A stretch of 64,000 nucleotides of DNA from an uncultured Candidatus Saccharibacteria bacterium (GTDB taxonomy: Bacteria > Patescibacteriota > Minisyncoccia > Phycocordibacterales > UBA9973), in NCBI GenBank assembly GCA_964520225.1, contig CAZFNV010000004.1, positions 14,520 through 78,519 on the forward strand, given 5' to 3'. The notes under the pieces were generated by a model that was given only the letters and a program-made list of their open reading frames with translations, was not told where the DNA came from and ran no database searches. Made by a program: the position numbers and the translations under genes. How positions within the stretch are numbered: position 1 is the stretch's first letter; the number at the start of each line of letters is the position of its first letter. Positions 1 to 64,000 of the stretch are shown in pieces.

Positions 1-210
1 AGGAGGCACCCGTCCTGATATGGAAGACTTTTGTGCCTCTACAATCTTAAGCGCTATGTCAGTGACCAGATTCTTCACATCTATCTTGTCTTGAAAGGCT
101 CCATAGTTGAATATCACAACCGCAGATAAAGTAGAGAAGATAGACAGAACCACTATTAGTTCTACATAGGTCATGCCTTTATTTTTATTTTTGAAATTTC
201 GTAAAATCAT
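1..210 (-). CDS. Minor type IV pilin/pseudopilin, partial (C-terminus lies beyond the window start)
   Basis: Minus-strand translation starts MILRNFKNKNKG|MTYVELIVVLSIFSTLSAVVIF. This is a class III prepilin leader ending in G, with Glu at +5 and a hydrophobic helix. Its ATG overlaps the pilD stop (ATGA). Confidence 0.6.
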   Translation of the reverse strand, partial: MILRNFKNKNKGMTYVELIVVLSIFSTLSAVVIFNYGAFQDKIDVKNLVTDIALKIVEAQKSSISGRVPP

Positions 211-992
211 ATAAAAAATAGTTGTAATTCCAAAACAAAAGCCAGAAATGAGCCGAGCACTAAAAAGGGTGCAAATGGAATCTCGCTTTTCAAGCCAAAC
301 CTTGGTTTAAGCGCGAGCAGAAAAACGCCAAATATAGCCCCTATCCAAAATGAAACAACAACACCGGAAAGAGCCTGCCCAATAGGTAAAAGCCAGCCGA
401 GGCCAATAGCGAGCTTGGCATCCCCGAATCCCATCCATTCCCCTCTAGAGAAAAACCAAAGCAAAGCAAAAGGCAAAGCCACTAAAGGACCAGACAATAT
501 CTCAAACAAAGACGGGATATGAAGACTCAAACTAAAATTCTTGAAAAGAAATAACGCCAGAAAAGCGCAAGTGCCGAAAATGACAACTAGATTGTCAGGT
601 ATTATCTTGTGGCGAATATCATATACGGCTATCACTAATAATAATAAGTAAGAGAGGGTGTAGAAAAAGTACGGAGCAAAAAAGGCGCCAGTATCTACAA
701 AAAAAATCTCCTGAAAATATAGAAACACCGAAGCGGAAATCACCCCGGCCATCAGTTCAACCAGCGGATACTGAGCAGAAAGTTTTATTTTACATTTACC
801 GCACCTGCCGCCAAGAAAAATAAAACTAAATACGGGTACAAGTTCCCAGAATCTTAATTTATGCAGACACGACATACAAGCGCTTCTGCCCCCTAGAGTC
901 TTACCGGTGTTATGCCTATATATCACAACATTCAAGAAGCTCCCGATGATAAGGCCGAAAACAAAGAAAGGAAAAGTGATAAGAGGAACCAT
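207..992 (-). CDS. pilD: Prepilin peptidase (A24 family, PilD-like)
   Basis: Polytopic membrane protein with an N-terminal CxxC...CxxC zinc motif (CMSCLHKL...CGKCKIKL) and conserved Asp-containing loops. It sits in the pilus operon. Confidence 0.85.
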   Translation of the reverse strand: MVPLITFPFFVFGLIIGSFLNVVIYRHNTGKTLGGRSACMSCLHKLRFWELVPVFSFIFLGGRCGKCKIKLSAQYPLVELMAGVISASVFLYFQEIFFVDTGAFFAPYFFYTLSYLLLLVIAVYDIRHKIIPDNLVVIFGTCAFLALFLFKNFSLSLHIPSLFEILSGPLVALPFALLWFFSRGEWMGFGDAKLAIGLGWLLPIGQALSGVVVSFWIGAIFGVFLLALKPRFGLKSEIPFAPFLVLGSFLAFVLELQLFFI

Positions 993-1002
993 AGTCTAAA
1001 AA

Positions 1003-1482
1003 TTATGGGCACACTGTAGCCCCTGCACTCATAGCTGTCGTGCCTATTTTTGTCGCTGCCGTAGAGTCAATGCAGATATATTGAGTTGCGTCTTCCTTAA
1101 GCTGAACCTGAGCTGCCCATGCTCCTACACTACTGCCCGCAGCACGAACAGGTGATATCTGAGCCAGATAGGCAAGAATTGCCTGGATATTTGAGTTTGC
1201 AGAAGCCCAAGTGTTATTGCTAGTAAATAAGTTATTGAAAGAATTGCCATTGTTGATGCCATAGAGTTCAGCTTCGGAGCGGAGAGAAGTCATTTGTGTT
1301 TTTATCGCTGAGTCTTCACCTTTCCTCCTAGCGCTAGTCAGCATTCCTACGACTACAGTGGCTAAAATACCTATAATGGCTACGACAACCAAAAGCTCTA
1401 TGAGGGTGAACCCGCCTCCCTTTGGGGTCACACCAAATTTTGGTGTGCGGGTAAAGCCTTTATTTTGTTTTAAATAGTTCAT
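1003..1482 (-). CDS. Type IV pilin-like protein (paralogue 2)
   Basis: KGFTLIELLVVVAIIGILA N-terminal methylation motif. The C-terminus ends ...ATVCP and carries a Cys pair. Confidence 0.8.
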   Translation of the reverse strand: MNYLKQNKGFTRTPKFGVTPKGGGFTLIELLVVVAIIGILATVVVGMLTSARRKGEDSAIKTQMTSLRSEAELYGINNGNSFNNLFTSNNTWASANSNIQAILAYLAQISPVRAAGSSVGAWAAQVQLKEDATQYICIDSTAATKIGTTAMSAGATVCP

Positions 1483-1538
1483 AAATTAAACGAGATCGCA
1501 TTATTGTAATATCTGAATTATATCATATAAAGACAAAT

Positions 1539-1572
1539 AAAAACCACTCCGACCTAAGCCGGAGTGGTTTTT
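1539..1572 (-). terminator. Rho-independent terminator after the major pilin gene
   Basis: 8-bp stem ccactccg/cggagtgg with an 8-nt loop, flanked by A and T runs. It lies immediately 3' of the pilin ORF on the minus strand. Confidence 0.5.
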
Positions 1573-1593
1573 ATAAGACAAACCAGTTAACCA

Positions 1594-2001
1594 CTAAGGG
1601 CAAACTGTTCCTGTTCCCAGGTCAGCAGCTGTTTGCTTTGAAGCACCAGTTGAATCTACGCACCAGAATTGACCTGCTGTTTTTAGAGCCACACCAGCAG
1701 CCCACGCAGAAGCGCTGTCGTTACAATCTGCAGTAGTGCCGCTCGCAGAACCAGCAGCAGCCACAGCAGCAGTCACGGTAGCGTTTGTACAAACATCATC
1801 ATAATCTCCGTCTGTGTCATATACCAACTCAGCTTGCGCGCGAACGTTTGCTAAGTTTGCTTTGATAGCAGCATCTGCGCCCTTGTTACGAGCGGAGTTA
1901 AGTGATGCAAGCACCACAGAAGCCAAAATACCGATGATAGCCACCACAACCAAAAGCTCTATCAATGTGAAACCTTTTTTAAGATTCATTTTCATAACCA
2001 A
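1594..2001 (-). CDS. Type IV pilin, probable major pilin
   Basis: KGFTLIELLVVVAIIGILA prepilin motif. Small Ala/Thr/Gly-rich globular domain with two Cys pairs, ending GTVCP. It is followed by its own terminator. Confidence 0.8.
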   Translation of the reverse strand: MVMKMNLKKGFTLIELLVVVAIIGILASVVLASLNSARNKGADAAIKANLANVRAQAELVYDTDGDYDDVCTNATVTAAVAAAGSASGTTADCNDSASAWAAGVALKTAGQFWCVDSTGASKQTAADLGTGTVCP

Positions 2002-2137
2002 TGATAATTTATAAAATTAATAATATTTATAATTCGACTTATTATTATACTTAAGCCAATTATACCATAGCCCACAATACCGCAAGCAAGTTATCCACAG
2101 ACGAGCCGTGCAGGCCAATCATCGCGAAGGTCCTATT

Positions 2138-3346
2138 TTACAAGATTCCTCCAGCCAAGTTGTAAATAGGTACCAATATAGACACTAGTAGTAAGCCGAC
2201 GCCTAGACCTAAAACCACTATCATAACCGGCTCGATAAGACCGACAAGGGTATCTACGGCATCATCCACCTCACGTTTATAGAAGTTGGTTAAGGTATTC
2301 AATATTACCCCGAGCGAACCCGTTTCCTCCCCCACCTTTATCATTTGCACCATTATAGCTGGTAGGCGGTCTGGATACTTGGCAAAGTTCACCGAAAGCG
2401 CAAGACCGGATTTGACTCCGTCCGTAACATCTTTGAGAATATTTTTATAAACATAGCTCCCCACCACTTCAGCGGTAATGTCGATCGCCCTGATTATCTG
2501 TACCCCTGAGGTAAGCATGATGTCTAGGTTGTCCGCAATACGAGATAAGTAAAGTTGTTTATATAGATTTCCCACATAAGGAATAGACAAGCGCACTCTA
2601 TCTAGATACATCTTGCCTTCTTCGGTAACAGCCATGCGCCAGAGCCAAAAACCAAGCAGAATCAAAAAGACAAAGAAGAAAATACCGTAGTTAACGAAAA
2701 GATCAGATATGGTTATAACTATTTTTGTATATACCGGAACTTCCTGCCCGGAATCTAATATGATTGCAGAGAGTTTCGGGATAACAATACCGAGCATAAG
2801 ACTCATCACCACGAAGAATGTAAAGATAACGAAGGCGGGATATATAAGTGCATTCTTGGTCTTGCTAGTAAGCGCGTACTGGCGATCTAGATATTCGGCA
2901 AGGTTTAGAAATATTTGATCGAGCTTACCTGTCTCCTCTCCAACTTTGACCATATTTAAATAGAAGTTAGAGAAAATATCCGGGTGTTTAGAAAGCGCGC
3001 CGGAAATAGATACGCCGGCCTTGAGGTCGTCACAGACTTGGTTGAGCTTACGTTGCAAAAACTTATTTTCAGAATTGTCGGCAAGCATCGTGAAAGCTTT
3101 CAAGGCAGAAACTTGAGCTTTAAACAACGTAGCAACCTGTCTTGATAAAATGACAACTTCTTTCCCGGAGACGCTTTCAAAGAAAGACATCTGCCATACA
3201 GATTTCTGCTCCGCAACTTCGTCGATAGACAAAATGACCAATCCGCGTCGCTGAAGACCGCTGATAGCCATGTCACGACTAGGCGCGTCTATTTCTCCGC
3301 TTTTGTTTATCCCCTCTCCATCTACTGCTTTGTATTGAAATAGCAT
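2138..3346 (-). CDS. pilC: Type IV pilus inner-membrane platform protein PilC (GspF family)
   Basis: Duplicated T2SS-F domains with 3 TM segments. About 400 aa, positioned between pilT and the pilins. Confidence 0.85.
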   Translation of the reverse strand: MLFQYKAVDGEGINKSGEIDAPSRDMAISGLQRRGLVILSIDEVAEQKSVWQMSFFESVSGKEVVILSRQVATLFKAQVSALKAFTMLADNSENKFLQRKLNQVCDDLKAGVSISGALSKHPDIFSNFYLNMVKVGEETGKLDQIFLNLAEYLDRQYALTSKTKNALIYPAFVIFTFFVVMSLMLGIVIPKLSAIILDSGQEVPVYTKIVITISDLFVNYGIFFFVFLILLGFWLWRMAVTEEGKMYLDRVRLSIPYVGNLYKQLYLSRIADNLDIMLTSGVQIIRAIDITAEVVGSYVYKNILKDVTDGVKSGLALSVNFAKYPDRLPAIMVQMIKVGEETGSLGVILNTLTNFYKREVDDAVDTLVGLIEPVMIVVLGLGVGLLLVSILVPIYNLAGGIL

Positions 3347-3353
3347 AAAATTT

Positions 3354-4412
3354 TTACATCATTCGCTCTAGGCCTTTAGGATTCAAAGAATATAAGTGAG
3401 CGCTCTCAATCGATATTTCTCCCGCTCGCACAAGCTCCATCAGCGAGTGGTTGAGGTCGATCATCCCAGATTCTGAACCTGTTTCTATAACTACGTCTAT
3501 CTCATGGGTGCGCTTCTCGCGGATTAGATTTGCTACAGCGTTGTTGTTAAGTAGTAACTCATACGCTGGCACAAGGCCACCAGCGATGCGCGGTATCAAT
3601 CTCTGAGAGAGTATACCCAACAAGCTCGAAGAGAGCTGGGCGCGTATTTGATTCTGCTGGTCTCCCGGGAAAGAATCAATGATGCGGTCAATGGTTTGAG
3701 ATGCGTTGTTGGTATGAAGCGTTGAGAACACGAGGTGCCCCGTTTCCGCAGCCGTAACTGCTGTAGCTATGGTCTCTGGATTACGCATCTCACCTATCAT
3801 TATCACATTCACGTCTTCACGAAAAACTGATTTCAGTGCCACATGAAAATCTTTGGTATCAATACCGACTTCTCGCTGATTGATAATGGATTTGTTCGGT
3901 GTATACACATGTTCGATAGGATCCTCGATAGTCATTATGTTGCGAGTCTGCTCATTGTTGATCAAGTCAATCATCGAAGATATGGTGGTTGACTTACCTT
4001 GCCCCACTGGACCAACCACCAAGAAAAAGCCTTGTTTCTTGCGTGATATTTCTGCCAATATTGGAGGTAGCCGTAACTCTTTAAGAGTTTTCACTGGGGG
4101 TATGAGTCGAAGTGAAATATTAGCTAGACCTTTCTGGAAAAAAGCATTACCCCTGAGTCTAGCTTGCCCTTTGAAGTCATATGAGAAATCCGCTTCTTTC
4201 TCTACTAAAAACGTGTTTACTTTTTCTTCGCCGATAAACTCCTGCAAGATACCCAGCACATCTTCGTGGGTAAGCGCTGGATGTTTGACTAAGAAAATAA
4301 GTTCACCCTCAACACGCACTGCTGGTGCACGCCCTGCGCCTAAGTGCAAGTCAGACCCTCCCTCACGGATAACTATTAAAATAAGTTCTTCTAATTTTTG
4401 TTTGTAATCCAT
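3354..4412 (-). CDS. pilT: Twitching-motility retraction ATPase PilT
   Basis: Walker A GPVGQGKSTT, Asp box and His box of secretion ATPases. About 350 aa and lacks the N-terminal GSPII_E_N domain. Confidence 0.85.
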   Translation of the reverse strand: MDYKQKLEELILIVIREGGSDLHLGAGRAPAVRVEGELIFLVKHPALTHEDVLGILQEFIGEEKVNTFLVEKEADFSYDFKGQARLRGNAFFQKGLANISLRLIPPVKTLKELRLPPILAEISRKKQGFFLVVGPVGQGKSTTISSMIDLINNEQTRNIMTIEDPIEHVYTPNKSIINQREVGIDTKDFHVALKSVFREDVNVIMIGEMRNPETIATAVTAAETGHLVFSTLHTNNASQTIDRIIDSFPGDQQNQIRAQLSSSLLGILSQRLIPRIAGGLVPAYELLLNNNAVANLIREKRTHEIDVVIETGSESGMIDLNHSLMELVRAGEISIESAHLYSLNPKGLERMM

Positions 4413-4414
4413 AT

Positions 4415-4822
4415 TTATTGAATCTGCTCTTTATTTATTTTGGTTGACAATATATCTAACACCTGACCTATAACTTCAGCGGGTGTGGAGTTAGCTTTAA
4501 CAATATACCCAGCCACGCCGAGCGCGGCACCTCTCGCAATATCGGCTTGTTCGTGCTTATTGGACAAAACTAGCTTAATTGAATTTGATAACAATTTATC
4601 CTGACTGAGTTTCTCCAGCATCTCAAAACCATCCATTTCCGGCATTAAAATATCTGTCATGATTACATCAGGTGTTAAGCCTTCTTTGATTTTTTTGATA
4701 GCCTCTGCCCCATTTAACGCTGTATGAACAGCGAAATTATTCTGGCTGAATTTAAGCGCGTACATATCTAGCAGAAAGCTGTCGTCATCAACTATTAGAA
4801 TTGTCTTTTTCTCTCCTTCCAT
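4415..4822 (-). CDS. Single-domain response regulator (CheY-like REC)
   Basis: ILIVDDD...D...MTDILMPEMDG...K: acidic pocket, phospho-acceptor Asp and conserved Lys. Only 135 aa, with no output domain. Confidence 0.8.
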   Translation of the reverse strand: MEGEKKTILIVDDDSFLLDMYALKFSQNNFAVHTALNGAEAIKKIKEGLTPDVIMTDILMPEMDGFEMLEKLSQDKLLSNSIKLVLSNKHEQADIARGAALGVAGYIVKANSTPAEVIGQVLDILSTKINKEQIQ

Positions 4823-4839
4823 GTACTCCTTATTATATC

Positions 4840-6591
4840 TTATTCGTTCTCGTTGGTAAAATTATATATTTCTCTGTGTGGTATTATGCCTGACATAGCT
4901 TTCAGTATCGCATCCTCTCGCATCGTAAGCATACCCTTACTTCGCGCAACCTTGTAAATGGCTTCATTGGTGGGAGTTTTGAGTATTGTCGCCGCCATTT
5001 CTTTGTCAACTTTAAACATTTCAAAAATAGCCACTCGCCCCTTAACCCCAGACGGGCACTCAGGTGACGGTACGGCTTCGAATATTTCGTTTTTAATTGG
5101 TAGATTCTTACGGAACTCTTCAGGTAAGTCTCTGAATTGATCTTCGATCTGCATTTTCAGACTCTCGTCAATTGGAACTGACTTTTTAGATGTTGGATAT
5201 ATGGTCTGCGCCAATCTTTGCGCTACAGAGAGAATAAGTGTAGGCGCGATAAGATAAGGGTCCACTCCCATATCTACCAATCTCGGTACAGCACCTATCG
5301 CGTTGTTGGTGTGGAGTGTTGAAAAAACAAGGTGGCCAGTAAGAGCTGCTTGGATAGCGAGCTGAGCTGTCTCTTTGTCTCGTATTTCTCCAATCATCAC
5401 GATATCTGGGTCTTGACGAAGAATAGAACGAAGTCCAGTAGCAAAAGTATAGCCTATTTCTGGTACAACTTGCGACTGGTTTATGTTTGGTATGTGATAC
5501 TCTACCGGATCCTCTAGTGATACTATGTTATTCTTTTCCTTATCTAGCTCGTTGATCATGGAATATAGAGTAGTTGATTTACCCGACCCGGTCGGACCAG
5601 TAACAAGTATAATACCGTAAGGTTTAGCTATAGCACTTCGAATCATATTTAAATTGACCTCTGAAAGCCCTAACTCGTCCAGAGGCTTAACCCCTTTATC
5701 GGAATCTAAAATACGCAAAACCACCTTCTCGCCATAGTAAGCAGGCATAGTAGAAACACGAAAATCAATCTTGCGTCCATCAATGTTGGTGCTAAAGGAT
5801 CCGTCTTGAGGTTTGCGTTTTTCGTCTAGACGTAACTTGGCTAGAATTTTTATGCGCGCGACCACCCCGCTGTATACATTTAGAGGCAGAACAATCCCCG
5901 TGTATAGCGAACCGTCTACACGGTAACGCACTTTCACCTTATCTTCCCCCGCCTCAATATGTATGTCGGAACAGTTGCCTTCGATGGCATTACGCAGAAT
6001 AACTGCCACTATCTTGATTACCGGCGCGTCTTCTACCATTTTTGACTCCTCGCCAGGCTTGATATCTTTGAGTTCCTTACTAAGATTCTCCTCGTTCAAA
6101 CCCTTAAGTTCGATAGAGCCAGTATCCTCATCCATCTCGTCTAGTGCTTGGTCAATCTGATTATTTGTGCCCTTATAAGTTTCCATTACGCTCTCATAAG
6201 CGCTCTTGGTGATCAGAAATATCTTGAACGGTATGCCGATCTTGGAAGATATGAACTGTACCGCATCCATAGCCTCTGTACTGCTCGGGTCCACAACACC
6301 GATAGAAAGAACACCGTCCTTAAGCTCAATCGGAACTACTCCATAATGCCTAGCCGAATCTTCAGAAATATATTTTAGCACTCCGAAAGACATCGTTTGT
6401 AGGTCGATTTTTTTTGTTGGAATTTTGAAAAAAGCACCCTTGGCATCAAGTATTGCGTCTTCAGGGACACCAGAAGCTACCAAGGCTTCGTCTATGTCGC
6501 CCCCATATCTTTTGTCCGCACGGGCCCTAATCTCACTGATCTGCCCTTCGGTGAGTAAACCTTTTTTGCTTAATTCTTCTAAAAAACTCAT
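4840..6591 (-). CDS. pilB: Type IV pilus assembly ATPase PilB (GspE family)
   Basis: N-terminal GSPII_E_N-like domain, Walker A GPTGSGKSTT, a CxxC-type tetracysteine region and the His box. Confidence 0.9.
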   Translation of the reverse strand: MSFLEELSKKGLLTEGQISEIRARADKRYGGDIDEALVASGVPEDAILDAKGAFFKIPTKKIDLQTMSFGVLKYISEDSARHYGVVPIELKDGVLSIGVVDPSSTEAMDAVQFISSKIGIPFKIFLITKSAYESVMETYKGTNNQIDQALDEMDEDTGSIELKGLNEENLSKELKDIKPGEESKMVEDAPVIKIVAVILRNAIEGNCSDIHIEAGEDKVKVRYRVDGSLYTGIVLPLNVYSGVVARIKILAKLRLDEKRKPQDGSFSTNIDGRKIDFRVSTMPAYYGEKVVLRILDSDKGVKPLDELGLSEVNLNMIRSAIAKPYGIILVTGPTGSGKSTTLYSMINELDKEKNNIVSLEDPVEYHIPNINQSQVVPEIGYTFATGLRSILRQDPDIVMIGEIRDKETAQLAIQAALTGHLVFSTLHTNNAIGAVPRLVDMGVDPYLIAPTLILSVAQRLAQTIYPTSKKSVPIDESLKMQIEDQFRDLPEEFRKNLPIKNEIFEAVPSPECPSGVKGRVAIFEMFKVDKEMAATILKTPTNEAIYKVARSKGMLTMREDAILKAMSGIIPHREIYNFTNENE

Positions 6592-6599
6592 AGTTAAAT

Positions 6600-7154
6600 T
6601 TATTGCTGAGGTGCTGGCGCAGCTGGAGGTACTGGGGATACCGGTTCAGTGGTTCCAGATGGTGTAGTCGGAGTATCTGTGTTTTCTTCCTCAACTCCTG
6701 CAGCAGGAACAAGATCTTCTGGCATTGATTCTGGCTCAAGACCCGTGGTTTCGCTCGGGACTTGCGGCAAAGGTGGCAAAGTCTCAAAAGGAGAAATCTG
6801 TGAACTGTCAGTACCGAACTGTGCAAAAGGATTAGGACGCCCTTCGCTCCCCTCGGGGAATATAACTATAGTCGAATCTTGTAAACTCGTAAAAGCCACA
6901 TCAGAAAAAATACCGTCGTTCAGCCTGATATTTTTCACACTAAGCAAAAGGGACAGAAAATCTTGCGCCAGGGGGTCATCATTGGAAACTCGAAGCGGAA
7001 TGGGGTTAGATGTGGAGTTAACGCCACCGTCAGTGGGCGCATTTCCGCCAGAAGATATAAGACTGGTTGCTGGACCAGAATTTTGAACAAAGTAAAAGTA
7101 CCCGCCTGTCACCGCAAGAGCTATTATCAAAAAAATTAAAAAGTTTCTAATCAT
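6600..7154 (-). CDS. Pilus-operon membrane protein (PilP-like position), Pro/Thr-rich C-terminus
   Basis: N-terminal TM helix, a small domain and a PT-rich tail. The PilP-like assignment is by operon position only. Confidence 0.35.
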   Translation of the reverse strand: MIRNFLIFLIIALAVTGGYFYFVQNSGPATSLISSGGNAPTDGGVNSTSNPIPLRVSNDDPLAQDFLSLLLSVKNIRLNDGIFSDVAFTSLQDSTIVIFPEGSEGRPNPFAQFGTDSSQISPFETLPPLPQVPSETTGLEPESMPEDLVPAAGVEEENTDTPTTPSGTTEPVSPVPPAAPAPQQ

Positions 7155-7157
7155 TGC

Positions 7158-7745
7158 TTAATTCTTTAACCAGTAGGTTTTAATTTTATAAGCAAAACGG
7201 TAAACTTCCGTAGGCGAACCAGGGGTTGTGCTACTGACAGAAGAAAACTGAAGAGAAGCAATGTCGACTATGCGCAGATTATTCTCCAGACTTTTTGTAA
7301 AATTCACTAGATTATTATAACTACCGGTCACAGAGAACTCTAGCTCCCAAGCCTCGTAGCCCTTGCCTCCCTGTTCCACTCTGGCAGAGCTATTCGCAAT
7401 ACCGCTTGCTGGAGCCTCTTCCTTCACTGTACTGTATTGCACATCTTTGAGCACCATATTGTACGGCAACGCCAACTTCTCTATCTCAAGCACAAGACGA
7501 ATGTTATCCACACTGTCTGGCAACATCCTTTTTATCTTGGCTAAATTTTCTGCGCTAATAGTGTTATATTTTGCTGCTAATTTGTCTCGCTCATTCTCTA
7601 GATCTTTAGAATTGCTTAAAGCTTCGTTGTAAGCAGACACTTTATCTTGCAGGCCTTGTATGTCACCATAAAATGGCATTGCAAACATCGTAAAAACTCC
7701 GACAGCTAGAGCTATTAAAATAATTGAGGTGAGATAACGAAACAT
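7158..7745 (-). CDS. PilO-like pilus assembly protein
   Basis: N-terminal TM helix, then a coiled coil, then an alpha/beta domain. Operon position lies between the PilN-like and PilP-like genes. Confidence 0.5.
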   Translation of the reverse strand: MFRYLTSIILIALAVGVFTMFAMPFYGDIQGLQDKVSAYNEALSNSKDLENERDKLAAKYNTISAENLAKIKRMLPDSVDNIRLVLEIEKLALPYNMVLKDVQYSTVKEEAPASGIANSSARVEQGGKGYEAWELEFSVTGSYNNLVNFTKSLENNLRIVDIASLQFSSVSSTTPGSPTEVYRFAYKIKTYWLKN

Positions 7746-7748
7746 ATA

Positions 7749-8357
7749 TTAAAAGCTTATACCGTTTTTAGTAAGAATATTCTGCCTGTAGTTTATAAAA
7801 CTCTCATCGACCGAAAAACTAAGATCGAAACGCACGTTCCCCTTCTCATCTAGCTGAAGATTCGAAAAAATCGGGTTAATAAATTTCTTATTTGCCGAAA
7901 ACAAATCCGCCTGGAGAGCCACACTTCGATAGCCTATAGCCACGCCTTTCATATTTACAGTCACTCTCGGAACAGTTTCGGTCGGCTCGCTATAATCAAA
8001 AGAAGTAAAACGCACGGTCTTCATGGTTGTATTAGATAACTCTTCGAATATCGGAGTAACCATCGTATGCCTCGATAAAATTTCGCTCGCGGCGTTGAGG
8101 CGCCTATCTAGCTCCTCAAGCTCGGCTATTTTTGCAGGCTCGAAACGATTCTTAGCACGATTTAAATTGCCTTCCATTTCCGTAATATTTTTTGCCAAGA
8201 CGCCTTTATAAAAATATAGTCCGCCAGTTCCTATCACCACCGCAAACAAAATAAGCATTCCAACCACGGTCGAAAAACCAATGGAGCTCGGCATAGCTAC
8301 GCGCTCTTTGACTATAGTTCGTTTAGGTATAAATGATGTTTGGAAGTTTTGCTCCAT
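7749..8357 (-). CDS. PilN-like pilus assembly protein
   Basis: Short cytoplasmic N-terminus, one TM helix, coiled coil. Immediately downstream of pilM. Confidence 0.5.
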   Translation of the reverse strand: MEQNFQTSFIPKRTIVKERVAMPSSIGFSTVVGMLILFAVVIGTGGLYFYKGVLAKNITEMEGNLNRAKNRFEPAKIAELEELDRRLNAASEILSRHTMVTPIFEELSNTTMKTVRFTSFDYSEPTETVPRVTVNMKGVAIGYRSVALQADLFSANKKFINPIFSNLQLDEKGNVRFDLSFSVDESFINYRQNILTKNGISF

Positions 8358-8379
8358 CCTTACATTATATTATCTCAGT

Positions 8380-9594
8380 TTATTGTAATTTACGCAATGC
8401 TAATCCTATCGCTACGGCAAATTCTGGACCAACATTGTCTAAAACCTTGCCTAAAAAGGCTGGTGCGCCGACTTTATTAAACGGATGGCCGACACTAACT
8501 TCCGCGCGGAAGTTGCTTGTGGCCACTTCTTTGAGGCCTTTCATGAGCGCGCCACCTCCAGTAAAAATAACTTTGCTGATTATGCGATTATGCTTCTTCT
8601 CGTAATTCAAAAGTACATTGTTGGCTTCGTTGAATATATAATCTGTATGGAGTTCTATGGTTTCCGCAAGATTTTTATCTCCAGGATTACCAAGAAGCCC
8701 GAACTCTTTTTTCATTTTTTCAGCTTCAGCAAAAGGAACACTGAGAGACTTGGCTAAAGACTCGGTAATGTCTGCCCCGCCCCGCTCAATCGAGTGAAAA
8801 CTTTTTAACATTCCGAATTCAACTATAGAAACTTTGGTGCGTGAAGCTCCAAAATCAATCAGCATAACTGGAGACAGTTCATGCTCGAAGTTAGAACGAA
8901 TCGACGAAAAAACTTCAATCTCAAAGAATGAGGCTTCCTGCTTGCTTTGCGATAGTATCGAGCGATACCGAGCGGCGGCATCATTCTGCGTAGCCACCAC
9001 CAGAACACTGGTTTTCTCTTTAGAAGACCCGCTCGTGTCTTGCGTAACCCCTGTATTCATTTCTTCAAAAGAAAGTTCTTTTTTAGGAAAAACAAAATAG
9101 TCGAGCGACACCTCACTGATAGGCACAGGAATGTAACGTCGCGCCTCTGTCGGAACAATGGTAGCTATCTCCTCTTCTTTTATTTGTGCTGGAAGCTCGA
9201 GATTGAAAATCAAACATAGTTGCACCGGAATGGCAACAGCAAGCCCCGCAGGAGTAGCGCCGGACTGTTTAAGCACTTCGCTGAGAGCTTCAGCCGCCTT
9301 CTCTACGGGAAGGTTCGTGGTTGTACCAGCTGGTAAAGACGAATAAGGGCCAAGAGCAATAGCTCCATAGGTTTCTAATACCACTCTTCCGCTTTTCTTT
9401 CTGATCTCTACGATCTTTATCGCTGAAGAACCGATATCGACACCGATAGCGATTGTATTATTATCTGATGCGCCCGAAACACTAGCCACCTTGCTAAAAA
9501 TGCCTTTAAATGGATTATTCATGTCCTGATTGTTCCGCTTCATGCTAAAATAGCTATTAGTAATTATAGCATATATGGGTTTATTAGACACCAT
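8380..9594 (-). CDS. pilM: Type IV pilus assembly protein PilM (actin-like ATPase fold)
   Basis: IGVDIGSSAIKIVEI N-terminal phosphate-1 motif and FtsA/PilM-like architecture. The true start is probably an internal Met (MKRNN or MNNPF). Confidence 0.8.
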   Translation of the reverse strand: MVSNKPIYAIITNSYFSMKRNNQDMNNPFKGIFSKVASVSGASDNNTIAIGVDIGSSAIKIVEIRKKSGRVVLETYGAIALGPYSSLPAGTTTNLPVEKAAEALSEVLKQSGATPAGLAVAIPVQLCLIFNLELPAQIKEEEIATIVPTEARRYIPVPISEVSLDYFVFPKKELSFEEMNTGVTQDTSGSSKEKTSVLVVATQNDAAARYRSILSQSKQEASFFEIEVFSSIRSNFEHELSPVMLIDFGASRTKVSIVEFGMLKSFHSIERGGADITESLAKSLSVPFAEAEKMKKEFGLLGNPGDKNLAETIELHTDYIFNEANNVLLNYEKKHNRIISKVIFTGGGALMKGLKEVATSNFRAEVSVGHPFNKVGAPAFLGKVLDNVGPEFAVAIGLALRKLQ

Positions 9595-10231
9595 ACTAGG
9601 CTGGGTTTTCCCCGAAAACTGCTCTATGTGCGGAAAAAGCGCAGAAGGTGTGTGCGCGGATTGTTTGAGCTCTGCACCACCCGCAGAGCGAGAATGCGCG
9701 GAGTGGATTTTCCCAGTGTTTGACTATAGAGACAAGACTATTAAACAAGCCGTATGGTTACTTAAATACAAAGGCAAGAAAAACCTAGCTCGTGTGTTTG
9801 CGGAAAATATTTATGGGCGAATGCTGGAAGAATTATCCGATCTAGAAGTGATGGAGAATTTTACGCACCCGATACTGATACCCATACCCCTCGACAATAA
9901 GCGGTGGCGCGAGAGGGGCTTTAATCAGGTCGAACTTATATGCCGAGAACTGATGCGGCTGGACCAAAATAAAAATTGGGAAATGAAAAATGATTGCTTG
10001 ATCAAAATCAAAGATGCTGAACATCAGGCGCGAATAGAAAATCGTAGCGCACGATTGAAAAATATAGTAGGTTCTTTTACTGTGCCCGGAGCCGGCATCC
10101 AAGCAATCAAAAATAGAAACATAATACTAATTGATGACGTTACTACCACGGGCGCCACTCTAGGTGAAGCACGGAAAACTCTTTTGAACGCCGGCGCCAA
10201 GAAAGTAATTGCTTTCACTGTGGCGCATTAG
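9575..10231 (+). CDS. comFC: Competence protein ComF (ComFC), phosphoribosyltransferase-type
   Basis: N-terminal double zinc ribbon (CSMCGK...CADC) and C-terminal PRTase motif ILIDDVTTTGATL. Confidence 0.8.
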   Translation: MGLLDTILGWVFPENCSMCGKSAEGVCADCLSSAPPAERECAEWIFPVFDYRDKTIKQAVWLLKYKGKKNLARVFAENIYGRMLEELSDLEVMENFTHPILIPIPLDNKRWRERGFNQVELICRELMRLDQNKNWEMKNDCLIKIKDAEHQARIENRSARLKNIVGSFTVPGAGIQAIKNRNIILIDDVTTTGATLGEARKTLLNAGAKKVIAFTVAH

Positions 10232-10244
10232 AATCGCGATTGAA

Positions 10245-10312
10245 GCCACTACTGATTTTTATGAGCGACAAGTCGGTGACTGCGAGAGGAGCGAAGAAAA
10301 ATCAGTAGTGGC
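10245..10312. repeat. Perfect 16-bp inverted repeat (long hairpin) between convergent genes
   Basis: gccactactgattttt ... aaaaatcagtagtggc, separated by 36 nt. Confidence 0.5.
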
Positions 10313-10403
10313 GGAAATTGTAGAGAATTAGTAGCGAAGAAAATTTACAAAGTCTTTATCTCTACATAATTTCCGCATATGCAGGAATTGCGTAACTAAA
10401 GAA

Positions 10404-11609
10404 TCACTGCCTCTCCCATAAATCCCAAATAGCTCCAGCAATATTTTTTGGTTTGCCAAAGAGTGCGTAATAGTGGAGATCGATAAATGGCAAAGTGTTA
10501 CACTCTATTATCCCCCAGCGCTGGGTCGATGCATCCTCTGTCGGATCAGGAATAATGCAGTCGAAACCCATTACCGGCATACCCACCACCTCCGCTGCCC
10601 TACCTAGAATTGGCGCAAAACTCGGATGGAGTTTGTCTAGCATTTCCTCTGTCATACCTCCGAAAAATCTACCGGTGCGATGTGTGAGCGCAAGTCGAAG
10701 TCCCGCCGGTAGAACAGTATCAACATCAAAGCCGAGCCTCATGATGTGTTCACGCATTTCGCGATTGATCAGAACTTGTTCTACTCTCTCGTGGCGACGC
10801 GCATCTTTTTCGGCGACAAGCTCGCCAATAGTCTTCATGCCGTCACCAATAACGAAAGGTGCCATACCACGATAAAACCCCATAAGCTTGCCATCCACAA
10901 AAGTTGCCCTGCACACATCTCCAGTCAAATGCTCTTCAGCCACCAGGAATGGTGATAGCGCTCCCGCCACCTTAAGCCCCGCTTTAAATTCATCCAGAGT
11001 ATGTATATTGGTCACAGTATGTCGCCCCCGCGAGCCAACTCTCGACTTAAGAATAAAAGGGGTGGCAAGTTCTCGGAATATTTTTTCTGGATCATTTATA
11101 AATGGCACAAAAAGTGTCCGATATACTGGCACAGGAACGCCGTGTTTAGAAAGCTCCTTTTTTAAAATCAATTTATCATCCCAGCTTTTATGCATTGCTG
11201 CCAACTGGGACGGTATAGGTAAAGAATCAAAATACATCACTTTCCCATTGAGCCGAGTTCGATACTGGTCTATAGGCTTACCGAACATTATGTATTGCTT
11301 CATTTCTATACCCCGTTTCCTGGCCTCCTCCCATATCACCCGAGAACGAAAAGTTTTCGCTAACTCTATGTCATCTGACAGCTTGGCTAAACGCAAGAAC
11401 AGAAGTATTTCAAAAAATACATTGAGCAACCAATCCACAAACCTTCGCAAAAAATCCGGAGCTCGGCGAGTAACCTTGAGCATTTGCGTATCGAAGGCAA
11501 CCGCGAGCGCACTTATAACATAATGAAGTCTGTGATTTACGGGTGCATCAGCGCAATATACACATACTATCTTTCGGCGACTAGGCTCTGATAATCTATT
11601 TTTTCCCAT
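10404..11609 (-). CDS. ATP-grasp superfamily ligase (cyanophycin-synthetase/RimK-like fold)
   Basis: Central region has ATP-grasp-like motifs (ILKSRVGSRGRHTV..., ...GIIECNTLPFID). The N-terminal ~90 aa may be upstream of the true start. Confidence 0.55.
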   Translation of the reverse strand: MGKNRLSEPSRRKIVCVYCADAPVNHRLHYVISALAVAFDTQMLKVTRRAPDFLRRFVDWLLNVFFEILLFLRLAKLSDDIELAKTFRSRVIWEEARKRGIEMKQYIMFGKPIDQYRTRLNGKVMYFDSLPIPSQLAAMHKSWDDKLILKKELSKHGVPVPVYRTLFVPFINDPEKIFRELATPFILKSRVGSRGRHTVTNIHTLDEFKAGLKVAGALSPFLVAEEHLTGDVCRATFVDGKLMGFYRGMAPFVIGDGMKTIGELVAEKDARRHERVEQVLINREMREHIMRLGFDVDTVLPAGLRLALTHRTGRFFGGMTEEMLDKLHPSFAPILGRAAEVVGMPVMGFDCIIPDPTEDASTQRWGIIECNTLPFIDLHYYALFGKPKNIAGAIWDLWERQ

Positions 11610-11844
11610 TATCCATCTAATCTATCACGGAATAAATATAAAACAAAAGAGGCTGCCTGTTACCAGACCGCCTCTTTATTTAAACACTGCAAACATTTTA
11701 GTGACCTCCAAGCATTGGATTAAAATTTTTTAAAATTAATAATCGCGACTACGTAAATATTATATCACAACCTCGCCCAAACGAGTCAAGTGAATAAACC
11801 AAGCTGTGGCAAAATGGGTAAAATATGCTAGAGTAGCCTAATAC

Positions 11845-11936
11845 GGAGCCGTGTCAGAGTGGTCTAACGTACCTCTTTGCTAAAGAGGTGTACCCTTTAA
11901 AAGGTACCGCTGGTTCGAATCCAGCCGGCTCCGCCA
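11845..11936 (+). tRNA. tRNA-Ser (anticodon GCU), CCA encoded
   Basis: Cloverleaf by eye: acceptor GGAGCCG/CGGCTCC, anticodon loop TTGCTAA, long variable arm, T-loop GGTTCGAATCC. Confidence 0.85.
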
Positions 11937-11938
11937 AT

Positions 11939-12691
11939 TTACAATACATATCGCCCCACCCTCGTCCGCCTGATTGAAAACGCAAGCGTTGGTATGCCTA
12001 GGCGCTCACCTAGAGAGTACGCAATACTGCGCACATATGTGCCACTTCCGCATTTGATTTTAAACTTCCCCACCTTAAATACCTGCTTCTTAGCGCTTAG
12101 ATTTTTACGCCAAATTTTTAATATTTCATTCTGCCTAAAGTCGCCCTTAACTTTTTTTATTCTACGCTCGATATTTTCTAAAAGTTTCTCTGCGCTTATT
12201 CTTCGTATTTTCAAAAGTTCCAACTTTTTGACTTTGACTTTCCTTGCTGGACTCATCACGTCCTCTCCAGCCCGAGCATACGCAAAGAGTGGCTTGCCAG
12301 CTACGGTCTTCGACGAGTAGCGCGGGTATTCTTGCGTAAACTCGCCAGTGAAATATTTTAAATTCTCTTTGATCAACTTTGGTAACACCCTCTGCGTCAG
12401 GTCTTGCCTAGCACGAATAAATACTTTACCTAAAATATCGTAGGTGTCTGTGGCAAAGCCGAAAAGTACTTCGAATTCATACTCTTTATCGAACGCTAGA
12501 TATATCTCTTTTTTCTTCACTTCCTCACCAGCCAGAACAAGCAGTAGCCCGCTTGCCATTGGGTCGAGTCGCCCCGCATAAGTGAGTTTGGTGTCTCGGT
12601 AGGCTGGGTTTTTAACCCGAAAATTCTCTAGGGCCTCAAATGGAGTCTCCCCTTCTTTCTTGTTTAAAATAATAACTTTCTTCATAAACAA
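11939..12691 (-). CDS. truB: tRNA pseudouridine(55) synthase TruB
   Basis: Catalytic motif YAGRLDPMASGLL, matching the TruB GTLDP.A.G.L signature. Confidence 0.75.
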   Translation of the reverse strand: MFMKKVIILNKKEGETPFEALENFRVKNPAYRDTKLTYAGRLDPMASGLLLVLAGEEVKKKEIYLAFDKEYEFEVLFGFATDTYDILGKVFIRARQDLTQRVLPKLIKENLKYFTGEFTQEYPRYSSKTVAGKPLFAYARAGEDVMSPARKVKVKKLELLKIRRISAEKLLENIERRIKKVKGDFRQNEILKIWRKNLSAKKQVFKVGKFKIKCGSGTYVRSIAYSLGERLGIPTLAFSIRRTRVGRYVL

Positions 12692-12732
12692 TCTGACTAT
12701 AGCATATAGTATAATCCCGTAGTAGATTCTGG

Positions 12733-14961
12733 TTGATACCAGAATTCACTACAGGATATAATGGGTCTGTGAAGCTCGCAGACAAGATTGAAGATAATTT
12801 CCGCCTAGACATCAATCAAAAGAAAGCTCTCCATCGGCTTAAGATTTTCTCTGTCGCTGACCTTTTACACCATTTCCCTGTGCGTTATAGTGAGATAAGT
12901 ATAGTAAAAAATATAAGCGAACTCATAGCGGGCGAAATGGCTACGGTGTATGGCAAAGTATCTAAACTTAAAACAAAGAAAGGATTCCGATCTAAGATAC
13001 CTATGGCTGAAGGACTAATAGAAGATGTGTCGGGAAAAATAAGGATCACTTGGTTCCACCAAGCTTACCTCGCCAAAATGCTCCACGATGGCGAGCAAGT
13101 CAAACTAACAGGTAAAATAGCTGAAGGTAAAAATGGTATATATCTCACTAACCCAGAATTTGAAAAGGTGCCGCACATGCCGATAGACTCACATGATTCA
13201 CTATTCACGTCTCCTAGCTCTACACCACCTGAGAATTTTTCGAACGACAAGGCGATGATTGCGCGAGGAGTTGAGAAAAATTCTCAGGTGGCTCAGGGTC
13301 TATCTTATCCTGTTTATGCAGAAACTCGAGGCATAACTTCCAAGTGGTTCTATCATGCAGTACAAAAAATTTTTAAGGCGCAGGTGCGGGAAGACATAGA
13401 AGATCCTATCCCAGAAGATATTCTAAAGAAATACAATCTTCCCACACTCAAAACCGCACTCGTCTGGATACACACACCAAGGCATCCGAAAGATGCCGAG
13501 GCCGCACGCAAACGTTTTGCTTTCGAAGAAGTTTTAACTATTCAGCTCAGGCGACAGCGCGAACGCGCAGAATACAAACATCACAAATCTTTCCAGGTAA
13601 TGGTGAGCGAGAAATCGGTAGGTAAATTTTTAAAACGTTTCCCATTCAAGCCCACCCGCGCGCAAGAAGACGCCATCGCCACGATATTAAAAGACATGAG
13701 TGGCCCTCGACCGATGTCGCGCCTTCTCGAGGGTGATGTAGGCTCTGGTAAAACAGCCGTGGCCGCTACTGCCACCCACGCCATAGTGGAGAACGGACTA
13801 CAGGTTGCCTATATGGCGCCCACGGAAATACTGGCCAACCAACATTTTCATTCTTTCATAAAATATTTTGTAGAAAGTGGTATACAAGTAGGTCTAATTA
13901 CTGGTAGTGGTTGTAAAAAATTCCCATCAAAAATTAATCCGGCTCAAGCTACCGACATTTCCCGCTCGCAACTCCTAAAATGGGTATCTGAAGGTGTTAT
14001 TCCAGTACTCATCGGCACCCATGCTTTGATTCAAAAATCGGTTAAATTTAAAAATTTAGCCTTGGCAGTAATAGACGAACAACACCGCTTCGGCACGGCC
14101 CAGCGTCGCAAGCTTGTCCGCAAAGACGGCATTGCCCCACACTTACTCTCTATGACCGCCACACCTATACCCCGCACGCTAGCGCTTACTATATATGGCG
14201 ACCTCGACCTCTCGCTCTTAGACGAGATGCCCGCCGGGCGTAAACAGGTAGAAACAAGCATAGTCACGCCCGACAAACGCGAAGGGGTTTATGAGAAAAT
14301 TCGCGAAGAGCTCGCTTCTGGCCGACAAGCTTATGTAATATGTCCACGAATAGATCACGACGAAGAAAAAGCTGAAATGAAATCTGTAACAATGGAAGCC
14401 AAGAGACTTAAGAAAGATATTTTTCCAAACTACGAGATCGGCATTCTACACTCAAGAATGAACAAGGTAAAGAAAGATAAAGTGATGGAAGATTTCAGTA
14501 GTGGTAAGATCCAAATCCTCTGCGCCACGTCAGTAGTTGAAGTTGGAGTCAATGTGCCAAATGCCACAGTCATAATAATAGAAGGCGCCGAGCATTATGG
14601 CCTAGCCCAGCTTCACCAGCTCCGCGGCCGAGTGCTGCGTAGCAACCATCAAGCTTATTGCTACATATTCGCGGAAAGTAAATCTGACAAAACTATAAAA
14701 AGACTAAACGCCATCAAAAGCGCCAAGAGCGGTTTCGAATTAGCTGAGCTAGACCTTGCGCTACGGGGCGCGGGCGAGCTCGCCGGCGCCAAGCAATGGG
14801 GAATATCCGACCTCGGCATGGAAGCAATTAAAAACATTAAAATGGTTGAAGCAGCCCGCACGGAAGCAGTCCGGCTAATCAGCGAAAGCCACGACCTCGC
14901 TCCTTATCCCCTACTCCAAAAGAAAGTTGCTGAGAAATCTGAAGATTTACATTTTGAATAA
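12733..14961 (+). CDS. recG: ATP-dependent DNA helicase RecG
   Basis: Wedge domain plus SF2 helicase motifs (GDVGSGKT, DEQHRFG, ATPIPRT, QLHQLRGRVLR). Confidence 0.9.
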   Translation: MIPEFTTGYNGSVKLADKIEDNFRLDINQKKALHRLKIFSVADLLHHFPVRYSEISIVKNISELIAGEMATVYGKVSKLKTKKGFRSKIPMAEGLIEDVSGKIRITWFHQAYLAKMLHDGEQVKLTGKIAEGKNGIYLTNPEFEKVPHMPIDSHDSLFTSPSSTPPENFSNDKAMIARGVEKNSQVAQGLSYPVYAETRGITSKWFYHAVQKIFKAQVREDIEDPIPEDILKKYNLPTLKTALVWIHTPRHPKDAEAARKRFAFEEVLTIQLRRQRERAEYKHHKSFQVMVSEKSVGKFLKRFPFKPTRAQEDAIATILKDMSGPRPMSRLLEGDVGSGKTAVAATATHAIVENGLQVAYMAPTEILANQHFHSFIKYFVESGIQVGLITGSGCKKFPSKINPAQATDISRSQLLKWVSEGVIPVLIGTHALIQKSVKFKNLALAVIDEQHRFGTAQRRKLVRKDGIAPHLLSMTATPIPRTLALTIYGDLDLSLLDEMPAGRKQVETSIVTPDKREGVYEKIREELASGRQAYVICPRIDHDEEKAEMKSVTMEAKRLKKDIFPNYEIGILHSRMNKVKKDKVMEDFSSGKIQILCATSVVEVGVNVPNATVIIIEGAEHYGLAQLHQLRGRVLRSNHQAYCYIFAESKSDKTIKRLNAIKSAKSGFELAELDLALRGAGELAGAKQWGISDLGMEAIKNIKMVEAARTEAVRLISESHDLAPYPLLQKKVAEKSEDLHFE

Positions 14962-14962
14962 A

Positions 14963-16804
14963 CTAAAAAACGAACGAGAAGAATGACGACAACTGCCGAA
15001 GAAACAAGGCAATATAGTTTATGGTCTGGGAGAAAATATTTTTAGAGCTTGCGGGATAAGTTTCTGAATCTGGGCTATCGAATGTGTTATCTGTGTTCCC
15101 GACATCTATTTTATTTTCTATATTTTGCGAGAAAGCGCCGAGAACTTGTCCGGGGGTATTTGTATTGGTTCGTGTCACCCCCGGACAAGGTTCGCCCGTA
15201 AGCGAGCTAAACAAGTGACCTGGCTGGCAGGGCGCTGATTCCTCCTCGAATGGCGCAGGAGGTTCTTCGGCTTCAGTGGTTTCCGAATTAGCACCACTAA
15301 CTTTGTTATCTGTTTTAGGTTTTGAAACAGATTCCAGAATTTTATCCCAAGGCTTACCTAGGGCAGCAGGTATAGCATAGCTAGTCGCCCAGATACGATT
15401 CTCGAGGGTTTCTCCTGACGACAACATAGCACCATCTTCTGCTTGTAATGTTCCCAAATAGTCGAGCCCACTTTTACCACCTTTAACCCAAGATGTAACT
15501 AAGGCGGCTTCAGCCTGCATAGCCCAACTTGTAGAAGAAACATTACCCCAACCACCATCTACCCCCTGAGAATTCTCTAGATATGAGGCTGCCTTTACGA
15601 GCGCGTCCGACACACCACTCACTCCACTAAAAGGTTTGAGCGCCATCACAGCCGCCGCAGTCACATCAACACTATTTTCCCACGACCCGCCAGAATTTTG
15701 CTTACTCAAAATGAATTCAATGCTTTTTGCAATCATTATATCTTCTGCCTCATAACCCGCATTTTTTAATGGAATAAGGGCAAAAATATCATCGTTCACC
15801 AGATCAGCGTCTCCGAATTGCACACCATCGAATTCTTGAACTATAGCCTCGATGTAATTTGTTCCTTCAAATGAATACGGGTTCTCGTCAAGCGCGAGTA
15901 GGGCCATAGCCCGCCTTTCATTGTCGGTAAGAAGTGAGCTGACAGAATTGTTAGCTTTTAGATATTCTAGAGTAGAATTGACGCTCTCCCCTGAGACATT
16001 TACTGAAGCTAATGCTAAAGCTACCCAGTCAGTATATAAGTCAGCGCCACCAAAAGAACCATCTACATTTTGCACGCTCTTTAAATAAGCAACAGCCAGA
16101 GACACACTAAAGGATGTCGAGGGTGGTGTTGTAGAAGATCCGCCACTGCCACCACCTCCTCCAGTCGTAGATGTTTCTTCGATTTCTTCGGTTTCTTCTG
16201 GTTCTTCTTCTACTGGTTCTGAAACGGGGCTATTGAATGACGGGTCTAGAGACAAGACAGTGAGATCGAGTCTGGAGTTAAGTAGTGTTTCCTCAAACGT
16301 AACCGGATCAAAAGCAGTCAAAACAAGAGATACTACATCCCCTACTTCGAGCACCAAATCAGAGACTCCCACACTAGCACTTACTCCATTCTTTTGCAGT
16401 TGCCAGTATGCGTTCTCCTCTGTAATTTCATTTACACTGTTTACAAAAAGTCCGAATCCAAAATCTGCAAATTCTATACTATCGACGAAACCTTCTTCCA
16501 GAGCTTCAGCTAGCGCACAAATTGCGAGATATTCGGCGAAAGTTGAAATAGGAAAAATGTGAGTACCCCCTGAGGCGTCTTCTAATATACACCCATTCGG
16601 AAGCACAATACTTTCTGTGACGAGGAACAATGGCTCCGCCTCTTCTTCGACAAATTCTTCTTCTACCTCAATCTCCTCTTCCGGAGTAGTCTCTTCAGCA
16701 TTAGGTTCTTCAGGCACTTCGTCTACAGCAAAAGTACGAAGAGGTGCATTGATAAACAATGCAACAACAAAGAAACCGGCTAATAATTTTAGAAAATTTT
16801 TCAT
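14963..16804 (-). CDS. Secreted two-domain protein: DUF4430-like beta-domain plus prenyltransferase/squalene-cyclase-like alpha/alpha-toroid repeats (transcobalamin-like architecture)
   Basis: Signal peptide, then an acidic E-rich linker. A DUF4430-like segment follows (...FGLFVNSVNEITEENAYWQLQKNGVSASVGVSDLVLEVGDVV...), then a G/T/P linker. Four QW-type repeats come last (QNVDGSF, QNSGGSWEN, SQGVDGGWGN, LQAEDGAM). Confidence 0.55.
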   Translation of the reverse strand: MKNFLKLLAGFFVVALFINAPLRTFAVDEVPEEPNAEETTPEEEIEVEEEFVEEEAEPLFLVTESIVLPNGCILEDASGGTHIFPISTFAEYLAICALAEALEEGFVDSIEFADFGFGLFVNSVNEITEENAYWQLQKNGVSASVGVSDLVLEVGDVVSLVLTAFDPVTFEETLLNSRLDLTVLSLDPSFNSPVSEPVEEEPEETEEIEETSTTGGGGGSGGSSTTPPSTSFSVSLAVAYLKSVQNVDGSFGGADLYTDWVALALASVNVSGESVNSTLEYLKANNSVSSLLTDNERRAMALLALDENPYSFEGTNYIEAIVQEFDGVQFGDADLVNDDIFALIPLKNAGYEAEDIMIAKSIEFILSKQNSGGSWENSVDVTAAAVMALKPFSGVSGVSDALVKAASYLENSQGVDGGWGNVSSTSWAMQAEAALVTSWVKGGKSGLDYLGTLQAEDGAMLSSGETLENRIWATSYAIPAALGKPWDKILESVSKPKTDNKVSGANSETTEAEEPPAPFEEESAPCQPGHLFSSLTGEPCPGVTRTNTNTPGQVLGAFSQNIENKIDVGNTDNTFDSPDSETYPASSKNIFSQTINYIALFLRQLSSFFSFVF

Positions 16805-16805
16805 A

Positions 16806-17285
16806 TTAATCTTTGAGTTTCCATTCTATGTGGTCACCCGCTTTTAGCTTGTAATTAGAAATGCCTACGTTCGACTCAGCTCCGTTTATATAAAAAAATA
16901 AAAATTTTCCGTTTCCTTCTTTTATATTCTCAATCTCGGTAACAAAAAATCCCAAAACTGGGAACTCCTTTCCCGTAAAATGAATCGTTCCTTCTAAACG
17001 CATTCTATTCATAGCGCTCTCTAGCGTCTCGCCAGGATTAAAATAAAGTTCCAGATTTTTATCACCGATTTTAAAGGTGGTTCGTTCTTGGTAGATAGTT
17101 TTCTCTTCTGATGCTATCGGCGACTGCGGATTTGAAGCGGTTATATCTTCTATTTTCTCAACAACACCCGTGGAAGCTGATTGATATAGAACATTTTCAG
17201 GCTGAATATCCTCTACTGATGCCAATCGCCATACTAATATGGTCGCAACAAATAAAACTATAAAGATTTTTGTGAATGTTTTCAT
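16806..17285 (-). CDS. DUF4430 (transcobalamin beta-domain-like) secreted/anchored protein
   Basis: N-terminal TM/signal. The C-terminus carries the DUF4430 signature GFFVTEIENIKEGNGKFLFFYINGAESNVGISNYKLKAGDHIEWKL. Confidence 0.6.
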   Translation of the reverse strand: MKTFTKIFIVLFVATILVWRLASVEDIQPENVLYQSASTGVVEKIEDITASNPQSPIASEEKTIYQERTTFKIGDKNLELYFNPGETLESAMNRMRLEGTIHFTGKEFPVLGFFVTEIENIKEGNGKFLFFYINGAESNVGISNYKLKAGDHIEWKLKD

Positions 17286-17289
17286 GGAA

Positions 17290-17470
17290 AATAAAAAAAC
17301 TCCTTCCGAGGAGTCTTGGTGCTTTTAAGCATCTCGAGAGATGCATAAAAACATTTTCCTGCTCGGGATCAAATCGTATTTGGTAGTCGGACTTGTCTCT
17401 CGTGAGACACACCGTAGCGGCACTGTGGAGGATTCACACCTCACTTCCCCAAAAACGATTATTTAATTTT
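17290..17470 (-). promoter_or_regulatory. Cobalamin riboswitch-like leader (short Cbl-II-like aptamer plus terminator expression platform)
   Basis: Minus strand reads AATCGT..GGGGAA..GGTGTGAATCC..ACAGTGCCGCTACGGTG..AAGTCCGACTACC..ACGATT, with a P1 helix AATCGT/ACGATT. These resemble the cobalamin-riboswitch core (GGGAA, GGTG.GAATCC, GC.ACGGT, AAGCCCGA.GACC). A CTCCT/AGGAG hairpin plus U7 follows, 12 nt before the ATG. Confidence 0.55.
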
Positions 17471-17520
17471 ATGGAACACTTATAATCCTATACCAACCCT
17501 TTCCGTAACGCAAATGTCCC

Positions 17521-18162
17521 TCAAGCATACTCCGGCGGACTCTCTTTTAGCCCTGACACGTGATTCACATATCGCGCGAGGGCATAAAAAACACTTGAGA
17601 GACGATTCAAAAACTGAATTTCCGCCTCCCCTGCTCGCGCCTCCTCGCCAGCTTCCCGCATGCGCACCAGCGCTCGCTCAGTCTTCCTCGCGAGAGTACG
17701 CAGTACATCTAAATAGGCCGACAACTCGCTACCGCCAGAAAGTAGGAAGGTTGTGATCGGCGGAAGAACTTCTTCTACTTGCGCTATTATATCTTCTAAG
17801 AAGGTTACATTTTCTGGTTTTATACTTTTATCGCTTCCGGCCACACGCGCCTGTAAAGTAAAAAGCAGATTTTGAATACTGGTGAGAATGTCGGCAATTT
17901 TTTGCTCGTTAGCACCACTCTTTAAAGTCGCCCGCTCCTTTCCGGCAACAACCTTACAAAGCCCTGTCATAGAGTTGAGCTCATCTAGCGCGCCAAGTAC
18001 CTCAAACACGGCATCGCCCTTAGAAATTCTGACACCTTGTGGTGTGTCGAATAATTTCGTTGTACCTTTGTCGCCCTTTTTGGTGTAGAGCATATTTTGA
18101 ATATTACAAACCGCAAATTTAGGCAAGCAATTTTTTATTATCAAATGCAAACACTTGCGCAT
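17521..18162 (-). CDS. ATP:cob(I)alamin adenosyltransferase, PduO type
   Basis: MLYTKKGDKGTT... N-terminal motif of PduO/MMAB-type adenosyltransferases. The likely true start is that Met, at about 18093. Confidence 0.8.
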   Translation of the reverse strand: MRKCLHLIIKNCLPKFAVCNIQNMLYTKKGDKGTTKLFDTPQGVRISKGDAVFEVLGALDELNSMTGLCKVVAGKERATLKSGANEQKIADILTSIQNLLFTLQARVAGSDKSIKPENVTFLEDIIAQVEEVLPPITTFLLSGGSELSAYLDVLRTLARKTERALVRMREAGEEARAGEAEIQFLNRLSSVFYALARYVNHVSGLKESPPEYA

Positions 18163-18664
18163 TTTTGCTTTTGGTAAGCAGGTATCTGTCTATTAGTGGC
18201 GAGAGAAAGAAAGCTAAACCGATGTTGCCGGCCAGATGAAGTAGCGTGAAAGGTATCTGACCATAAAACGCCCCCACAAAAGACTGACCGAAGAATATCG
18301 GACCGATAGTGAGCCCAGTCATAGCGTCAAAAAATAGCGTGCCCAGGACTGCAAAATACACATAGTTACGCCTATTCGCTTCGCGATTCTTGAAAAAAGC
18401 ATAAGCGAAAACACCGAGCAGCCCGTAAACTATTCCAGTAACAAGCGTCCATACGCCAACTCTGGCAGTTATAAAATCAAAAACCGCCAAGCTTAAAAAG
18501 CCAAAGAAGAAAGCTGATGTTCCGCCGAAGTTACGCGCGATTGGCATCTGCGCTGCAAGAATCGGCTCTAAGTTCGGTGCGCGGAATGGAATCAATCGCA
18601 GTAAAAGGCAAAACGCGAAACACCCTGCTAGCTTTAGATAGTTTTGGGATAAATTTTTAGACAT
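18119..18664 (-). CDS. Small polytopic membrane protein, possible ECF-type S-component (cobalamin-specific CbrT-like?)
   Basis: About 180 aa with 5-6 predicted TM helices. It lies between nrdJ and the adenosyltransferase. The functional assignment is by context only. Confidence 0.35.
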   Translation of the reverse strand: MSKNLSQNYLKLAGCFAFCLLLRLIPFRAPNLEPILAAQMPIARNFGGTSAFFFGFLSLAVFDFITARVGVWTLVTGIVYGLLGVFAYAFFKNREANRRNYVYFAVLGTLFFDAMTGLTIGPIFFGQSFVGAFYGQIPFTLLHLAGNIGLAFFLSPLIDRYLLTKSKNAQVFAFDNKKLLA

Positions 18665-18673
18665 CAGAATAGT

Positions 18674-21025
18674 TTATATCTCACAAACCCCAGAAACACA
18701 AGCAAATTCTTTAGCACCCTGAGTGTGGTCTTCTGATTCATACTGAGACAGTTTAGAGAAATCCAATTTTCCAATAGCACGAGCTCTGCGCTCGTATTCT
18801 TCTTTAGATATTGCCTCGTATGGCGCGAGTTTGTACACATGTTCTGAGCGAGGTAAAAAGGAAAGTCCGCCCACGCTGTTCCAGTTTTCATAAACGAAGT
18901 TACCTACCGCCAGCCACTCGTCTGCGCCGACGTATATAGTTGCAGATGGATTGTGCTCCACAAAGTTTTCTTTTAAGCGCTTCCATTCTGTTAAAAGATC
19001 AATTGCTGATATGTCATCCTTGAAAACTGCACCATCTGGAGCCTTCACTGGGAATTCTAGAACGAAAGTAGTTGCTGTCGCCTCTGACTGACCTACCTCT
19101 GGAAAACAAGGGACTCCTTGATCACGAGCCATCTTTAGTAGTGTGTCGGTGTGCGAGATGCGAACTCGGCGGATGAAATACGGCGCAAACCATGGATGCA
19201 TGCCAGAACCCACTCCGAGAAGCTGACCTGAGTTACCGTGAGGCTTCACGCAAGTGATGGCTGTGGACTGATTGATACCAAAACGCTTTGCGTATTTTTT
19301 ATTAACTGCAATTCCATGCTCTCGCAAAGCATTTAACATTTTGTCTGTTCGAACTCCTTTGTTGTCGTAGTATCCTGTGAGAGATACACCCAGCAACCTC
19401 TCTTCATTACAGTTATCCTTCCACTCCTTGGAAAGAAAACCGAAGTTAGTGAGAGTGGACTGATACGTGCCGAGTATTGTTGCTAGCTCCATTTTTCGTT
19501 TTAAGGTTGCTTCAGTATCGTCAGGACGAATAACTATAGAGGTAAGGTTGCAGAATTGTTTTGAGCGCAAGTAAATTTCTCCGCAAGGATTCACGCCTAT
19601 CTGGCGGTGGTCCTTGATCTTCTCCCAGCGACGAGCTGGCACTTGGCTCTCTAGCCCCCCACGGTTGAATATTCCGCGCTCTCCTGAGCGAGATTTTACA
19701 AGCGCGGTCCACTCTTCTAGAAACTCTTCCGCAGAAGGTTTAGCATTATAAACTGCTGAGTTGTTGGCCATAGAGCGCTGTGGTTCAGCTACATAAAATT
19801 GTCCTTTCTTTGCATCACGCATCTCTATATCCTCAAGCTCTGACAGAGATATAAGCGCGCTTCTGCGAACGCCTCCAGCCACCACGATCATTCCTATCTG
19901 GCATATTATGTCGTGCATATCAAGGTTGGAAAGTCTGCGCCCCTGCTTGGATAAAATCTTTTGTCGTGAAAATTGCATGAGATCCATGAGCGGTTGCGGA
20001 CCAGAAGCTTTACCTCCAGCAGTTTCTAGGCGCGAGCCTGCCGGACGAATGCGAGAATAATCAAACTCCACATCTTTGCCGTCGAACCATGCATCGAGTC
20101 CATATATATAAGCTTTCGCCCAACCTTCTTTGCTGTCTTCAATAATATATTTTGGTAATTTTTCTCCGCTTTGAACTTTAATCTGCGGGAACTTCTGCAC
20201 ATTTTCCCACTCGACGGCAAAACCCACACCACAACCGCACATAGAGTTGTACATTATCTCGCCCAGATCTTGAGTGCATGTAGGCGCAATATAAGAACAA
20301 TTATACGCCCACACATTAGAATTGCGACAAGCTTTGCCTGACGACCATAGCAATCGCATTGATGGACACACATCTTGATTTAGAATTCCTTCGCGTAGAT
20401 CGCTATATTCCTTCGCGGTAAGCTTGTCCCCGAGATTTTCTTTCATGTATTCCATGTAGCGGTCTATAGTTTCGATCCAAGTCTCACGCCTACCCAACTC
20501 TGGTATCCAACGCGCGTAGAATTGGTAGAAAATATATTCAGAATACGCGCTACGGAAATATTTACTAGACTCTTCGACTGCTTTGCGCACCGCTTCCGGC
20601 ACTGGACCGAAGCTTTTGCGAATCTCGGAACGCCTGTTTCTATATAAAATGTATTTTTTGGCAGTATTTTCAAAACCTTTGCGCATTAATTCCTTCTCCA
20701 CAAGGTCTTGGGTCATCTCCACAGTAGGCAGGAATACTGCTTTTTTGTTCTCTACCACTAGATCATTCCTGAGTTTCAATAAATCTGCAAAAACACTCTC
20801 CGCCACTGCCTTTGCTTCCGCTTCATTACCTTCACCACTTGCTTCGAAAGCCTTAGATACAGCGCGCACAATACGAGATAGATCAAAAGGCACCACTTCT
20901 CCGGTGCGACGACGCATTGATTTGATTTTTGATAGATCGACTTTGGAAACTTTGGATGCGGTTTTTATTTTTGTGGGCATAAAAATTAAAATTAGTTTTG
21001 GACTATCATTATACACGTTTCGCAT
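18674..21025 (-). CDS. nrdJ: Class II (adenosylcobalamin-dependent) ribonucleotide reductase NrdJ with N-terminal ATP-cone
   Basis: ATP-cone (VVPFDLSRIVRAV), RNR large-subunit barrel and C-terminal Cys pair. The likely true start is MPTKIK at about 20980, with a TATAAT -10 just upstream. Confidence 0.9.
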   Translation of the reverse strand: MRNVYNDSPKLILIFMPTKIKTASKVSKVDLSKIKSMRRRTGEVVPFDLSRIVRAVSKAFEASGEGNEAEAKAVAESVFADLLKLRNDLVVENKKAVFLPTVEMTQDLVEKELMRKGFENTAKKYILYRNRRSEIRKSFGPVPEAVRKAVEESSKYFRSAYSEYIFYQFYARWIPELGRRETWIETIDRYMEYMKENLGDKLTAKEYSDLREGILNQDVCPSMRLLWSSGKACRNSNVWAYNCSYIAPTCTQDLGEIMYNSMCGCGVGFAVEWENVQKFPQIKVQSGEKLPKYIIEDSKEGWAKAYIYGLDAWFDGKDVEFDYSRIRPAGSRLETAGGKASGPQPLMDLMQFSRQKILSKQGRRLSNLDMHDIICQIGMIVVAGGVRRSALISLSELEDIEMRDAKKGQFYVAEPQRSMANNSAVYNAKPSAEEFLEEWTALVKSRSGERGIFNRGGLESQVPARRWEKIKDHRQIGVNPCGEIYLRSKQFCNLTSIVIRPDDTEATLKRKMELATILGTYQSTLTNFGFLSKEWKDNCNEERLLGVSLTGYYDNKGVRTDKMLNALREHGIAVNKKYAKRFGINQSTAITCVKPHGNSGQLLGVGSGMHPWFAPYFIRRVRISHTDTLLKMARDQGVPCFPEVGQSEATATTFVLEFPVKAPDGAVFKDDISAIDLLTEWKRLKENFVEHNPSATIYVGADEWLAVGNFVYENWNSVGGLSFLPRSEHVYKLAPYEAISKEEYERRARAIGKLDFSKLSQYESEDHTQGAKEFACVSGVCEI

Positions 21026-21159
21026 ATACCCATGTAAAGTGGAAAAGTATGATTTTTGTCAGCAAAAAACAATTAAAACACCTCGTCAATGCGAGCGCAA
21101 AATAGACACGATATTTAAAGCGCCAAATCGAATAAATTTTTGATTATATACCCAAAATG

Positions 21160-21233
21160 TCCACCCTCTTGGACTCGAACCAAGGACCCCAGAGGTATAA
21201 GCTCTGTGCTCTAGCCAGCTGAGCTAAGGGTGG
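21160..21233 (-). tRNA. tRNA-Ile with anticodon UAU (reads AUA); CCA not encoded
   Basis: Reverse complement CCACCCTTAGCTCAGCTGGCTAGAGCACAGAGCTTATACCTCTGGGGTCCTTGGTTCGAGTCCAAGAGGGTGGA. Anticodon stem CAGAG/CTCTG, loop CTTATAC, discriminator A. Confidence 0.7.
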
Positions 21234-21277
21234 AATTTGCTTAACACTATTAAATTAATACTTTCTGCCTGAAAAGT

Positions 21278-23224
21278 CTAGGCGCTCTGAGTCTCTGTGC
21301 CCTTTTTCTTAAGTTCTATGCCATGCGCAACTAGAATCTTCTCATACTCTTCTTGCTCGATTGTTTCTACCTCCATCAGACGCTTTGCTATAGCAGTGAA
21401 TGCTTTTTTATGTTCACTTATAACTTTCTCGGCGGTCTTAAGGCCGTCATTCATTAGTTTAGCCACTTCGGCATCTACTTTTTTCGCAATCTCTTCGGAA
21501 TGTTCTCGTTCAAGCTCCTCACCATAAGCCACCCGACCACCTTGGCCCGCGAGAGCCACCGGTCCGATAGCATCCGACATACCGAAGCGAGTCACCATAG
21601 CCCGCGCAAGGTTGGAAGAAACTTCTAAATCACTCGAAGGTCCAGTAGTTATGTCACCAAACATCATTTTCTCCGCTGCGTACCCTCCGAGCGACATCGC
21701 GATGTCATCGATAAATTCTTTTCTACCTTGCAAGCGCTTTTCTTCTAGTGGGAGCTTTAGCGTGTATCCACCCGCACGACCACGCGCAATTATAGAAACT
21801 TTATGTACTGGGTCAGCATTAGGTAAAACCGAAGCAACTATCGCGTGCCCAGCTTCATGATACGCGGTTATTTCTTTTTCTTTTTTAGAAAGCAGGTGGC
21901 TCTTGCGCTCAGGCCCGAGCATCACTTTCTCGATAGCGCGAATCAAGTCAAACTGAAAAACTTTCTTGCGATTCTCACGGGCAGCAAGTATCGCCCCTTC
22001 GTTCATGAGCGAATACAAATCTGCGCCAGAGAATCCAGGCGTACGTTCCGCAATTAATTTTAAATTAATATCTTCTGAGAGAGGTTTGTCTTTAGCGTGA
22101 ATCGTGAGTATCGCTTCCCTGTCCGCGCGATCTGGTAAATCAAGTATCACTTTCCTGTCAAAACGCCCTGGGCGGATGAGTGCTGGATCTAGCACATCTG
22201 AACGATTGGTGGCTGCCATAACTATAACCTTATCGTTTGGCTCGAAGCCATCCATCTCCACAAGTATTTGGTTGAGTGTTTGCTCGCGTTCATCGTTCCC
22301 CCCGCCGAATCCCCCTCCGCGGGTTCTACCTATCGCATCTATCTCATCCACAAATATTATCGCTGGCGCAGCTTTCTTCGCCATTTTAAAAAGATCACGC
22401 ACCCGAGATGCCCCCACACCCACAAACATTTCTACGAATTCTGAGCCAGAAAGATGGAAGAACGGCACTGAGGCTTCGCCAGCCACTGCACGCGCAAGCA
22501 ATGTCTTGCCCGTGCCTGGCGAACCAGTGAGCATCACACCTTTTGGAATCCGTGCGCCTATATCTAGGAATTTCTTTGGGCTTTTTAAGAAATCTACTAT
22601 TTCTTTCAGTTCTTCCTTAGCCTCTTTGCACCCCGCCACATCTTTGAAGGTAACCTTATTATTCTTGTCGTTTGGGTCAGTGATACGCGCCTTTGACTGA
22701 CCAAAAGAAAAAGCCTGCATGCCAGCACCCTTGACTTGGCGCGAGATATACCAAAAGAAAAGCAGAATGAAAACTACAGGCAAGAGAAATGGTAGAAGGT
22801 TAAACAACCAATACGCAAACCCGCTTTCGTTCTTGACTATGATTTCTGTTTTTTGGAGCGCTTCCTTGTCAACACCGTAATTCGCAAGTGTTTGCGAGAG
22901 TGCTGAGCCAGCCTCCTTCTTGCCTTTCTTCACCTCGTCGTTCTGATAAGTTACAGTCAGAGCCTCACCAGAAACTTCGATCTTTTTGACTTCGCCTGAG
23001 GAAACACTCTGCGCTAATTCAGAAATAGAAACATCCTTCGCGGGTTCACCTCCGCCAGAGAGCGCTAGATACAGCGCTGTGATAAGCATAAAAATAAAAA
23101 CCGCGCCAAAAATAGAGCTTGAAAAATTACTATTGTTATCGCTCTTCTTCCCCTTTTTCTCTGGTTTTTGATTCAAAAGATTAAAATCCATTTCGAGATG
23201 ATAGCATAAAAACACACGAAACAA
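21278..23224 (-). CDS. ftsH: ATP-dependent zinc metalloprotease FtsH
   Basis: Two N-terminal TM helices, AAA module ([13 protein letters not shown]), SRH motif and HEAGHA zinc site. Confidence 0.95.
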
Positions 23225-23255
23225 AAGCGCCTTTTGAGCGCTTTTGTATGTCGAG

Positions 23256-23647
23256 TGGAGATGGGGGAAATCGAATCCCCGTGCAGAAGGTTCTTACTAA
23301 AAAGTCTACATGCTTAGCGCGCTTCAAAGTTTAAATTAAAAAATTAAGAAACGAGCCAAATATTTTTTAATCGATCCCAAAGTTTTCGTGAAATACTTGG
23401 GCGAGTATTTCCTTATCCCGATAATATTACACTTCTACTCATATATCGGAAGTCTATGAGAGAAATGCCGGACTTAGGCTTACGCGAAAGCCGGAGCGAA
23501 AGCAAAATCATTCATACCGAAGTATGGGGATTCTGTTTTGCTGTTAGTCAATTTTGCAATTAACGTTTTGAACGAAGTTTAGCGAGTTTACGTCCATGCT
23601 CGACATGCATTTTAGGAAATAGCCGACTGTCTATGCCTGGCATCCCC
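23256..23647 (-). ncRNA. ssrA: tmRNA (ssrA), standard one-piece
   Basis: 5' GGGGATG pairs with 3' CATCTCC to give a G3:U70 Ala identity pair. T-arm is GGGGATTCGATTTCCCC. An internal frame ...GCA AAA ... GAT TTT GCT TTC GCT CCG GCT TTC GCG TAA gives a tag ending -FAFAPAFA. The gene lies immediately downstream of smpB. Confidence 0.7.
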
Positions 23648-23652
23648 AAATT

Positions 23653-24129
23653 TTATTCTTCTCTTTTCAAAGTTCTCCTGATGTCTCGATCAGTCTCGCG
23701 CTTCTGTATGCTTTGTCTTTTGTCGCGAGTTTTCTTGCCTTTCACCAACACAAGCTCAACTTTAATTTTACTATTTTTATTATACACTGAAATAGGCACT
23801 ATTGTCAAACTCCTATTCTTTTCATTGCCCGCCAGTTCAACAATCTCCTTTTTGGTGAGCAATAGTTTCCTGTTCCGAAGCGGATCATAGTCTGCCCCTG
23901 CATTTTTGGGCTGATAAGCCGGAACGTTGGCGTTTATTAAATATGCTTCCCCGCCCCGAACTATTACAAAAGCCCCCTCGAGAGACATCCTCCCGGCGCG
24001 CACAGATTTTACCTCGAGACCCAAGAGCTCGATACCCGCCTCGTACTTTTCTAGTATTTCATAGTCAAATCTAGCTTTTCTATTTTCAGCATAATTCGCC
24101 ATACTCGTAATATTAGCACAAATATTCAC
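23653..24129 (-). CDS. smpB: SsrA-binding protein SmpB
   Basis: ENRKARFDYEILEKYEAGIELLGLEVKS... matches the SmpB family. The likely true start is MANYAEN. Confidence 0.9.
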   Translation of the reverse strand: MNICANITSMANYAENRKARFDYEILEKYEAGIELLGLEVKSVRAGRMSLEGAFVIVRGGEAYLINANVPAYQPKNAGADYDPLRNRKLLLTKKEIVELAGNEKNRSLTIVPISVYNKNSKIKVELVLVKGKKTRDKRQSIQKRETDRDIRRTLKREE

Positions 24130-24225
24130 CGGCCTGAGAGCGTTTGACTTTATGCCAGAAATAAGCTATTATTCCTCCGTCAAGCTTAGACTAAATAGTT
24201 TACGGTCAGGCGGGCAATATTTACG

Positions 24226-24729
24226 TTGCGAGAAAGAATCAACAACCAAATACGGGCGCAAGAAGTCCGCGTACTAGACAGCGACAACAAAAATCTTGGG
24301 GTTTTAAGTATCAAAGAAGCTCTCGAGATGTCTAATAATCTAGGACTCGACCTGATCGAGATCGCACCGAACGCCAATCCTCCACTATGCAAGATAATGG
24401 ACTTTGGTAAATATCAATACGAAGCGAGTAAGAAGCTGAAAAAGTCAAAGTCCGGAGCTAAAGCCACCGAGACCAAATCTATCCAGATCAAGATCGGCAC
24501 CGGCGACCACGACCTGACACTAAAAGCTAAAACTGCTTCAAAGTGGCTCAAGGAAGGACACCGGATTAAAGTAGAATTGTTTCTAGCTGGGCGCGCAAAG
24601 TATATGGATGAGAGATTCTTGAAAGAAAGGCTAGATAGGGTATTGCATTTAATAACCGAGGATTACAAGATAGCTGACGCTTATAAAAAAGGTCCAAAGG
24701 GTTTAACAACAACAATAGAAAGAAAATAG
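24226..24729 (+). CDS. infC: Translation initiation factor IF-3
   Basis: INNQIRAQEVRVLDSDNKNLGVLSIKEALEMSNNLGLDLIEI... IF-3 N- and C-terminal domains. Confidence 0.9.
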   Translation: MRERINNQIRAQEVRVLDSDNKNLGVLSIKEALEMSNNLGLDLIEIAPNANPPLCKIMDFGKYQYEASKKLKKSKSGAKATETKSIQIKIGTGDHDLTLKAKTASKWLKEGHRIKVELFLAGRAKYMDERFLKERLDRVLHLITEDYKIADAYKKGPKGLTTTIERK

Positions 24730-24753
24730 TTCTATTAACTCACTATAAATAAT

Positions 24754-24951
24754 ATGGGACGAGGAACAAAAACAAATAAATCATACACTAAGAGATTGAA
24801 GCTTACTAAGAACGGCAAGATTATCGCTCGTAAAGCAGGCTTCAATCATTTTAACGCCAAGCAGTCTAGAACGGCACAGCTCGCTGGTCGCAAAGGTAAC
24901 AGTTTTGTTATCAAAAACAAACCGAAGAGCCACCTGCTTCCGTTCAACTAA
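24754..24951 (+). CDS. rpmI: 50S ribosomal protein L35
   Basis: 65-aa basic protein between infC and rplT. Confidence 0.85.
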   Translation: MGRGTKTNKSYTKRLKLTKNGKIIARKAGFNHFNAKQSRTAQLAGRKGNSFVIKNKPKSHLLPFN

Positions 24952-24987
24952 CTTGCAACTTTATAACTTTATAACTTTGAACTTACA

Positions 24988-25332
24988 ATGACTAGAGTAA
25001 AAAAGGGAGTACACGCATTAAAAAGAAGGAGAAGTGTTTTAAAGCAAACCAAGGGCTTCCGCCATGGCAGGAAGAGCAAAGAGCGTCAAGCTAAAGACGC
25101 ATTGCTCCACGCCGGAGCTTATGCTTTCGCACATCGCCGAGACAAAAAGTCACACAATCGCAAGCTTTGGAACATCAAGATCAATGCAGGCGCACGCGAA
25201 CAAGGCCTCTCATATTCAAAACTTATCGACAGCCTTACGAAGAAAAAGGTAATGCTCGACCGTAAAATTCTCGCCGACCTAGCCGAGAATCATCCCGCCA
25301 CTTTCACTAGAGTTTTAGCAAGCATAAAATAA
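24988..25332 (+). CDS. rplT: 50S ribosomal protein L20
   Basis: MTRVKKGVHALKRRR... L20 signature. Confidence 0.9.
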   Translation: MTRVKKGVHALKRRRSVLKQTKGFRHGRKSKERQAKDALLHAGAYAFAHRRDKKSHNRKLWNIKINAGAREQGLSYSKLIDSLTKKKVMLDRKILADLAENHPATFTRVLASIK

Positions 25333-25335
25333 ACC

Positions 25336-25941
25336 CTACTTGGGGTTTATTTTATATTCACCTACTTTGTGCTTATTTATAGTTGCGATAACATCAGCTA
25401 CTAACTGTTTAGGATCGCTATTGAAACTGATCTTGTCGTTTGGACGATGACCTCTTTCTAGAATCGTGCGTATCGTTTCATCCATATCCCACGAACCTTC
25501 CAGTATGCCTATAGGCTTATCATCTTCGAAAGCTACAGTGAATTCATGTATTGTGCCTATGCGTCCACACCCACAGATTACCGCGTCAGCTGATTTAGTC
25601 AGAAGTAAATCTCGCCCAGGATAACCAAAACCGGTATAAATAATCAAATCAAGGTAATCGATAGGCAGTTTGTATACTTCTACATGTTCCCGCTCGGAAC
25701 CTGCCGGAGAAAAGCCTATTGAGACTCCCCCAGCCTCCTTAGCACCCATCGCGGCCCAAAGTGGAAAACCAGTGGTAGCCCCAGTAATCAGTATGGCTCC
25801 CTGCCTTACTATTTCTCTGCCCAGCTCTTTAGCGCGGTCGAGCGCATCCACCCCACAATGACCCGTATCGGCAGCGCCAGAAACACAAATCTTTAATTGT
25901 CGATGCCCATGCTTCAAAAAAACACTTTTGTCTTTATCCAT
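25336..25941 (-). CDS. TIGR00725-like Rossmann-fold protein (LOG/SLOG-related)
   Basis: ICVSGAADTGHCG...ILITGATTGFPLWAAMGAKEAGG... pattern of the LOG/DprA-like family. Confidence 0.5.
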   Translation of the reverse strand: MDKDKSVFLKHGHRQLKICVSGAADTGHCGVDALDRAKELGREIVRQGAILITGATTGFPLWAAMGAKEAGGVSIGFSPAGSEREHVEVYKLPIDYLDLIIYTGFGYPGRDLLLTKSADAVICGCGRIGTIHEFTVAFEDDKPIGILEGSWDMDETIRTILERGHRPNDKISFNSDPKQLVADVIATINKHKVGEYKINPK

Positions 25942-25950
25942 AAAAATATT

Positions 25951-25998
25951 ATACCCTGTAGTGAATCCTGCCGCCAGCAGGATCTACTACGGGGTTAT
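25951..25998 (-). terminator. Long imperfect hairpin plus U-run downstream of the MBL ribonuclease gene
   Basis: ccctgtagtgaatcctgc cgcc agcaggatctactacgggg, followed on the minus strand by TATAATATTTTT. Confidence 0.35.
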
Positions 25999-26032
25999 AC
26001 CCGAAAAAACCGTGTGGGTAAAATAAAGAAAA

Positions 26033-27415
26033 TTAAAAATTAATCGTTGCAGTATCGTCAGCTTCTGGCACTGCAACTTCGATACCAAGATGATCGCGAA
26101 TTTTCTGAGCCAAGAACATTGAGCTCTTAGGTTCCCCCATTACCACGAAAACTTTCTTCAAGCTCTCTTGCGTATCTTCAATAAAACTGATTAGTCCATC
26201 TGAATCCTTGTGCCCTGAATAACCATTGATAGTCACCACATGCGCCCGTACTGGCACATTCTCCCCTGTTATGCGCACCGTCTTCACTCCTTCTTGAATC
26301 AACCTACCAGGTGTGCCTACAGATTGGTATCCCGCTAAAAGTATAGTGTTGTTTGATCCAGGTAAATAGTGGCGTTCATGGTGGACTATTCTCCCCCCTG
26401 TCGACATACCAGAGCCAGCGATCACTATCTTGGGATCAGGCACTCCTGAAATCAACTTCGAGTCTTCGGAGCGCAGTGTGGTATGTAAACCAGGGAAATC
26501 AAAGATATATTTATCAGTGGTCATTAATTTCTGCGCTGTGTCGTTAAGGTAATCTTTATATTGCTTAAATATCTCAGTAATTCTGATCGCAAGCGGTGAA
26601 TCGAAGAATATAGGCATTACTGGAATGCGGTTGCCCTCTACTAGAGCATTAAGCTCAAACAGAAGCTCCTGTGAACGCTCAAGAGAGAAAGTGGGAATAA
26701 TGAGGGTACCCTTGCGTTTATAGTTGTCTTCTATCACAGCCTCTAGAAACCTCCTACGTTCATCACGAGACTCATGATTCCTGTCGCCATAAACTGACTC
26801 TATGACAAGGTAATCTATATCGGTAACCTTATCTGTATCGGGCAATATAGGTGAAGGACTGTTACCCAAGTCACCAGTAAACAGAACTTTCTTACCCTGA
26901 TAATTAAAAAGAACCATTGCCGAGCCTAAGATATGCCCAGCATTCAGGAATTCGACGGAGAGATCTTGGGTTACTTCAATCTTATTTTTATAATCGAAAC
27001 CTTGCCATAATGAAAAGGCTTTGCGGATGTTGTCCACTGTGTATATTTTATCTAAGCCGGCATCGTTATTAAGAGACAATATATTCATAGTGTCTTCTAG
27101 CATGGGTAAAGAAAGAGCGCGAGTAGGAGGTGTAGAATATATCTTGCCACGAAATCCTTCATGAATAAGCTTCGGAATTCTGCCTATATGATCCACATGA
27201 GCGTGGGTTATAAAAAGGCTATCAATACTTTTTGGGTCATAAGGAAAAGGGTCCCAGTTTACCTCATCTGCCACTTTCATACCCTGAGTAAGGCCGCAGT
27301 CAATCAGAATTTTCTTGTCAGCGATTTCGATCAGAAAATTCGAGCCTGTCACCGTGCCTGCACCACCACAGAAAGTTATCTTGGCTGTTTTTCCATTAGA
27401 ACTATTAGTTGTCAT
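26033..27415 (-). CDS. Beta-CASP family MBL-fold ribonuclease (CPSF73/RNase J-like)
   Basis: HAHVDHIG motif, beta-CASP motifs and a C-terminal RNA-metabolising MBL domain. Confidence 0.75.
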   Translation of the reverse strand: MTTNSSNGKTAKITFCGGAGTVTGSNFLIEIADKKILIDCGLTQGMKVADEVNWDPFPYDPKSIDSLFITHAHVDHIGRIPKLIHEGFRGKIYSTPPTRALSLPMLEDTMNILSLNNDAGLDKIYTVDNIRKAFSLWQGFDYKNKIEVTQDLSVEFLNAGHILGSAMVLFNYQGKKVLFTGDLGNSPSPILPDTDKVTDIDYLVIESVYGDRNHESRDERRRFLEAVIEDNYKRKGTLIIPTFSLERSQELLFELNALVEGNRIPVMPIFFDSPLAIRITEIFKQYKDYLNDTAQKLMTTDKYIFDFPGLHTTLRSEDSKLISGVPDPKIVIAGSGMSTGGRIVHHERHYLPGSNNTILLAGYQSVGTPGRLIQEGVKTVRITGENVPVRAHVVTINGYSGHKDSDGLISFIEDTQESLKKVFVVMGEPKSSMFLAQKIRDHLGIEVAVPEADDTATINF

Positions 27416-27791
27416 AAGTTAGTATTTTATTCTTAAAGTAAATAATGGCCCCACTTCCACCTAACAAATCAAAAAATAAGTCTGACAAGGTGTCCACTTG
27501 GTCGAAAGGATTCTCAGCAACATGATTGATGAAATAAAATTCAAAGATCTCCCAGCCCACACCTATCAAAAGCACAGCACCTAGTGTCTTCCATACCAAC
27601 CTCTGATTAATATCTGTCGCAGAAACTAAATATAGATAAGCGAGAGCCACCCACAACCCGCCCAGAAAATGCATAATCATGTCGAAATACCAAATACTAT
27701 AGTACCAGTAGAACTTGTTCGCTAAAAAATTCAGGACAAATATAACCGCAATCAGACCTGCCACCGTTTTCCGAAATTCTTTTCGTTCCAT
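27405..27791 (-). CDS. Small membrane protein, hypothetical
   Basis: Four predicted TM helices, no recognisable motif. Confidence 0.35.
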   Translation of the reverse strand: MERKEFRKTVAGLIAVIFVLNFLANKFYWYYSIWYFDMIMHFLGGLWVALAYLYLVSATDINQRLVWKTLGAVLLIGVGWEIFEFYFINHVAENPFDQVDTLSDLFFDLLGGSGAIIYFKNKILTYDN

Positions 27792-28086
27792 TGTTTTATT
27801 TTACCACATTCTCAAGAAAAAACCCCGCTTAGCAGGGTTACTTCTTAGGACTATTTCAGATATATTACCATAGCTCTAAAGCTAGGTGGGTGCCAGATGC
27901 GAGAGACCACGGTCAAACACAATCGAAGCTCCCAAATTTAAGTGTTCTAGGTAATAATCAGAAATAACCCTACTTAAATTCTATGCTCATCCCAGAATAA
28001 AAACAACTAGACACACCGTTTTTTATGTATCTGAATGATATTTGCTGAACAAAACGCTTATTTCCTCTGTAGATTCGTAAGTTTAT

Positions 28087-28599
28087 CTATCTCTTCCCGT
28101 GAGTGAATTTTTCGTGAACAGTTTCGTAATTGAAAAGTTCATTTTCAGAAAACCAGTACGCTATCTCAGCCTTTGCTTCATCTGGATCACCAGATGCGTG
28201 CAGAACATTAGGCACACCTATTTTCTGAGCATCTGCATGAGCAAAGCTCATGTGTGAATAATCACCGCGAATGGTTCCAGGTAGAGCAGATTTTGGTTCT
28301 GTAGTGCCCGCCATTTTACGAACTAGAGAAACTGCCTCTATCCCCTCGAGCACAAAAGCAATCACTGGACCTTCGGTCATCATACTGACCGTTACATCAA
28401 AAGCTTGCTGGCCACGACGAGATATCATCTTACCGATATTTTCATAGTGGTGATAAAAGTGATCAGAATCCGGTTGCAGCATTTTTGCCCCCACTATTTT
28501 GAGTCCAGCCTTCTCAAACCTAGACAATATCTCCCCCACAATACCGCGCTGAACAGAGTCAGGCTTGAAAATAATTAAAGTTCTTTCTTCGTGTTTCAT
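28087..28599 (-). CDS. ndk: Nucleoside diphosphate kinase
   Basis: ERTLIIFKPDSVQRGIVGEILSRFEKAGLKIVGAKM... and catalytic His context (...DYSHMSF..HAS). Confidence 0.9.
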   Translation of the reverse strand: MKHEERTLIIFKPDSVQRGIVGEILSRFEKAGLKIVGAKMLQPDSDHFYHHYENIGKMISRRGQQAFDVTVSMMTEGPVIAFVLEGIEAVSLVRKMAGTTEPKSALPGTIRGDYSHMSFAHADAQKIGVPNVLHASGDPDEAKAEIAYWFSENELFNYETVHEKFTHGKR

Positions 28600-28637
28600 G
28601 TCATTTATACTAGCAGAAAAAATATTTTTTGCAAAAC

Positions 28638-31409
28638 TTACTCCATGGTGTTATACCTCGCCATTATTTCTGCCTCGACTTCGGCGCGGTCACGACCGTA
28701 TTTCATATAGGAGAGTTCTTTTAGGCTATCTACTATCTCCATATTCCCCTTCTCGGGCGCGAGAGTCTTGATGTTGAAAGGCTTAGTAGGTTGCCCACGC
28801 ACCAGCATGCTCATGTAGGCATTGTAGTTGTCGAGCTTAGTAATATCGTGCGCGGTGAATTGTGGTTTGAATTTTGCTTCTAGAAAATTCGCATCTTCGG
28901 TGCCCACTCGAAACACTGCCATCGAGCCCACGTTACCGAACACTGCATTTTTGATATTATCTTCGAGCTGGGTAATGTACTGGTGGGCGATGTTGAGCGA
29001 GAGCCTGTATTTGCGGGCCTCGGACAGAATAGAGGCGATTGAGTCCGTAGTCACGTTTTGGAACTCGTCTATATATAAATAAAAATCATTCATTGGTTTC
29101 CCAAACATATCTACGCGCGACAGGGCCGCCATCTGAATTTTACCTACTAAGACAAGGCCGATGAGGTTGGCATTTATGTCCCCCAGTCTGCCTTTCGAGA
29201 GGTTAACTAGAAGTATTTTCTTCTCATCCATTATTTTACGGAAATTGAAAACAGAGTTTTGCTGAAGAACTACTGGGCGCATGATGTCATTCGAAATAAA
29301 ATTGTCGAATTTAGAAGAAATGTAAGGCACAAAGTTGGCAAGCGACTGGTCCCCCGTAGTCTGCTCGGCCGAAACCCAGAATTGCTTAATGATGGGGTTC
29401 TTGCAACGCGATAGTTTTAGATCTCGAAATTCTTTATCGGCTAGCACCCGAGTGATTTCAAGCAATGTAGAACCTGATTCTGGATCCTCCATGACAAGGA
29501 AGGCTGAGTTTCTGAAATATTGCTCGAACATTGCTCCCCCGCCCACCTTCATATCGAAAAGTTTGTTGAATATGCCCATGAGTTCGTTCACCACGAATGT
29601 CTTCTGCTCTGGATACCTCGGATCATATTCGAGCATATTGAGCCCCATCGGGCGTGGAGTATATGAAGGATCAAAATATATAACATCATCCATTCGCTCT
29701 TTTGGAATACGAGAAAGTATGGTCTGTATGTCGGTACCGTGCGGATCTATGTAGCAACATCCATCCCCGTTCCTGATATCCTGAGTGATCATATTGAGCA
29801 TTATATTGGTCTTACCGGTACCTGTCTGACCAATCACATAGAAATGGCGCATGCGGTCCTCGCGCGCAAGATGAATCTCGGTATCTCGGCCTCGATAACT
29901 ATTGATTCCAAGAACTATACCCTCCTGGCCCATCTCGATAGGCGCAGGGGCAATACCAGACTTGGCCTCCTTGAGTTGAGGCTGATTGCCCACACCCACT
30001 GGAAAGTGGAAAACAGAAGCAAGCTCCCTTAGGTTCATCGGCAAAACATTGTCTCTAGAAAATATGCGATATGAAAAATCATGGAATAATTCCTTGAGCT
30101 GACTCCCCGCCGCCTCCTTGAATACAATGGAATTGCTCGCTGCTTCCGCAAACTGGTTAAAGGAAGACTCTATCTCTTTCAATATTGCCTGTGCGCGCTC
30201 CCTAGACTCACCCGAGGCAATAATCCGAATGTTGGTCTTCATTATTGAACTCTTAACCTTATTCCCTATTTTCTCTGCTGCACCTTCGTCCACTGCACGC
30301 CTACCCTTCATGTATTTGTCTGGATTCTTAGACTCTGGAGCTCTGTCTTTCTGACCAAATATAAGCTCCTTTCCTGCACTCCACATCGCGTGCTTGAATT
30401 TATATAAATTATCATTTGCGTGCTTGACCGACATGCCGTCTTTTACGTCGTCCAAAATCGCATGAAACTCATTGATGAATTTATCTCCAGCGGGCGCAAT
30501 GGTGAGCTGTATCGCCGCACCTTCGCCTGCGGTCTTTAGCTTAGAGAAAACATTAAGTATTGGATTCATGGGGTCGTGCTCAATATTGTCATACGTCTTG
30601 ATCGGCATTACCCCACGCTCAGTGAAGGTGGCGTATGCTCCCGCAGAACCACCCTGCTCATTAAAAATATTATAGTCATCGGTAACTTCCCGAACCTTAG
30701 CGTTGTGATAAAAAGCCAACACCTGCTTCTCAAAAAGAGTTATGTGCTTGTTCGGAATGCTCGCATATATCACTACTTCATCAGTATCTACAGCAAGCGC
30801 AATTTCGAGGGTAAAATAATTTTCTTCAGAATTATTTTTCCCTAGTGAAATAGAATTCATTCCAGCATAAAACTGCTCCATTGCCCCGATGAATTCCTTG
30901 AAATTTTTCGATTTGTCGGCTTCGTCTTCTGGGGTCGGCAGAGTTATCTCAAACAGCGTCATATTGAGAGCTTTATAGAGCGGTGTTCCCTCTTTAAAAT
31001 CTGCAACAACTTGTCCAGTTTTCAAATATTGCACCAATATACGATGAAAGTCGTCGTCCACGTGCGGATTACCCATCTGGGCCACCACGGTAAGCGCATT
31101 CTTGATTCCATTCACCAGCATTATGCCTAGAAGCTCCTCCATCACGGTGTCGTGCGGTTCGGGCTTGAGCGCGAGCACTATACCCTCAGCTTGCTTTTCT
31201 TTTACCATCGCGCTATCGTGCACAGCCTCTCTCGCTGGAACTTTTTTGTATTCCATGGCCACATCCTTGGCAGCCTGGTCACCAGCTGATTCGAAATGCC
31301 CCTTAGCAATGAGCTCCTCCTCGCGCGCCTTCACATGCTCACGCAGGTAAGACAACTCCTCTTCTGGAGTCTTAAACTTCGGCATTTCTTTCAGAAACGA
31401 AGGGTTCAC
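28638..31409 (-). CDS. HerA/VirB4/FtsK-superfamily P-loop ATPase (DUF87-like) with ~470-aa uncharacterised N-terminal region
   Basis: Walker A HFYVIGQTGTGKTN, downstream CYIDPHGT (HerA-type DPhGE box), Walker B FYLYIDEFQN, and Arg-finger/Q motif EARKYRLSLNIAHQYITQL. No TM segments. Confidence 0.6.
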   Translation of the reverse strand: MNPSFLKEMPKFKTPEEELSYLREHVKAREEELIAKGHFESAGDQAAKDVAMEYKKVPAREAVHDSAMVKEKQAEGIVLALKPEPHDTVMEELLGIMLVNGIKNALTVVAQMGNPHVDDDFHRILVQYLKTGQVVADFKEGTPLYKALNMTLFEITLPTPEDEADKSKNFKEFIGAMEQFYAGMNSISLGKNNSEENYFTLEIALAVDTDEVVIYASIPNKHITLFEKQVLAFYHNAKVREVTDDYNIFNEQGGSAGAYATFTERGVMPIKTYDNIEHDPMNPILNVFSKLKTAGEGAAIQLTIAPAGDKFINEFHAILDDVKDGMSVKHANDNLYKFKHAMWSAGKELIFGQKDRAPESKNPDKYMKGRRAVDEGAAEKIGNKVKSSIMKTNIRIIASGESRERAQAILKEIESSFNQFAEAASNSIVFKEAAGSQLKELFHDFSYRIFSRDNVLPMNLRELASVFHFPVGVGNQPQLKEAKSGIAPAPIEMGQEGIVLGINSYRGRDTEIHLAREDRMRHFYVIGQTGTGKTNIMLNMITQDIRNGDGCCYIDPHGTDIQTILSRIPKERMDDVIYFDPSYTPRPMGLNMLEYDPRYPEQKTFVVNELMGIFNKLFDMKVGGGAMFEQYFRNSAFLVMEDPESGSTLLEITRVLADKEFRDLKLSRCKNPIIKQFWVSAEQTTGDQSLANFVPYISSKFDNFISNDIMRPVVLQQNSVFNFRKIMDEKKILLVNLSKGRLGDINANLIGLVLVGKIQMAALSRVDMFGKPMNDFYLYIDEFQNVTTDSIASILSEARKYRLSLNIAHQYITQLEDNIKNAVFGNVGSMAVFRVGTEDANFLEAKFKPQFTAHDITKLDNYNAYMSMLVRGQPTKPFNIKTLAPEKGNMEIVDSLKELSYMKYGRDRAEVEAEIMARYNTME

Positions 31410-31421
31410 TATTTAATTATA

Positions 31422-32192
31422 CTACAAGCTGGTTAAGATTTCTCCACCGTTTTTGGTGATGAGTATAGTGTGTTCGAAGTGAGCACTCTTTTTACGGTCG
31501 GCAGTGCGGAAGGTCCAGTCGTCAGCGTCTAGGGTTACATTTTTAGTCCCCAAGTTAAGCATCGGCTCAAGCGCCACCACCATGCCTTCTACTAGTTTTT
31601 CTCCTTTGCCTTTCTTGCCAAAGTTTGGGATAAACGGATCTTCGTGAATTGCTTTCCCCACACCGTGGCCGGCGAGGATTTCAACTATTCCATACTTACC
31701 TTGCGAACGCACAAACTTTTCTATTGCGTAGCCTATATCACCGACAGTGCCCCCGACAACCGCTGCACTTATGCCCACCTGAAGGGCTTTCTCGGTAACT
31801 TCTAGAAGTTTTTTGTCTTCTAGAGAAATTTTACCCACTGGCACCGTCATGGCCATATCGGTAAAAAACCCGCGATGTTTTACTCCGAGGTCAATGGACA
31901 CTATGTCTCCTTCTTTTAAAATTCTGTCTTCTCTCGGAATGCCGTGCACAACTTCATCATTTACTGATACGCAGAGCGATGCCGGGAAAGGAGTGCTCGC
32001 GCCTTCTGGTCGATAATTTAAAAAGGCCGGCTCATCTCCAGCCTCGCGTATAACTCGCTCAGCATAAATATCTAGTTCTTTAGTAGAAACTCCTGGCGCA
32101 ACTTTTTCTGCAACCTTATGAAGCGCAAAAGCGAGGCGCTTCCCACCTTCTCTTATTATCTCTATTTCTTCTGGGGTCTTAATTATTATCAT
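31422..32192 (-). CDS. map: Methionine aminopeptidase type I
   Basis: Pita-bread fold with metal ligands (D..D..H..E..E pattern: FTDMAMT, HGVGK, VVALEP). Confidence 0.9.
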   Translation of the reverse strand: MIIIKTPEEIEIIREGGKRLAFALHKVAEKVAPGVSTKELDIYAERVIREAGDEPAFLNYRPEGASTPFPASLCVSVNDEVVHGIPREDRILKEGDIVSIDLGVKHRGFFTDMAMTVPVGKISLEDKKLLEVTEKALQVGISAAVVGGTVGDIGYAIEKFVRSQGKYGIVEILAGHGVGKAIHEDPFIPNFGKKGKGEKLVEGMVVALEPMLNLGTKNVTLDADDWTFRTADRKKSAHFEHTILITKNGGEILTSL

Positions 32193-32869
32193 GAAATTAT
32201 CGTGCCCGCGAATTGCTCTCCCAGCAGAGCCTTGCGAAGATTGTCTATTGGTTTGCCGTTCATTATCATGACTGTCATCTTGTTTTGCTCAGCTTTTTCT
32301 GAAGCAATTGGATCAAACGGAGTGTTTAGACCAGAGTGAGTCCAACTTTTAGGGATAAGGTTGCGATAGTCCTGCCAAGAAATTTTCTCAATTTTTTTAG
32401 CATTAGGATTTTGTTTAGGGTCAGAATCATAAACATAATCAGTGTTAGAGACATTTATTATTTTACTTGCTCCCACCTGCTCGGCCATCATCACTGCATC
32501 GTAGTCAGTACTCCAGCCCGGCTTCCAACCAGCGCCAATAATTATTGACTTGGTGAAAACTGCAAGCTTAGATGGGTCTAGTATTATTTCTTCCTCAGCA
32601 ACTTCTCCAAAAGACATTCTGACCAACTCTGCGTTCAGTCTAGTAGTATGAATACCTATCCAATCGAGATCAATATTGGTAGCTTTGATTGTTTTACCTA
32701 GAGCTTCCTGATAGTAGCGGCAAACTTTACCTCCACCAACAATAATTACGAAACGTTTGCCTTTAGATACTTCTTCCAGGATAAGTTCTTTAAAAACATT
32801 TATGAATTCAGGATCTGGCTTCTCCGGTACAACCATCGAACCACCCAGAGAAATGACAATCGTTTCCAT
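32189..32869 (-). CDS. Amino-acid-kinase-family enzyme, archaeal-type UMP kinase-like
   Basis: ISLGGSMV... N-terminal and IIVGGGKVCRYY glycine-rich motifs of UMPK/IPK-type kinases. About 226 aa. Confidence 0.5.
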   Translation of the reverse strand: METIVISLGGSMVVPEKPDPEFINVFKELILEEVSKGKRFVIIVGGGKVCRYYQEALGKTIKATNIDLDWIGIHTTRLNAELVRMSFGEVAEEEIILDPSKLAVFTKSIIIGAGWKPGWSTDYDAVMMAEQVGASKIINVSNTDYVYDSDPKQNPNAKKIEKISWQDYRNLIPKSWTHSGLNTPFDPIASEKAEQNKMTVMIMNGKPIDNLRKALLGEQFAGTIIS

Positions 32870-32874
32870 ATTTT

Positions 32875-33480
32875 TTATTTAGCTAGCCCTAGCTTGGTAA
32901 TGATTTCTTGATGTACCTCGTCGATGGTCTGCTCACCATTTATTTCTATAAAATTGAACCCTAATTTATTGCGAAAATATTCTATGGACGGCATCACGTC
33001 TTTTTCATACCAGGTCAAGCGATTCTGTATTTTCTCCGGCGTATCGTCTGCGCGCTGCCTCTCCATCATGCGAGCGTAAGACCAATCTTTCGATACATTC
33101 ATTAATATGATGTTAGGCTTATTTATTTTATAAAAATCAAAAAGTGAATCGAGGGCCACCGACTCTTCGAGTCTACGACAAACCCCGTCTAAGATCATAC
33201 TTTCTTTACCTGAGAATTTCTCTACTATAATCCCGGTCCATATCCAGATCGGCAAAAACACTGGAATTAGTAAGCCATTAGAAAGTATATTGTGCACACT
33301 CTGTCCGAGTAGATTGCTTTGCTTCGAAAGCTCTCGAAAAGTGCTGCCTGTCTCAACATATATAAGTTCTTTCCCTTGCTGTTTCAATAGTTCTGCTAGG
33401 AGCTTGGCCTGAGTACCCTTTCCGCATCCGGACCTGCCAAAAAAAACAAAAGCCTGTGGATTCATAACCACACAATACAC
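32875..33480 (-). CDS. adk: Adenylate kinase (divergent)
   Basis: P-loop FFGRSGCGKGTQ in the canonical secY-adk-map position. Confidence 0.75.
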   Translation of the reverse strand: MYCVVMNPQAFVFFGRSGCGKGTQAKLLAELLKQQGKELIYVETGSTFRELSKQSNLLGQSVHNILSNGLLIPVFLPIWIWTGIIVEKFSGKESMILDGVCRRLEESVALDSLFDFYKINKPNIILMNVSKDWSYARMMERQRADDTPEKIQNRLTWYEKDVMPSIEYFRNKLGFNFIEINGEQTIDEVHQEIITKLGLAK

Positions 33481-33514
33481 ATTTTCCCTTATAAAATCAA
33501 GGAGATAGGACGGA

Positions 33515-34786
33515 TTAATACTCGCGCATTGAGACTTGAGCGTCGATCTTTTTGATGAGGTCTAGAACCACAGAAACAACGATAAGAATGGAGGTACCAC
33601 CAAGCGCAAGCGAGGTGATGCCTGTTAAGTGTTGCATTATTATAGGAAGCACAGCAATAAACCCCAAGAAAACCGCACCTAGTAAGGTGATTCGGCTTAA
33701 AACTTTAGAAATATATTCTGCGGTTGAAACACCCGGGCGAATGCCTGGAATGAATGCACCGTTCTTCTGCAAGTTGGTAGATAGGGCATCTGGATCGAAA
33801 GTTACCGCGGTGTAGAAATAAGTAAACAAAAACACGAGAATGAAATAAAGTATCGCATAGAGAAGGCTCGTCTGCGAGAAAGACATTAGCACTTCAGAAA
33901 CTTTTACGGCTACCGGATGACTAAAACGCGCCAAGAATGTTCCGATCATCTGAGGAAAAAGCAGTATAGAGAGCGCAAAGATTATAGGGATAACTCCAGC
34001 CTGATTAACGCGTAGCGGTAGATAGGTCGTTCCGCCGCCATATACTTTCATACCTCGCACGCGCTTAGCATAAGTCACTGGTATTGGACGCTCTGCCTCA
34101 GTTACAGTAACAATGCCTGCGATTATGAGCACTGAGGCAATCGCAAACATTGCAAACAGAGGAATTTGTGAAGGATCGAAAGTGAATATGAGCTCGTTGA
34201 CATGAGTAGGTAGCACTGACACGATACCTGCGAATATAACTATGGAGACACCGTTCCCAATGCCGAATTCTGAAATGAGCTCGCCTAGCCACATTATAAG
34301 TATCGCTCCAGCTACCACTATGAGCACATTGAGGAACCTGTCGAAACCACCAAGGTTTGTAAGAATTCCCTGATTTTCTAGTATTGCAAGCAAGGCGAAA
34401 CCCTGAATGAAAGCTAGTGGCACAGTAAGGAGTCGAGAATATTGAGTGAATCGCTTCCTGCCCGCCTCACCTTCCTCGTGGTATATCTTCTTGAGCGCTG
34501 GCACCATTATAGTGAGAAGCTGCATTATGATCGAGCTAGTGATGTAGGGACCAACACCGAGCATGATGATAGATAGGTTGGCCAAACCACCACCAGAGAA
34601 AATGTTAAGAATTCCAAAAAATTGATTGTTGGATAAAAAGCGCTCGAGCGCTACGGTGTCAATTCCAGGAATCGGAATCGCAGAAAGTAAACGAAAAACC
34701 ACAAGTGCAAAAAGCACAAACAATACTTTCCTGCGAAGCATTGCGTCAGTATAAATCAACTTTATTTTTGTCCAAAAATTTTGCAT
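33515..34786 (-). CDS. secY: Preprotein translocase subunit SecY
   Basis: 10-TM SecY topology and plug region, at the end of the spc operon. Confidence 0.95.
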   Translation of the reverse strand: MQNFWTKIKLIYTDAMLRRKVLFVLFALVVFRLLSAIPIPGIDTVALERFLSNNQFFGILNIFSGGGLANLSIIMLGVGPYITSSIIMQLLTIMVPALKKIYHEEGEAGRKRFTQYSRLLTVPLAFIQGFALLAILENQGILTNLGGFDRFLNVLIVVAGAILIMWLGELISEFGIGNGVSIVIFAGIVSVLPTHVNELIFTFDPSQIPLFAMFAIASVLIIAGIVTVTEAERPIPVTYAKRVRGMKVYGGGTTYLPLRVNQAGVIPIIFALSILLFPQMIGTFLARFSHPVAVKVSEVLMSFSQTSLLYAILYFILVFLFTYFYTAVTFDPDALSTNLQKNGAFIPGIRPGVSTAEYISKVLSRITLLGAVFLGFIAVLPIIMQHLTGITSLALGGTSILIVVSVVLDLIKKIDAQVSMREY

Positions 34787-34787
34787 T

Positions 34788-35090
34788 TTATGATCTAACC
34801 ACTATCTTCCCGCCTTTGATTCCAAGCCTTTTACGTAGTGCAGAAAAAGTTTCTTTACCCTCTACTTTTTCTTTTGCAACCCTAACTGTCTTGCGAACAG
34901 AATTAAAACGATATCCGCGCGCTTTCGGCAACTTCTTAATGATATCACGAAGCTCAGGCCTGCGCTTGTTACCCGCGCGTGCGGTCTGCCCTTTGCCTCC
35001 TCGGCCAGAAGTCTTGGCGTGCTTGCCGCCGCGACCGACTATGCGGTCCTTCTTATTCTTATGTTGTCTTTTTAAATTATGTGTCTGCAT
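34788..35090 (-). CDS. rplO: 50S ribosomal protein L15 (short form)
   Basis: KNKKDRIVGRGGKHAKTSGRGGKGQ... Gly/Arg-rich L15 N-terminus. It overlaps the rpsE end, so there is no L30 gene. Confidence 0.8.
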   Translation of the reverse strand: MQTHNLKRQHKNKKDRIVGRGGKHAKTSGRGGKGQTARAGNKRRPELRDIIKKLPKARGYRFNSVRKTVRVAKEKVEGKETFSALRKRLGIKGGKIVVRS

Positions 35091-35101
35091 GAGAGTGGTA
35101 T

Positions 35102-35662
35102 TTATTTTTTAATCTCTGTAGCTGGAGCCGGCTCTGCTTTTTCAGTAGTAGCGCTCTCAGAACCCTTATATTTCTCCCCAATGATAGATAGGGCCTGAAT
35201 AGTAGCTTTAGCGTTGTTTAATTTATTCTTGCTGTTGGAGAGTATTTTAGCAGTTATGTCTCGGACTCCAGCAAGTTTAACTATATCGCGCACCACAGAA
35301 CCAGCTACGAGACCTCGCCCTTTGTTTGGAAGAAGAGCAACCTTACAACTAGAGAATTTAGCGGAAAGTTCATAAGGGATAGAAAGGGTTTTAGTTAGCT
35401 TAAGCTTGACCATGTTCTTCCTCGCGCTTCGTAGAGCCTTCGCAATAGCAAGCGCAGTATCCCCCGCCTTACCTAGACCAAGCCCCACCGCACCCTTCCT
35501 GTCACCGGCAACTAGCGCCACTGAGAAAGAAAACCTGCGACCGCCAGCCACCACACGAGTAACCCTGCGGATATCGATAATTTTCTGATCAAACTCTGGC
35601 TTAGGCCTGCTGAAAGATCCCCCTCGTCTGCTGTTATTCTTTTTTTCTTTTCCTTGTTCCAT
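35102..35662 (-). CDS. rpsE: 30S ribosomal protein S5 (with C-terminal extension)
   Basis: RRVTRVVAGGRRFSFSVALVAGDRKGAVGLGLGKA... S5 dsRBD plus C-terminal domain. Confidence 0.9.
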   Translation of the reverse strand: MEQGKEKKNNSRRGGSFSRPKPEFDQKIIDIRRVTRVVAGGRRFSFSVALVAGDRKGAVGLGLGKAGDTALAIAKALRSARKNMVKLKLTKTLSIPYELSAKFSSCKVALLPNKGRGLVAGSVVRDIVKLAGVRDITAKILSNSKNKLNNAKATIQALSIIGEKYKGSESATTEKAEPAPATEIKK

Positions 35663-35676
35663 ATTTTTTGTTTACT

Positions 35677-36018
35677 CTAAAATTTAAGCCCGCCAGCACG
35701 CGCCTCATCCGCGACCAGTCTTACGCGACCAGTATACTTGAAACCGTTGCGATCAAACACCACCGTGGTAATACCTGCTTTCTTGCAAGCCTCAGCCACT
35801 AGTTTACCTACTTCCTTGGCGCGAGTAGTCTTTGTACCTTTTGCGGCCTTAATGTCGCTCACTGACACAATTGTCTTGCCTGTCGCATCATCGATAACCT
35901 GTGCATAAATAAACTTGTTCGAGCGGAACACCGACAAACGAGGACGCGCTTCTGTGCCAGTCACCCTTGTTCTGATTTTCTTCTTTAGTCGTATTCTTTT
36001 GTCGGTTTTATTTTTCAT
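35677..36018 (-). CDS. rplR: 50S ribosomal protein L18
   Basis: L18 family: RPRLSVFRSNKFIYAQVIDD... Confidence 0.85.
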   Translation of the reverse strand: MKNKTDKRIRLKKKIRTRVTGTEARPRLSVFRSNKFIYAQVIDDATGKTIVSVSDIKAAKGTKTTRAKEVGKLVAEACKKAGITTVVFDRNGFKYTGRVRLVADEARAGGLKF

Positions 36019-36061
36019 ATTACTTTATAACCCTGCCTGCGGCAGGCAGGTTTTTACTTAT

Positions 36062-36595
36062 TTAGACTGTCTTCTTACCCTGCTTGCGTCTAATAACTTC
36101 GTTATCATAACGCATACCCTTACCTTTATATGGCTCTGGCTTCTTGAGAGCGCGAATCATTGCAGCGAAACTCCCCACTAATTCTTTATCTATGCCAGTT
36201 ATGGTTATGTTATTTTTCTCAGCAGTCGCGGTAATACCTTCTGGTATCGGCACGACAACCGGATGAGAAAACCCTAGGGCAAAATGAAACTCTTTACCTT
36301 TGACTTCAGACTTGAATCCAACTCCTTCTAGGATAAGTTTCTTCTGGAAAGGCTTCTCTGAACCTAGAATCATGTTCTTGATATGCGCTGCGTATGTTCC
36401 CCAGAGAGCTTTAGAAAATTTATCGTTGCGCTTGGTACCCAAAGTGATAACCGCATCGCCAACTGATATAGTTATGTCGTCTCGGAAAGATCTGGTGAGT
36501 GTTCCTTTAGGGCCAACTACAGTAATAGTGTTGCCATCCTTGGTAACTCTGACTCCGCTCGGTATTTTTATTTCTTGTTTACCTATTCTTGACAT
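36062..36595 (-). CDS. rplF: 50S ribosomal protein L6
   Basis: MSRIGKQEIKIPSGV... duplicated L6 domains. Confidence 0.9.
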   Translation of the reverse strand: MSRIGKQEIKIPSGVRVTKDGNTITVVGPKGTLTRSFRDDITISVGDAVITLGTKRNDKFSKALWGTYAAHIKNMILGSEKPFQKKLILEGVGFKSEVKGKEFHFALGFSHPVVVPIPEGITATAEKNNITITGIDKELVGSFAAMIRALKKPEPYKGKGMRYDNEVIRRKQGKKTV

Positions 36596-36604
36596 ATTAT
36601 TTAT

Positions 36605-36991
36605 TTACCAAATTCTAAATAACGCTTCGCCTCCAACCTGCTCTTTACGAGCCTCCTTGCCTGTCAGAATACCTTTTGGAGTTGAAAGCACTAAGAGCCC
36701 TGTACCATTACGAACTGAATGAATATCCTTTACCCCGAAATACACTCGGCGTGATTGTTTAGAAATTCGCTCCACTTCTCTGATCCTAGGCGCTTTATCT
36801 TTGTACACAAGCTCTACTTCGAGCACTGGATGATCGCGCCTAACTTTCTTGGCAAAACCACTGATATATCCCTCCTTTTTCAAGCATTCTAAAATAGCAT
36901 TTTTCAACTTTGAATAAGGCAAAACCACAGAGTCCTTGCCTGCAAGTGAGCCGTTCTTTATTGCTATTATCATGTTAGAAATTGGATCCAT
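36605..36991 (-). CDS. rpsH: 30S ribosomal protein S8
   Basis: MDPISNMIIAIKNG... S8 family. Confidence 0.9.
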   Translation of the reverse strand: MDPISNMIIAIKNGSLAGKDSVVLPYSKLKNAILECLKKEGYISGFAKKVRRDHPVLEVELVYKDKAPRIREVERISKQSRRVYFGVKDIHSVRNGTGLLVLSTPKGILTGKEARKEQVGGEALFRIW

Positions 36992-37007
36992 AGAATTTTA
37001 TAGGAAA

Positions 37008-37193
37008 TTACCAGCTGGACTTTCGCACACCTGGTAGCATGCCTTCGTTCGCAAGTTCTCGGAAACATATTCGGCATATACCGAAATCACGCATAAAAGC
37101 ATTACCTCGACCGCATTTAAAACAACGATTCTTGGATCGTGTAGAAAATTTTGGTTTTTTAAGCGCGCGCGCTTTTACAGATGTCTTTGCCAT
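37008..37193 (-). CDS. rpsZ: 30S ribosomal protein S14, type Z (zinc-binding)
   Basis: 61 aa with [10 protein letters not shown]...CRICFRE CxxC pairs. Confidence 0.9.
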
Positions 37194-37333
37194 ACTATTA
37201 AAAAAGTCTATTCGTATAGGAGATATCGTGTATTTTTACTCAAAACCCCGATAGAACCTTGAGTAGAAACACAGATCAACCCACAACCTTAGACTCCTGT
37301 TATCTTAGCAGGTTTTGAGCCGAGAGTCAAATC

Positions 37334-37912
37334 CTATTTCTTTTTACCCCTCCCCTCCTTCGCATCTTCTTTCTTGAAAGGAACACCAAGGAGTTCGAAG
37401 AATTCCAGACCCTCCTTTCTGTCTTTTGCAGAAGATACTAGGGTAATAGACATACCGAAAACATCACGAATATCTTCGTCAGCAGTTTCAGGGAATATTG
37501 TGTGTTCTTTGATTCCAATGGAGAGATTGCCAATGTTGTCTACCCCGCTCTTGTTGATTCCTCGAAAGTCCTTCGTGCGAGGAATAGCCACATTTATCAG
37601 CTTATCCAAAAATGCGTACATTCTCTTGCCTCGTAGAGTAGCCACTACGCCGATAGGATCACCTTGGCGAATTTTGAAGGATGACACAGACTGCTTCGCT
37701 CCACGAAAAGCTGTTTTTTGACCAGTTATTTTTGCAAGACGCTCTGCCACAAGATCATTCTTCTTGTTGTCTTTCTTCATTAAGGTCCCGGTACCAACGT
37801 TCAACACAACCTTCTTCATCTTTGGCGCAGCCATCACATTCTTGTAGCCAAAAGAATCCTTAAGCTTCGCGAACGCTTCCTCTTCTCTTTGTTTTACTGT
37901 TTTATGTGACAT
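37334..37912 (-). CDS. rplE: 50S ribosomal protein L5
   Basis: L5 family (...GQKTAFRGAKQSVSSFKIRQGDPIGV...). Confidence 0.9.
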   Translation of the reverse strand: MSHKTVKQREEEAFAKLKDSFGYKNVMAAPKMKKVVLNVGTGTLMKKDNKKNDLVAERLAKITGQKTAFRGAKQSVSSFKIRQGDPIGVVATLRGKRMYAFLDKLINVAIPRTKDFRGINKSGVDNIGNLSIGIKEHTIFPETADEDIRDVFGMSITLVSSAKDRKEGLEFFELLGVPFKKEDAKEGRGKKK

Positions 37913-37921
37913 ATTCTATCT

Positions 37922-38137
37922 TTATATTTTCTTAACATTTGAAGCATGAATAGGCATCGCTACATCTACCACCGCACCTTTCTCGCCTGACTTGCGTGGA
38001 CGCCTGTGCTTTTTGCTCATATTCAGCCCTTCGACTATAACTCGATTCTCGCTCGGCATCGCTCGCAAAACCTTGCCCGTTTTGCCACGGTCCTTACCAG
38101 CTATTACTTTTACATTGTCTCCTTTTTTTACGTGCAT
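37922..38137 (-). CDS. rplX: 50S ribosomal protein L24 (short)
   Basis: KOW motif HVKKGDNVKVIAGKDRGKTGKV. Confidence 0.8.
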   Translation of the reverse strand: MHVKKGDNVKVIAGKDRGKTGKVLRAMPSENRVIVEGLNMSKKHRRPRKSGEKGAVVDVAMPIHASNVKKI

Positions 38138-38154
38138 CGTATTTTCTTTATAAA

Positions 38155-38526
38155 TTATATAACTTCAGGCGCAAGTGAGATTATCTTCTGGAAACCTTTC
38201 TCTGCTAATTCGCGAGGTATCGGACCGAATATTCTACCCGCCTTAGGATCCTGCTTGCCTTTCTCCAGTATCACCACAGCGTTGTCGTCAAACCGAATAT
38301 ATGAACCATCTTTACGTCGATATGCGTCTCGAGTGCGCACCACCACTGCCTGATGTACGTCTTTCTTCTTGACTGCCTTGCGTGGACTTGCGACCTTCAC
38401 AGATATTACAACCAAGTCGCCGATCTTCGCGTATCTCTTCTTTGAGGAACCGAGCACCTTGAAAACTGCCCCGAGAGTTCCTCCGGCGTTGTCTGTTATT
38501 TTTACTAAACTTCTTGGTTGAATCAT
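38155..38526 (-). CDS. rplN: 50S ribosomal protein L14
   Basis: MIQPRSLVKITDNAGG... L14 family. Confidence 0.9.
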   Translation of the reverse strand: MIQPRSLVKITDNAGGTLGAVFKVLGSSKKRYAKIGDLVVISVKVASPRKAVKKKDVHQAVVVRTRDAYRRKDGSYIRFDDNAVVILEKGKQDPKAGRIFGPIPRELAEKGFQKIISLAPEVI

Positions 38527-38552
38527 ATGTTTGTGTTACTTGCTTTAATATT

Positions 38553-38795
38553 TTATTCAACGACTTTGAAACGCTTGTCTTTAGAAATAGGTTTGGTCTC
38601 TATTATGGTTACCTTGTCGCCAACTTTATATTTCTTGTTTTCGTCGTGAGCTTTGTATTTTTTATTTACTTTATAGAATTTGCCGTATAGTGGATGCTTG
38701 ATAAAGCGAGACACTGACACAACGACTGTTTTCGCCATCTTGTCGCTCACCACTACTCCTTCTAATGTATTCGTTTTTTTGTTTGTAGTATTCAT
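38553..38795 (-). CDS. rpsQ: 30S ribosomal protein S17
   Basis: [18 protein letters not shown]... OB-fold S17. Confidence 0.85.
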
Positions 38796-38800
38796 AAATA

Positions 38801-39223
38801 TTACTTATGTCGCGCGATAACCTTAGCCTTGATAGGAAGCTTGGTGCCCGCCTTGCGAAGAGCCTCGCGCGCTACTTTGTCTTCTGCGCCGTCAACTTCG
38901 AAAATTATTCTTCCAGGAAAAACATCAAAACAGTATCCTTGTGGGTCTCCCTTACCCTTACCCATGCCCACCTCAGCAGCTTTCGCAGTATAAGGCCTGT
39001 CTGGGAAAATACGAATCCAATATTTACCAGTCTTAGTAAGTGTGCGAGAGATCACTTTGCGCGCAGCTTCTATTTGAGCAGAACGAACTCGAGCCTGAGT
39101 TTCTGACTTAAGACCGAAAGATCCGAAGGCAAGCTTGACTCCACGTGAATCTGGGCGCACCGCCTTAGGGTTTGTGCGCTTGGACTGCCATTTTCTAAAT
39201 TTTACTTTTTTTGGTATCAACAT
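38801..39223 (-). CDS. rplP: 50S ribosomal protein L16
   Basis: [11 protein letters not shown]... L16 family. Confidence 0.9.
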
Positions 39224-39232
39224 AAATATATT

Positions 39233-39931
39233 TTAATCCTTTGGCGTTTCGCTCACTGCCTGTGAACGAGCCACTTTGTCTGCAAATATTTTACCTCGAT
39301 AAATCCAAACCTTGATACCGATAGTGCCGTATGAAAGTGTCGCGCGCTCACGCTTGAAATCTATGTCCGCGCGGAAAGTCTGAAGTGGTATTGAACCACG
39401 CTTGAGCTCTTCGGTGCGGGCGATCTCAGCACCACCTAGGCGTCCAGATAGAACCATGCGCGCACCTTCTACTCCGCGAGCTTGCATCACCTTCTCCATT
39501 AATGTCTTCATAACTCGGCGATATGGCATCCTTTTCTCAAGACCTTCAGCAATCATATACGCCACTATTGCCGCATCTGCTTCGGGATTGCCTACCTCTA
39601 CTATTTCCAGCTTGAAATCTTCTGGCCTTGCGATCCCCAGCTTGTCCATCTTTTTCAAGATATCTTCTTTGAGCTTGGTGGCACCTTCACCGTTGCGACC
39701 TATTACTAGACCAGGCCTGGAAGTTTTCAATATAAAGCGAGTAGCTTTACGAGAGCGCTCTATCTCTACAGAAGAAACATACATGCCACGCAACTTCTTC
39801 TCTAAATACTGGCGGATCAAAACATCACCCCGTAGATATGAAACATATTTTTTAGAATCAGCAAACCACCTAGACTTCCAGTCTCGGAGTATTACTAACC
39901 TATGCGCGTATGGATGAACTGTTTTTGACAT
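39233..39931 (-). CDS. rpsC: 30S ribosomal protein S3
   Basis: KH domain plus S3 C-terminal domain. Confidence 0.9.
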   Translation of the reverse strand: MSKTVHPYAHRLVILRDWKSRWFADSKKYVSYLRGDVLIRQYLEKKLRGMYVSSVEIERSRKATRFILKTSRPGLVIGRNGEGATKLKEDILKKMDKLGIARPEDFKLEIVEVGNPEADAAIVAYMIAEGLEKRMPYRRVMKTLMEKVMQARGVEGARMVLSGRLGGAEIARTEELKRGSIPLQTFRADIDFKRERATLSYGTIGIKVWIYRGKIFADKVARSQAVSETPKD

Positions 39932-39935
39932 AAAA

Positions 39936-40310
39936 TTATTTCTTTATTGTTTTTGCTTTTTTGGTTTTGGTCGGCTTAGCCTTGACTACCCGTTCATCTA
40001 GAACGAGCGCAACATTGCTTGTACGCTTGTTTATTCTATGAGCGCTACCCATAGCTGCAGGCATTATTCGCTTCATCACAATACCTTTATCCACGCGAAG
40101 CTCCTTAACATATAGACTCTCTGCAGAGAGACCGCTATTCTTGGCATTCGCAATCGCAGAAAGCAAAAGCTTTTTTATCGGAGCTGCTGCCCGCTTTGGC
40201 AAAAATGAAAGCGCAGTCACAGCATCTCCTGCGCTCTTCTTCCTGATCAAGCCCGCCACTAGGCGAACCTTTCTTGGAGACTGTCTGTAATTTTTTAAAT
40301 AAGCTTTCAT
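39936..40310 (-). CDS. rplV: 50S ribosomal protein L22
   Basis: MKAYLKNYRQSPRKVRLVAGLIR... L22 family. Confidence 0.85.
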   Translation of the reverse strand: MKAYLKNYRQSPRKVRLVAGLIRKKSAGDAVTALSFLPKRAAAPIKKLLLSAIANAKNSGLSAESLYVKELRVDKGIVMKRIMPAAMGSAHRINKRTSNVALVLDERVVKAKPTKTKKAKTIKK

Positions 40311-40337
40311 TTTTTTATTTATAGTGAGCTTGTCGAA

Positions 40338-40718
40338 CTATTTCTTGGCCGCACCCTTAGCGTCGCTTGCAGTTTCAGTCGCCGCCTTTGCTGCTGCTAT
40401 CTCAGCCTCTTTCTTCTTAGCCTCTAATTCCTTCTGCATCTTACCGCCATGCTTGGTGAATTTCTTGGTTGGTGAGAACTCGCCCAGTCTGTGACCCACC
40501 ATGTCTTCTGTAACCAACACATCTATGTGAGTCTTGCCGTTGTAAACGCCAAAAGTAAAACCGAGCATCTCAGGTGAGATAACACTAGCGCGCTTCCAGG
40601 TCTTGATTGTTGGTGTGGAAAGCGGATTTTTGCCTGCTATCTTCTTTAGCAGTTTTTCGTCTACGAATATTCCTTTTTTGATTGACCTTGTCATATTAAA
40701 ATTACCGTAAGAAAACAA
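40338..40718 (-). CDS. rpsS: 30S ribosomal protein S19 with Ala/Lys-rich C-terminal extension
   Basis: [19 protein letters not shown]... S19. The likely true start is the ATG at about 40694. The C-terminal tail is [25 protein letters not shown]. Confidence 0.9.
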
Positions 40719-40877
40719 AAGAGCTCCTACTAAGAGCCTCGAAACATACTAGCAGATATTGGGTAAAAGTCAAATAAGAAGTTGTGGGAGGCGCGAGGTA
40801 AACTCGCTCGCGCCTACCGGATGATGGGAATGATGGGATCGCCCGAAAGTGGGCAACCACGGAGGAGAAGGAGTGAG

Positions 40878-40961
40878 CTACTTGCCCGCCCCCTGCTGGG
40901 TAGCGCCCGTCTTCTGGCTCTTCGCGACCAGCTTCAACTCCCGCCTGCGCTTCCTGTCCAT
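40878..40961 (-). CDS. 27-aa highly basic peptide ORF (MDRKRRRELKLVAKSQKTGATQQGAGK)
   Basis: ATG lies 5 nt after GGAGGTGA, and that SD overlaps the stop of the preceding small ORF. It is not in the ORF track because it is under 60 aa. Speculative. Confidence 0.3.
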   Translation of the reverse strand: MDRKRRRELKLVAKSQKTGATQQGAGK

Positions 40962-40971
40962 GCTCACCTCC

Positions 40972-41169
40972 TCAGTGAATGTGCTCATCCACGCGAACGA
41001 GCACGAAGGCGTCGTCGTCGAGCGCATCCTTGTGCTCGACGGCCACGAGCTTGTCGTCGTGACCCAACGAGTCCAGGATACGATCCCGGATGGCAGCGCG
41101 CTTGTAACGCGCATTGCAACGGACCTCTTCTCGGTCGCACTTACGATCACTCTTGTGAGAGTGTGCCAT
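40972..41169 (-). CDS. 65-aa charged Cys/His-containing small protein of unknown function
   Basis: ATG lies 8 nt after AGGTGGGGGA. Protein is MAHSHKSDRKCDREEVRCNARYKRAAIRDRILDSLGHDDKLVAVEHKDALDDDAFVLVRVDEHIH. Codon usage is GC-rich. Confidence 0.4.
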   Translation of the reverse strand: MAHSHKSDRKCDREEVRCNARYKRAAIRDRILDSLGHDDKLVAVEHKDALDDDAFVLVRVDEHIH

Positions 41170-41294
41170 GTTGACGTCCCCCACCTGTTGGGCTAACTTT
41201 AAACACGAGACCTACTCGTGAGTAAACTTAGCGCACAAAGAACAGGTATGCGTATTAGGGTAAAACTTTTTGAAAAGTGTGTCAAGTAAAATTG

Positions 41295-41325
41295 TGTAAA
41301 AACTAAAATTACACAGGGTTCCCCT
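41295..41325 (-). terminator. Intrinsic terminator-like hairpin immediately after rplB
   Basis: Perfect 14-bp stem aaaattacacaggg/ccctgtgtaatttt with a 3-nt loop and a flanking U-run. Confidence 0.5.
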
Positions 41326-41365
41326 GTGTAATTTTTTACTTGTAGCAAGCTTGTCGAGCTATTTT

Positions 41366-42205
41366 TTATTTATTCTTTCCTGTCTTTCTTCGGCTAACAA
41401 TAAATATGTTTGAGTACTTTTTAGGAGTTCGAGTTTTTCTTCCACCAGTAACCTTACCCCACATAGTCTTCGGGCGCTTGGTGCCTCGGCCTTGCCTACC
41501 TTCACCTCCACCATATGGGTGGTCCACTGGGTTCATGGCTGTTCCGCGCACTGTAGGGCGAATACCCTTCCAGCGACTTCGTCCTGCCTTACCAAAGTTT
41601 TCTAGATGATGTTCTTCATTTGAAACTGAACCCACAGAAGCCCAAGAATTTTCATTGATCTTACGTACCTCAGTAGAAGGCATCTTGATGTTGGTGTAGC
41701 CCTCAGCGTTCGCTACCACCTGCGCGAATATTCCGGCACTGCGAGCCACCTTTGCTCCACCTTGTGGCTTGATTTCAATATTGTAAACAAATGTTCCTAC
41801 TGGTATTTCTTTGAGTGGAAGCCTGTTCCCGGCCTTAAGCTCTGCTTTTTCTGAGACGATAAAAGTGTCTCCTGGCTTTACTGATTGCGGTAATATCACA
41901 TACCTCTTCTCGCCGTCCTTATAAACTGCAAGACCGATGAATGCGGAGCGATTCGGATCATACTCCACTGACTTCACAGTAGCTTCGATATTTTTCTTGT
42001 CATATAGAAAGTCCACATCACGATAAAGACGCTTGTGCCCTCCCCCTTTGTGACGCATAGTAATACGTCCTTGGCTGTTGCGGCCTACGGCTCGCTTCCA
42101 ACCCTTGACTAAAGATTTGGTCGGCGCAGTTTTAGTCAGAACATCACGATAGTTGATGTTGGACATCTGCCTTCTCGATTTAGTTGTAGGTCGATATGTT
42201 TTCAT
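41366..42205 (-). CDS. rplB: 50S ribosomal protein L2
   Basis: L2 N- and C-terminal domains (...GGGHKRLYR..., ...HPYGGGEGR...). Confidence 0.95.
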   Translation of the reverse strand: MKTYRPTTKSRRQMSNINYRDVLTKTAPTKSLVKGWKRAVGRNSQGRITMRHKGGGHKRLYRDVDFLYDKKNIEATVKSVEYDPNRSAFIGLAVYKDGEKRYVILPQSVKPGDTFIVSEKAELKAGNRLPLKEIPVGTFVYNIEIKPQGGAKVARSAGIFAQVVANAEGYTNIKMPSTEVRKINENSWASVGSVSNEEHHLENFGKAGRSRWKGIRPTVRGTAMNPVDHPYGGGEGRQGRGTKRPKTMWGKVTGGRKTRTPKKYSNIFIVSRRKTGKNK

Positions 42206-42207
42206 AT

Positions 42208-42480
42208 TTATTTTGCAACTTCTATCTTATCTCCTGTCTTTAAATAGACTACGGCTTTCCTGCCCCCGCCTCGTACTCCAGGCTTACCGCGCAAGAACAC
42301 TTTCTTCGAGGGCACCCCGAGCACATTCACGCGCACAGGTTTTACTTTGTAGAGCTTGAATACTTCTTTCTTAATCTCTGTCTTGTTCGCATTTGTGGAA
42401 ACATCGAAAGTATAAGCATTCATGCCTTCTAACATGGAAGACTTCTCGGTAACTCTAGGATTTTTGATCATTGTTGTCAT
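42208..42480 (-). CDS. rplW: 50S ribosomal protein L23
   Basis: 90-aa L23 family protein between rplD and rplB. Confidence 0.85.
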   Translation of the reverse strand: MTTMIKNPRVTEKSSMLEGMNAYTFDVSTNANKTEIKKEVFKLYKVKPVRVNVLGVPSKKVFLRGKPGVRGGGRKAVVYLKTGDKIEVAK

Positions 42481-42491
42481 GGCAGTAAAGA

Positions 42492-43154
42492 TTATGCGCG
42501 AGATTCTAAGAATTTTACACTTTCGACCGGGTTCTCAATAAGTAAATATTTGTAATTCAAGGCATCCATCGGATTTAGATTTTTCAAAAATGCTATCTCG
42601 AGAGCCGAAATATTGCGAAAACTCTTCTCCGTCTTAGGCTCACGACCGGAAAGTGCAACCAATATTTTAGGCTTGGAAACTTTCTTTGCTGGAATTTTTA
42701 GATCAAGCGCATCCTTTATATTCTCTACTACTTTCACCGCGTCTTTTGTCTTGATAGAAGAAGGAGCTAGTGTATCTACGAAAATTATTTCGCCGTCTTT
42801 TAACTTACGAGATAGAACTGAGAACAAAGCCTGCGCACGCATAGATTTAGAAATTTTCCTCTTATAGTTCTTCTCGGCAAGAGGGCCGTGGGTTACGCCT
42901 CCACCCACCCAAATAGGTGATCGTGTTGAGCCGTGTCTGGCACGACCAGTACCCTTCTGTTTCCAAGGCTTACGCCCCCCGCCACGAACTTCTCCACGAT
43001 CTTTAGTATCAGCAGTACCAGCGCGTTTGTTGCTACGCATGCTCTCTACAACCTGGTGCACCAAGTCAGCACGCCACTTAGCGCCAAAAACTTTTTCCGG
43101 AAGTTCTACTGTTCCTGCCTCCTTGCCTTTTTGGTTGTAAATTTTTGCTTGCAT
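42492..43154 (-). CDS. rplD: 50S ribosomal protein L4
   Basis: L4 family (...RGGGRKPWKQKGTGRARHGS...). Confidence 0.9.
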   Translation of the reverse strand: MQAKIYNQKGKEAGTVELPEKVFGAKWRADLVHQVVESMRSNKRAGTADTKDRGEVRGGGRKPWKQKGTGRARHGSTRSPIWVGGGVTHGPLAEKNYKRKISKSMRAQALFSVLSRKLKDGEIIFVDTLAPSSIKTKDAVKVVENIKDALDLKIPAKKVSKPKILVALSGREPKTEKSFRNISALEIAFLKNLNPMDALNYKYLLIENPVESVKFLESRA

Positions 43155-43768
43155 TATCTTGAAATTATTTCCACTAAACTTCCGCGACGGCCAGCCAGCG
43201 CTCCTTTAATAAGTAAAAGATTATTTTCTTTATCTACCAGCACTACCTTCAGGTTCTTCTGGGTAATTCTGTCACCTCCCATACGTCCCGCCATGCGCAT
43301 GCCCTTCGGCACATGAGTGCGGAGCCCTCCACCAATAGAACCCGGCTCACGCTCAGAATGCTTCTGGCCGTGAGTACGTGGACCACCAGCGAAACCATGA
43401 CGCTTGACCACACCCTGAAAACCCTTACCTTTAGATACACTGGTGACTTGTAGTTTGTCTCCCGGAGCAAATACGGACACATCTATCACATCCCCTTCTT
43501 TGTTTTCGTTCTTATCGCCATCTTTGAGTCGAAATTCTTTTATGGTTTGGAAAATTCCACCCTTTACCGCGCCACGCACAGCTTTACTTACATTCTTCTC
43601 TTTCCCCACACCGAAACCAACCTGCACTGACTCATAACCATCTTTTTCTTTCGAAAAGACGCGCGTAACAGTCACTGGTCCGGCAGAAACAATAGTCACA
43701 GGAACAACTTCACCTTCTGGTGAAAAATATTCTGTCATCTCTTCTTTTTTACCTAGAATAAATTTCAT
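43154..43768 (-). CDS. rplC: 50S ribosomal protein L3
   Basis: L3 family (...FQGVVKRHGFAGGPRTHGQ...). Confidence 0.9.
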   Translation of the reverse strand: MKFILGKKEEMTEYFSPEGEVVPVTIVSAGPVTVTRVFSKEKDGYESVQVGFGVGKEKNVSKAVRGAVKGGIFQTIKEFRLKDGDKNENKEGDVIDVSVFAPGDKLQVTSVSKGKGFQGVVKRHGFAGGPRTHGQKHSEREPGSIGGGLRTHVPKGMRMAGRMGGDRITQKNLKVVLVDKENNLLLIKGALAGRRGSLVEIISR

Positions 43769-43773
43769 AGAAT

Positions 43774-44160
43774 TTAGAGCATTTTTACGTCGATATCTAC
43801 ACCTGAAGGCAAAGATAAATTGGTCAAAGACTCAACGGTCTTTGCATTTGGATTAACTATGTCTATTAGGCGCTTGTGCACTCGCACCTCGAACTGCTCA
43901 CGCGCATTCTTGTAGATGAATGGTGAGCGGTTCACGGTATATTTCTTTATTTCAGTAGGCAGTGGCATAGGACCGACTATCTTAGCATCGTGCCTAGTCG
44001 CCGTATCCATTATTTGTTTGACAGACGCATCGAGTATCTTGCTCTCGTAAGCACGAACTCGAATACGAAGTACAACTCGGTCATCTCCTTTCTTTGAGAC
44101 TTTCGAATCTTTCACAGTCTTCCCAGACGTTTTCTTTACTTTTGTTTCTGTTGTTGTCAT
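43774..44160 (-). CDS. rpsJ: 30S ribosomal protein S10 with ~25-aa basic N-terminal extension
   Basis: ...[23 protein letters not shown]... S10 core. Confidence 0.9.
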
Positions 44161-44200
44161 TGTACTTTTGTTTTACCTAACCTTTCCCTGCCTAATATTT

Positions 44201-45391
44201 CTAGCCTAGAATTTTGGTTACAACTCCCGCGCCAACTGTCTTACCTCCTTCACGAATAGCAAACTTCTGTGATTCTTCGAGAGCCACTGGAGTTACAAGC
44301 TTAACTGTAATCTTAACTGTATCTCCCGGCATCACCATCTCCTTACCCTCTTCTAGGGTCACATCACCAGTCACATCAGTTGTTCTGATATAGAACTGTG
44401 GTTTGTAACCTTTGAAGAATGGAGTGTGACGACCACCTTCCTCTTTCTTCAAAACATAGATTTCTGCGGTAAAGTTGTCGTGTGGAGTAGTGGTACCTGG
44501 CTTACAGATAACTTGTCCACGGGTAATGTCTTCTTTCTTAAGACCTCGGAGGAGTATTCCAGCGTTGTCGCCAGCCATACCTTCCTGCAGGTTTTTGTTG
44601 AACATTTCGATACCAGTAACAGTAGTTTTCTGAGTAGCTTTAATACCAACTATTTCTACGTCTTCACCTACTTTCACCACACCACGCTCGATCTTACCAG
44701 TAACCACAGTACCTCGCCCTTCGATAGAGAATATGTCTTCGACTGGCATAAGGAATGGCTTAGCAGTGTCACGAACAGGGATAGGAATGTATGTATCGAG
44801 AGCATTTACAAGCTCAAGAACTTTCTTCGCCCATTCATCGTCAGCAGACTTAGCTTCAAGGGCTTTTAGTCCAGAACCACGAATGACAGGACAATCCTTG
44901 TCGAAGCCCTGCTTCGCAAGAAGTTCGCGGATCTCTTCTTCCACGAGGTCGATCATGTCTTTATCATCTACCATGTCGCACTTGTTCAAGAATACGATTA
45001 TCTTCGGCACACCAACTTGCTTTGCAAGGAGAACGTGCTCTCGAGTCTGTGGCATCGCACCGTCAGTAGCTGCAACCACGAGGATTGCGCCGTCCATTTG
45101 CGCTGCACCGGTGATCATGTTCTTGATGTAGTCAGCGTGACCAGGGGCGTCGATGTGTGCGTAGTGACGAGCCGCGGTAGAGTACTCGTTGTGAGAAATG
45201 TTAATAGTAATACCACGAGCTTTTTCCTCAGGAGCGTTGTCGATCTGATCAACACCTTTTAGCTTAACAGTTTGCCCCGCCATGTTAAGAACATGAAGGA
45301 TCGCTGCTGTTAGAGTAGTCTTACCATGGTCAACGTGACCGATGGTGCCCACGTTTACGTGTGGCTTGTCTCTCTTAAATTCTTCTGCCAT
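44201..45391 (-). CDS. tuf: Elongation factor Tu
   Basis: [19 protein letters not shown] motifs. Confidence 0.95.
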
Positions 45392-45602
45392 ATTTTTACT
45401 TTGGTTAACAACTGAGACTCAACATACGAGATCTCGCTTGTCGCGAAAACTGCTGAGGCTCAATTACTAACTTAAATTAATTAAACTAATAATAAATTCC
45501 CTCTTTAAACGCCCCACCCTAAGTGTAGGCAAAACAAAAACTGCCAAAAGTGCAGTTATTTAGATATTAGCAGATTACCCGCTAATGTCAATATACTGCA
45601 AA

Positions 45603-47750
45603 TTACTTCCTCCCTGCGATTATTGTGTCGGCCACGTTCTGTGGCACGATATCGTAGCGGAAGAATTCCATAGTGAATGAGGCACGGCCTTCAGTCATCG
45701 AACGTAGGCCTGTCATGTAGCCAAACATTTCAGAAAGAGGCACCACGGCCTTGATTACTTTATTCATACCACGATCCTCCATACCCTCGATGAGAGCTCG
45801 CTTAGAGGATAAGTTACCCGTTACGTCACCCATGAATTTTTCTGGAGTCACAACCTCTACCTTCATCATAGGTTCAAGGATAACCGGCTTTGCTCGTTTA
45901 CATGCGTCCTGTATAGCCATCGAAGCTGCAATCTTGAACGCCATCTCGTTTGAGTCAACTTCGTGATAACTACCATCCCAAAGATCCACGGACACGTTGA
46001 CCATCTTGAATCCTGCGAGGACCCCGCGATCAAGACCTTCTTTGAATCCCTTCTCGCAAGGCGCAATGTACTCCTGCGGAATCACGCCACCTTTGATAGA
46101 ATTTATGAATTCGAAACCAACTGAACGCTTCACGTTCTTCGGCAAATCCTCTATCTCCTCCTTGGTTAGCATTTCCATTGGCTTTACTTTGATCTTTACG
46201 TGACCATAGTTACCGCGTCCGCCAGACTGCTTGATGTATTTACCTTCTGCGTCAGAATTACCAGTAATGGTTTCTCGGTATGCTACTTGCGGTTTACCCA
46301 CATTGGCCTCCACCGCAAATTCTCGCTTCATACGGTCCACGATAATTTCTAGGTGAAGCTCACCCATTCCCGCAATGATAGTCTCCCCTGTTTCTTGGTC
46401 AGTAGACACTTTGAAAGTCGGGTCTTCTTGGGCGAGACGGTTTAAAGCCATACCCATTTTTTCTTGATCGGCTTTGGTCTTAGGTTCAATACGTAGAGAG
46501 ATAACTGGCTCTGGGAAAACTATGCGGTCGAGCTCAACAGCGCTACCTTCATCACAAAGAGTATCGGAAGTTATTGTGTCTTTAAGGCCAACAGCGGCTG
46601 CGATTTCACCAGCGAAAACTTTCTTCACTTCTTCTCGGTCATTGGCATGCATTCTTAAAATTCGGCCAATGCGTTCTTTGTTACGAGTGCGTGGATTGTA
46701 TATGTAGCTTCCAGCAGTAAGTGTCCCAGAATATACTCGGAAGAATATGAGCTGACCCACAAATGGATCTGAGGCCACTTTGAAAGCTAAAGCCGCGAAA
46801 GGCTCTGCATCAGAAGAGTGACGAACTACAGGCTCTTCTGTGTCTGGATTAATACCAGAGATTGCAGGTATGTCAGTCGGAGCCGGCAAGTAGTCCACCA
46901 CCGCGTCGAGCACTAGCTGAACACCCTTATTCTTGAGAGCTGATCCTGCGAAAACTGGAAAAATTTCGTTAGCGATAACTGCTTTACGCAAAGTCTTCTT
47001 AAGAACATCAATGTCTGGCACAATGCCTTCGAGATATTCAGTCATCATGGCATCGTCGGTCTCGACAATCTTCTCGACAAGTTGAGAGCGATATTTTTCA
47101 GCGTCAGCTTTTAGTTCTTCTGGAATATCTTTCTCCACCACTTGGTTACCCATCTCACCTTCGAAATAGTAAGCCTTCATGCGAAGCAGGTCTACTACGC
47201 CCTCGAATTTTTCTTCGAGTCCAATAGGTATCTGCACACGCACAGCTTTCTTGCTCAAGCGATCAATAATAGTTGCAAAAGAGTGTTCAAAAGATGCACC
47301 AGTGCGGTCAAGCTTGTTAATGAAGCAAACCCTAGGAACTTTCGCTTCGTCGGCATAGCGCCAGTTGGTTTCAGACTGTGGCTCTACGCCCGCCACCCCG
47401 TCAAACACCACTACTGCGCCATCTAACACACGTAGTGACCTCTTCACCTCGACAGTAAAGTCAATGTGGCCAGGAGTATCAATGATATTGAAACGATGTT
47501 TTAGATTTTTATTTTTCAAATCATACGTCGGAGTCCAGAAACACGTCACCGCCGCTGAAGTAATAGTGATCCCGCGTTCGCGCTCCTGCTCCATCCAGTC
47601 GGTAGTTGTCTCGCCATCATGAACTTCACCTATTTTATGCGAAACACCAGTATAAAAAAGCACACGCTCAGTCGTTGTGGTTTTACCCGCATCGATGTGG
47701 GCAATGATTCCAAAATTTCTAACTTTTTCTAGTGGATAATCGCGTTCCAT
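45603..47750 (-). CDS. fusA: Elongation factor G
   Basis: [19 protein letters not shown] motifs, five-domain architecture. Confidence 0.95.
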
Positions 47751-47762
47751 ATGTGAGTTATA

Positions 47763-48233
47763 TTACCACGCGAAGTGAGCAAAAGCTTTGTTGGCCTCGG
47801 CCATCTTGTGGGTATCATCTTTTTTCTTAATAGCAGAACCTTCGTTCTTCGAAGCAGCGATGAGCTCATCAGCAAGCTTTATGTGCATAGGCCTACCCTT
47901 GCCTCCCCTAGCAGCGTCCCTGATCCAGCGCATAGCGAGCGCCAATCTGCGCTCTGCGCGAACTTCTACCGGAACCTGATAGTTCGCCCCACCGATTCTT
48001 TTTGATCGCACCTCTGTCGCAGGACCTGCGTTCCTAATCGCGAGCTCAAAAACTTCAAGCGGGTTAGGGTTGCCAGTTTTTTCTTTCATTAGATCAAAAG
48101 CACGATAAACTACCTTGCGAGCAGTCTCCTTCTTACCTGACCACATGACATAGTTTATAAACTTCTCTAATTTTTGAGAGTTATATGTAAAATCCGGCTC
48201 AATGACTTTTTTGTTTTTTATTCTCCTTCGCAT
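47763..48233 (-). CDS. rpsG: 30S ribosomal protein S7
   Basis: S7 family. Confidence 0.9.
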   Translation of the reverse strand: MRRRIKNKKVIEPDFTYNSQKLEKFINYVMWSGKKETARKVVYRAFDLMKEKTGNPNPLEVFELAIRNAGPATEVRSKRIGGANYQVPVEVRAERRLALAMRWIRDAARGGKGRPMHIKLADELIAASKNEGSAIKKKDDTHKMAEANKAFAHFAW

Positions 48234-48306
48234 CCCGTACTAAAAATTTAAATAATAATGTTTATCTTGATGTCCCGTAATCAAAATTTTAGTACGGGAC
48301 AAGTAT

Positions 48307-48723
48307 TTATTTTCCTTTTGGCTTTTTATTTCCATATAGTGAACGGCCTTGGCGACGCTTCTCTACACCCTGAGTATCTAGCACGCCACGGACAATATGA
48401 TAACGCACTCCGATCAAGTCCTTCACACGTCCGCCGCGAATCATAACCACAGAGTGCTCCTGAAGGTTGTGTCCTTCACCAGGAATATACGCTGTAACTT
48501 CCATACCGTTAGTCAAGCGCACGCGAGCTATTTTACGTAACGCCGAGTTTGGTTTCTTAGGAGTAGTGGTAGTAACCTTGGAGCACACGCCACGCTTGAA
48601 AGGCGCTGGATAATAGACCGGCTTATTTTTTAAAGTATTAAAACCCTTAGCTAGGGCTACGGTTTTGTGCTTTGAGTGCATGCGCACCCTATTCTTCTTG
48701 ATAAGTTGATTGATTGTAGGCAT
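48307..48723 (-). CDS. rpsL: 30S ribosomal protein S12
   Basis: [10 protein letters not shown]... [11 protein letters not shown]12 signature. Confidence 0.95.
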
Positions 48724-48812
48724 ATAGAAACAAAATAGCCCCCATAGGACTATGGCGGTACTATACTATTTTATAGTCCAAAGTGCAAGTGCCGACGCAG
48801 AACAAGACTTCA

Positions 48813-49436
48813 CTACAGGGCAAGACCTGTAAAAATATAGAACAATAAACGCACTATTGGGAAAATAATACTTGAGAGAAAAAATATAAATAGAAGTAAG
48901 AAAAACAGCGCATACTGCTCCATGAATTCTACAATCGGATACATAGATGGAGGCAAGAGCGAGAAGAATACTTTCGAACCATCAAGCGGAGGGATGGGTA
49001 TAAGGTTGAAAACTCCTAAGGCTAAATTTGTGATCACAATGGTCGAAGCAATAAAATAAAAATTTTGTGTGAGCTCGGGACCAGCGTCAAACATAGGGAA
49101 AAGGCGAATCAAAATTCCAAAAATAAATGCGATGAAAAAGTTTGCCAGCACTCCAGCGGAGGCTACAGCTATGGTCCCCCACCTGAGGTCTCGCAGATTG
49201 TTCGGATTATATGGCACCGGACGAGCCCAGCCGAAAAGTATCGGCGCATTCGAAATTATCAAAAGCCCTGGCAATATCACTGAGCCAAATGGATCTAGGT
49301 GCTTCAAGGGGTTCAGTGTTAGCCTGCCTGCATAGCGCGCAGTTTGATCGCCGAAGTATTCAGCCATGAAACCGTGAGAGACCTCGTGGATAACTACCGA
49401 CATTATAAGTATGGCGATGTAAAAAATTGAATCCAT
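48813..49436 (-). CDS. Peptidase M50 (site-2-protease-like) membrane metalloprotease
   Basis: HEVSH (HExxH) in the first TM region and multiple TM helices. Confidence 0.6.
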   Translation of the reverse strand: MDSIFYIAILIMSVVIHEVSHGFMAEYFGDQTARYAGRLTLNPLKHLDPFGSVILPGLLIISNAPILFGWARPVPYNPNNLRDLRWGTIAVASAGVLANFFIAFIFGILIRLFPMFDAGPELTQNFYFIASTIVITNLALGVFNLIPIPPLDGSKVFFSLLPPSMYPIVEFMEQYALFFLLLFIFFLSSIIFPIVRLLFYIFTGLAL

Positions 49437-49484
49437 GGTTTCTAACTTGATAAAGTAACTATTTCATGATAGCATACATCCGCA

Positions 49485-49736
49485 ATGAAAAAAGCTTGCG
49501 CAATAACTAAAAAGGGTTCTATCGTCGGAGGAGGTTACTCCAACAGGACCCGCGCGACCAAATTCAACCCCACTGGCAAAGTCCGCAAATACCCTAATCT
49601 TCAGAAAAAGAAGGTTTTTGTGCCAGAACTTGGTAAATCTGTAACTATTAAGGTTTCTACTCGCGGTCTCCGCACCCTCAAGAAAAACGGCACTTACGCC
49701 ACCCTCCTCAAAGCTGGACTTATAGAAGCTAAATAA
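49485..49736 (+). CDS. rpmB: 50S ribosomal protein L28
   Basis: MKKACAITKKGSIVGGGYSNRTRATKFNPTGKVRKYPNLQKKKVFVPELGK... L28 family. Confidence 0.8.
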   Translation: MKKACAITKKGSIVGGGYSNRTRATKFNPTGKVRKYPNLQKKKVFVPELGKSVTIKVSTRGLRTLKKNGTYATLLKAGLIEAK

Positions 49737-49744
49737 CCTAATCA

Positions 49745-49769
49745 AAAAATCCCCTAAAGGGGATTTTTT
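49745..49769. terminator. Bidirectional intrinsic terminator (aaaaaatcccctaaaggggatttttt)
   Basis: Perfect GC-cored hairpin flanked by A6/T6, between the convergent rpmB and kinase genes. Confidence 0.6.
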
Positions 49770-50743
49770 AGCTTTTCATTTAATAAAGTTCTCAGTACGA
49801 AATACAGGCTTCCGTTCGGTTTTTCTGAGTGCATATGACACCCCCACAAAAGCCACATGGGTATATAAAGTCGTATTCTATCTATAAAAAGATCGACGTC
49901 CATATCTTTATGCTTCTTATTCTTCCCCATGTAAGGTAATAAGGATTTTTTATTTAAATACGGCCACCAGCCAATGTCGCAAAACTCCCAGGCTGGGTCA
50001 CCTATAATCGACCACTCCCAATCAACCACGCCAGTTATTTTTTTATTTTTTATTAAAATGTTACTTGGATTAATTGCATCACCATGAATTAAAGACGGTT
50101 CAACCTTAGGAATATTTTTAAAAAAATATTTTACGTATTCTTCAATCAACGGAAATTCTTCCTCTAAAATCAATCGATTCTTATTTTTTCGATCGCCACT
50201 TTTTACGCTTTTCATCCACAATGGTGCTTCTTTAAGAAAGAAGTCTTTCCATGTTCTATACTTTCCCTCCAGCCCACCTGCCCGAAGTAGTGGCCAACCA
50301 TATCCGACGCATTTAATATTGTGGATATCAGCAATTATTTTTTGAATCTCTGGTATAAATATATCTGGGTTATTTTTCACCCAATCATCTTTTACTGCCA
50401 GAAAGGAAAGTCGCCTCTTGCCAGCAGGTTTGCCCTCCAGCTTCTTTTGCACAAGAAAATACTCTTTCTTAATTTTTCCCGACAAATATATCTTGGCCGC
50501 TGGTATATTGGGAAAATTTTCAAGTAAGTCACCAATTGCTTTTATCTTTTCCCAAATCTTATGATTTTTCCATTCTGTAACTGGTTTTATTATATGAATG
50601 ATCAAAAAACCTATATTCGAATATACAGTATAAACAGCGCTCATAAAGCCTTGACTGTCGTGCTCTTTGAGTGTGGTAATTTTAGCAAAAATTCCCTTAT
50701 CCTTCAGTTTATTAAAAATAAGATGGAACTTTTCTTCTGCCAT
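49754..50743 (-). CDS. Aminoglycoside/choline-kinase-like phosphotransferase (APH family)
   Basis: Brenner motif HGDAINPSNIL and VVDWEWS (DxE) of the protein-kinase-like APH/ChoK fold. Confidence 0.6.
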   Translation of the reverse strand: MAEEKFHLIFNKLKDKGIFAKITTLKEHDSQGFMSAVYTVYSNIGFLIIHIIKPVTEWKNHKIWEKIKAIGDLLENFPNIPAAKIYLSGKIKKEYFLVQKKLEGKPAGKRRLSFLAVKDDWVKNNPDIFIPEIQKIIADIHNIKCVGYGWPLLRAGGLEGKYRTWKDFFLKEAPLWMKSVKSGDRKNKNRLILEEEFPLIEEYVKYFFKNIPKVEPSLIHGDAINPSNILIKNKKITGVVDWEWSIIGDPAWEFCDIGWWPYLNKKSLLPYMGKNKKHKDMDVDLFIDRIRLYIPMWLLWGCHMHSEKPNGSLYFVLRTLLNEKLKNPL

Positions 50744-50761
50744 TTCTCGATTATAGCAATT

Positions 50762-52000
50762 TTATGCTGGAACAAAAGTTAGCGCTGTGCCGGCTTTGCC
50801 AGCGCGTCCAGTTCGCCCAATGCGATGCACGTAGGTATCGTACGTTTGAGGCACATCGAAGTTTATAACATGAGTCACGTCTGGGATATCTAAGCCTCGC
50901 GCCGCTACGTCAGTAGCAATCAAAATATTTATTTTGTTCTGTTTGAAAGAATCCAAAATTCGGATGCGCTCCCGGCTACGTTTATCGCCATGAATCCCGC
51001 CCACTCTAAATCCAGCGTTCGTAAGATCCTTGGCAAGGCGATCCACGCTGTGCTTCATTTCGCGGAAAATAAGCACCTTATCGGAACCGTCCTTTTTCAG
51101 AACTTCATGAAGTTTTTCTAATTTTTCTTCCGCAGTTTTGAAACGCACAACATCTTGATCTATACTCTTGGCTGTTTCGCCCGAAACCACAGAAATGAAA
51201 ACTGGGTTTTTTAAATACTGCTCGGTTATTTTTTTTATTTCCGGCGAAAGCGTAGCCGAAAAGAATAAAGTTTGTCGCTCTTCCGATGTCTTATTTATTA
51301 TATAAAGCATGTCGTCCCTAAAACCCATATCGAGCATTCGGTCCGCCTCATCTAGCACAACACTCCTACAGCTAGATAAATCCAAAACCTTCTGATTAAT
51401 CAGATCGCGTAGGCGCCCCGGGGTGCCAATGACAAAAGAAACCCCAAGCTTAATTTCTCGAATCTGTTTATTGATAGGCAAACCTCCGACACAGGCCACG
51501 GAGAACATCCCAAAGCCAAAAGCAAGCTTCTTGAATTCTTCGTCTATCTGCATCGCCAGCTCTCGAGTAGGCGCCATAATCAATACTTTTTCCTTTTTAT
51601 TTTGTCCTTTTGTCTTCCAGATCTTTTCAATCAAAGGCAAGAGGAAGGCCGCAGTCTTACCGGTGCCGGTATTAGCCATACCGAAAACATCTCGGCCGTC
51701 CAGAATAGGACGAATTGCCTGATCTTGGATTGGCCTTGGAGCTACATATCCAACGCGAGTAATATTTTTGTAAAGTTGCTCATTAAATATGAAATCTGAA
51801 AAAGTGTGCTTGGCCACGTAAGGCTTCTCTTCCACTCTCACACCCTTTTTTATAAAACGAGAAAAACCGATACGTTCTCCACGAGCGGATTTATTGTTTC
51901 TTTTTCTATTTTGAAAACCAGACGAACCTCGAAATGGCGAACCTCGCCTGCCGAGCCTACTAGGCCTAGCTGAATATTTTTTGTACATACTTGGGGCCAC
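50762..52000 (-). CDS. DEAD-box ATP-dependent RNA helicase with RG-rich N-terminal tail
   Basis: Q motif, GTGKTAAF, DEAD, SAT, HRIGRTGR motifs. Confidence 0.9.
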   Translation of the reverse strand: MAPSMYKKYSARPSRLGRRGSPFRGSSGFQNRKRNNKSARGERIGFSRFIKKGVRVEEKPYVAKHTFSDFIFNEQLYKNITRVGYVAPRPIQDQAIRPILDGRDVFGMANTGTGKTAAFLLPLIEKIWKTKGQNKKEKVLIMAPTRELAMQIDEEFKKLAFGFGMFSVACVGGLPINKQIREIKLGVSFVIGTPGRLRDLINQKVLDLSSCRSVVLDEADRMLDMGFRDDMLYIINKTSEERQTLFFSATLSPEIKKITEQYLKNPVFISVVSGETAKSIDQDVVRFKTAEEKLEKLHEVLKKDGSDKVLIFREMKHSVDRLAKDLTNAGFRVGGIHGDKRSRERIRILDSFKQNKINILIATDVAARGLDIPDVTHVINFDVPQTYDTYVHRIGRTGRAGKAGTALTFVPA

Positions 52001-52100
52001 TCCCCCAAAATGTATTAGTGAGAATGATAATTAAAGTATAGCATTTTATGGTTATTTTGTCAATAATTTATAAGATATTACTTATTGCTATAATAGGATC

Positions 52101-53054
52101 ATGCAAGAAGAACTCGTAGGCAAACATGTGGATGAAATATATCTAGATTTATTAGAGCGTATAATGGAGACTGGTGTTAAAAAAACAGACCGCACTGGTA
52201 CTGGCACGTTAAGCTTACTTGGACACCAGATGCGTTTTAATCTCGCAGATGGCTTCCCCTTACTTACCACGAAGAAAGTGCCTATAAAAGCCATAATCCA
52301 CGAGCTTCTGTGGTTCATGCGAGGCGATACTAATTTAAAATATCTAGCCGACAACAACGTGCATATTTGGGATGAATGGCCATATAAAGCTTATCTGGAG
52401 AGGAATAACTTGCCTATACCAAAAACCGACAGCGCAGAATGGATAAATGGCATAAAAGAGTTTGTAGAAAAGATAAAAACGGACGATAAGTTTGCGCAAG
52501 AATATGGCAACCTCGGACCTATTTACGGATATCAGTGGAGAAACTGGCCAACACCGAACGGTAAGCATATCGACCAACTTACAAAAGTGATTGAGGACAT
52601 CAAGAAATCTCCGGACTCCCGTAGACTTATCGTATCTGCCTGGAATGTTGCAGATATTGATGAGATGGCGAAGGCTGGTTTACCTCCGTGCCACTGCTTG
52701 TTTCAATTCTATGTTGCAAACGGTAAACTATCCTGCCAGCTATATCAGAGGTCATGCGATACTTTCTTAGGAGTTCCTTTCAATATTGCCTCATATGCGT
52801 TGCTTACAATGATAATCGCCCAGATTTGTGAGTTACAACCTGGAGAATTTGTTTGGACAGGGGGTGATGTACACCTATACCTAAACCACATAGAACAAGC
52901 TAAATTGCAATTGTCTCGACGCAACGACATAAGACCAATGCCTAAAATGAAAATAAACCCGACAAAGAAAGAGCTGGAAGACTTTACGATAGACGATTTT
53001 GAGTTGGTAGATTATAACCCGCACGAAAGCATTAAGGCACCAATAGCTGTATAG
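52101..53054 (+). CDS. thyA: Thymidylate synthase ThyA (long form)
   Basis: ...DRTGTGTLS..., catalytic region [11 protein letters not shown], 317 aa. Confidence 0.9.
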
Positions 53055-53057
53055 ACC

Positions 53058-53549
53058 ATGATCTCTATCATCGCCGCAATTGGAAAGAATAACGAACTCG
53101 GTAAAAACAATGCTTTGCTCTGGAAAATGCCGGCAGATATGAAGCACTTCCGAGAAACGACCACGCTTCACGCAGTAATAATGGGGCGTAAAACCTTCGA
53201 GTCCATAGGCAAACCGCTACCGAACAGAAGGAATGTAGTTATAACTCGAGATGCGAGCTATAAACAGCCCGGCGTCGAAGTTGTAAACTCCCTAAGCACT
53301 GCTCTTGATCTATTCCCAGATCCAAAAGAGGAGATATTTTTCATTGGCGGAGCCAATATATACGAGCAAGTTATGCCTATAGCTGATAAACTATACATTA
53401 CCCATGTAGATGCTGAAGTGAAAGATGCGGACGCCTTTTTCCCAGAGATTATTCCCATAGTTTGGAATGAGGTAAAGCACGAAGAACACAGAAAGGATGG
53501 AGAAAATCCTTATAACTATACCTTCTCTGTGTATGAAAAATTTATCTAA
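53058..53549 (+). CDS. folA: Dihydrofolate reductase
   Basis: MISIIAAIGKNNELGKNNALLW..., GRKTFESIG, GGANIY motifs. Confidence 0.85.
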   Translation: MISIIAAIGKNNELGKNNALLWKMPADMKHFRETTTLHAVIMGRKTFESIGKPLPNRRNVVITRDASYKQPGVEVVNSLSTALDLFPDPKEEIFFIGGANIYEQVMPIADKLYITHVDAEVKDADAFFPEIIPIVWNEVKHEEHRKDGENPYNYTFSVYEKFI

Positions 53550-53872
53550 GGGTCCTCAGGAGTTCGAACACGGATAAATACATCTTTGCCGTCTGGGGAT
53601 TTTTCTTTGATATATTTTCTTCTTTTATTGATCTCAATCTTTCTAACAATCTCCTTCTCTAAATCGAACTTTAGATTGTGAGAGATTCCTAAAAGGAATA
53701 TTATTACGTCGGCTAGCTCTTCGGCGACTCCAGGCTTATTGCGATCATACTTAGAAAAAGCCTCAGCTAATTCTTCATACGCCCGACAAAAGTCGTAGGT
53801 AACATCATTTGAGAATCCTTTCTTCTTGCGATTTTGAATTACTTCCTTCTGAAGTTTTTTTAAATCAATCAT
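53546..53872 (-). CDS. Small MazG-like nucleoside triphosphate pyrophosphohydrolase
   Basis: EExxE/D-type all-alpha NTP-PPase pattern (YEELAEAF...AEELADVIIFLL). Confidence 0.6.
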   Translation of the reverse strand: MIDLKKLQKEVIQNRKKKGFSNDVTYDFCRAYEELAEAFSKYDRNKPGVAEELADVIIFLLGISHNLKFDLEKEIVRKIEINKRRKYIKEKSPDGKDVFIRVRTPEDP

Positions 53873-53875
53873 AGG

Positions 53876-54421
53876 TTATTGATTTTTATAAGTCTCTACT
53901 TTTCTATTTAAAATTTCTAATTTTACTTTAGCTTTCTTAAAGATATTCTTCGTTTCTCTACTGGCGTGATAATCATTCAGTGTAACCACTCGCACTATGC
54001 CTGAATTAATAATGCTTTGACCGCATTTGTAACAAGGGGTCATTTTACAATATAGTGTACCACCCAGAACTGACACACCGACACGGGCTGCATTATTGAT
54101 AGCGTTTTGTTCAGCATGAGCTGTACGTACGCAATGCTTAGTAATAGACCCGTCTTCGTGAGTCACATTGTGCATCTCGTGACCAACCTGATCACAATCA
54201 GGTAAGCCCACTGGAGCCCCCACATATCCAGTACAAAGTATTCTTTTGTCTTTCACAATAACTGCGCCAGACCTACCGCGATCACAAGTGCCTCGTGATC
54301 CCACTAATTCAACCATATTTAAAAAGTATTCGTCCCAAGAGGGTCTTTTGTATTTTCCAGTTTTTTGGAAAGATTTTTTCACAACTTTAATATAACCCTT
54401 ACTAATCGAAAAAGCCAACAC
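53876..54421 (-). CDS. dCMP deaminase (ComEB-like)
   Basis: HAEQNAI and PCYKC zinc-binding motifs of cytidine/deoxycytidylate deaminases. Confidence 0.8.
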   Translation of the reverse strand: MLAFSISKGYIKVVKKSFQKTGKYKRPSWDEYFLNMVELVGSRGTCDRGRSGAVIVKDKRILCTGYVGAPVGLPDCDQVGHEMHNVTHEDGSITKHCVRTAHAEQNAINNAARVGVSVLGGTLYCKMTPCYKCGQSIINSGIVRVVTLNDYHASRETKNIFKKAKVKLEILNRKVETYKNQ

Positions 54422-54440
54422 TTTCGTGTTGGCTTTTTCC

Positions 54441-54863
54441 TTATTTAACTTCTACCCCCATCGAGCGAGCCGTACCGGCAACTATGTTGATGAGGCCATC
54501 ATCGTCTTTCGCATTTAAGTCTGCCATCTTTTTCTTACCGATTTCGAGCGCTTGTGCACGAGAGATTTTACCAACCTTAGAAGAATTCGGCTTACCAGAA
54601 CCCTTCTCAATGCCTGCGGCTTTTAGTATCAAATCGCTTGCTGGAGTACTCTTGACTACGAAGTCATAGCTTCTGTCGTCGTATACGCTGATGTATGCAG
54701 AAAGCATCTCCCCCGCCATTTTCTGAGTAGCTGCGTTGAACTTGGTAACGAAATCACCTATGTTAATACCCGCCTGACCGAGCGCAGGCCCAAGAGGTGG
54801 CGCAGGTGTAGCCTTGCCCCCCATGATTCGCACTTTTACTTTTTTAACTACGTTTTTTGCCAT
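54441..54863 (-). CDS. rplK: 50S ribosomal protein L11
   Basis: ...GKATPAPPLGPALGQAGIN... L11 signature. Confidence 0.9.
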   Translation of the reverse strand: MAKNVVKKVKVRIMGGKATPAPPLGPALGQAGINIGDFVTKFNAATQKMAGEMLSAYISVYDDRSYDFVVKSTPASDLILKAAGIEKGSGKPNSSKVGKISRAQALEIGKKKMADLNAKDDDGLINIVAGTARSMGVEVK

Positions 54864-54879
54864 ACTGTTGCAGATTAAC

Positions 54880-55425
54880 TTAAATTTTCTTAACTTGCAA
54901 GAAGTCTAATTCGACTGGTGTCTCGCGTCCGAACATTGAAACCAACACTTTTACCTTGCCTCGCTCTTGGTCTACCGCGTTTACTTTACCTTCTAAATCC
55001 TTAAAGGGACCATCGGTGATAAGCACGCTCTCCCCTAAAACCATATCGATCTGATATTTCGCATTACCACCTTCCATTTTACTGAAGAGGAAGTCCACTT
55101 CTTCTTTGCGCAATGGCACTGGATTCACCCCCGCACCAACGAAGCCGGTCACTCGCGGAGTGTTGCGCACCACATACCAAGAATCATCTGTCACTATCAT
55201 ATCTACCAAAACGTATCCTGGATAAATCTTCTCCTCCACTTCTACTCTTTTACCCCCCTTTATTTTTATTTTCTTCTCCACAGGAACCACTACGTTGAAA
55301 ATCTTGTCGTTCATACCGAGCGAATCTATGCGCTGTTTTAAATTACGCAAGACTACATTCTCATAGCCTGCATAAGTATGAATGGCGTACCAATTTCTAG
55401 CTCCCGCGAGTTCTTGTTTAGACAT
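54880..55425 (-). CDS. nusG: Transcription termination/antitermination factor NusG
   Basis: NGN domain (WYAIHTYAGYENVV) plus C-terminal KOW. Confidence 0.9.
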   Translation of the reverse strand: MSKQELAGARNWYAIHTYAGYENVVLRNLKQRIDSLGMNDKIFNVVVPVEKKIKIKGGKRVEVEEKIYPGYVLVDMIVTDDSWYVVRNTPRVTGFVGAGVNPVPLRKEEVDFLFSKMEGGNAKYQIDMVLGESVLITDGPFKDLEGKVNAVDQERGKVKVLVSMFGRETPVELDFLQVKKI

Positions 55426-55434
55426 AAATATTAA

Positions 55435-55620
55435 TTAAGCTGACAAAACTTCGCCTAGACCCCTTGAGAAGATAAAATCAAACAGCCCTAGATAATAGGC
55501 CACTATAACTGACAAAACAATCACAATGAGCGTATAGTAAAACACCTGTGACCTCTTTGGCCATACCACATGCTTCATCTCCCCTCGTGTATCTTTAAAA
55601 TATTCAGAGATTTTCGACAT
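55435..55620 (-). CDS. secE: Preprotein translocase subunit SecE
   Basis: 61 aa, single TM helix, immediately upstream of nusG. Confidence 0.8.
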   Translation of the reverse strand: MSKISEYFKDTRGEMKHVVWPKRSQVFYYTLIVIVLSVIVAYYLGLFDFIFSRGLGEVLSA

Positions 55621-55634
55621 ATTGTTTGTATTTT

Positions 55635-55662
55635 AAAAAAGCCCCCTTTCAAGGGCTTTTTT
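55635..55662. terminator. Intrinsic terminator-like hairpin (aaaaaagccccctttcaagggctttttt)
   Basis: GC stem flanked by A6/T6, between the SIMPL gene and secE. Confidence 0.5.
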
Positions 55663-55700
55663 AATAATACTTTTTTTAGCGAAAAAGTCAAACTCTACAC

Positions 55701-56531
55701 CTAGCGTATCTCAAAGGTTATGGTCACATTTGAGTTTATCATGTTCTCGCCCTTTGGAAGCTCAGCTGGAGCTGGAGCGCCATAAGCTTTTTCTGAAGAT
55801 AGCATCATATCGCGCCCATAGTACATTGGCGAGCCAAAGTCCGAAGAATCATCGTAGAAGCTCATAACATCACCAAGCTTTACTCCAAGATTTTTTGCCA
55901 AAGCCTTAGCCTTAGCTCGCGCGTCTTCGATAGCCAGCTTCTTGGCTTCTGCTTTTAGGGTATCTTCATCATCAATTGCGAAGTTAGGTCCTGAGAGGTC
56001 GCTCACGCCGATAGCTCCCAAATCTTGCATTAGTTTACCAACGCTATCTACATCTCGAACTTTTACCGAGATATTCTCATAAGCTTCATAGCCAACGAGC
56101 ACCTGCTTGCCTCCGCCACAATAATAGCTTGGGACAAATGCTCCATCTGGTCCGACAGTCTGAGGGCAAACCTTCTGTTGGTATTCATACTTAGGATTGA
56201 AAGACGCGCTGACTGTTTTAATGTCCTTGTCTTCCACATTGTTAGTTTTTAGAGCCTCCAGCGCCTTAGCCTCTACTTCGGCTACTGCATCCTGGGCTTC
56301 CTTCACTGTCTTTGCATCTTTCCTAATACTGAAACTAACATTAGCTATGTCTGGCGTCGCGAATACTTCACCATATCCATAAACAGTAATACTGTTGAAG
56401 CTCTGGTCGGCATTCTGGTAATACCTCCACTCAGACAAAACTTTCACTACAAAAAACAGACACAAGATAACCACAAAGGCGAGCACTGCCTTGTATAGAT
56501 TCTTCACATACTGATTTGGTACGTCTATCAT
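55701..56531 (-). CDS. SIMPL-domain (DUF541) secreted protein
   Basis: N-terminal TM/signal plus SIMPL-like pattern (ITVYGYGEV...ANVSFSI...). Confidence 0.65.
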   Translation of the reverse strand: MIDVPNQYVKNLYKAVLAFVVILCLFFVVKVLSEWRYYQNADQSFNSITVYGYGEVFATPDIANVSFSIRKDAKTVKEAQDAVAEVEAKALEALKTNNVEDKDIKTVSASFNPKYEYQQKVCPQTVGPDGAFVPSYYCGGGKQVLVGYEAYENISVKVRDVDSVGKLMQDLGAIGVSDLSGPNFAIDDEDTLKAEAKKLAIEDARAKAKALAKNLGVKLGDVMSFYDDSSDFGSPMYYGRDMMLSSEKAYGAPAPAELPKGENMINSNVTITFEIR

Positions 56532-56609
56532 AAATTTTCAGCCTGAGGCTGATCCGCCTTTGGCGGAATTCATTATCTTTTAATCCGCTAATTATACACG
56601 CAAAATCTG

Positions 56610-57626
56610 TTAAATCAAGTTCACTTCCGGCACGAGGGTTAGGCCAAATTTTTGCTGGACGGCAGATATTATTTCTTCAGCCAAGGCCTTTATTTCTAGC
56701 CCTGTCGCCCCACCGTGATTCACCAGCACTAAAGCCTGTTTATCATGAACGCCAACGCGCCCTACCCTACGCCCTTTATATCCGCATTGCTCCACCAACC
56801 AACCAGAAGGTATTTTTATAATTCCATTTTCAACAAAACTCGGCATGTCAGGATATTTAGCTAAAAGATTTTTGAACTCCTCTTCGCTCACGAAAACATT
56901 TTTGAAAAAGCTCCCCGCATTACCAGTAACTTTTGGATCAGGTAATTTACTTTTACGTATTGCTGTTACTGCACCACTTATGTCCTTTGGGGTTTTTGGG
57001 GTCAAGTTATTGCTAGTTAGATATTCGCGCAAAACTCTGTAGCCAGTATTGGGTGCCCCTCTTTTAGAGAGCTTCAGATTAACTGCGGTAATGAAATATT
57101 TGTCTTTGAATTTATTTTTAAATACACTGTCGCGATAACCAAGCTCACACTCTTCAGCTGTAAAAACTTTCTTATTCCCGGTTGTAAGTTCCACCGCCTC
57201 CACGCTTTCTAAGGCATTTTTAAGTTCTGCGCCATACGCACCAATGTTCTGCATCGGTGCCGCACCCACTGTGCCAGGCACAAAAGCCAGGTTCTCTATC
57301 CCCCAATATCCACGCTCGACAGCAAAGAGCACCAAGTCATGCCACACCTCCCCACTCATCGCTCGAACAAAAACATCCTCATCGCTTTCTTTATAAATTT
57401 CTATCCCTCGCAATTTATTTACCACCACAACACCCGGGAAATCGCGGGTGAAAAGCACGTTACTCCCCCCGCCCAAGAAAATCCGTTCATTATTCCTGAA
57501 CTCTGGCCTTACTAAAAGTTCCTCTAGTTCTGCTTCATTATTTACTTCGGCAAAAAACCCCGTCCGCGCCGGAACGCCGAAGGTATTCAGTTTAGTCAGA
57601 TCATAATCCTGCTTTATGGTTATCAC
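56610..57626 (-). CDS. murB: UDP-N-acetylenolpyruvoylglucosamine reductase MurB
   Basis: FAD-binding PCMH domain (FLGGGSNVLF) plus MurB C-terminal domain. Confidence 0.85.
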   Translation of the reverse strand: MITIKQDYDLTKLNTFGVPARTGFFAEVNNEAELEELLVRPEFRNNERIFLGGGSNVLFTRDFPGVVVVNKLRGIEIYKESDEDVFVRAMSGEVWHDLVLFAVERGYWGIENLAFVPGTVGAAPMQNIGAYGAELKNALESVEAVELTTGNKKVFTAEECELGYRDSVFKNKFKDKYFITAVNLKLSKRGAPNTGYRVLREYLTSNNLTPKTPKDISGAVTAIRKSKLPDPKVTGNAGSFFKNVFVSEEEFKNLLAKYPDMPSFVENGIIKIPSGWLVEQCGYKGRRVGRVGVHDKQALVLVNHGGATGLEIKALAEEIISAVQQKFGLTLVPEVNLI

Positions 57627-58183
57627 TCTCGTAGTATATTCACTGTGCCATCCGTATGCAAACGTATAATTCGTGAAGGCTTGCCAAAAATTTCTCCTCC
57701 ATCCACATACATATCTGGCTTATTGCCAAAATATGCTTTAGCTTCTTGTATATTTTTCGCAGGAGGGTTACCTTCTGTGTTGGCCGAAGGTGCAACAAGT
57801 GGGCCGGTTTTCGCAAGCAGTTCGCACAACCCAGGTTTCCCTGGAATACGTATGGCTAAAGTTTTGGTTTCTCGATGCAAATACTCGAATTCATCTAAAG
57901 GACAATCCAACACAATGCTGACTGCGCCAGAAAACTCAGAAATTTTATTTTTCTGCTCTTCGGAAAGAGTAATTCCAAACTTTTCAACCTCACCCCAGCC
58001 ACTTACCAGAACTATACACGGCTTCTCGGGCGCGCGCTTGCGTATTTCATAAATGCGGTTCACTGTATCTTGATTCAACGCTTGTCCCACGATGCCGTAT
58101 ATCGTATCGGTAGGCATCACCGCTACCCCGCCTTCTTTGAGCGTCGCCACCAACTCGTCATTGTCCCAAATATTTTCATTCAT
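57623..58183 (-). CDS. tsaC: L-threonylcarbamoyladenylate synthase TsaC/YrdC
   Basis: YrdC fold motifs (PTDTIYGIV...R...K). Confidence 0.8.
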   Translation of the reverse strand: MNENIWDNDELVATLKEGGVAVMPTDTIYGIVGQALNQDTVNRIYEIRKRAPEKPCIVLVSGWGEVEKFGITLSEEQKNKISEFSGAVSIVLDCPLDEFEYLHRETKTLAIRIPGKPGLCELLAKTGPLVAPSANTEGNPPAKNIQEAKAYFGNKPDMYVDGGEIFGKPSRIIRLHTDGTVNILRE

Positions 58184-58185
58184 AG

Positions 58186-58635
58186 TTATTTTTTACGAGA
58201 TCTTAGTTTAATTATTCTCGAATCTCCTCCATTGTGAGCAAAATGTATGTACTGTGTGTCACGCGGTAGAACTTTTTTCACTCGCTCCGGCCATTCTATC
58301 ACAATTAGAAAATCTTTATTGCCCACAATCTTCTCCCAGCCTAGCATGAGTAAATCTTTTTCGTCCTTCAGACGGTAAGCATCGTAGTGCAGTAGCGCTT
58401 TGTGCTTTTGTTTTCTTAAAGGGTACTTACGCATTATTACAAAAGTCGGACTGTCGACTTTTGTTTTTACTCCCAAACATTTCGCCAGTGCCTTAGTAAA
58501 AGCAGTCTTCCCCGCACCGAGCTCCCCCACTAGTCCCACCACAGTAGCACCACGCAACTCGATAGATAGAATTTTCTCTGCCAACAGCCGAGCAATATCG
58601 TTGGTCTCTTTCAGGCTTTTGGAAACTTTATGCAT
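58186..58635 (-). CDS. tsaE: tRNA t6A biosynthesis ATPase TsaE (YjeE)
   Basis: GELGAGKT Walker A, about 150 aa. Confidence 0.8.
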   Translation of the reverse strand: MHKVSKSLKETNDIARLLAEKILSIELRGATVVGLVGELGAGKTAFTKALAKCLGVKTKVDSPTFVIMRKYPLRKQKHKALLHYDAYRLKDEKDLLMLGWEKIVGNKDFLIVIEWPERVKKVLPRDTQYIHFAHNGGDSRIIKLRSRKK

Positions 58636-58636
58636 A

Positions 58637-59167
58637 TTAGAAAATTTCTTTCTGAAGTTTGTTCTCTATCTCTTCTTCGCTCAGTGGTTTTAGAAGCTTC
58701 TTGAGTTCTGGATCCTTTGATAAATCAACACCTTGTCGCTCGAGTAATATAGAGAGCATTTTCATAACTTTTGTAGTTTCTCGCTCAGCTATCAAATTAA
58801 TCTGGAGGTGTGTTTCAGCGCGCAAGTCATCCACTTTGGAAGTTCTGTTTTGGGAAATGAGCACAAATACAGATAGTATTATGGCTTCAAGCGAAACCAC
58901 TGTAGTGAGCATAATAAACGGATACGGGTCAAACGGCGCAATCCCAGCTATCTGTCCGGTGTTCACAAGTATCCAACCCACGAAAACCGCAACGTTTAAT
59001 AACAAAAAATTAAAACTGCCAAAATGCTCAGTCATATAGTCAGCCAGCCTTTCCATGCGAGTCCTTTTAGCGGCAGCTTGCGCCTTTATCGAATGAAATA
59101 TTTTTCGACGCGACTCTTCGTGTTCTCCAAAAAGAGAGCGTAAAAATGCAATAAAGTCGTTAGGCAT
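58637..59167 (-). CDS. DUF1003-family membrane protein
   Basis: Two TM helices plus coiled-coil tail, a DUF1003-like pattern. Confidence 0.55.
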   Translation of the reverse strand: MPNDFIAFLRSLFGEHEESRRKIFHSIKAQAAAKRTRMERLADYMTEHFGSFNFLLLNVAVFVGWILVNTGQIAGIAPFDPYPFIMLTTVVSLEAIILSVFVLISQNRTSKVDDLRAETHLQINLIAERETTKVMKMLSILLERQGVDLSKDPELKKLLKPLSEEEIENKLQKEIF

Positions 59168-59239
59168 ACTGGATATGAGTATAGCATGGAAACAGAGCTG
59201 TTTGAAAATAAGCCCTAGATTGTTGTATGATAAGCATAA

Positions 59240-59626
59240 ATGCTAAAGAGGCTAATAAAATTTTTTGATAGGCTAGAAGACAAGGTACGCGGACACCTAA
59301 GCCACTACCCGATCGTGTATGCCCTAGCGGGTGGTATTGGGATGGTTTTATTTTGGCGAGGAGTCTGGCATACTGCCGACAACTTAAAACTTGGTGACTT
59401 TGTGTCGCTTGTACTTGGATCAACAATCCTGCTTATAACAGGCGTATTCGTATCTGCTTTTGTGGGAAATAGATTAATTATATCCGGTCTTAGGGGAGAG
59501 AAAAAACTAACCGAGAAAGCTGAGGAAGAAATAGCTAGAGAAGAAAACCAGATTCAAAACCTACAAAGTACTCTAACTCGCCTAGAGCAGAAGATTGACC
59601 AACACATAGAAGAGACAGAAAAATAA
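59240..59626 (+). CDS. Small two-TM membrane protein with C-terminal coiled coil, hypothetical
   Basis: Hydrophobicity pattern only. Confidence 0.3.
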   Translation: MLKRLIKFFDRLEDKVRGHLSHYPIVYALAGGIGMVLFWRGVWHTADNLKLGDFVSLVLGSTILLITGVFVSAFVGNRLIISGLRGEKKLTEKAEEEIAREENQIQNLQSTLTRLEQKIDQHIEETEK

Positions 59627-59740
59627 TCGTGGGAGGCATGAGGGTATCGCGCCCTCTCCAACAGCTCCACAAGCTGATGTGCTACTTCTACACCAATGCC
59701 TCCATGTAGAAACAGTTATACCAGAAAACTCGCCCTTGCG

Positions 59741-62350
59741 CTAGCTTCTGCGTAGTATGTATTTTGTAAATTCCATTAAGAAAACATTGAGAGCAATCCA
59801 GAGGACTATAAGTGGGAGCCACCAGAGCGGAAAGAGCGACAAATCAAATATCTCCCGCATTTGCGGAATAATCATAGTGGCTAGTAATGTGAGAATACCT
59901 ATCAATATGCCAGCGTTCAGTTTATGGTTAGAGAAAACAGGGTAAGAAAAGATAGAGTGATCAAGGCTCCTAATAGCAAAACCTATCACAAGAATATAAG
60001 AAGAGAAACAAACAAAAAACACAGAGTGTATCACCGAGAGATCGAGGCTCGTCTGAACAAGAGCATAATAAATCAAGAAAAGTAATAGACTGCGGAAAAT
60101 ACCAAGACCGAGTATAAGTGTTTTAACCTTTCGGGTGAATATAGGATGCGATTGTTGCACCACGCCCTTAGTTTTATCAAAATTCTCATCGAAGGCAAAA
60201 GCAAGCGAGGGCAAGCTCGCAGTCACGAGATTGACCCAGACTATCTGAAGCGCAGTAAGTGGCAAGGATATGCCGGCAATTAAACTACCACCAATTATAA
60301 AAACTTCATCTAATGAATTCGACATCAGATACACGAAGGCCTTGCGGATGTTAGCAAGAATTCTCCTACCTTCATCTACCGCCATGCTGATAGTTTCAAA
60401 ATTATCATCAAGGAGCACCAGGTCCGACGCGGCTTTTGCCACATCACTTCCGCTCCCGAGCGACACCCCTATATCCATAGCTTTGAGCGAGGGGGCGTCA
60501 TTCACTCCGTCTCCTGTCATCGCCACCACCTCACCAAGCCTGCGATAAAGTTCTCCAATACGGAGCTTATCTTTTGGGGTAACTCGAGCAAATATCTTTA
60601 TCTTAGGTAAAACCAAAAGCAAATCTTCGTCGGACATGACCTCTATATCCTTGCCCGTTAGCACTTGAGATTCCTCCACATGCCAGTTCAGACTCTTCGC
60701 AACAGCAATAGCCGTACCCACTAGGTCGCCGGTAACTAGAACTACCTTTACCCCCTGCGAAGTTAGATTCCTTATAGCGTCTGGCACTTGCGGACGTATT
60801 GGATCATAAAACACAAAAGCCCCTAAGAAGTCTAGGTCAACTATGTCGTCCAGCGTAAAGTGTTTTTTATGTTTTTTGGCGACAGTAGCAATGCCGATCA
60901 ACCGCTTACCCCCACGGCTCATGGTGTCAATAAATTCCATGATTTTTAAATACTTCTCTTTAGAAATATCTGATTTGGAAAGTAGTATGTCTGGCGCGCC
61001 CATTACCACATACTCGTCTCCCCGCTCAGCTACAGAGAACTTGTTGGTTGAATTAAATGGCAGGACTAGGCTCGTAGACCCATCAGCGAGCACGCCAAGC
61101 GATACTCCATGAGCTCGGCATGCCTTGGCTATATTAACTTCAAAAGGTCGCCCCCTAAAAACCCATTCCGACTCTGGGTCTGCTGGATTCTCAACAGATA
61201 TATCTGAGTTTAGAAGAGCCAGAGAAAGTAGATTTTTCTTGGCTTCACTAAATTCTTTATGCGCCACGTCACCAGACAGGATTTCTCCGGTTTCTTCAAC
61301 ACTCACGAGTTGCATTTCAGCCATAGTGAGAGTACCGGTTTTGTCCGTCATGATAAGCGTGGTGGAGCCTAGTGTCTCTGCTGCGTTTAACTTACGGATA
61401 ACCCCCCTCCTCTCAGCAATACGGCCAGCACCGATAGCAAGTATTAAAGTAAGCACTATAGGAAGAGATTCTGGCACCGCCCCCACCGCAACAGCAGAAG
61501 AAAGTACAAGCATGGGCAACAATCCTTCACCGCGCAGAAGACCCAGTAAAAGTATGGCAACCACGATAACAGCAACTATGCAAAATATTATCCAAGCCAC
61601 CTTCGCCACGCTCTTTTGTAGTGGAGTTTCTACTCGATGAGTCTCTGAGACTAAGCCTGCTATTTTACCTATTTCAGTATGGTTGCTTGTCGCATACACC
61701 ACCCCACGACCATAACCCTGCACCACCAGCGTCCCCGCGTGAGCAATGTTTTTTCTATCAGCCACTAATGTATCCACATGTAATTCGGATTCATTTTTAT
61801 TCACTGGCACAGACTCTCCAGTTAGAATCGCCTCATCTGCTGACAAATCATTCACGTCAAAAAGTCTCGCATCTGCTGGAACTCGGGAGCCATAAGAAAG
61901 CTTAATAATATCACCCGGCACAAGTAGCGCTGAGTCTATTTCTTGCTCGACACCTGCGCGGATAACTTTGGCGCGATCTTTGATGTAAGTAGTTAGCTTC
62001 TCCAGCGTATTCTCAGCTTGATATTCGTGGTAAAAACCGAGAGCAACATTTAATAGTACTGCAAGCCCTATAACAATAGTATCTACCCATTCGCGGAGTA
62101 TCCCCGTTAGCGCCGCAGCAGCAAGTAAGAGAAAGATAAGTGGACTTAAGAACTGTTTTAGAAAAAGTGAGAGTGGATTAATTTTCTCCCTAGAATCAAA
62201 AACGTTGCGTCCATATTTTTTAATTCTTTTTTCTGCTTCTTTATCGGTAAGCCCAAGCTCTGAAGTATTAAGCTCTTTGAAAATCTCCTCCGGAGAAGTA
62301 GCCCAGGGCACCGGAACGCGTTCGAAAATCTGTTCTTTTAGTTGAGCCAT
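59741..62350 (-). CDS. P-type cation-transporting ATPase (P2, Ca2+/Mg2+-type)
   Basis: DKTGTLT phosphorylation motif, TGDGVNDAP hinge and 10-TM architecture. Confidence 0.9.
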   Translation of the reverse strand: MAQLKEQIFERVPVPWATSPEEIFKELNTSELGLTDKEAEKRIKKYGRNVFDSREKINPLSLFLKQFLSPLIFLLLAAAALTGILREWVDTIVIGLAVLLNVALGFYHEYQAENTLEKLTTYIKDRAKVIRAGVEQEIDSALLVPGDIIKLSYGSRVPADARLFDVNDLSADEAILTGESVPVNKNESELHVDTLVADRKNIAHAGTLVVQGYGRGVVYATSNHTEIGKIAGLVSETHRVETPLQKSVAKVAWIIFCIVAVIVVAILLLGLLRGEGLLPMLVLSSAVAVGAVPESLPIVLTLILAIGAGRIAERRGVIRKLNAAETLGSTTLIMTDKTGTLTMAEMQLVSVEETGEILSGDVAHKEFSEAKKNLLSLALLNSDISVENPADPESEWVFRGRPFEVNIAKACRAHGVSLGVLADGSTSLVLPFNSTNKFSVAERGDEYVVMGAPDILLSKSDISKEKYLKIMEFIDTMSRGGKRLIGIATVAKKHKKHFTLDDIVDLDFLGAFVFYDPIRPQVPDAIRNLTSQGVKVVLVTGDLVGTAIAVAKSLNWHVEESQVLTGKDIEVMSDEDLLLVLPKIKIFARVTPKDKLRIGELYRRLGEVVAMTGDGVNDAPSLKAMDIGVSLGSGSDVAKAASDLVLLDDNFETISMAVDEGRRILANIRKAFVYLMSNSLDEVFIIGGSLIAGISLPLTALQIVWVNLVTASLPSLAFAFDENFDKTKGVVQQSHPIFTRKVKTLILGLGIFRSLLLFLIYYALVQTSLDLSVIHSVFFVCFSSYILVIGFAIRSLDHSIFSYPVFSNHKLNAGILIGILTLLATMIIPQMREIFDLSLFPLWWLPLIVLWIALNVFLMEFTKYILRRS

Positions 62351-62808
62351 ACTTTATCAAAAAGAGCGTAGAGGGATGTGAAATCATAAGTAAGCGCAGT
62401 AAGAATAAATATACCTACTGAGATCCCCGCAGAAACTAAACACCAAGAGCAACCTTTCTTTAGAATAAAAAACTGAACACCTATTAAATACAAGGAAAAT
62501 AAAAAAGCGAGCAGAGAAGTTAATGCCACAAAACCTACTAGCAAATTTGGCAGTACTCCTTCGAAGGATATGAAGAAAAGGTAGGCTATCGCAACCAGCG
62601 CATAATAGAGCATCCCGAGTATTTCTACTCTAATGTTGAATATTTTAGAATAGTCGCTGTGAACCACGCTATGACAGTCGAAACCAACCATACAGACCAG
62701 TGGCACATCACGCTCTTTGTGGTCACGAATATACTTAGCTACAAAGAAACCTCCGACTGCAAGCAAAAAAACAAAAAAACGCATTAAAAGCTCGTCTCTA
62801 AAATACAT
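62338..62808 (-). CDS. Vitamin K epoxide reductase (VKOR)-family disulfide oxidoreductase
   Basis: Loop Cys pair CMVGFDC plus membrane-embedded CSWC (CxxC) before the last TM helix. Confidence 0.6.
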   Translation of the reverse strand: MYFRDELLMRFFVFLLAVGGFFVAKYIRDHKERDVPLVCMVGFDCHSVVHSDYSKIFNIRVEILGMLYYALVAIAYLFFISFEGVLPNLLVGFVALTSLLAFLFSLYLIGVQFFILKKGCSWCLVSAGISVGIFILTALTYDFTSLYALFDKVWLN

Positions 62809-62854
62809 AAGTTAGAAACAGTATAAAGGAGCGAGAAAAGTAATGCAAACTTAG

Positions 62855-62941
62855 TGGTGCCCAGGGGGAGATTTGAACTCCCATGCCCTTGCGGGCGCTA
62901 CCACCTCAAGGTAGTACGTCTACCAGTTTCGCCACCTGGGC
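62855..62941 (-). tRNA. tRNA-Leu (anticodon GAG), CCA encoded
   Basis: Reverse complement GCCCAGGTGGCGAAACTGGTAGACGTACTACCTTGAGGTGGTAGCGCCCGCAAGGGCATGGGAGTTCAAATCTCCCCCTGGGCACCA, with a long variable arm. Confidence 0.85.
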
Positions 62942-62967
62942 ATGACAAGATTATATTATTTAGAAAA

Positions 62968-63414
62968 TTATTCCGCCACCTCAGCAACCATCGCGTCGTC
63001 TTCCACGACGCTGGAGCGCATTTTACGACGCACGTCTTTCACTGCCTTGGTGCGCACGTAGTAAAGCTTAGATCTGCGAGATCGAGATGCTCGCTTCACA
63101 ATTTCTATTTTATCTATAAGTGGAGAGTAGAGCGGGAAAATTCTTTCCACACCCACGCCAGAAGCTACCTTGCGAACAGTAAATGTTGCCCCCGCCTCAG
63201 CGCCATGTTTGCGAGCGATAACCATACCTTCGAACGCCTGGAGGCGGTATTTTATAGTTTTTTCAGCCTTTTTATCAGCCTTAGTAGAGACTTTTTCTTC
63301 CGCTATTTTAGACCACACACGCACGATATCACCAGATTTAAAATCTAGCTTAGCGCGAGCCTCCATATCTACCGGACTCCATTTAATTTTATTTATCAAA
63401 GCAGTATTTGCCAT
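62968..63414 (-). CDS. rplS: 50S ribosomal protein L19 (with insertion)
   Basis: L19 family (...[11 protein letters not shown]...ERIFPLYSP...). Confidence 0.9.
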
Positions 63415-63461
63415 AGGAGAGAGATTAACACAATGTTAGTTTAAAATCAAATCCAGAAAAT

Positions 63462-63989
63462 TTACAGAAACTCAGCTTGGTAGTCCTTAACACAATATAC
63501 TATTCGCGGATCGTCGGGCGGATATGGAGTATAGATAGCATCTCCACATTTCGCACAGCTTCGATGATACATCTTGGGTTTGGTCATCCTTGCGAACCGT
63601 GCATTCTCTCGACACTTCGGACACTCGTGTGGCACAGGCAAACCCATCTTGCGAAGCAAATTGAGTTCCCCTTGCACAATTTTATAAGAACGACGACAAT
63701 TACCACATTCTATAATTTCATTTAAAATTGAATCGTCGGTTTCTTTAATTGTCTCTGGCAAATCTGAGGCCTTGATTGTGGATTCCGGACTTGGGTTTTC
63801 TTTGTCGTCCCATGTATAACCCATAGAGAGCGCCTGCTCTTTGGTCTTTGGGAAAAATCTCATTGCGTTAGACTTGTTATACGGGAACAAGCTCATCTCT
63901 GGCGGGAAAAATTCTCCATAGAAAAATTTCCGTCCAAGCTTGTCCACATAGGGGTTCACTTTCATGTCTTCAATAATACGAGCTTTCAA
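63462..63989 (-). CDS. Hypothetical protein with C-terminal multi-Cys zinc-ribbon-like motifs
   Basis: CGNC...CPKC...CAKCG...C arrangement, no recognised family. Confidence 0.35.
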   Translation of the reverse strand: MKARIIEDMKVNPYVDKLGRKFFYGEFFPPEMSLFPYNKSNAMRFFPKTKEQALSMGYTWDDKENPSPESTIKASDLPETIKETDDSILNEIIECGNCRRSYKIVQGELNLLRKMGLPVPHECPKCRENARFARMTKPKMYHRSCAKCGDAIYTPYPPDDPRIVYCVKDYQAEFL

Positions 63990-64000
63990 TTTTTCATATT

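Follow-up and report, generated by a model that had tools for sequence, protein, structure and literature searches.

The locus described here comprises two close, nonoverlapping genes encoding a small protein of 159 amino acids (aa) and a large protein of 613 aa, a cobalamin riboswitch that heads them, and three upstream genes on the same strand. The features are listed below in the direction of the coding strand, with positions counted from the first nucleotide of the window, i.e., the whole 64,000-nucleotide stretch of DNA that was analyzed.

18674-21025, minus strand: class II (adenosylcobalamin-dependent) RNR with an ATP-cone, the cofactor consumer (TIGR02505, PF21995, and ATP-cone)
18119-18664, minus strand: 181-aa ECF S-component-like membrane protein, a candidate corrinoid importer (PF07155, AlphaFold, Foldseek, and gene linkage)
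17521-18162, minus strand: PduO-type cob(I)alamin adenosyltransferase (PF01923, E = 2e-42; TIGR00636, 135.7 bits, cutoff 108)
17349-17472, minus strand: AdoCbl (cobalamin) riboswitch aptamer (RF01482, 48.9 bits, E = 5.3e-8, model positions 1 to 149)
17286-17348, minus strand: expression platform, with an invariant UCCCGAGCAGG element, a small hairpin, and a terminator-like hairpin plus U-run ending just 5' of the ATG (terminator scan, folding, and alignment)
16806-17285, minus strand: 159-aa small partner, a stand-alone SLBB/DUF4430 protein, membrane anchored or secreted (PF14478 at residues 85 to 158 and an N-terminal hydrophobic segment)
16727-16804, minus strand: signal peptide of the 613-aa protein, residues 1 to 26 (hydrophobic residues 3 to 27, end ...RTFA/VD)
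16628-16726, minus strand: acidic linker of the 613-aa protein, residues 27 to 59 (52% D plus E, no K or R)
16244-16627, minus strand: SLBB/DUF4430 β-grasp domain of the 613-aa protein, residues 60 to 187, a transcobalamin β-domain homologue (PF14478, model, and PDB profile search)
16106-16243, minus strand: disordered linker of the 613-aa protein, residues 188 to 233, rich in Glu and Gly/Ser/Thr/Pro (65% G/S/T/P; pLDDT below 50 at model residues 132 to 163)
15335-16105, minus strand: α6/α6 toroid of the 613-aa protein, 12 helices, residues 234 to 490 (four QW-like repeats and an invariant N337-D338-D339-I-F-x-L)
14963-15334, minus strand: low-complexity tail of the 613-aa protein, residues 491 to 613 plus stop codon (Cys-bracketed motif CQPGHLFSSLTGEPC and a hydrophobic/amphipathic C terminus)

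The coordinates of both open reading frames of the pair were verified, and two adjacent minus-strand genes are indeed present, as a previous, sequence-only reading of this DNA had stated; a single nucleotide lies between the stop codon of the small gene and the start codon of the large one (GAT TAA T ATG). That reading had also assigned a DUF4430 domain to each product, and the HMM searches bear this out, with PF14478 (gathering cutoff, 23.8 bits) matching residues 85 to 158 of the 159-aa protein (51.6 bits, E = 1.3e-13), in which residues 1 to 27 form the N-terminal hydrophobic segment, and residues 112 to 160 of the 613-aa protein (33.4 bits, E = 6e-8). The 613-aa protein additionally matches SQHop_cyclase_C at residues 346 to 425 (36.6 bits, E = 3e-9). 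DUF4430 scores above the Pfam cutoff in all 52 relatives of the large protein, and a profile of the large protein picks up the small partner proteins through its SLBB portion (E, about 1e-8).

All five parts that had been proposed for the 613-aa protein were recovered in the same order from composition and an AlphaFold model, while a sixth, the 123-aa C-terminal tail, had been overlooked. Similar signal peptides are present at the start of all relatives in the alignment, in which the homologues end either in transmembrane anchors or in tails like that of the 613-aa protein, and the Cys-bracketed motif of the tail is carried by 24 of 120 homologues; the tail probably serves in surface retention. 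The model (pLDDT, 89) consists of a β-rich domain of high confidence, a disordered linker, and 12 helices; with a pTM of 0.64 and this disordered linker, it does not include closure of the SLBB domain and the toroid on a ligand. In the model, a helix (residues 35 to 44) is followed by strands 51 to 55 and 60 to 65 and three further strands, an arrangement that is compatible with a β-grasp core bearing a β-hairpin insert behind the helix. When an SLBB profile was run against 177,635 PDB sequences, the nine matches at E ≤ 1 came only from the DUF4430 protein 3u7z (E = 3e-4) and the β-domains of haptocorrin (E = 0.012), intrinsic factor (E = 0.016), and transcobalamin (E = 0.03).

The assignment of the toroid is more complex. 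It has the α6/α6 barrel fold that is seen in PF01122-type proteins, and the structural comparison placed intrinsic factor, transcobalamin, and haptocorrin among its fold matches. By both sequence and fold, the best matches are nevertheless class II terpene cyclases, and the toroid profile is nearer in sequence to squalene-hopene cyclase (E = 1e-14) than to the transcobalamin α-domain. Fold scores fail to discriminate between these families, and the implied claim that the toroid is transcobalamin-like rather than terpene cyclase-like thus goes further than fold and sequence by themselves can say. PF01122 (Cobalamin_bind) matches the 613-aa protein weakly (13.0 bits, E = 0.05; gathering cutoff, 25) and is found in 27 of the 52 relatives at E ≤ 0.1 (best E = 1.7e-8). 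TED_complement and prenyltransferase models also match relatives, and the NCBIfam cyclase models reach only 18 to 28 bits with the 613-aa protein, against cutoffs of 320 to 850. In common with the class II terpene cyclases squalene-hopene cyclase, drimenyl diphosphate synthase, and MstE, the toroid has an α/α barrel and Q-x-x-x-G-x-W repeats, and four repeats of the form Q-x-x-x-G-[SG]-[WF] are kept across the 52 relatives (Q245/G249, Q369/G373/W375, Q413/G417, and Q454/G458). In contrast to these enzymes, the catalytic acid motif DxDD is not conserved in the 52 relatives, which have D332-x-[N17/D16/S9]334-L335 at the equivalent position, and this counts against an enzymatic cyclase role. The two-barrel (βγ) architecture of the cyclases is likewise absent from the model, in which a single 12-helix barrel of approximately 257 residues is seen.

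The cyclase matches, the retained QW-like repeats, and the TED_complement and prenyltransferase hits would fit with the toroid being a surface domain that binds or modifies lipids or terpenoids, for instance, in scavenging host isoprenoid lipids that CPR bacteria cannot make, with DUF4430 acting as a general soluble-ligand or cell wall module. We regard this as extremely improbable, since, apart from the altered DxDD position and the single barrel, the protein is secreted, its toroid is always joined to an SLBB domain of the transcobalamin type, and there is no reason for a lipid function to be controlled by a cobalamin riboswitch.

Transcobalamin, intrinsic factor, and haptocorrin (PF01122 plus DUF4430; 2bb5/2bb6, 2pmv, and 4kki) are likewise extracellular and combine an α6/α6 barrel with an SLBB domain, and the β-domain motif GL.V.SIN.I....YW.l (profile) is common to these carriers and the proteins described here. 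The order of the modules differs; in the 613-aa protein, the SLBB domain (residues 60 to 187) is followed by a disordered linker of about 45 residues and the toroid (residues 234 to 490), whereas in the mammalian carriers the α-domain comes first and the linker is short. Furthermore, the bacterial toroid keeps QW-like repeats and has a PF01122 score far below the cutoff, the protein is surface tethered rather than soluble, a second β-domain is provided by a separate protein, and ligand binding is predicted.

The leader of the pair had been described as cobalamin riboswitch-like, and this holds. In a focused scan, the match covers the full RF01482 model, at a score 1.1 bits below the gathering score of 50; the aptamer is not reported in a whole-window Rfam scan at the gathering score. 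Among the relatives, those leaders that could be aligned do pass gathering (53.0, 54.7, 39.5, 35.6, 34.2, 54.6, and 47.4 bits), and when the leader of the pair is aligned with five of these, the B12-box core GCCGCUACGGU...AGUCCG is invariant, as is UCCCGAGC in 6/6 aligned leaders. The leader has a minimum free energy of −57.8 kcal/mol (z = −3.15), and its terminator-like hairpin (17317 to 17296, minus strand) consists of 9 bp plus a U-run (AAGACUCCUCGGAAGGAGUUUU+UUUAUUUUCC). Off-switches that respond to AdoCbl typically control genes for uptake and biosynthesis (PMC11477304). While the RNA elements themselves are seen in the leader, the direction of control is taken from the riboswitch class, from which we infer that AdoCbl turns the gene pair off.

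The comparative set consisted of 72 distinct related loci, in which 655 kb of sequence was searched on both strands. The small and large genes are maintained as a pair in 56 of 59 related loci, and 59 of 62 loci have a cobalamin riboswitch on the coding strand immediately upstream (55 with the strict B12-box pattern and 4 by Rfam). The B12-box pattern occurs 67 times in the 655 kb, always upstream of the pair and nowhere else. Four more loci, reached via the S-component, have the same arrangement. This conservation of pair and riboswitch is the strongest line of evidence.

The three upstream genes had been read as encoding an AdoCbl-dependent RNR, a PduO protein, and a small membrane protein, and all three are present. 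The RNR matches TIGR02505 (RTPR, E = 1.4e-83), the B12-RNR insertion domain PF21995 (33.8 bits; cutoff, 27), and the ATP-cone (E = 4.5e-16). The pduO gene lies upstream of the riboswitch and hence outside its control; its real start is probably Met24, at position 18093, and PduO relatives begin with MLYTRKGD. The small membrane protein is present as noted, while its significance as an ECF S-component-like candidate importer had been undervalued. It scores slightly below the PF07155 gathering cutoff (25.0 bits, E = 2e-5; cutoff, 26.7), and 43 of 46 relatives match this family at E ≤ 0.01 (best E = 1.4e-10). Its AlphaFold model (pLDDT, 89.4; pTM, 0.83) has the six-helix S-component fold, and the top 22 Foldseek matches in the PDB are all ECF S-components (FolT, RibU, ThiT, and HmpT; TM, 0.5 to 0.74). 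A profile of the family has no sequence match to CbrT, BtuM, or any solved S-component, so that its substrate is predicted from gene linkage: the gene sits beside nrdJ and pduO, and in all four loci that were chosen independently it accompanies nrdJ and the pair. On the basis of the predicted fold and this linkage, the 181-aa protein is likely a corrinoid importer. No ECF ATPase or T component was found in the 64-kb window, in which no ORF has an ABC signature motif, nor were cob or cbi genes; CbiO-like ATPases and CbiQ-like membrane proteins were found neither in the window nor in those related loci that were annotated.

A similar logic is seen in the proven B12 transporter ECF-CbrT of Lactobacillus delbrueckii, a presumed B12 auxotroph, in which the S-component is encoded between an AdoCbl-dependent RNR and PduO (nrdJ-cbrS-cbrT-pduO; PMC5997447). 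The two systems share the S-component fold; however, the CPR protein lacks a sequence match and has FolT, RibU, and ThiT as its nearest folds, no ECF module is encoded near its gene, and transcobalamin-like capture proteins are not reported for ECF-CbrT. The position of the S-component gene bears on whether the pair acts at the first step of import. In most loci, the riboswitch covers only the pair and the S-component lies outside, as might be expected if the pair worked independently of the S-component in surface storage or sequestration (competition or piracy against the host and neighbors) or handled incomplete corrinoids such as cobinamide or another riboswitch-relevant analogue. Haptocorrin, one of the structural matches, scavenges corrinoids broadly (4kkj, with cobinamide), and cobinamide is also carried by ECF-CbrT (PMC5997447). 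We consider such a nonimport role unlikely, as the S-component gene is found within the riboswitch unit, directly 3' of the large gene, in at least four loci, no corrinoid-remodeling genes adjoin the pair, and the off-switch is of a kind typical of uptake and biosynthesis genes.

The view that the module had not been described before did not stand. Burroughs, Balaji, Iyer, and Aravind reported in 2007 bacterial fusions of SLBB and α/α-toroid domains, with the toroid at either the N or the C terminus, together with a paralogous secreted SLBB partner, and predicted B12 scavenging in organisms without B12 synthesis (PMC1796856). The proteins in that work belonged to Firmicutes and some archaea, usually in operons with CbiO/CbiQ-like ECF genes. 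With their Bacillus protein gi:42782379, the 613-aa protein shares an N-terminal SLBB domain, a C-terminal toroid, a signal peptide, surface anchoring, and the predicted B12-scavenging role, and the second, paralogous secreted SLBB protein is also present here. The pair described here differs in being Patescibacterial and in being headed by a cobalamin riboswitch, which is not discussed in that work (PMC1796856), and it is accompanied by nrdJ, pduO, and a single S-component-like gene; neither an ATPase nor a T component is encoded in the 64 kb. The locus is a real and well-supported further case of this computationally predicted, putatively B12-scavenging kind.

It had also been stated that no bacterial system of this architecture was functionally characterized, and this needs to be qualified. 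The Lsa1836-1840 system of Lactobacillus sakei, the only relative with genetic data, includes the transcobalamin α- and β-domain homologues Lsa1839 and Lsa1840 beside an ECF-type transporter, Lsa1836-1838, and was assigned to heme (bioRxiv 10.1101/864751). Its α and β modules are separate proteins, and neither a cobalamin riboswitch nor nearby nrdJ or pduO genes are reported for it. Capture of heme or another tetrapyrrole by the pair, as proposed for Lsa1839/Lsa1840, would fit with the lowered heme uptake of an lsa1836-1840 deletion and with the docking of heme between homology-modeled α and β subunits (bioRxiv 10.1101/864751). Those data concern the whole five-gene cluster rather than binding by Lsa1839/Lsa1840, however, and for the present pair a riboswitch of the cobalamin class governs the genes in 59 of 62 loci, the proteins encoded next to it are a cobalamin adenosyltransferase and an RNR that depends on AdoCbl, and no heme-related gene is found in the neighborhood. 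A heme ligand is therefore, in our estimate, quite improbable.

Because the two modules are those of the human B12 carriers and the genes are under the control of a B12-sensing RNA, the pair is very probably a B12-scavenging device. Taken together, the domain matches, fold, riboswitch, and co-occurrence support the earlier proposal of a riboswitch-repressed extracellular cobalamin-capture pair that serves an AdoCbl-dependent RNR. We predict from the combined analyses that it is likely a cobalamin-repressed, cell surface corrinoid capture module of an ultra-small bacterium of the Patescibacteria (CPR), and there is a good probability that it belongs to a conserved island for B12 salvage made up, in this order, of nrdJ, the S-component gene, pduO, the riboswitch, the small SLBB gene, and the SLBB-toroid gene.

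We propose that at low intracellular AdoCbl levels the riboswitch would permit read-through of the terminator and that both proteins would then be exported, with the 613-aa protein retained at the surface via its C-terminal tail. The homology with transcobalamin suggests that a corrinoid may be held between the SLBB β-grasp domain and one face of the toroid, with the modules in reversed order and joined by the flexible linker. The 159-aa protein, attached through its N-terminal helix and an approximately 55-residue linker, could provide a second β-domain or relay the ligand towards the membrane. The ECF S-component-like protein, judged by its fold and linkage, would import the corrinoid, which PduO would adenosylate for use by the class II RNR.

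BtuG and BtuH of Bacteroides are surface lipoproteins that capture B12 with high affinity, belong to riboswitch-controlled uptake loci, and feed a membrane transporter. The concept is the same, whereas there is no relationship in fold, BtuG being a β-propeller, and the Bacteroides proteins operate at an outer membrane with the TonB-dependent BtuB.

A bolder reading, which we put forward tentatively and think rather doubtful, is that Patescibacteria possess a self-contained B12 piracy system unlike all characterized bacterial B12 importers, combining a surface-tethered, reversed-order transcobalamin, whose toroid has kept its resemblance to terpene cyclases, with a membrane-proximal, stand-alone β-domain relay and a new S-component family that is unlike CbrT and BtuM in sequence and perhaps works without an ECF module. 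If this is true, the family would represent a living intermediate in the origin of the α-domain of animal B12 carriers from a prenyl cyclase-type toroid, and episymbiotic CPR cells could take cobalamin from their hosts by this route.

The two minus-strand genes that the sequence-only reading had proposed as a riboswitch-controlled, transcobalamin-like cobalamin capture pair were recovered in the ORF listing, with the small-gene stop and the large-gene start separated by a single nucleotide (GAT TAA T ATG). The features of the window that are considered here are listed below.

Features of the window
207-9594 (-), type IV pilus gene cluster (prepilin motifs, Walker-A ATPases, Pfam tags)
14963-16804 (-), large gene, 613 aa
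16806-17285 (-), small gene, 159 aa
17349-17472 (-), AdoCbl riboswitch aptamer (RF01482)
17521-18162 (-), PduO-type adenosyltransferase ORF as listed, 213 aa
18119-18664 (-), S-component-like gene, 181 aa
21160-21233 (-), tRNA between ftsH and the class II RNR gene (nrdJ)
23253-23647 (-), tmRNA, 113 bits, adjoining smpB (23653-24129)

The pilus cluster includes two pilin-like ORFs with a G|FTLIELLVV prepilin motif (1003-1482 and 1594-2001), two Walker-A ATPases (3354-4412 and 4840-6591) and PilM/PilO-like genes recognized by Pfam tags on the same contig.

In Pfam searches, DUF4430 (PF14478), a member of the SLBB beta-grasp superfamily that also includes the transcobalamin beta-domain, matched residues 85-158 of the small protein (E=1.3e-13) and residues 112-160 of the large protein (E=6e-8). 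The latter was also matched by SQHop_cyclase_C at residues 346-425 (E=3e-9), and its match to PF01122, the eukaryotic cobalamin-binding family, was sub-threshold (E=0.05). The segments of the large protein follow the order previously read, namely signal peptide, acidic linker, SLBB domain, Gly/Ser/Thr/Pro linker and toroid, and are followed by a sixth part that had been overlooked, a C-terminal tail of 123 residues that contains a Cys-bracketed motif and ends in a hydrophobic stretch. This motif, CQPGHLFSSLTGEPC (residues 526-540; 15185-15229 (-)), has no Pfam match and may be a small disulfide-bonded module for surface attachment or recognition; its consensus, CPxGDLFSxxTGQxC, occurs once in the window, and 24 of 120 homologues have it in their tails. 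Among homologues P0002-P0115, the C terminus is either a transmembrane anchor (..IPIVLGTASGLILLY.AFKFF) or, as in the window protein (14966-15050 (-)), an amphipathic hydrophobic tail (..NYIALFLRQLSSFFSFVF), which suggests two alternative modes of surface retention. The DUF4430/SLBB copy number also varies (loci L009, L019, L025 and L031 and several P00xx homologues), with two small DUF4430 genes ahead of the large gene at some loci and a tandem pair of SLBB domains within some large proteins, and many of the large proteins have additional surface domains of the Ig-like type (Big_3, Bact_surface_Ig-like, HYR).

Single-sequence searches of PDB sequences were uninformative, returning only squalene-hopene cyclase (SHC) for the large protein and nothing meaningful for the small one, and profile searches were therefore needed. 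The family profile matched SHC through the toroid (E=1e-14) and the haptocorrin beta-domain through the SLBB region (E=7.6e-5). With a profile of the SLBB region only, nine PDB sequences were found at E<=1, and every one was 3u7z (DUF4430) or the C-terminal domain that binds B12 in haptocorrin, intrinsic factor or transcobalamin. Residues 60-500 of the large protein were modelled with AlphaFold2 from 52 relatives (mean pLDDT 89.3), giving a domain rich in beta-strands at the N-terminal end, then a disordered linker and a barrel of 12 helices (barrel pLDDT 95-98), the relative placement of the SLBB and toroid domains being undefined at a pTM of 0.64. Foldseek matched this model in the PDB to terpene cyclases (8pak, E=7e-8) and to the B12 carriers haptocorrin (4kki, E=7e-6), transcobalamin and intrinsic factor. 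Matches to cyclases and carriers alike put the toroid in the common alpha6/alpha6 class, and the modelled fold alone cannot choose between the two; judged by sequence, the toroid is nearer SHC. Across the 52 relatives, D332-x-[N/D/S]-L stands where class II cyclases have their catalytic DxDD motif, and that motif is not conserved; an invariant N337-D338-D339-I-F-x-L motif and four Q...G[SG][WF] repeats are kept. This argues for a toroid that is not catalytic, joined to a beta-domain of the transcobalamin type. A terpenoid- or lipid-binding role was rejected on the nonconserved DxDD motif together with the single barrel, secretion, the SLBB fusion and control by a cobalamin riboswitch. DUF4430 was detected by Pfam in 52/52 relatives, SQHop_cyclase_C in 51/52 and Cobalamin_bind in 27/52 (best E=1.7e-8). 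A 698-aa homologue (locus L088, 6263-8359) matches both SQHop_cyclase_C and Cobalamin_bind (PF01122), so that, compared with the window protein, some family members are recognizably nearer the B12 carriers of eukaryotes.

A scan of the whole window at Rfam gathering thresholds returned the tmRNA and three tRNAs and no riboswitch, because the aptamer scores 1.1 bits under the gathering score; a focused E-value scan of 17150-17700 was needed to detect it. The leader, earlier called cobalamin riboswitch-like, then gave a full-length match to the AdoCbl model (48.9 bits against a gathering score of 50, E=5.3e-8), followed by a 9-bp hairpin and U-run at 17317-17296 that ends just ahead of the start codon, and its fold is more stable than its shuffles (z=-3.15). 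The aptamer can be aligned with the leaders of five related loci, all of which pass gathering, and in the aligned leaders the B12-box core is invariant, as is a UCCCGAGC element 3' of the aptamer. Rfam divides these leaders (L001-L006) among three models, RF01482, RF01689 and RF00174, and they are still mutually alignable; the invariant UCCCGAGC(AGG), directly 3' of the aptamer core (17349-17363 (-) in the window), is possibly a kissing-loop or expression platform strand. A chance riboswitch match was considered and rejected. As the riboswitch sits between pduO and the small gene, it governs the pair and not the RNR, S-component and PduO genes.

The upstream genes on the same strand also proved to be as described. 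The class II RNR has an ATP-cone (TIGR02505, E=1e-83) and a B12-RNR insertion domain above the cutoff, and the adenosyltransferase is of the PduO type (E=2e-42). As listed, the PduO ORF runs into the end of the S-component gene; since both the Pfam match and the relatives start at MLYT[KR]KGD, Met24 at 18093 is the probable true start, and the protein would then have 190 aa. For the 181-aa membrane protein, 843 relatives were detectable, mostly in the same lineages as those of the pair, and 43 of 46 sampled relatives matched the ECF S-component model PF07155. Its predicted structure has an S-component fold (pLDDT 89.4, pTM 0.83), and its best 22 Foldseek PDB matches are all S-components (FolT, RibU, ThiT and HmpT), FolT, RibU and ThiT being the nearest. 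A profile search of the PDB for similarity to CbrT or BtuM found no solved S-component at all, and a search of the window for an ECF ATPase by Walker A plus LSGGQ found no ABC ATPase signature. The nrdJ, S-component and pduO arrangement parallels that of nrdJ-cbrS-cbrT-pduO, the cluster through which ECF-CbrT, a proven B12 transporter, was identified (PMC5997447). The tRNA restricts the interval ahead of nrdJ to only ~130 nt, in which no riboswitch was found.

The strongest evidence comes from comparative genomics. A scan of species-representative genomes gave six loci and a scan of metagenome contigs gave 80, making 72 distinct loci after duplicate removal, the window included; local annotation of these used HMMs for the five proteins together with a strict B12-box pattern, and pattern-negative loci were rechecked with Rfam. 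The small DUF4430 gene lies directly ahead of the large gene at 56 of 59 loci with enough upstream sequence, with gaps of -65 to +127 nt that are mostly <30 nt. At 59 of 62 loci with >=350 nt upstream, the pair is directly preceded by a cobalamin-clan riboswitch on the coding strand, and all 67 matches to the B12-box pattern on both strands of 655 kb were located just upstream of the pair. Among 22 loci with >=3.3 kb upstream, the class II RNR and the S-component-like gene were each found upstream at 8, and PduO at 7. In a reverse test of four S-component homologues, chosen solely for their long contigs, all four adjoined nrdJ, followed by a B12-box and the DUF4430-toroid pair, and pduO was also present in three. 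The position of the S-component-like gene varies by lineage (L046, L057, L077, L083 and L086, compared with the window): it is placed either together with nrdJ and pduO on the upstream side and not in the riboswitch unit, or 3' of the large gene and inside that unit, and at no fewer than four loci (at least L046, L077, L083 and L086) it directly follows the large gene. The named relatives (Nomurabacteria, Paceibacterota, Minisyncoccia and Saccharibacteria) are Patescibacteria/CPR.

The sequence-only reading had put the system forward as a candidate undescribed module, which does not hold. Burroughs, Balaji, Iyer and Aravind defined the SLBB superfamily in 2007, and the architecture, the swapped domain order and the stand-alone partner are already in that work and hence not new; as bacterial SLBB genes were associated with CbiO/CbiQ-type transport genes in hosts without B12 synthesis, those authors predicted bacterial transcobalamin-type binders that scavenge B12 and proposed that the animal carriers are of bacterial origin (PMC1796856). 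Three points are apparently new here: the lineage, Patescibacteria; riboswitch control that has been quantified and is near-universal; and, in place of CbiO/CbiQ, linked nrdJ and pduO genes and a distinct family of S-components. Literature searches on DUF4430, SLBB plus ECF, and Patescibacteria/CPR cobalamin topics found no CPR-specific description and no functional B12-binding study of any bacterial DUF4430 protein. To that extent, the statement that the architecture had not been functionally characterized stands, except that one relative, Lactobacillus sakei Lsa1839/1840 with an ECF-like transporter, has been studied genetically and assigned to heme (bioRxiv 10.1101/864751). This sole precedent raises heme as a ligand, which we consider very improbable here, since the cobalamin riboswitch and the neighboring genes favor corrinoids.

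Riboswitch-controlled B12 capture is well supported computationally, and we regard the finding as real. From the directly observed modules, riboswitch, terminator and conserved linkage, we infer that the pair is, with good probability, a module that captures corrinoids for uptake; confidence in the details of the relay is lower. At low AdoCbl, termination would be relieved and both proteins would be exported, the large one being kept at the surface through its C-terminal tail and clamping the corrinoid between its SLBB domain and the toroid face. The small protein, tethered via an N-terminal helix and a ~55-residue linker, would provide a second beta-domain or relay the ligand to the membrane. 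The S-component would then import the corrinoid for adenosylation by PduO and use by the RNR.

How B12 is taken up is well understood for Gram-negative bacteria (BtuB/BtuFCD) and for a small number of ECF, BtuM and BacA systems, and we know of no bacterial transcobalamin-type binder that has been shown to bind B12. The CPR loci make a clean test case, with short high-confidence domains, near-universal cobalamin riboswitch control, and tight linkage to an adenosyltransferase, a candidate importer and a single obvious B12 consumer, the class II RNR. B12 binding by these proteins would bear on the bacterial-origin hypothesis for transcobalamin, and the nature of their ligand on the heme-versus-B12 question from the L. 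sakei work. For the specialist, this would be no great surprise; as a testable case for a prediction made 19 years ago, it is unusually clean. It offers a plausible answer to how CPR bacteria supply a B12-dependent RNR and may account for how ultra-small, biosynthetically poor bacteria get a cofactor for DNA synthesis.

Follow-up and report, generated by a model that had tools for sequence, protein, structure and literature searches.

The element encoded on the minus strand at positions 17460-17372 of the window (the whole 64,000-nt stretch of DNA analysed here) is, judging from its sequence and that of its relatives, a genuine but ordinary compact class II cobalamin riboswitch in a Saccharibacteria-like genome. 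We estimate a probability of roughly 80% that this riboswitch, which is Cbl-IIb-like, is an OFF switch that halts the transcription of a two-gene operon, putatively involved in B12 capture, when B12 is plentiful. Covariation is strong in helices P1-P3, P4, P6 and P13 across 16 close and 102 wider relatives. Moreover, the aptamer, the L13 loop, the terminator and the promoter are kept at the same position in many genomes of Saccharibacteria and Paceibacteria, the proteins of which are only 35-60% identical.

Architecture of the aptamer

The aptamer is 89 nt long, in agreement with the ~90 nt given in the preliminary description, and all the cobalamin core elements listed there for the minus strand are present: GGGGAAG lies at 17450-17444, GGUGUGAAUCC within 17444-17427, GUGCCGCUACGGUG begins at 17423 and AAGUCCG occupies 17394-17388. 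The termini AAUCGU (17460-17455) and ACGAUU (17377-17372), previously assigned to P1, are exactly complementary and constitute the outer part of a continuous 12-pair P1-P3 helix formed by AAUCGUUUUUGG (17460-17449) and CCAAAUACGAUU (17383-17372), in which 11 of the 12 pairs are standard, with a single U.U mismatch. The helix is followed by J3/4 (GGAA, 17448-17445), a part of the ligand-binding core that aligns to the conserved GGAA of both RF01482 and RF01689 and is near-invariant in 69 relatives; by P4 with the T-loop-like loop L4 (GUGAGG-UGUGAAU-CCUCC, 17444-17427), defined by covariation; and by the P5 hairpin AGU-GCC-GCU (17424-17416), the L5 loop of which reads GCC (17421-17419) where the usual consensus is CCC. 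P6, which folding and covariation define together with a short hairpin extension (CGG...GUCUC-ACGA-GAGAC...CCG), spans 27 nt (17414-17388) and carries no P7-P11 extension. The 4-nt J6/3 (ACUA, 17387-17384), delimited from the cmscan alignments, has the length found in RF01689 and is 3 nt shorter than the RF01482 consensus.

The core nucleotides at 17448-17388 match the consensus (J3/4 GGAA, L4 GGUGnnAAUCC, the B12-box-like GCCGCnACGGUG and AAGUCCG) and are invariant or near-invariant across the 69 relatives, an invariance that was partly imposed by the search pattern. The P3-P6 four-way junction is closed by P1 and backed by compensatory changes, as in members of the cobalamin riboswitch clan (CL00101). 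Within this clan, Cbl-II riboswitches are defined by the lack of the loop-stem-loop P2 module and by a P6 that is only a simple stem-loop (PMC7367189), and the 89-nt element indeed has no P2 arm between P1 and P3 and a simple stem-loop as P6.

Rfam scores and related leaders

The best Rfam matches were to the two class II models, which agrees with the Cbl-II-like assignment proposed earlier. In a cmscan of a 401-nt region, RF01482 was matched over its full length (positions 1-149 of the model, with the P13 hairpin included) with 48.9 bits and an E-value of 3.8e-8, and RF01689 was matched over the core with 34.0 bits and an E-value of 5e-7. Both scores are under the respective gathering scores of 50 and 36.5 bits, by 1.1 bits for RF01482 and by 2.5 bits for RF01689, and the RF01482 match is missing from a gathering-threshold scan. 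A score below threshold for every cobalamin model, which the preliminary description held to be evidence against the aptamer, is thus formally what the window sequence yields, but leaders that precede orthologous DUF4430 genes do pass: RF01482 is cleared by L001 (57.7), L014 (58.8) and L006 (54.4), and RF01689 by the relatives L098 (44), L031 (43.4), L013 (38.5) and L021 (37), with several close relatives clearing RF01689 alone. On a covariance model built from 16 relatives, the element's own sequence being one of the 16, it scored 116.8 bits. We consider the shortfall in Rfam to be outweighed by the evidence from covariation and orthology; lying just below the curated thresholds, the aptamer would be overlooked by routine annotation. 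Searches of one literature collection found no reports of cobalamin riboswitches in Saccharibacteria or Patescibacteria.

Since a word-indexed protein search with the 159-aa DUF4430 protein encoded downstream of the element returned two proteins only, homologous leaders were collected by a DNA pattern search of genomes. This search produced 119 matches, ~50 of which were discarded as chance matches in high-GC coding sequences. Exact-sequence look-ups with the DUF4430 protein of the window retrieved no contig on record.

Covariation, which the preliminary description had proposed to look for in homologous leaders, is extensive. When the 16 close relatives were aligned with MAFFT and evaluated against a structure specified by the analyst, 91.3% of the cells were paired, as opposed to 32-50% with slid partners, and 15 of the 31 pairs had changed on both sides. 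Among the 102 wider relatives, 88.7% of the cells were paired and 26 of the 31 pairs had changed on both sides, in an alignment that was fitted to the covariance model and therefore leans toward the assumed structure. Changes on both sides affect 9 of the 12 P1-P3 pairs in the close relatives and all 12 in the wider set; in P4, covariation is seen in three of four pairs, with 99.8% of cells paired, and it is likewise seen in all five pairs of the inner P6 stem and, in the 102 relatives, in the pairs of P13. RNAalifold applied to the MAFFT alignment recovered only P4, P6 and P13, the P1-P3 strands being unalignable across subgroups by MAFFT alone; they were aligned with a subgroup alignment and a covariance model.

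P13 and the putative kissing loop

The presumed key link between aptamer and terminator is a hairpin that the preliminary description did not mention. P13/L13 (UCCCGAGCAGGA, 17368-17357, minus strand) begins 3 nt past P1, ahead of the spacer hairpin described below, and consists of a UCC/GGA stem, with only three certain pairs, and the loop CGAGCA. The G-A-GC of L13 is complementary to the GCC of L5, corresponding to the kissing loop that defines the class; in full, U-GCC-G of L5 (17422-17418) and C-G-(A)-G-C-A of L13 (17365-17360) are complementary, unpaired nucleotides included. Bulged kissing loops are typical of the class (PMC5028336), and such an interaction would be expected to form in the RNA transcribed from the window.

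The combination of L5 GCC and L13 CGAGCA occurs in the window, in L001, an orthologous leader that was found independently, and in L023, where the copy that has it is a second, unselected one. All G-type leaders have GCC as L5, and 113-114 C-type leaders have CCC. In the leaders with L5 CCC (n = 113), L13 reads CGAGG, CGAGAG or similar, and CGAGC is found in 1 of the 113. The association of L5 GCC with L13 GAGC has a Fisher P-value of ~1.6e-5 by our own arithmetic, which ignores relatedness among the leaders. Given that L5 and L13 were both set in the pattern used to search the genomes, which left three independent, mutually related G-type leaders, this is a weak test of covariation in the kissing loop. 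A pattern search of the viral collection for L5 = G with L13 left free gave five matches, all of them chance matches in coding sequences.

Predicted promoter, terminator and antiterminator

The riboswitch appears to possess a promoter of its own, as suggested by conservation. A -35-like hexamer (TTGCGT, 17513-17508) is located 7 nt past the pduO stop codon (17521), and a -10-like hexamer (TAGGAT, 17490-17485) aligns with TAGAAT, TATAAT and TAAGAT in the leaders L007, L031, L006, L108 and L019, predicting a transcription start near 17479, ~19 nt ahead of P1. The arrangement TTGCnn-N17-(GTG)TAnnAT recurs at a constant distance upstream of P1 in ~14 of the 16 window-like leaders; a generic sigma-70 scan flagged no promoter in the gap.

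Downstream of P13, the 'GC hairpin' noticed in the preliminary description does exist; it is, however, the tip of a longer, 14-pair spacer hairpin (UGUUUUUA.GCAUCU-CUCG-AGAUGC.UAAAAGCA, 17353-17320) that was delineated by folding and places L13 beside the 5' arm of the terminator. In close relatives, the matching position is taken by a hairpin with another sequence. A 9-codon upstream reading frame (AUG at 17353, 2 nt after AGGA) was rejected, as a ribosome-binding site would need a wider spacing and the frame is not kept in relatives.

The spacer is followed by a predicted intrinsic terminator (17317-17286) with the stem AAGACUCCU/AGGAGUUUU, the loop CGGA and a U-rich tail that abuts the AUG. 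The previously recognised CUCCU-CGGA-AGGAG and U7 are found at 17313-17293, with the U7 run at 17299-17293, and the terminator was identified independently by a consensus scan (nine pairs, three of them G-C, a 4-nt loop and a T-run). A G+C-containing hairpin followed by a U-run thus precedes the regulated gene, as in intrinsic terminators, although the stem is AU-rich, with a folding energy of -9.1 kcal/mol; a similar hairpin with a U-run is present in ~50 of the 69 related leaders. The distance of 12 nt to the start codon reported earlier is approximate, the end of the stem (17296) being 10 nt, the last U (17293) 7 nt and the AGGAG 14 nt away from it.

The 5' arm and loop of the terminator (17313-17306) constitute the candidate target of an antiterminator, identified by folding of the nascent transcript. 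Here, CU (17313-17312) would pair with AG (17360-17359), and CUCGG (17310-17306) with CCGAG (17366-17362) of L13 and the adjoining P13 strand. Among the folds of the nascent transcript, this antiterminator is the lowest in energy (-23.4 kcal/mol, compared with -15.4 when L13 is blocked), and in the full-length transcript the two folds are nearly equal in energy (terminator, -24.8; antiterminator, -23.4 kcal/mol). In the window, the pairing is short (five pairs plus two, with a C.C mismatch), with a duplex energy of -8.9 versus -5.0 kcal/mol. The complementarity extends across the family: in 54 leaders, the duplex between L13 and the 5' arm has a mean energy of -10.5 kcal/mol, compared with -5.75 once the arms are shuffled and -5.7 when 3' arms are taken instead (Wilcoxon test, P-value ~1e-8).

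Proposed mechanism and alternative interpretations

These features are consistent with the following sequence of events. Transcription would start at the conserved promoter just past pduO, possibly with additional read-through from the upstream nrdJ-ECF-S-pduO genes. The aptamer, folded into P1-P3, P4, P5, P6 and the four-way junction, would bind cobalamin, probably adenosylcobalamin, and the bound ligand would steady the kissing loop between L5 (GCC) and L13 (G-A-GC). With L13 held in this way, the AAGACUCCU-CGGA-AGGAGUUUU hairpin and its U-run could form, terminating transcription just ahead of the start codon. Without B12, the free CCGAG and AG of L13 would instead pair, across the 14-pair spacer hairpin, with CUCGG and CU in the 5' arm and loop of the terminator, and this antiterminator would allow the polymerase to read into the capture genes. 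Ligand binding and the identity of the ligand, the formation of the kissing loop, the kinetic, co-transcriptional nature of the control and the direction of regulation are predictions from sequence and folding.

It is quite unlikely that the same aptamer acts mainly on translation, with the final hairpin sequestering AGGAG (17304-17300) as the ribosome-binding site of the DUF4430 gene, or that both modes operate. The preliminary description had noted that the hairpin occludes this motif, and AGGAG, the sole Shine-Dalgarno-like motif upstream of the AUG, does lie in the 3' arm; its proposed role, by contrast, is not conserved, because some of the 16 close relatives lack the motif and in the others it stands 7-34 nt from the AUG (14 nt here), apart from an outlier at 107 nt. 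The spacing is favourable in some relatives, for instance 7 nt in L021, and in other members of the family L13 itself (CCGAGCAGGAG) lies 6-9 nt ahead of the AUG, showing that translational platforms exist for this type of aptamer. Sequestration alone, however, needs no U-run, and the hairpin always precedes a run of 5-8 U; furthermore, the GGAG of the 3' arm is accounted for by the complementarity to L13 that is required of the 5' arm. Still far less probable, and effectively refuted by covariation and synteny, is the view that the resemblance arose by chance or that the aptamer is a decayed, functionless relic, with the hairpin and U-run simply terminating the nrdJ-pduO operon upstream. The scores below both gathering thresholds, together with the lack of a separate terminator between the pduO stop codon and the riboswitch, would fit this explanation, but the E-values (1e-7 to 1e-8) and the score on the relatives' own model do not, nor do the intactness of all helices, with compensatory changes relative to the orthologs, and the positional conservation of aptamer, L13, terminator and promoter despite the divergence of the proteins.

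Uncertainty about the ligand is larger. RF01482 is the 'AdoCbl' riboswitch model, with a Cbl-IIb-like architecture in the terms of PMC7367189, and RF01689 ('AdoCbl-II', formerly AdoCbl-variant) comprises env8HyCbl-type, Cbl-IIa riboswitches (PDB 4FRN). We regard it as somewhat unlikely that the class II switch responds to cobalamins whose upper ligand is small (methyl- or hydroxocobalamin, as in Cbl-IIa) or to a broad range of corrinoids rather than to adenosylcobalamin. The core also matches RF01689, the only model that several close relatives pass, and J6/3 has its length; in addition, selectivity is known to shift with small peripheral changes (PMC7367189). Other similarities to RF01689 are the compact ~81-90-nt core, the unpaired purine in the L13 of the kissing loop and a purine-rich L13 (…GCAGGA…) that doubles as the ribosome-binding site in translational relatives. 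Cbl-IIb riboswitches are distinguished as adenosylcobalamin-selective by a short mismatched or paired J1/3 and a short P6 hairpin extension (PMC7367189). Against a small-ligand sensor, the element shows these Cbl-IIb traits, with a single U.U mismatch in P1-P3 in place of the 7-nt J1/3 bulge of RF01689, which is deleted, and with a 14-nt hairpin insert in P6, even though J6/3 remains of the RF01689 length. A further difference from RF01689 is the platform, here a terminator and not the sequestration of a ribosome-binding site in L13. The top-scoring model is RF01482, which the element resembles in the full-length match, the continuous P1-P3 without a P2 arm, the short P6 hairpin, the core nucleotides and the L5-L13 arrangement, and from which it differs in the shorter J6/3, the GCC rather than CCC of L5 with a matching change in L13, and a much shorter P13 (13 nt, compared with an inner hairpin of 31 nt). 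Finally, the adjoining genes make and use adenosylcobalamin (PduO and the RTPR-type reductase), which favours adenosylcobalamin as the ligand of the proposed OFF switch.

Comparison with characterized riboswitches

The Escherichia coli btuB riboswitch (Cbl-I, RF00174), which represses a gene for B12 acquisition, is built on the same conserved four-way-junction core with an L5-L13 kissing loop, but it contains a P2 arm and a large P6 (P7-P11) extension and acts mainly on translation. The metE corrinoid riboswitch of Priestia megaterium, the aptamer of which is of the large class I type, follows the logic proposed here. It is a repressing transcriptional switch in which a ligand-dependent L5-L13 loop steadies P13 (Kennedy et al. 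[quoted passage not shown] The metE riboswitch has the L5 consensus UCCCG, a contiguous five-pair kissing loop and an antiterminator formed from the 3' side of P13 (PMC10327014), whereas the antiterminator proposed here would draw on the loop L13 together with the 5' strand of P13 (CCGAG), with the 14-pair spacer hairpin between the partners.

The riboswitch class, the kissing-loop logic and the terminator/antiterminator platform are all known, so that nothing changes conceptually. The complementarity of L13 to the terminator 5' arm throughout the family nonetheless appears to carry a mechanism proven for a single riboswitch of Bacillota over to numerous uncultured lineages. The example illustrates that an entire subgroup of the cobalamin riboswitches of Saccharibacteria and Patescibacteria falls between the curated RF01482 and RF01689 models, with members often under both thresholds; threshold-based annotation would therefore miss part of the B12 regulation of these episymbionts, which are reduced and auxotrophic for B12.

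Genes associated with the riboswitch

The two downstream genes are putative B12-capture genes. The first (16806-17285, minus strand, with the ATG at 17285) encodes the 159-aa DUF4430 protein (Pfam PF14478, 1.3e-13), which carries a signal or membrane segment at its N terminus; compared with the sequences in the PDB, this protein gave nothing meaningful, and no NCBIfam model matched it. Transcobalamins have DUF4430 as their C-terminal domain (PMC4350170). The second gene (14963-16804, minus strand) encodes a 613-aa membrane-anchored protein in which Pfam and structural comparison indicate a DUF4430 beta domain and a transcobalamin-like alpha/alpha toroid. It was modelled by AlphaFold2 with a mean pLDDT of 80.7, and its toroid matched haptocorrin, transcobalamin and intrinsic factor in Foldseek searches, terpene cyclases being matched equally well; one homolog carries PF01122.

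The genes upstream of the riboswitch, nrdJ-ECF-S-pduO, encode products that include an AdoCbl-dependent RTPR-type reductase and a PduO adenosyltransferase, and the matches of the ECF S-component-like gene to the riboflavin S-component models all stayed under the cut-offs. The RTPR-type reductase, PduO, DUF4430 and the transcobalamin-like protein are syntenic across Patescibacteria, and at ~25 loci riboswitches of the present subtype are directly followed by a gene for a DUF4430 homolog. The riboswitch provides the poorly characterised DUF4430 and transcobalamin-like genes with a clear regulatory label, which makes both of them good candidates for a part in B12 scavenging by CPR bacteria.

More tentatively, and with the odds slightly against it, these genes might represent a module for B12 capture, not described before and widespread among Patescibacteria, that is on only when B12 is scarce. 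Such a module would comprise the small DUF4430 protein and the membrane-anchored toroid/DUF4430 protein, the latter combining, in permuted order, both domains of eukaryotic transcobalamin and intrinsic factor. The same tentative proposal would assign unrecognised B12-related functions, for example as B12-independent substitutes, to proteins of 380-609 aa without known domains. These proteins form a Saccharibacteria family that is also preceded by the hybrid class II riboswitch subtype with L5 GCC and L13 GAGC.

A class II cobalamin riboswitch upstream of the DUF4430 gene

Genes for a PduO-type adenosyltransferase (17521-18162) and a DUF4430 protein (159 aa; 16806-17285, ATG at 17285), both on the minus strand, are separated by a 235-bp gap. 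The minus strand of this gap contains, at the same positions, all the sequence elements listed in the preliminary description, among them an 89-nt aptamer (17460-17372). Its reading as a cobalamin riboswitch-like aptamer with a terminator platform proved to be real and essentially correct. The aptamer is closed by a continuous P1-P3 helix of 12 pairs with one U.U mismatch (17460-17449 with 17383-17372), the outer part of which pairs AAUCGU (17460-17455) with ACGAUU (17377-17372). The helix encloses J3/4 (GGAA), P4 and its loop GGUGUGAAUCC, a small P5 hairpin (AGU-GCC-GCU), P6 extended by a short hairpin, and J6/3, which is 4 nt long.

The scan of the whole window with Rfam at gathering thresholds reported no cobalamin model, only a tmRNA (23253-23647, minus strand, 113 bits) and three tRNA genes (21160-21233 and 59632-59702, minus strand; 11845-11933, plus strand); one of the tRNA genes directly precedes the gene for the reductase. 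A local scan yielded a full-length match to RF01482 (AdoCbl; model positions 1-149) of 48.9 bits, where the gathering cut-off is 50 (E = 3.8e-8), and the core alone matched RF01689 (AdoCbl-II, formerly AdoCbl-variant) with 34.0 bits against 36.5 (E = 5e-7). Checked against the covariance models, as had been proposed, the aptamer thus stays 1-2.5 bits under both class II cut-offs, with a highly significant match to each. Mixed traits explain the shortfall: in the alignments, the uninterrupted P1-P3 helix and the hairpin on P6 are RF01482-like, and the short J6/3 is shared with RF01689, the J1/3 bulge of which is missing. Having neither a P2 arm nor P7-P11, the aptamer belongs to Cbl-II by published criteria (PMC7367189), in agreement with the class first proposed. 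The paired, single-mismatch J1/3 and the P6 hairpin point to the Cbl-IIb (AdoCbl) subclass, which agrees with the best match, RF01482, and with the AdoCbl-producing and AdoCbl-using functions encoded next to it; the J6/3 of RF01689 type and the distribution of the relatives over both models leave room for another ligand selectivity. The riboswitch is a sub-threshold new example of a well-known class, with a regulatory mechanism of known type, and its main interest is its gene context.

A word-indexed search returned a sole distant homolog of the 159-aa protein (P0002, 42% identity), encoded on a wastewater-metagenome contig directly 3' of a 57.7-bit match to RF01482 (the orthologous leader L001). 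The called DUF4430 gene of that contig (331-933) starts at ATG 331, inside the P13 region of the riboswitch; the true start is probably ATG 412 (MLKKKIILIL…), beyond the terminator, and the call looks over-extended because the riboswitch was unannotated. A genome-wide pattern search gave at least 119 matches, ~69 of them real riboswitches, the majority in Candidatus Saccharibacteria and other Patescibacteria. When ten of the closest relatives were scored on both Rfam models, L014 (58.8) and L006 (54.4) passed RF01482, L098 (44), L031 (43.4), L013 (38.5) and L021 (37) passed RF01689 alone, and L032 (48.4), L105 (47), L019 (45.2) and L007 (44.4) fell just under RF01482, as the window does. The loci of L032 and L105, labelled uncultured Candidatus Saccharibacteria, encode reductases 81-84% identical to that of the window, and a member of this group is the most likely origin of the window.

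The homologous leaders also provided the covariation that the preliminary description had proposed to look for. In a MAFFT alignment of 16 window-like leaders, with pairs counted on a hand-written structure, standard pairs occupied 91.3% of cells, against 32-50% with slid partners, and 15 of 31 pairs changed on both sides (9/12 in P1-P3, 5/5 in P6). The covariance model built from this alignment, the window sequence included, scored the window at 116.8 bits and found a single copy in it. Across 102 model-aligned riboswitches, 88.7% of cells were paired and 26/31 pairs changed on both sides, in an alignment that is model-fitted and leans to the structure.

Predicted kissing loop and expression platform

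Three nucleotides after P1, a hairpin absent from the preliminary description, UCCCGAGCAGGA (17368-17357, minus strand; UCC/GGA stem, loop CGAGCA), aligns with P13/L13 of RF01482; CCCGAGCAGGA is also present in the independently found L001 leader. L5 (5'-UGC-CG) and L13 (5'-CG-A-GCA) are complementary to each other apart from one unpaired A. The L5-L13 kissing loop, in which unpaired nucleotides are always present, occurs in all cobalamin riboswitch classes and links ligand binding to the expression platform (PMC5028336, PMC7367189, PMC10327014). The window has UGCCG for the usual L5, UCCCG. Among 113 metagenomic leaders picked by L5 = CCC with L13 unconstrained, the L13 loops were CGAGAG (31), CGAGGA (18), CGUGAG (9), CGCGAG (8) and similar others, with CGAGC in one; GAGC was found in 3/3 leaders with a GCC L5 loop outside pattern selection (the window, L001 and a second copy, L023:2013-2126). 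This distribution fits a compensatory change from C:G to G:C within the kissing loop, the sample of GCC leaders being small and its members related.

P13 is followed by a 14-pair hairpin (17353-17320, minus strand) and, just before the ATG, by a terminator-like hairpin, AAGACUCCU-CGGA-AGGAGUUUU, with a U-rich tail (17317-17286, minus strand). The latter site, the terminator of the preliminary description, was flagged independently by a consensus scan, and a comparable hairpin and U-run lies within ~50 nt of L13 in ~50/69 related leaders. The 5' arm in many of these, CCUGCUC(G), is the exact complement of L13 GAGCAGG, and the L13 sequence recurs in the 3' arm. The predicted L13/5'-arm duplex had a mean energy of -10.5 kcal/mol over 54 leaders, whereas shuffled arms gave -5.75 and 3' arms -5.7 (Wilcoxon p ~1e-8); the window duplex (CCGAG/CUCGG plus AG/CU; -8.9 versus -5.0) is toward the weaker end. 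When the nascent transcript was folded as far as the terminator loop, the antiterminator was the minimum-energy fold (-23.4 kcal/mol, and -15.4 with L13 blocked); for the complete platform, terminator (-24.8) and antiterminator (-23.4) are nearly equal in energy, as a kinetically controlled switch requires. L13 (CCGAG and AG) would thus pair with the terminator 5' arm to form an antiterminator, and L13 held in the kissing loop would leave the terminator to form. The same scheme, demonstrated by mutagenesis, operates in the Priestia megaterium metE riboswitch (PMC10327014), where the antiterminator strand is the 3' side of P13, whereas in the window it is the loop and the 5' side.

A 9-codon frame (AUG UUU UUA UGC AUC UCU CGA GAU GCU UAA; 17327-17353, minus strand) begins 2 nt past the AGGA of P13, and an AUG 1-3 nt past AGGA also occurs in L007, L031, L056 and L013; a normal ribosome binding site needs a longer spacing, so that the frame is probably due to chance in AU-rich sequence.

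The terminator had also been said to occlude an AGGAG. The 3' arm does contain this motif, at a distance of 14 nt from the AUG, but its spacing is not conserved: among the 16 close relatives, the last GGAG-like motif lies 7-34 nt from the AUG, in one case 107 nt, or is absent, so that hiding a ribosome binding site is a side effect at best, and not a conserved one. Seven related leaders (L037, L052, L059, L071, L078, L084 and L121) are without a terminator and have the AUG 6-9 nt after CCGAGCAGGAG, so that in these translational versions the ribosome binding site is L13 itself; a single aptamer and L13 type is used with translational as well as transcriptional platforms.

Gene context and regulated genes

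A promoter-like element, TTGCnn-N17-(GTG)TAnnAT, ~25 nt upstream of P1, is common to ~14/16 window-like leaders; in the window it reads TTGCGT (17513-17508), N17, TAGGAT (17490-17485) on the minus strand. Its -35 element starts 7 nt past the PduO stop codon with no terminator between, so that read-through from upstream would meet the same switch, and with abundant B12 the upstream nrdJ-ECF-S-pduO transcript may likewise stop at the riboswitch terminator. Loci of Saccharibacteria and Paceibacteria share a conserved gene order: genes for an ECF S-component-like protein and for an RTPR-type AdoCbl-dependent reductase come first, usually followed by PduO, then the riboswitch, the DUF4430 gene and a gene for a large protein; the gated genes are the last two only. 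The 181-aa membrane protein encoded at 18119-18664 (minus strand; overlapping the PduO gene by 44 nt) scored below the cut-offs of ECF riboflavin S-component models (Pfam 25.0 versus 26.7; NCBIfam E 1.2e-3); across Patescibacteria its gene is syntenic with that of the B12-dependent reductase, and the protein is therefore a candidate B12-specific ECF S component.

The same riboswitch subtype precedes, as first ORF, members of a 22-member Saccharibacteria protein family of 380-609 aa (L030, L035, L102, L112, L090, L043, L066 and 15 other loci; two further members end at contig ends) with a Cys-rich, zinc-ribbon-like C-terminus, and a separate 4-member family in Gottesmanbacteria (L008, L011, L037, L050). 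Six proteins scanned, four of the former and two of the latter, had no Pfam match, and the 64-kb window holds no homolog. The genes of both are predicted to be B12-repressed.

In transcobalamins, DUF4430 forms the C-terminal domain (PMC4350170). The second gated gene (14963-16804, minus strand) encodes a 613-aa protein, the model of which (mean pLDDT 80.7, 50-sequence alignment) comprises an N-terminal helix, a DUF4430 beta domain (61-187), an alpha/alpha toroid (234-489) and a C-terminal helix; pLDDT per 10-residue block is mostly >90 in the beta domain and toroid, and the modelled terminal helices could be membrane anchors. The best Foldseek matches in the PDB were terpene cyclases (2e-8), haptocorrin (5e-6), transcobalamin (1.8e-5) and intrinsic factor (1e-3), the cobalamin carriers being about as good as the cyclases. 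Eukaryotic transcobalamin and intrinsic factor combine the same two domain types in reverse order. PF01122, the eukaryotic cobalamin-binding family, is present in one homolog. B12 capture is a plausible putative role of the regulated genes and fits the riboswitch. More than 500 homologs of the 613-aa protein, mostly from Patescibacteria, carry no annotation beyond 'terpene cyclase/mutase' or 'DUF4430'.

Follow-up and report, generated by a model that had tools for sequence, protein, structure and literature searches.

A GC-rich cassette carrying two small open reading frames, orf65 and orf27, was identified in the rplB–rpsS spacer (positions 40695–41365, 671 nt, minus-strand operon) of the window, as we call the whole 64,000-nt stretch of DNA analyzed here. 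With somewhat better than even confidence, we regard this cassette as a genuine, chromosomally fixed and autonomous bicistronic small-gene unit, and as a member of a clade-wide class of cassettes with fast turnover. The evidence for this reading comes from the anatomy of the cassette, its location in an insertion hotspot, a design common to relatives, its presence in a sister strain and the coding-type substitutions in orf65. In the proposed mode of expression, transcription would start from the cassette's own promoter, a 5′ hairpin would precede the first Shine–Dalgarno (SD) sequence, the slightly acidic orf65 product would be translated via canonical SD pairing, translation of the very basic orf27 would be coupled through a second SD directly after the orf65 stop, and a GC hairpin would end the cassette transcript. 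We infer use of the promoter and of both SDs, as well as translation of orf27. Our guess is that the two products cooperate in a dispensable accessory function, forming an acidic/basic pair that targets nucleic acid or the ribosome; no functional hint was found for the cassette as a family, fold or context match. The features of the spacer and its flanks, all on the minus strand and given in the direction of the operon, are as follows.

41366–42205, minus strand: rplB (uL2), the upstream flank; ORF of 279 aa with 84–90% identity to Nomurabacteria/Paceibacterota uL2
41332–41362, minus strand: diverged copy of a recurrent 27–31-nt intergenic motif (ATAGYTCGACAAGCT..CTAYAARTAAAAAA), in a 36-nt direct repeat of 83% identity
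41305–41335, minus strand: rplB-side intrinsic terminator, a perfect 14-bp hairpin with T-runs on both strands, then AGTTTTT
41257–41285, minus strand: cassette promoter-like site read from the sequence, TTGACA (41280–41285), 17 nt, TACCCT (41257–41262)
41192–41232, minus strand: imperfect 5′ UTR hairpin of 41 nt, stopping 5 nt before SD1; present in both MFE and centroid structures and identical in the sister strain
41177–41186, minus strand: SD1 (AGGTGGGGGA), 7 nt before the orf65 ATG
40972–41169, minus strand: orf65, 65 aa plus stop, pI 6.3, net charge −2
41041–41151, minus strand: divergent patch within orf65 (codons 7–43), with 23 nucleotide differences and one codon indel relative to the sister strain
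40964–40971, minus strand: SD2 (GGAGGTGA), an 8-nt perfect canonical SD core adjoining the orf65 TGA, 2 nt before the orf27 ATG
40878–40961, minus strand: orf27, 27 aa plus stop, pI 11.6, net charge +6.5, GC3 0.96
40819–40877, minus strand: 3′ UTR rich in pyrimidines, including a small hairpin (40838–40857)
40786–40818, minus strand: closing GC-rich hairpin (weak terminator), 12-nt arms of 92% complementarity, no adjacent U-run
40746–40773, minus strand: conserved rpsS promoter, TTGACT, 16 nt, TG-extended TAGTAT; same position in 37 genomes
40711–40740, minus strand: conserved 5′ stem-loop and U-run of the rpsS leader (hairpin 40722–40738)
40338–40694, minus strand: rpsS (uS19), the downstream flank, with an Ala/Lys-rich C-terminal tail of the Parcubacteria type (described in PMC9297842)

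The initial annotation had described a gap of about 650 bp holding a complete minus-strand unit. The separation of rplB from rpsS stands, and the true length of the spacer is 671 nt, since the rpsS start assigned by homology is the ATG at 40694 (MTRSIKKG) and not 40718. Its claim of a core of about 60% GC was borne out by windowed analysis: GC content at 40780–41200 is 60.3%, against a window mean of 43.6% (s.d. 3.4%, 420-nt windows; whole-window GC 43.5%). The second-highest stretch within the 64 kb reaches 52.4%, so that the cassette core is the strongest GC outlier, and the jump far exceeds chance. Every element listed in that annotation was found in the sequence, including the perfect 14-bp hairpin and U-run after rplB, the TTGACA −35-like box with TACCCT 17 nt downstream, and the SD-led 65-aa ORF, AGGTGGGGGA followed by ATG. 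The second SD and the 27-aa ORF are present, with SD2 directly after the orf65 stop. The closing ggcgcgag/ctcgcgcc hairpin with its pyrimidine tracts is present with arms extending to 12 nt, but it lacks a canonical U-run, and the scan did not classify it as a terminator. The orf27 ATG lies 10 nt beyond the orf65 stop codon, and the position of SD2 suits translational coupling. A long-range helix between SD2 and the pyrimidine tract 3′ of orf27 was not predicted by folding.

The −10 element of the cassette promoter is weak, and the site was therefore missed by the promoter consensus scan; the same scan found no convincing plus-strand promoter in the spacer. By its sequence, the cassette promoter resembles a degenerate second copy of the rpsS promoter, with TTTTAYTTGAC...TTTTACCC(T)AATA common to the two. 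The rplB-side hairpin could terminate transcription on either strand, and homologous hairpins were found 3′ of rplB in two relatives, L004 and L010 (L plus a number is the label of a relative's fetched locus). The 3′ end of the L003 cassette resembles that of the present one, with CATTCCCATC followed by a GC hairpin and CCCAC. For the rpsS-leader stem-loop, 79% of cells in a 30-sequence alignment are paired, against 42–52% in slid controls, and an A-U/G-C exchange was observed at one pair in five sequences.

In this Nomurabacteria-like lineage, the S10 operon is split at the rplB|rpsS junction because a separate conserved promoter and 5′ hairpin serve rpsS and the following genes; DNA between the end of rplB and this promoter may therefore be gained, duplicated or swapped without harm to ribosomal gene expression. 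Spacers upstream of rpsS measure between 66 and more than 4000 nt within the clade, compared with 0–131 nt in distant lineages, and the minimal clade spacers (66–133 nt) hold little beyond the rpsS promoter. The statement that rplB and rpsS are normally adjacent thus does not apply to this Nomurabacteria-like clade, and the insertion, which had been called unusual, is expected at a site that is both a promoter-insulated break and a hotspot. At least 19 relatives carry other, unrelated mini-units of the same design in this spacer.

The common design consists of an own promoter, a canonical GGAGG box, a small and often basic ORF with G/C-ending codons, and a GC hairpin; each of the relatives' units has a sigma-70-type promoter together with the hairpin, and most contain a single ORF. 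The present cassette follows this design. It occupies the operon strand, downstream of the rplB stop and ahead of the conserved promoter of rpsS, and has a promoter, a GGAGG-type box within the class range of 3–10 nt before the start, ORFs with GC3 above that of rplB and a GC hairpin, although its −10 element and terminator U-run are weaker than those of most relatives. In 32 spacers (20.1 kb), the operon strand holds 209 SD cores, compared with 104 for the opposite strand and 83 ± 10 for shuffled sequence; for an SD followed by ATG, the respective counts are 33, 7 and 8.1 ± 2.8. Mean GC3 is 0.64 in the cassette ORFs and 0.39 in rplB, the cassette value being the higher one at all 20 loci examined (in the window, 0.71–0.96 versus 0.42).

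Turnover within this design is high. Once uL2 identity to a relative falls under about 90%, no sequence conservation of the cassette was detected, and the peptides differ completely between genomes with 85% identical uL2. In the orthologous units of L119, L009 and L014, the promoter and ACGGnAGGAGGTGA are kept, but the peptide sequence is not. L008 carries units multiplied in tandem; two of them have 62-nt 5′ ends of 87% identity and identical 18-nt 3′ tails, with unrelated middles (z 0.23). The ORFs of L088 and L098, without DNA similarity, share 31% identity (E 6e-7), and this homology marks some cassette ORFs as real proteins.

In L165, a sister strain from a different sample and assembler with 96.8% identity over 10.8 kb, the cassette is found in an identical position with both junctions, and the insertion is therefore not very recent. 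Proteins identical to those of the window were also found in Logan contigs from SRR15237813. The block conserved with L165 starts about 10 nt upstream of the cassette −35, and the rplB-side terminator module is swapped there for a different hairpin. Outside the divergent patch of orf65, the remaining ~483 nt of the cassette differ at only three positions, the UTRs being almost invariant. Low-divergence blocks are also seen in rpsJ and rplC, and the near-identity of the cassette outside the patch could reflect recent recombination instead of constraint.

Comparison of orf65 with L165 gave dS 0.21, dN 0.083 and dN/dS 0.39, against 0.06 for 17 ribosomal protein genes in the same comparison, and the single indel is in-frame, of one codon. 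Within the variable patch, dN/dS was 0.27 in its own frame and 0.95 and 1.1 in the other frames (Fisher p 0.024); this coding signal consists of 20 substitutions between two sequences, with p about 0.02–0.05. The substitution pattern is of the coding type, synonymous sites being favoured only in the orf65 frame, and it lends support to the 65-aa ORF proposed at first. GC by codon position is 0.71/0.33/0.71. The predicted protein has no hydrophobic segment (GRAVY −0.84), and its AF2 single-sequence model (pLDDT 59.8; helix at 20–35 and two strands) was too poor for fold search. For orf27, the comparison with L165 gave one nonsynonymous difference; its product is hydrophilic (GRAVY −1.46), likewise without a hydrophobic segment, and its 27 codons alone are within chance length at this GC content. 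The orf27 peptide (MDRKRRRE...) bears a likeness to the arginine-rich motif of lambda N, but BLASTP gave no alignment, and this candidate was therefore dropped as compositional.

Both ORFs proved complete orphans across the protein, RNA, phage and plasmid resources that were searched. A word-indexed search of 5.8 billion clustered proteins and a full HMMER scan of 1.84 billion representatives returned only orf65 itself; a JGI metagenome scan gave no homologue and PDB sequences no match. Two IMG/VR matches to orf65 were rejected as chance, lying off-frame inside a real 353-aa gene. An antisense 115-aa frame had no homologue among the 5.8 billion proteins, and the other long frames had no Pfam match. 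Nothing below E 0.5 was obtained with the orf65 profile (window plus L165) and orf27 against six-frame translations of 160 loci, and blastn against plasmids and phages gave no match. The 101-aa cassette ORF of L098 is likewise an orphan in searches.

The absence of GGAGG-type SDs from native genes, claimed at first, was borne out: GGAGG precedes none of the 68 gene starts in the window, and any 4-mer SD-like match precedes 8 of 68. The host appears to belong to the uL1-lacking subgroup of Parcubacteria because rplA does not follow rplK. In uL1-lacking Parcubacteria, the anti-SD motif of 16S rRNA is often not detected (PMC9297842); should the anti-SD be truly absent, the cassette SDs could not work as proposed. 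No 16S rRNA gene lies within the fetched loci.

The foreign origin favoured by the initial annotation would make the cassette a fragment from a GC-rich, SD-using donor, recently taken in by illegitimate recombination, with its signals as donor leftovers. The GC and GC3 contrasts with the host and the strong SDs in a genome without SDs are as such an origin would predict; Patescibacteria carry DNA-uptake genes, and the spacers of some relatives contain ComEC-like genes. However, no donor or homologue of orf65 was found in protein, metagenome, IMG/VR, plasmid or phage searches, and L165 already carries the cassette. The same signature also recurs in unrelated cassettes (20 of 20 loci) with native-type promoters and ends, so that this origin would require one site to have received DNA independently many times. 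Foreign origin is thus not supported and we consider it unlikely; the combination of SDs and high GC3 looks like a property of the cassette class and not of a one-off transfer.

A toxin–antitoxin-like addiction pair, in which acidic orf65 neutralizes the basic, coupled orf27 and a selfish module turns over in permissive sites, is quite improbable in our estimate. Two small coupled and adjacent genes of opposite charge (−2 and +6.5), in this gene order, suit the type II layout, and orphan, fast-evolving ORFs would fit as well. Yet no toxin, antitoxin, defence or phage profile was matched in Pfam, NCBIfam, PHROGs or PADLOC, no recognized superfamily or fold in these or in PDB sequences, and orf27 is much shorter than type II toxins. 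Type I toxin arrays such as ldr and ibs/sib consist of small SD-led ORFs, in tandem and variable between strains. The units share with type I systems their small SD-led ORFs, own promoter and terminator, tandem multiplication (as in L008) and strain variation, but orf27 is hydrophilic at 27 aa, unlike the hydrophobic toxins. For an antisense RNA, the spacer shows no convincing plus-strand promoter. The mostly single-ORF units of relatives also argue against an addiction pair.

We give about as little credence to functionless filler or proto-genes, in which the ORFs would be incidental to a GC-rich, purine-rich sequence under no selection. The loss of peptide sequence even among orthologous units and the orphan status of all cassette ORFs are in keeping with filler; chance alone yields ORFs of 20–30 codons, and an ORF of 65 codons at 60% GC has a chance of ~0.1 as estimated from base composition. 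Against filler stand the strand-specific excess of SD-then-ATG, about 4-fold above shuffles, the restriction of dN/dS below 1 to the orf65 frame and the protein-level homology between L088 and L098; a GC-rich island should, we reason, also decay in an AT-biased genome unless maintained or replenished.

A more ambitious version of the cassette-class reading is similarly doubtful. The spacer would be a dedicated exchange site for orphan micro-genes, with the conserved promoter/SD and terminator ends, enclosed by two genes that are among the most conserved of the genome, as recombination handles between strains; the basic peptides, sometimes with an acidic partner, would act on the ribosome or RNA, and theirs would be the sole messages in these cells translated via SD/anti-SD pairing. 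If true, there would be a separate, regulatable translation channel, with housekeeping genes, and possibly part of the ribosomes, operating without SD pairing.

GC-rich islands within AT-rich genomes are often structured RNAs. The structured-RNA option of the initial annotation, in which the transcript itself, as an sRNA or a read-through rpsS leader, is the functional product and the ORFs are irrelevant, proved weak and is very unlikely. Folding of the whole spacer gave z = −5.5, the poor closing terminator makes read-through into rpsS possible, and the UTRs hardly vary between the sister strains. The opposite strand folds equally well, however (z = −5.1), and the ORF region alone is not unusual (z = −1.7, −2.1 and −0.5), indicating that the folding signal comes from the flanking terminator hairpins. 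Rfam at gathering thresholds found only tRNAs and tmRNA in the whole window, outside the spacer, and relaxing the limit to E 10 for the spacer brought up no credible match (best sub-threshold 22 bits against an 80-bit cut-off); the lack of sequence conservation beyond close relatives also argues against a functional RNA. An assembly chimera or contamination, to which the abrupt GC shift inside a metagenome-assembled contig might point, has a negligible chance and is effectively refuted already by the recurrence of cassette and junctions in L165, the homology of both spacer flanks to relatives and the dozens of independent MAGs and contigs from metagenomes that show this architecture.

As a member of a cassette class, the unit may be compared with known systems. 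In lambdoid phages, morons are autonomous promoter–gene–terminator units between genes that are adjacent in related phages. The cassette is likewise an independent unit of deviant composition, variable content and small genes, located between genes adjacent elsewhere. Unlike a moron, it resides in the S10 operon of a bacterial chromosome and not in a prophage, and the SD of the units is absent from host genes; no phage genes were found near it, with no PHROG, phage DNA or phage protein match. Integron cassettes and CALIN elements resemble the units in their small, mostly orphan ORFs, conserved ends, unrelated middles and composition unlike the host, but the rplB|rpsS units carry their own promoters, and no integrase lies in the spacer. 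No attC R''/R' cores (RYYYAAC ... GTTRRRY) were found at the unit ends in L008, L006 or L160, and the sole attC-type core pair in the window is inside orf65. The missing end cores and the own −35/−10 of each unit speak against this class.

Some features also recall ribosomal proteins. In Bacteroidia, a lineage otherwise without SDs, rpsU (bS21) is autoregulated in an SD-dependent manner (PMC7797042, PMC13000453). The cassette is similar in that a strong SD is kept by a very few small basic-protein genes near the translation apparatus of a non-SD genome, but its ORFs are not bS21 (no Pfam match) and lack conservation across genomes. Some very small and basic ribosomal proteins, such as bTHX, bS22 and bL37, were found late, through structure work. 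The cassette peptides, at 20–35 aa, are similarly Arg/Lys-rich, unannotated and near translation genes; true ribosomal proteins, however, are conserved lineage-wide, and the cassette peptides differ between relatives. A small basic ribosomal protein, bS21 or other, was rejected on the lack of a Pfam or NCBIfam match and the unrelated peptides of relatives.

If the cassette-class reading is true, the best conserved bacterial gene cluster can host a hypervariable islet as soon as its downstream genes are insulated by a promoter of their own inside the cluster, and this insulation rule would predict sites for accessory DNA in very small genomes. Patescibacteria would possess a recurrent class of orphan micro-genes, missed or called hypothetical in standard annotation, that combine canonical SDs and G/C-ending codons in AT-biased genomes using no SDs. 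It would then be testable whether Parcubacteria seemingly without SD initiation, and often without a detectable anti-SD motif, use SD pairing for special messages. There is also a practical side, since rplB and rpsS serve as standard phylogenetic markers: what varies between the two genes can influence how markers are extracted and strains typed.

The ATAGYTCGACAAGCT..CTAYAARTAAAAAA motif was not found at the equivalent of 41332–41362 in L165. A better copy lies at the rpsS/rplV junction of the window (40311–40346), and the motif also occurs 5′ of ribosomal protein gene starts in L098 (twice), L097, L083, L100, L104 and L108.

The spacer between rplB and rpsS was 671 nt long in the window, and the following elements were located along it, listed in the direction of transcription:

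41366, minus strand: end of rplB
41332-41362, minus strand: diverged copy of a short motif that recurs between genes
41305-41335, minus strand: hairpin with a perfect 14-bp stem and T-runs on each strand
41257-41285, minus strand: candidate cassette promoter (TTGACA, 17 nt, TACCCT)
41192-41232, minus strand: predicted 41-nt imperfect hairpin
41169-40972, minus strand: orf65, a 65-codon ORF with its ATG 7 nt after a AGGTGGGGGA box
40961-40878, minus strand: orf27, a 27-codon ORF led by GGAGGTGA, which directly follows the orf65 TGA
3' of orf27, minus strand: pyrimidine tracts and a small hairpin
40786-40818, minus strand: GC hairpin
40746-40773, minus strand: rpsS promoter (TTGACT, 16 nt, TG-extended TAGTAT)
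40711-40740, minus strand: short stem-loop and U-run ahead of rpsS
40694, minus strand: ATG start of rpsS by homology to relatives (the upstream TTG is not the start)

Apart from small corrections of coordinates, this two-ORF cassette and its jump in GC content were as described in the initial annotation. The 420-nt core contains 60.3% GC and deviates more than any other stretch of the window, in which 420-nt windows gave a mean of 43.6% (sd 3.4%) and the second-highest stretch reached 52.4%. The product of orf65 is acidic (net charge -2) and that of orf27 is basic (+6.5).

The same cassette was found at the same position in a sister strain, represented by the Logan contig L165 from a different run (SRR31558899), which was detected by exact-protein look-up of uL22 and is 96.8% identical to positions 33626-44438 of the window. 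This sharing excludes the chimera that the initial annotation had considered, leaving an assembly artefact with practically no probability, and shows that the unit is older than the split of the two strains. In L165 the rplB-proximal terminator module was wholly replaced: the last rplB codons and this module (window 41290-41415) are swapped for unrelated sequence at 3050-3199 of L165, with 58 differences in 150 nt. Within orf65, codons 7-43 hold a cluster of 23 substitutions together with one inserted codon that keeps the frame; the rest of the cassette (about 483 nt) differs at just 3 positions.

Substitution rates between L165 and the window (Nei-Gojobori)
17 ribosomal genes: dS 0.096, dN 0.005, dN/dS 0.06
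orf65, whole: dS 0.21, dN 0.083, dN/dS 0.39
orf65 variable patch, orf65 frame: dS 0.425, dN 0.117, dN/dS 0.27
orf65 variable patch, frame +1: dS 0.195, dN 0.186, dN/dS 0.95
orf65 variable patch, frame +2: dS 0.164, dN 0.18, dN/dS 1.1

The substitution pattern of the patch is of the coding type (Fisher's test, p = 0.024). It gives modest yet real support for translation of orf65 under weak constraint; orf65 evolved about 16 times faster than the ribosomal proteins. With its sharp borders, the patch resembles a divergent allele brought in from elsewhere or a product of local diversification. Outside the patch, the cassette has diverged 10 times less than the third positions of the flanking genes (binomial p 5e-10). 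Equally quiet blocks were observed in rpsJ and rplC, so that recent recombination explains the near-identity as well as constraint does. Third-position divergence was 1.5% in rpsJ and rplC versus 20% in rplN, a mosaic along the ribosomal genes that indicates frequent recombination.

The uL2 protein of the window is 84-90% identical to those of MAGs labelled Nomurabacteria, Paceibacterota or Patescibacteria. The initial annotation took rplB and rpsS to be normally adjacent, which does not hold here: their distance spanned 66 nt to over 4 kb among relatives with uL2 identity of at least 79%, and was mostly 0-131 nt in lineages with uL2 identity of 60% or less. The final ~70 nt upstream of rpsS is conserved clade-wide, and the rpsS promoter (TTGACw, N16, TAnnAT with TG extension) was identified in 37 genomes, with a 6-7-bp stem-loop and a U-run after it. 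In a 30-sequence alignment this stem was 79% paired, against 42-52% with the partners slid, and showed an A-U/G-C exchange at one pair; the stem-loop had no match in Rfam and may serve to stabilise the mRNA as a 5' hairpin, or act as an attenuator. Spacers at the short end (66-133 nt) hold little besides the rpsS promoter, some also with an rplB terminator, and larger ones carry ordinary genes, including dgkA-like genes at nine loci, one resembling ComEC and apparent proline-synthesis genes. With its conserved promoter, the S10 operon is divided at rplB|rpsS in this clade: rpsS and what lies downstream of it are expressed independently, which explains how DNA can build up at that point.

Some of the more distant relatives show a further pattern: in these (loci L013, L023, L025, L028, L029, L031, L049, L108 and L128), a ~130-aa membrane protein, diacylglycerol kinase-like by conserved motif, is encoded just 5' of the rpsS promoter. 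The spacers of L037, L047 and L114 encode SD-led proteins of ~105-130 aa, apparently related as judged by eye. Between rplE and Zn-type rpsN (37008-37193) of the window, a promoter-like site (TTGACT, 17 nt, TAAGAT) and its ~110-nt leader (37194-37333) suggest a further internal break, in the spc operon.

The middles of the spacers have no nucleotide similarity between genomes, yet they share the same layout. One to four mini transcription units per relative were detected in many relatives (loci L001, L003, L006, L008, L009, L014, L081, L082, L085-L091, L094, L098, L119 and L160), each with a promoter of the sigma-70 type and, 3-10 nt ahead of the start codon, a canonical SD (GGAGGTGA, AAAGGAGGT or similar); the ORF spans 19-101 codons and is usually Arg/Lys-rich, and every unit also has a GC-rich hairpin. 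More distant relatives carry SD-led ORFs of 69-132 aa in this spacer. Over both strands of 32 spacers (20.1 kb), SD cores numbered 209 on the operon strand, 104 on the opposite strand and 83 ± 10 in shuffles, and the corresponding numbers for an SD followed by ATG were 33, 7 and 8.1 ± 2.8. At least some cassette ORFs encode genuine proteins: those of L088 and L098 are 31% identical as proteins (E 6e-7) and cannot be aligned as DNA. Two units of L008 have a common 62-nt promoter/SD end (87% identical) and 18-nt tail (100% identical), and their middles (207 and 218 nt) are similar only at the level of shuffled sequence (z 0.23). L119, L009 and L014 have orthologous units that retain the promoter and ACGGnAGGAGGTGA but not the sequence of their 20-31-aa basic peptides. 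Turnover of the cassettes is thus modular. Full-text literature searches found neither the hotspot nor the class of cassettes described, which does not prove that no description exists.

The cassette ORFs favour codons ending in G or C: their mean GC3 was 0.64 versus 0.39 for the adjoining rplB, being higher in 20 of 20 loci, and the excess persists where host GC3 is only 0.23-0.28. Recent transfer from a GC-rich donor, the kind of origin that the initial annotation had read from the compositional jump together with the strong SDs, is considered unlikely.

As that annotation had stated, native genes mostly lack GGAGG-type SDs: none of the 68 gene starts in the window is preceded by GGAGG, and its ribosomal genes have A/T-rich leaders in front or a TATAAT box immediately upstream. 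The host makes no use of SDs, in tension with the cassette ORFs, whose SD boxes are over-represented, specifically on the operon strand, lie at the correct spacing and are kept between orthologous units with diverged ORFs. The gene after rplK in the window encodes a dCMP deaminase and is not rplA, which suggests that the host is a member of the uL1-lacking Parcubacteria, where the 16S anti-SD motif is often undetected (Tsurumaki et al., PMC9297842). At 53876-55425, after nusG and rplK, the dCMP deaminase and a MazG-like gene replace rplA, rplJ and rplL, an order consistent with this subgroup (PMC9297842). The window uS19 has a ~25-aa Ala/Lys-rich C-terminal extension (40338-40430), reported as Parcubacteria-specific (PMC9297842). 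A known parallel, as a lead only, is Bacteroidia rpsU, described in PMC7797042 and PMC13000453 as having nearly the sole strong SD in that group, with a role in autoregulation.

With orf65 as query, nothing but orf65 itself was recovered from 5.8 billion clustered proteins or, by a full HMMER scan, from 1.84 billion representatives. For the cassette ORFs, no relative was found in JGI metagenomes or by profile search of all fetched loci, and no match in Pfam, NCBIfam, PHROGs, PADLOC or PDB sequences; the antisense frame had no relative, the cassette had no match among plasmids and phages, and two IMG/VR matches were rejected as off-frame and due to chance. The AlphaFold model of orf65 without alignment (pLDDT 59.8, low confidence) contained one helix and two strands.

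Phage morons, the nearest concept, are autonomous promoter-gene-terminator units of deviant composition lying between two genes that are neighbours in related genomes. Unlike them, the window cassette lies in a bacterial ribosomal operon, and no phage link was found. The feature is real and unusual and is classed here with accessory moron-like cassettes in a hypervariable islet, but it is less of a one-off than first held, as its design recurs in relatives, and this recurrence is of more interest than the single case. We lean, with some reserve, toward a real accessory small-gene cassette of a clade-wide class; any specific function is far less certain. Transcription would start from the weak promoter at 41257-41285, initiation at orf65 would depend on its SD, and that of orf27 may be coupled through the SD right behind the orf65 stop; the two products, an acidic one of 65 aa and a basic one of 27 aa, might, as a guess, act as a pair on nucleic acid or the ribosome.

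A toxin-antitoxin-like pair is rather doubtful, since neither type I nor type II families gave a match and the 27-aa peptide is hydrophilic. Unselected filler or proto-genes, set beside the coding-type substitutions of orf65, are doubtful to the same degree. A non-coding RNA or leader is improbable: folding of the whole spacer gave z -5.5, nearly equalled by the opposite strand (-5.1), and the strong score was lost when the ORF region was folded alone (-1.7, -2.1, -0.5), indicating that the signal stems from the flanking terminator hairpins. Neither cassette nor spacer matched Rfam, and the structured RNA offered as an option by the initial annotation was thus poorly supported. An integron cassette was rejected because attC cores are absent and own promoters present; an Rfam family and a ribosomal protein were rejected for lack of profile match and of conservation.

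A 27-nt motif, ATAGTTCGACAAGCTCACTATAAATAA, was observed immediately 5' of ribosomal-protein gene starts, at junctions that differ by genome (rplW/rplB, rpsS/rplV and others). Copies lie at 40311-40346 and 41332-41362 of the window, at ~2977 and ~5158 of L098, ~839 of L097, ~5952 of L083 and ~3982 of L100, and at the rpsS/rplV junctions of L104 and L108. The second window copy carries paired changes (TAGC..GCTA versus TAGT..ACTA), and we take the core CTCACTATA to be reminiscent of T7-type promoters. Elsewhere in the window, a tRNA-Ile whose anticodon is the rare UAU (21159-21233) and, near it, a tmRNA (23253-23647) were identified.
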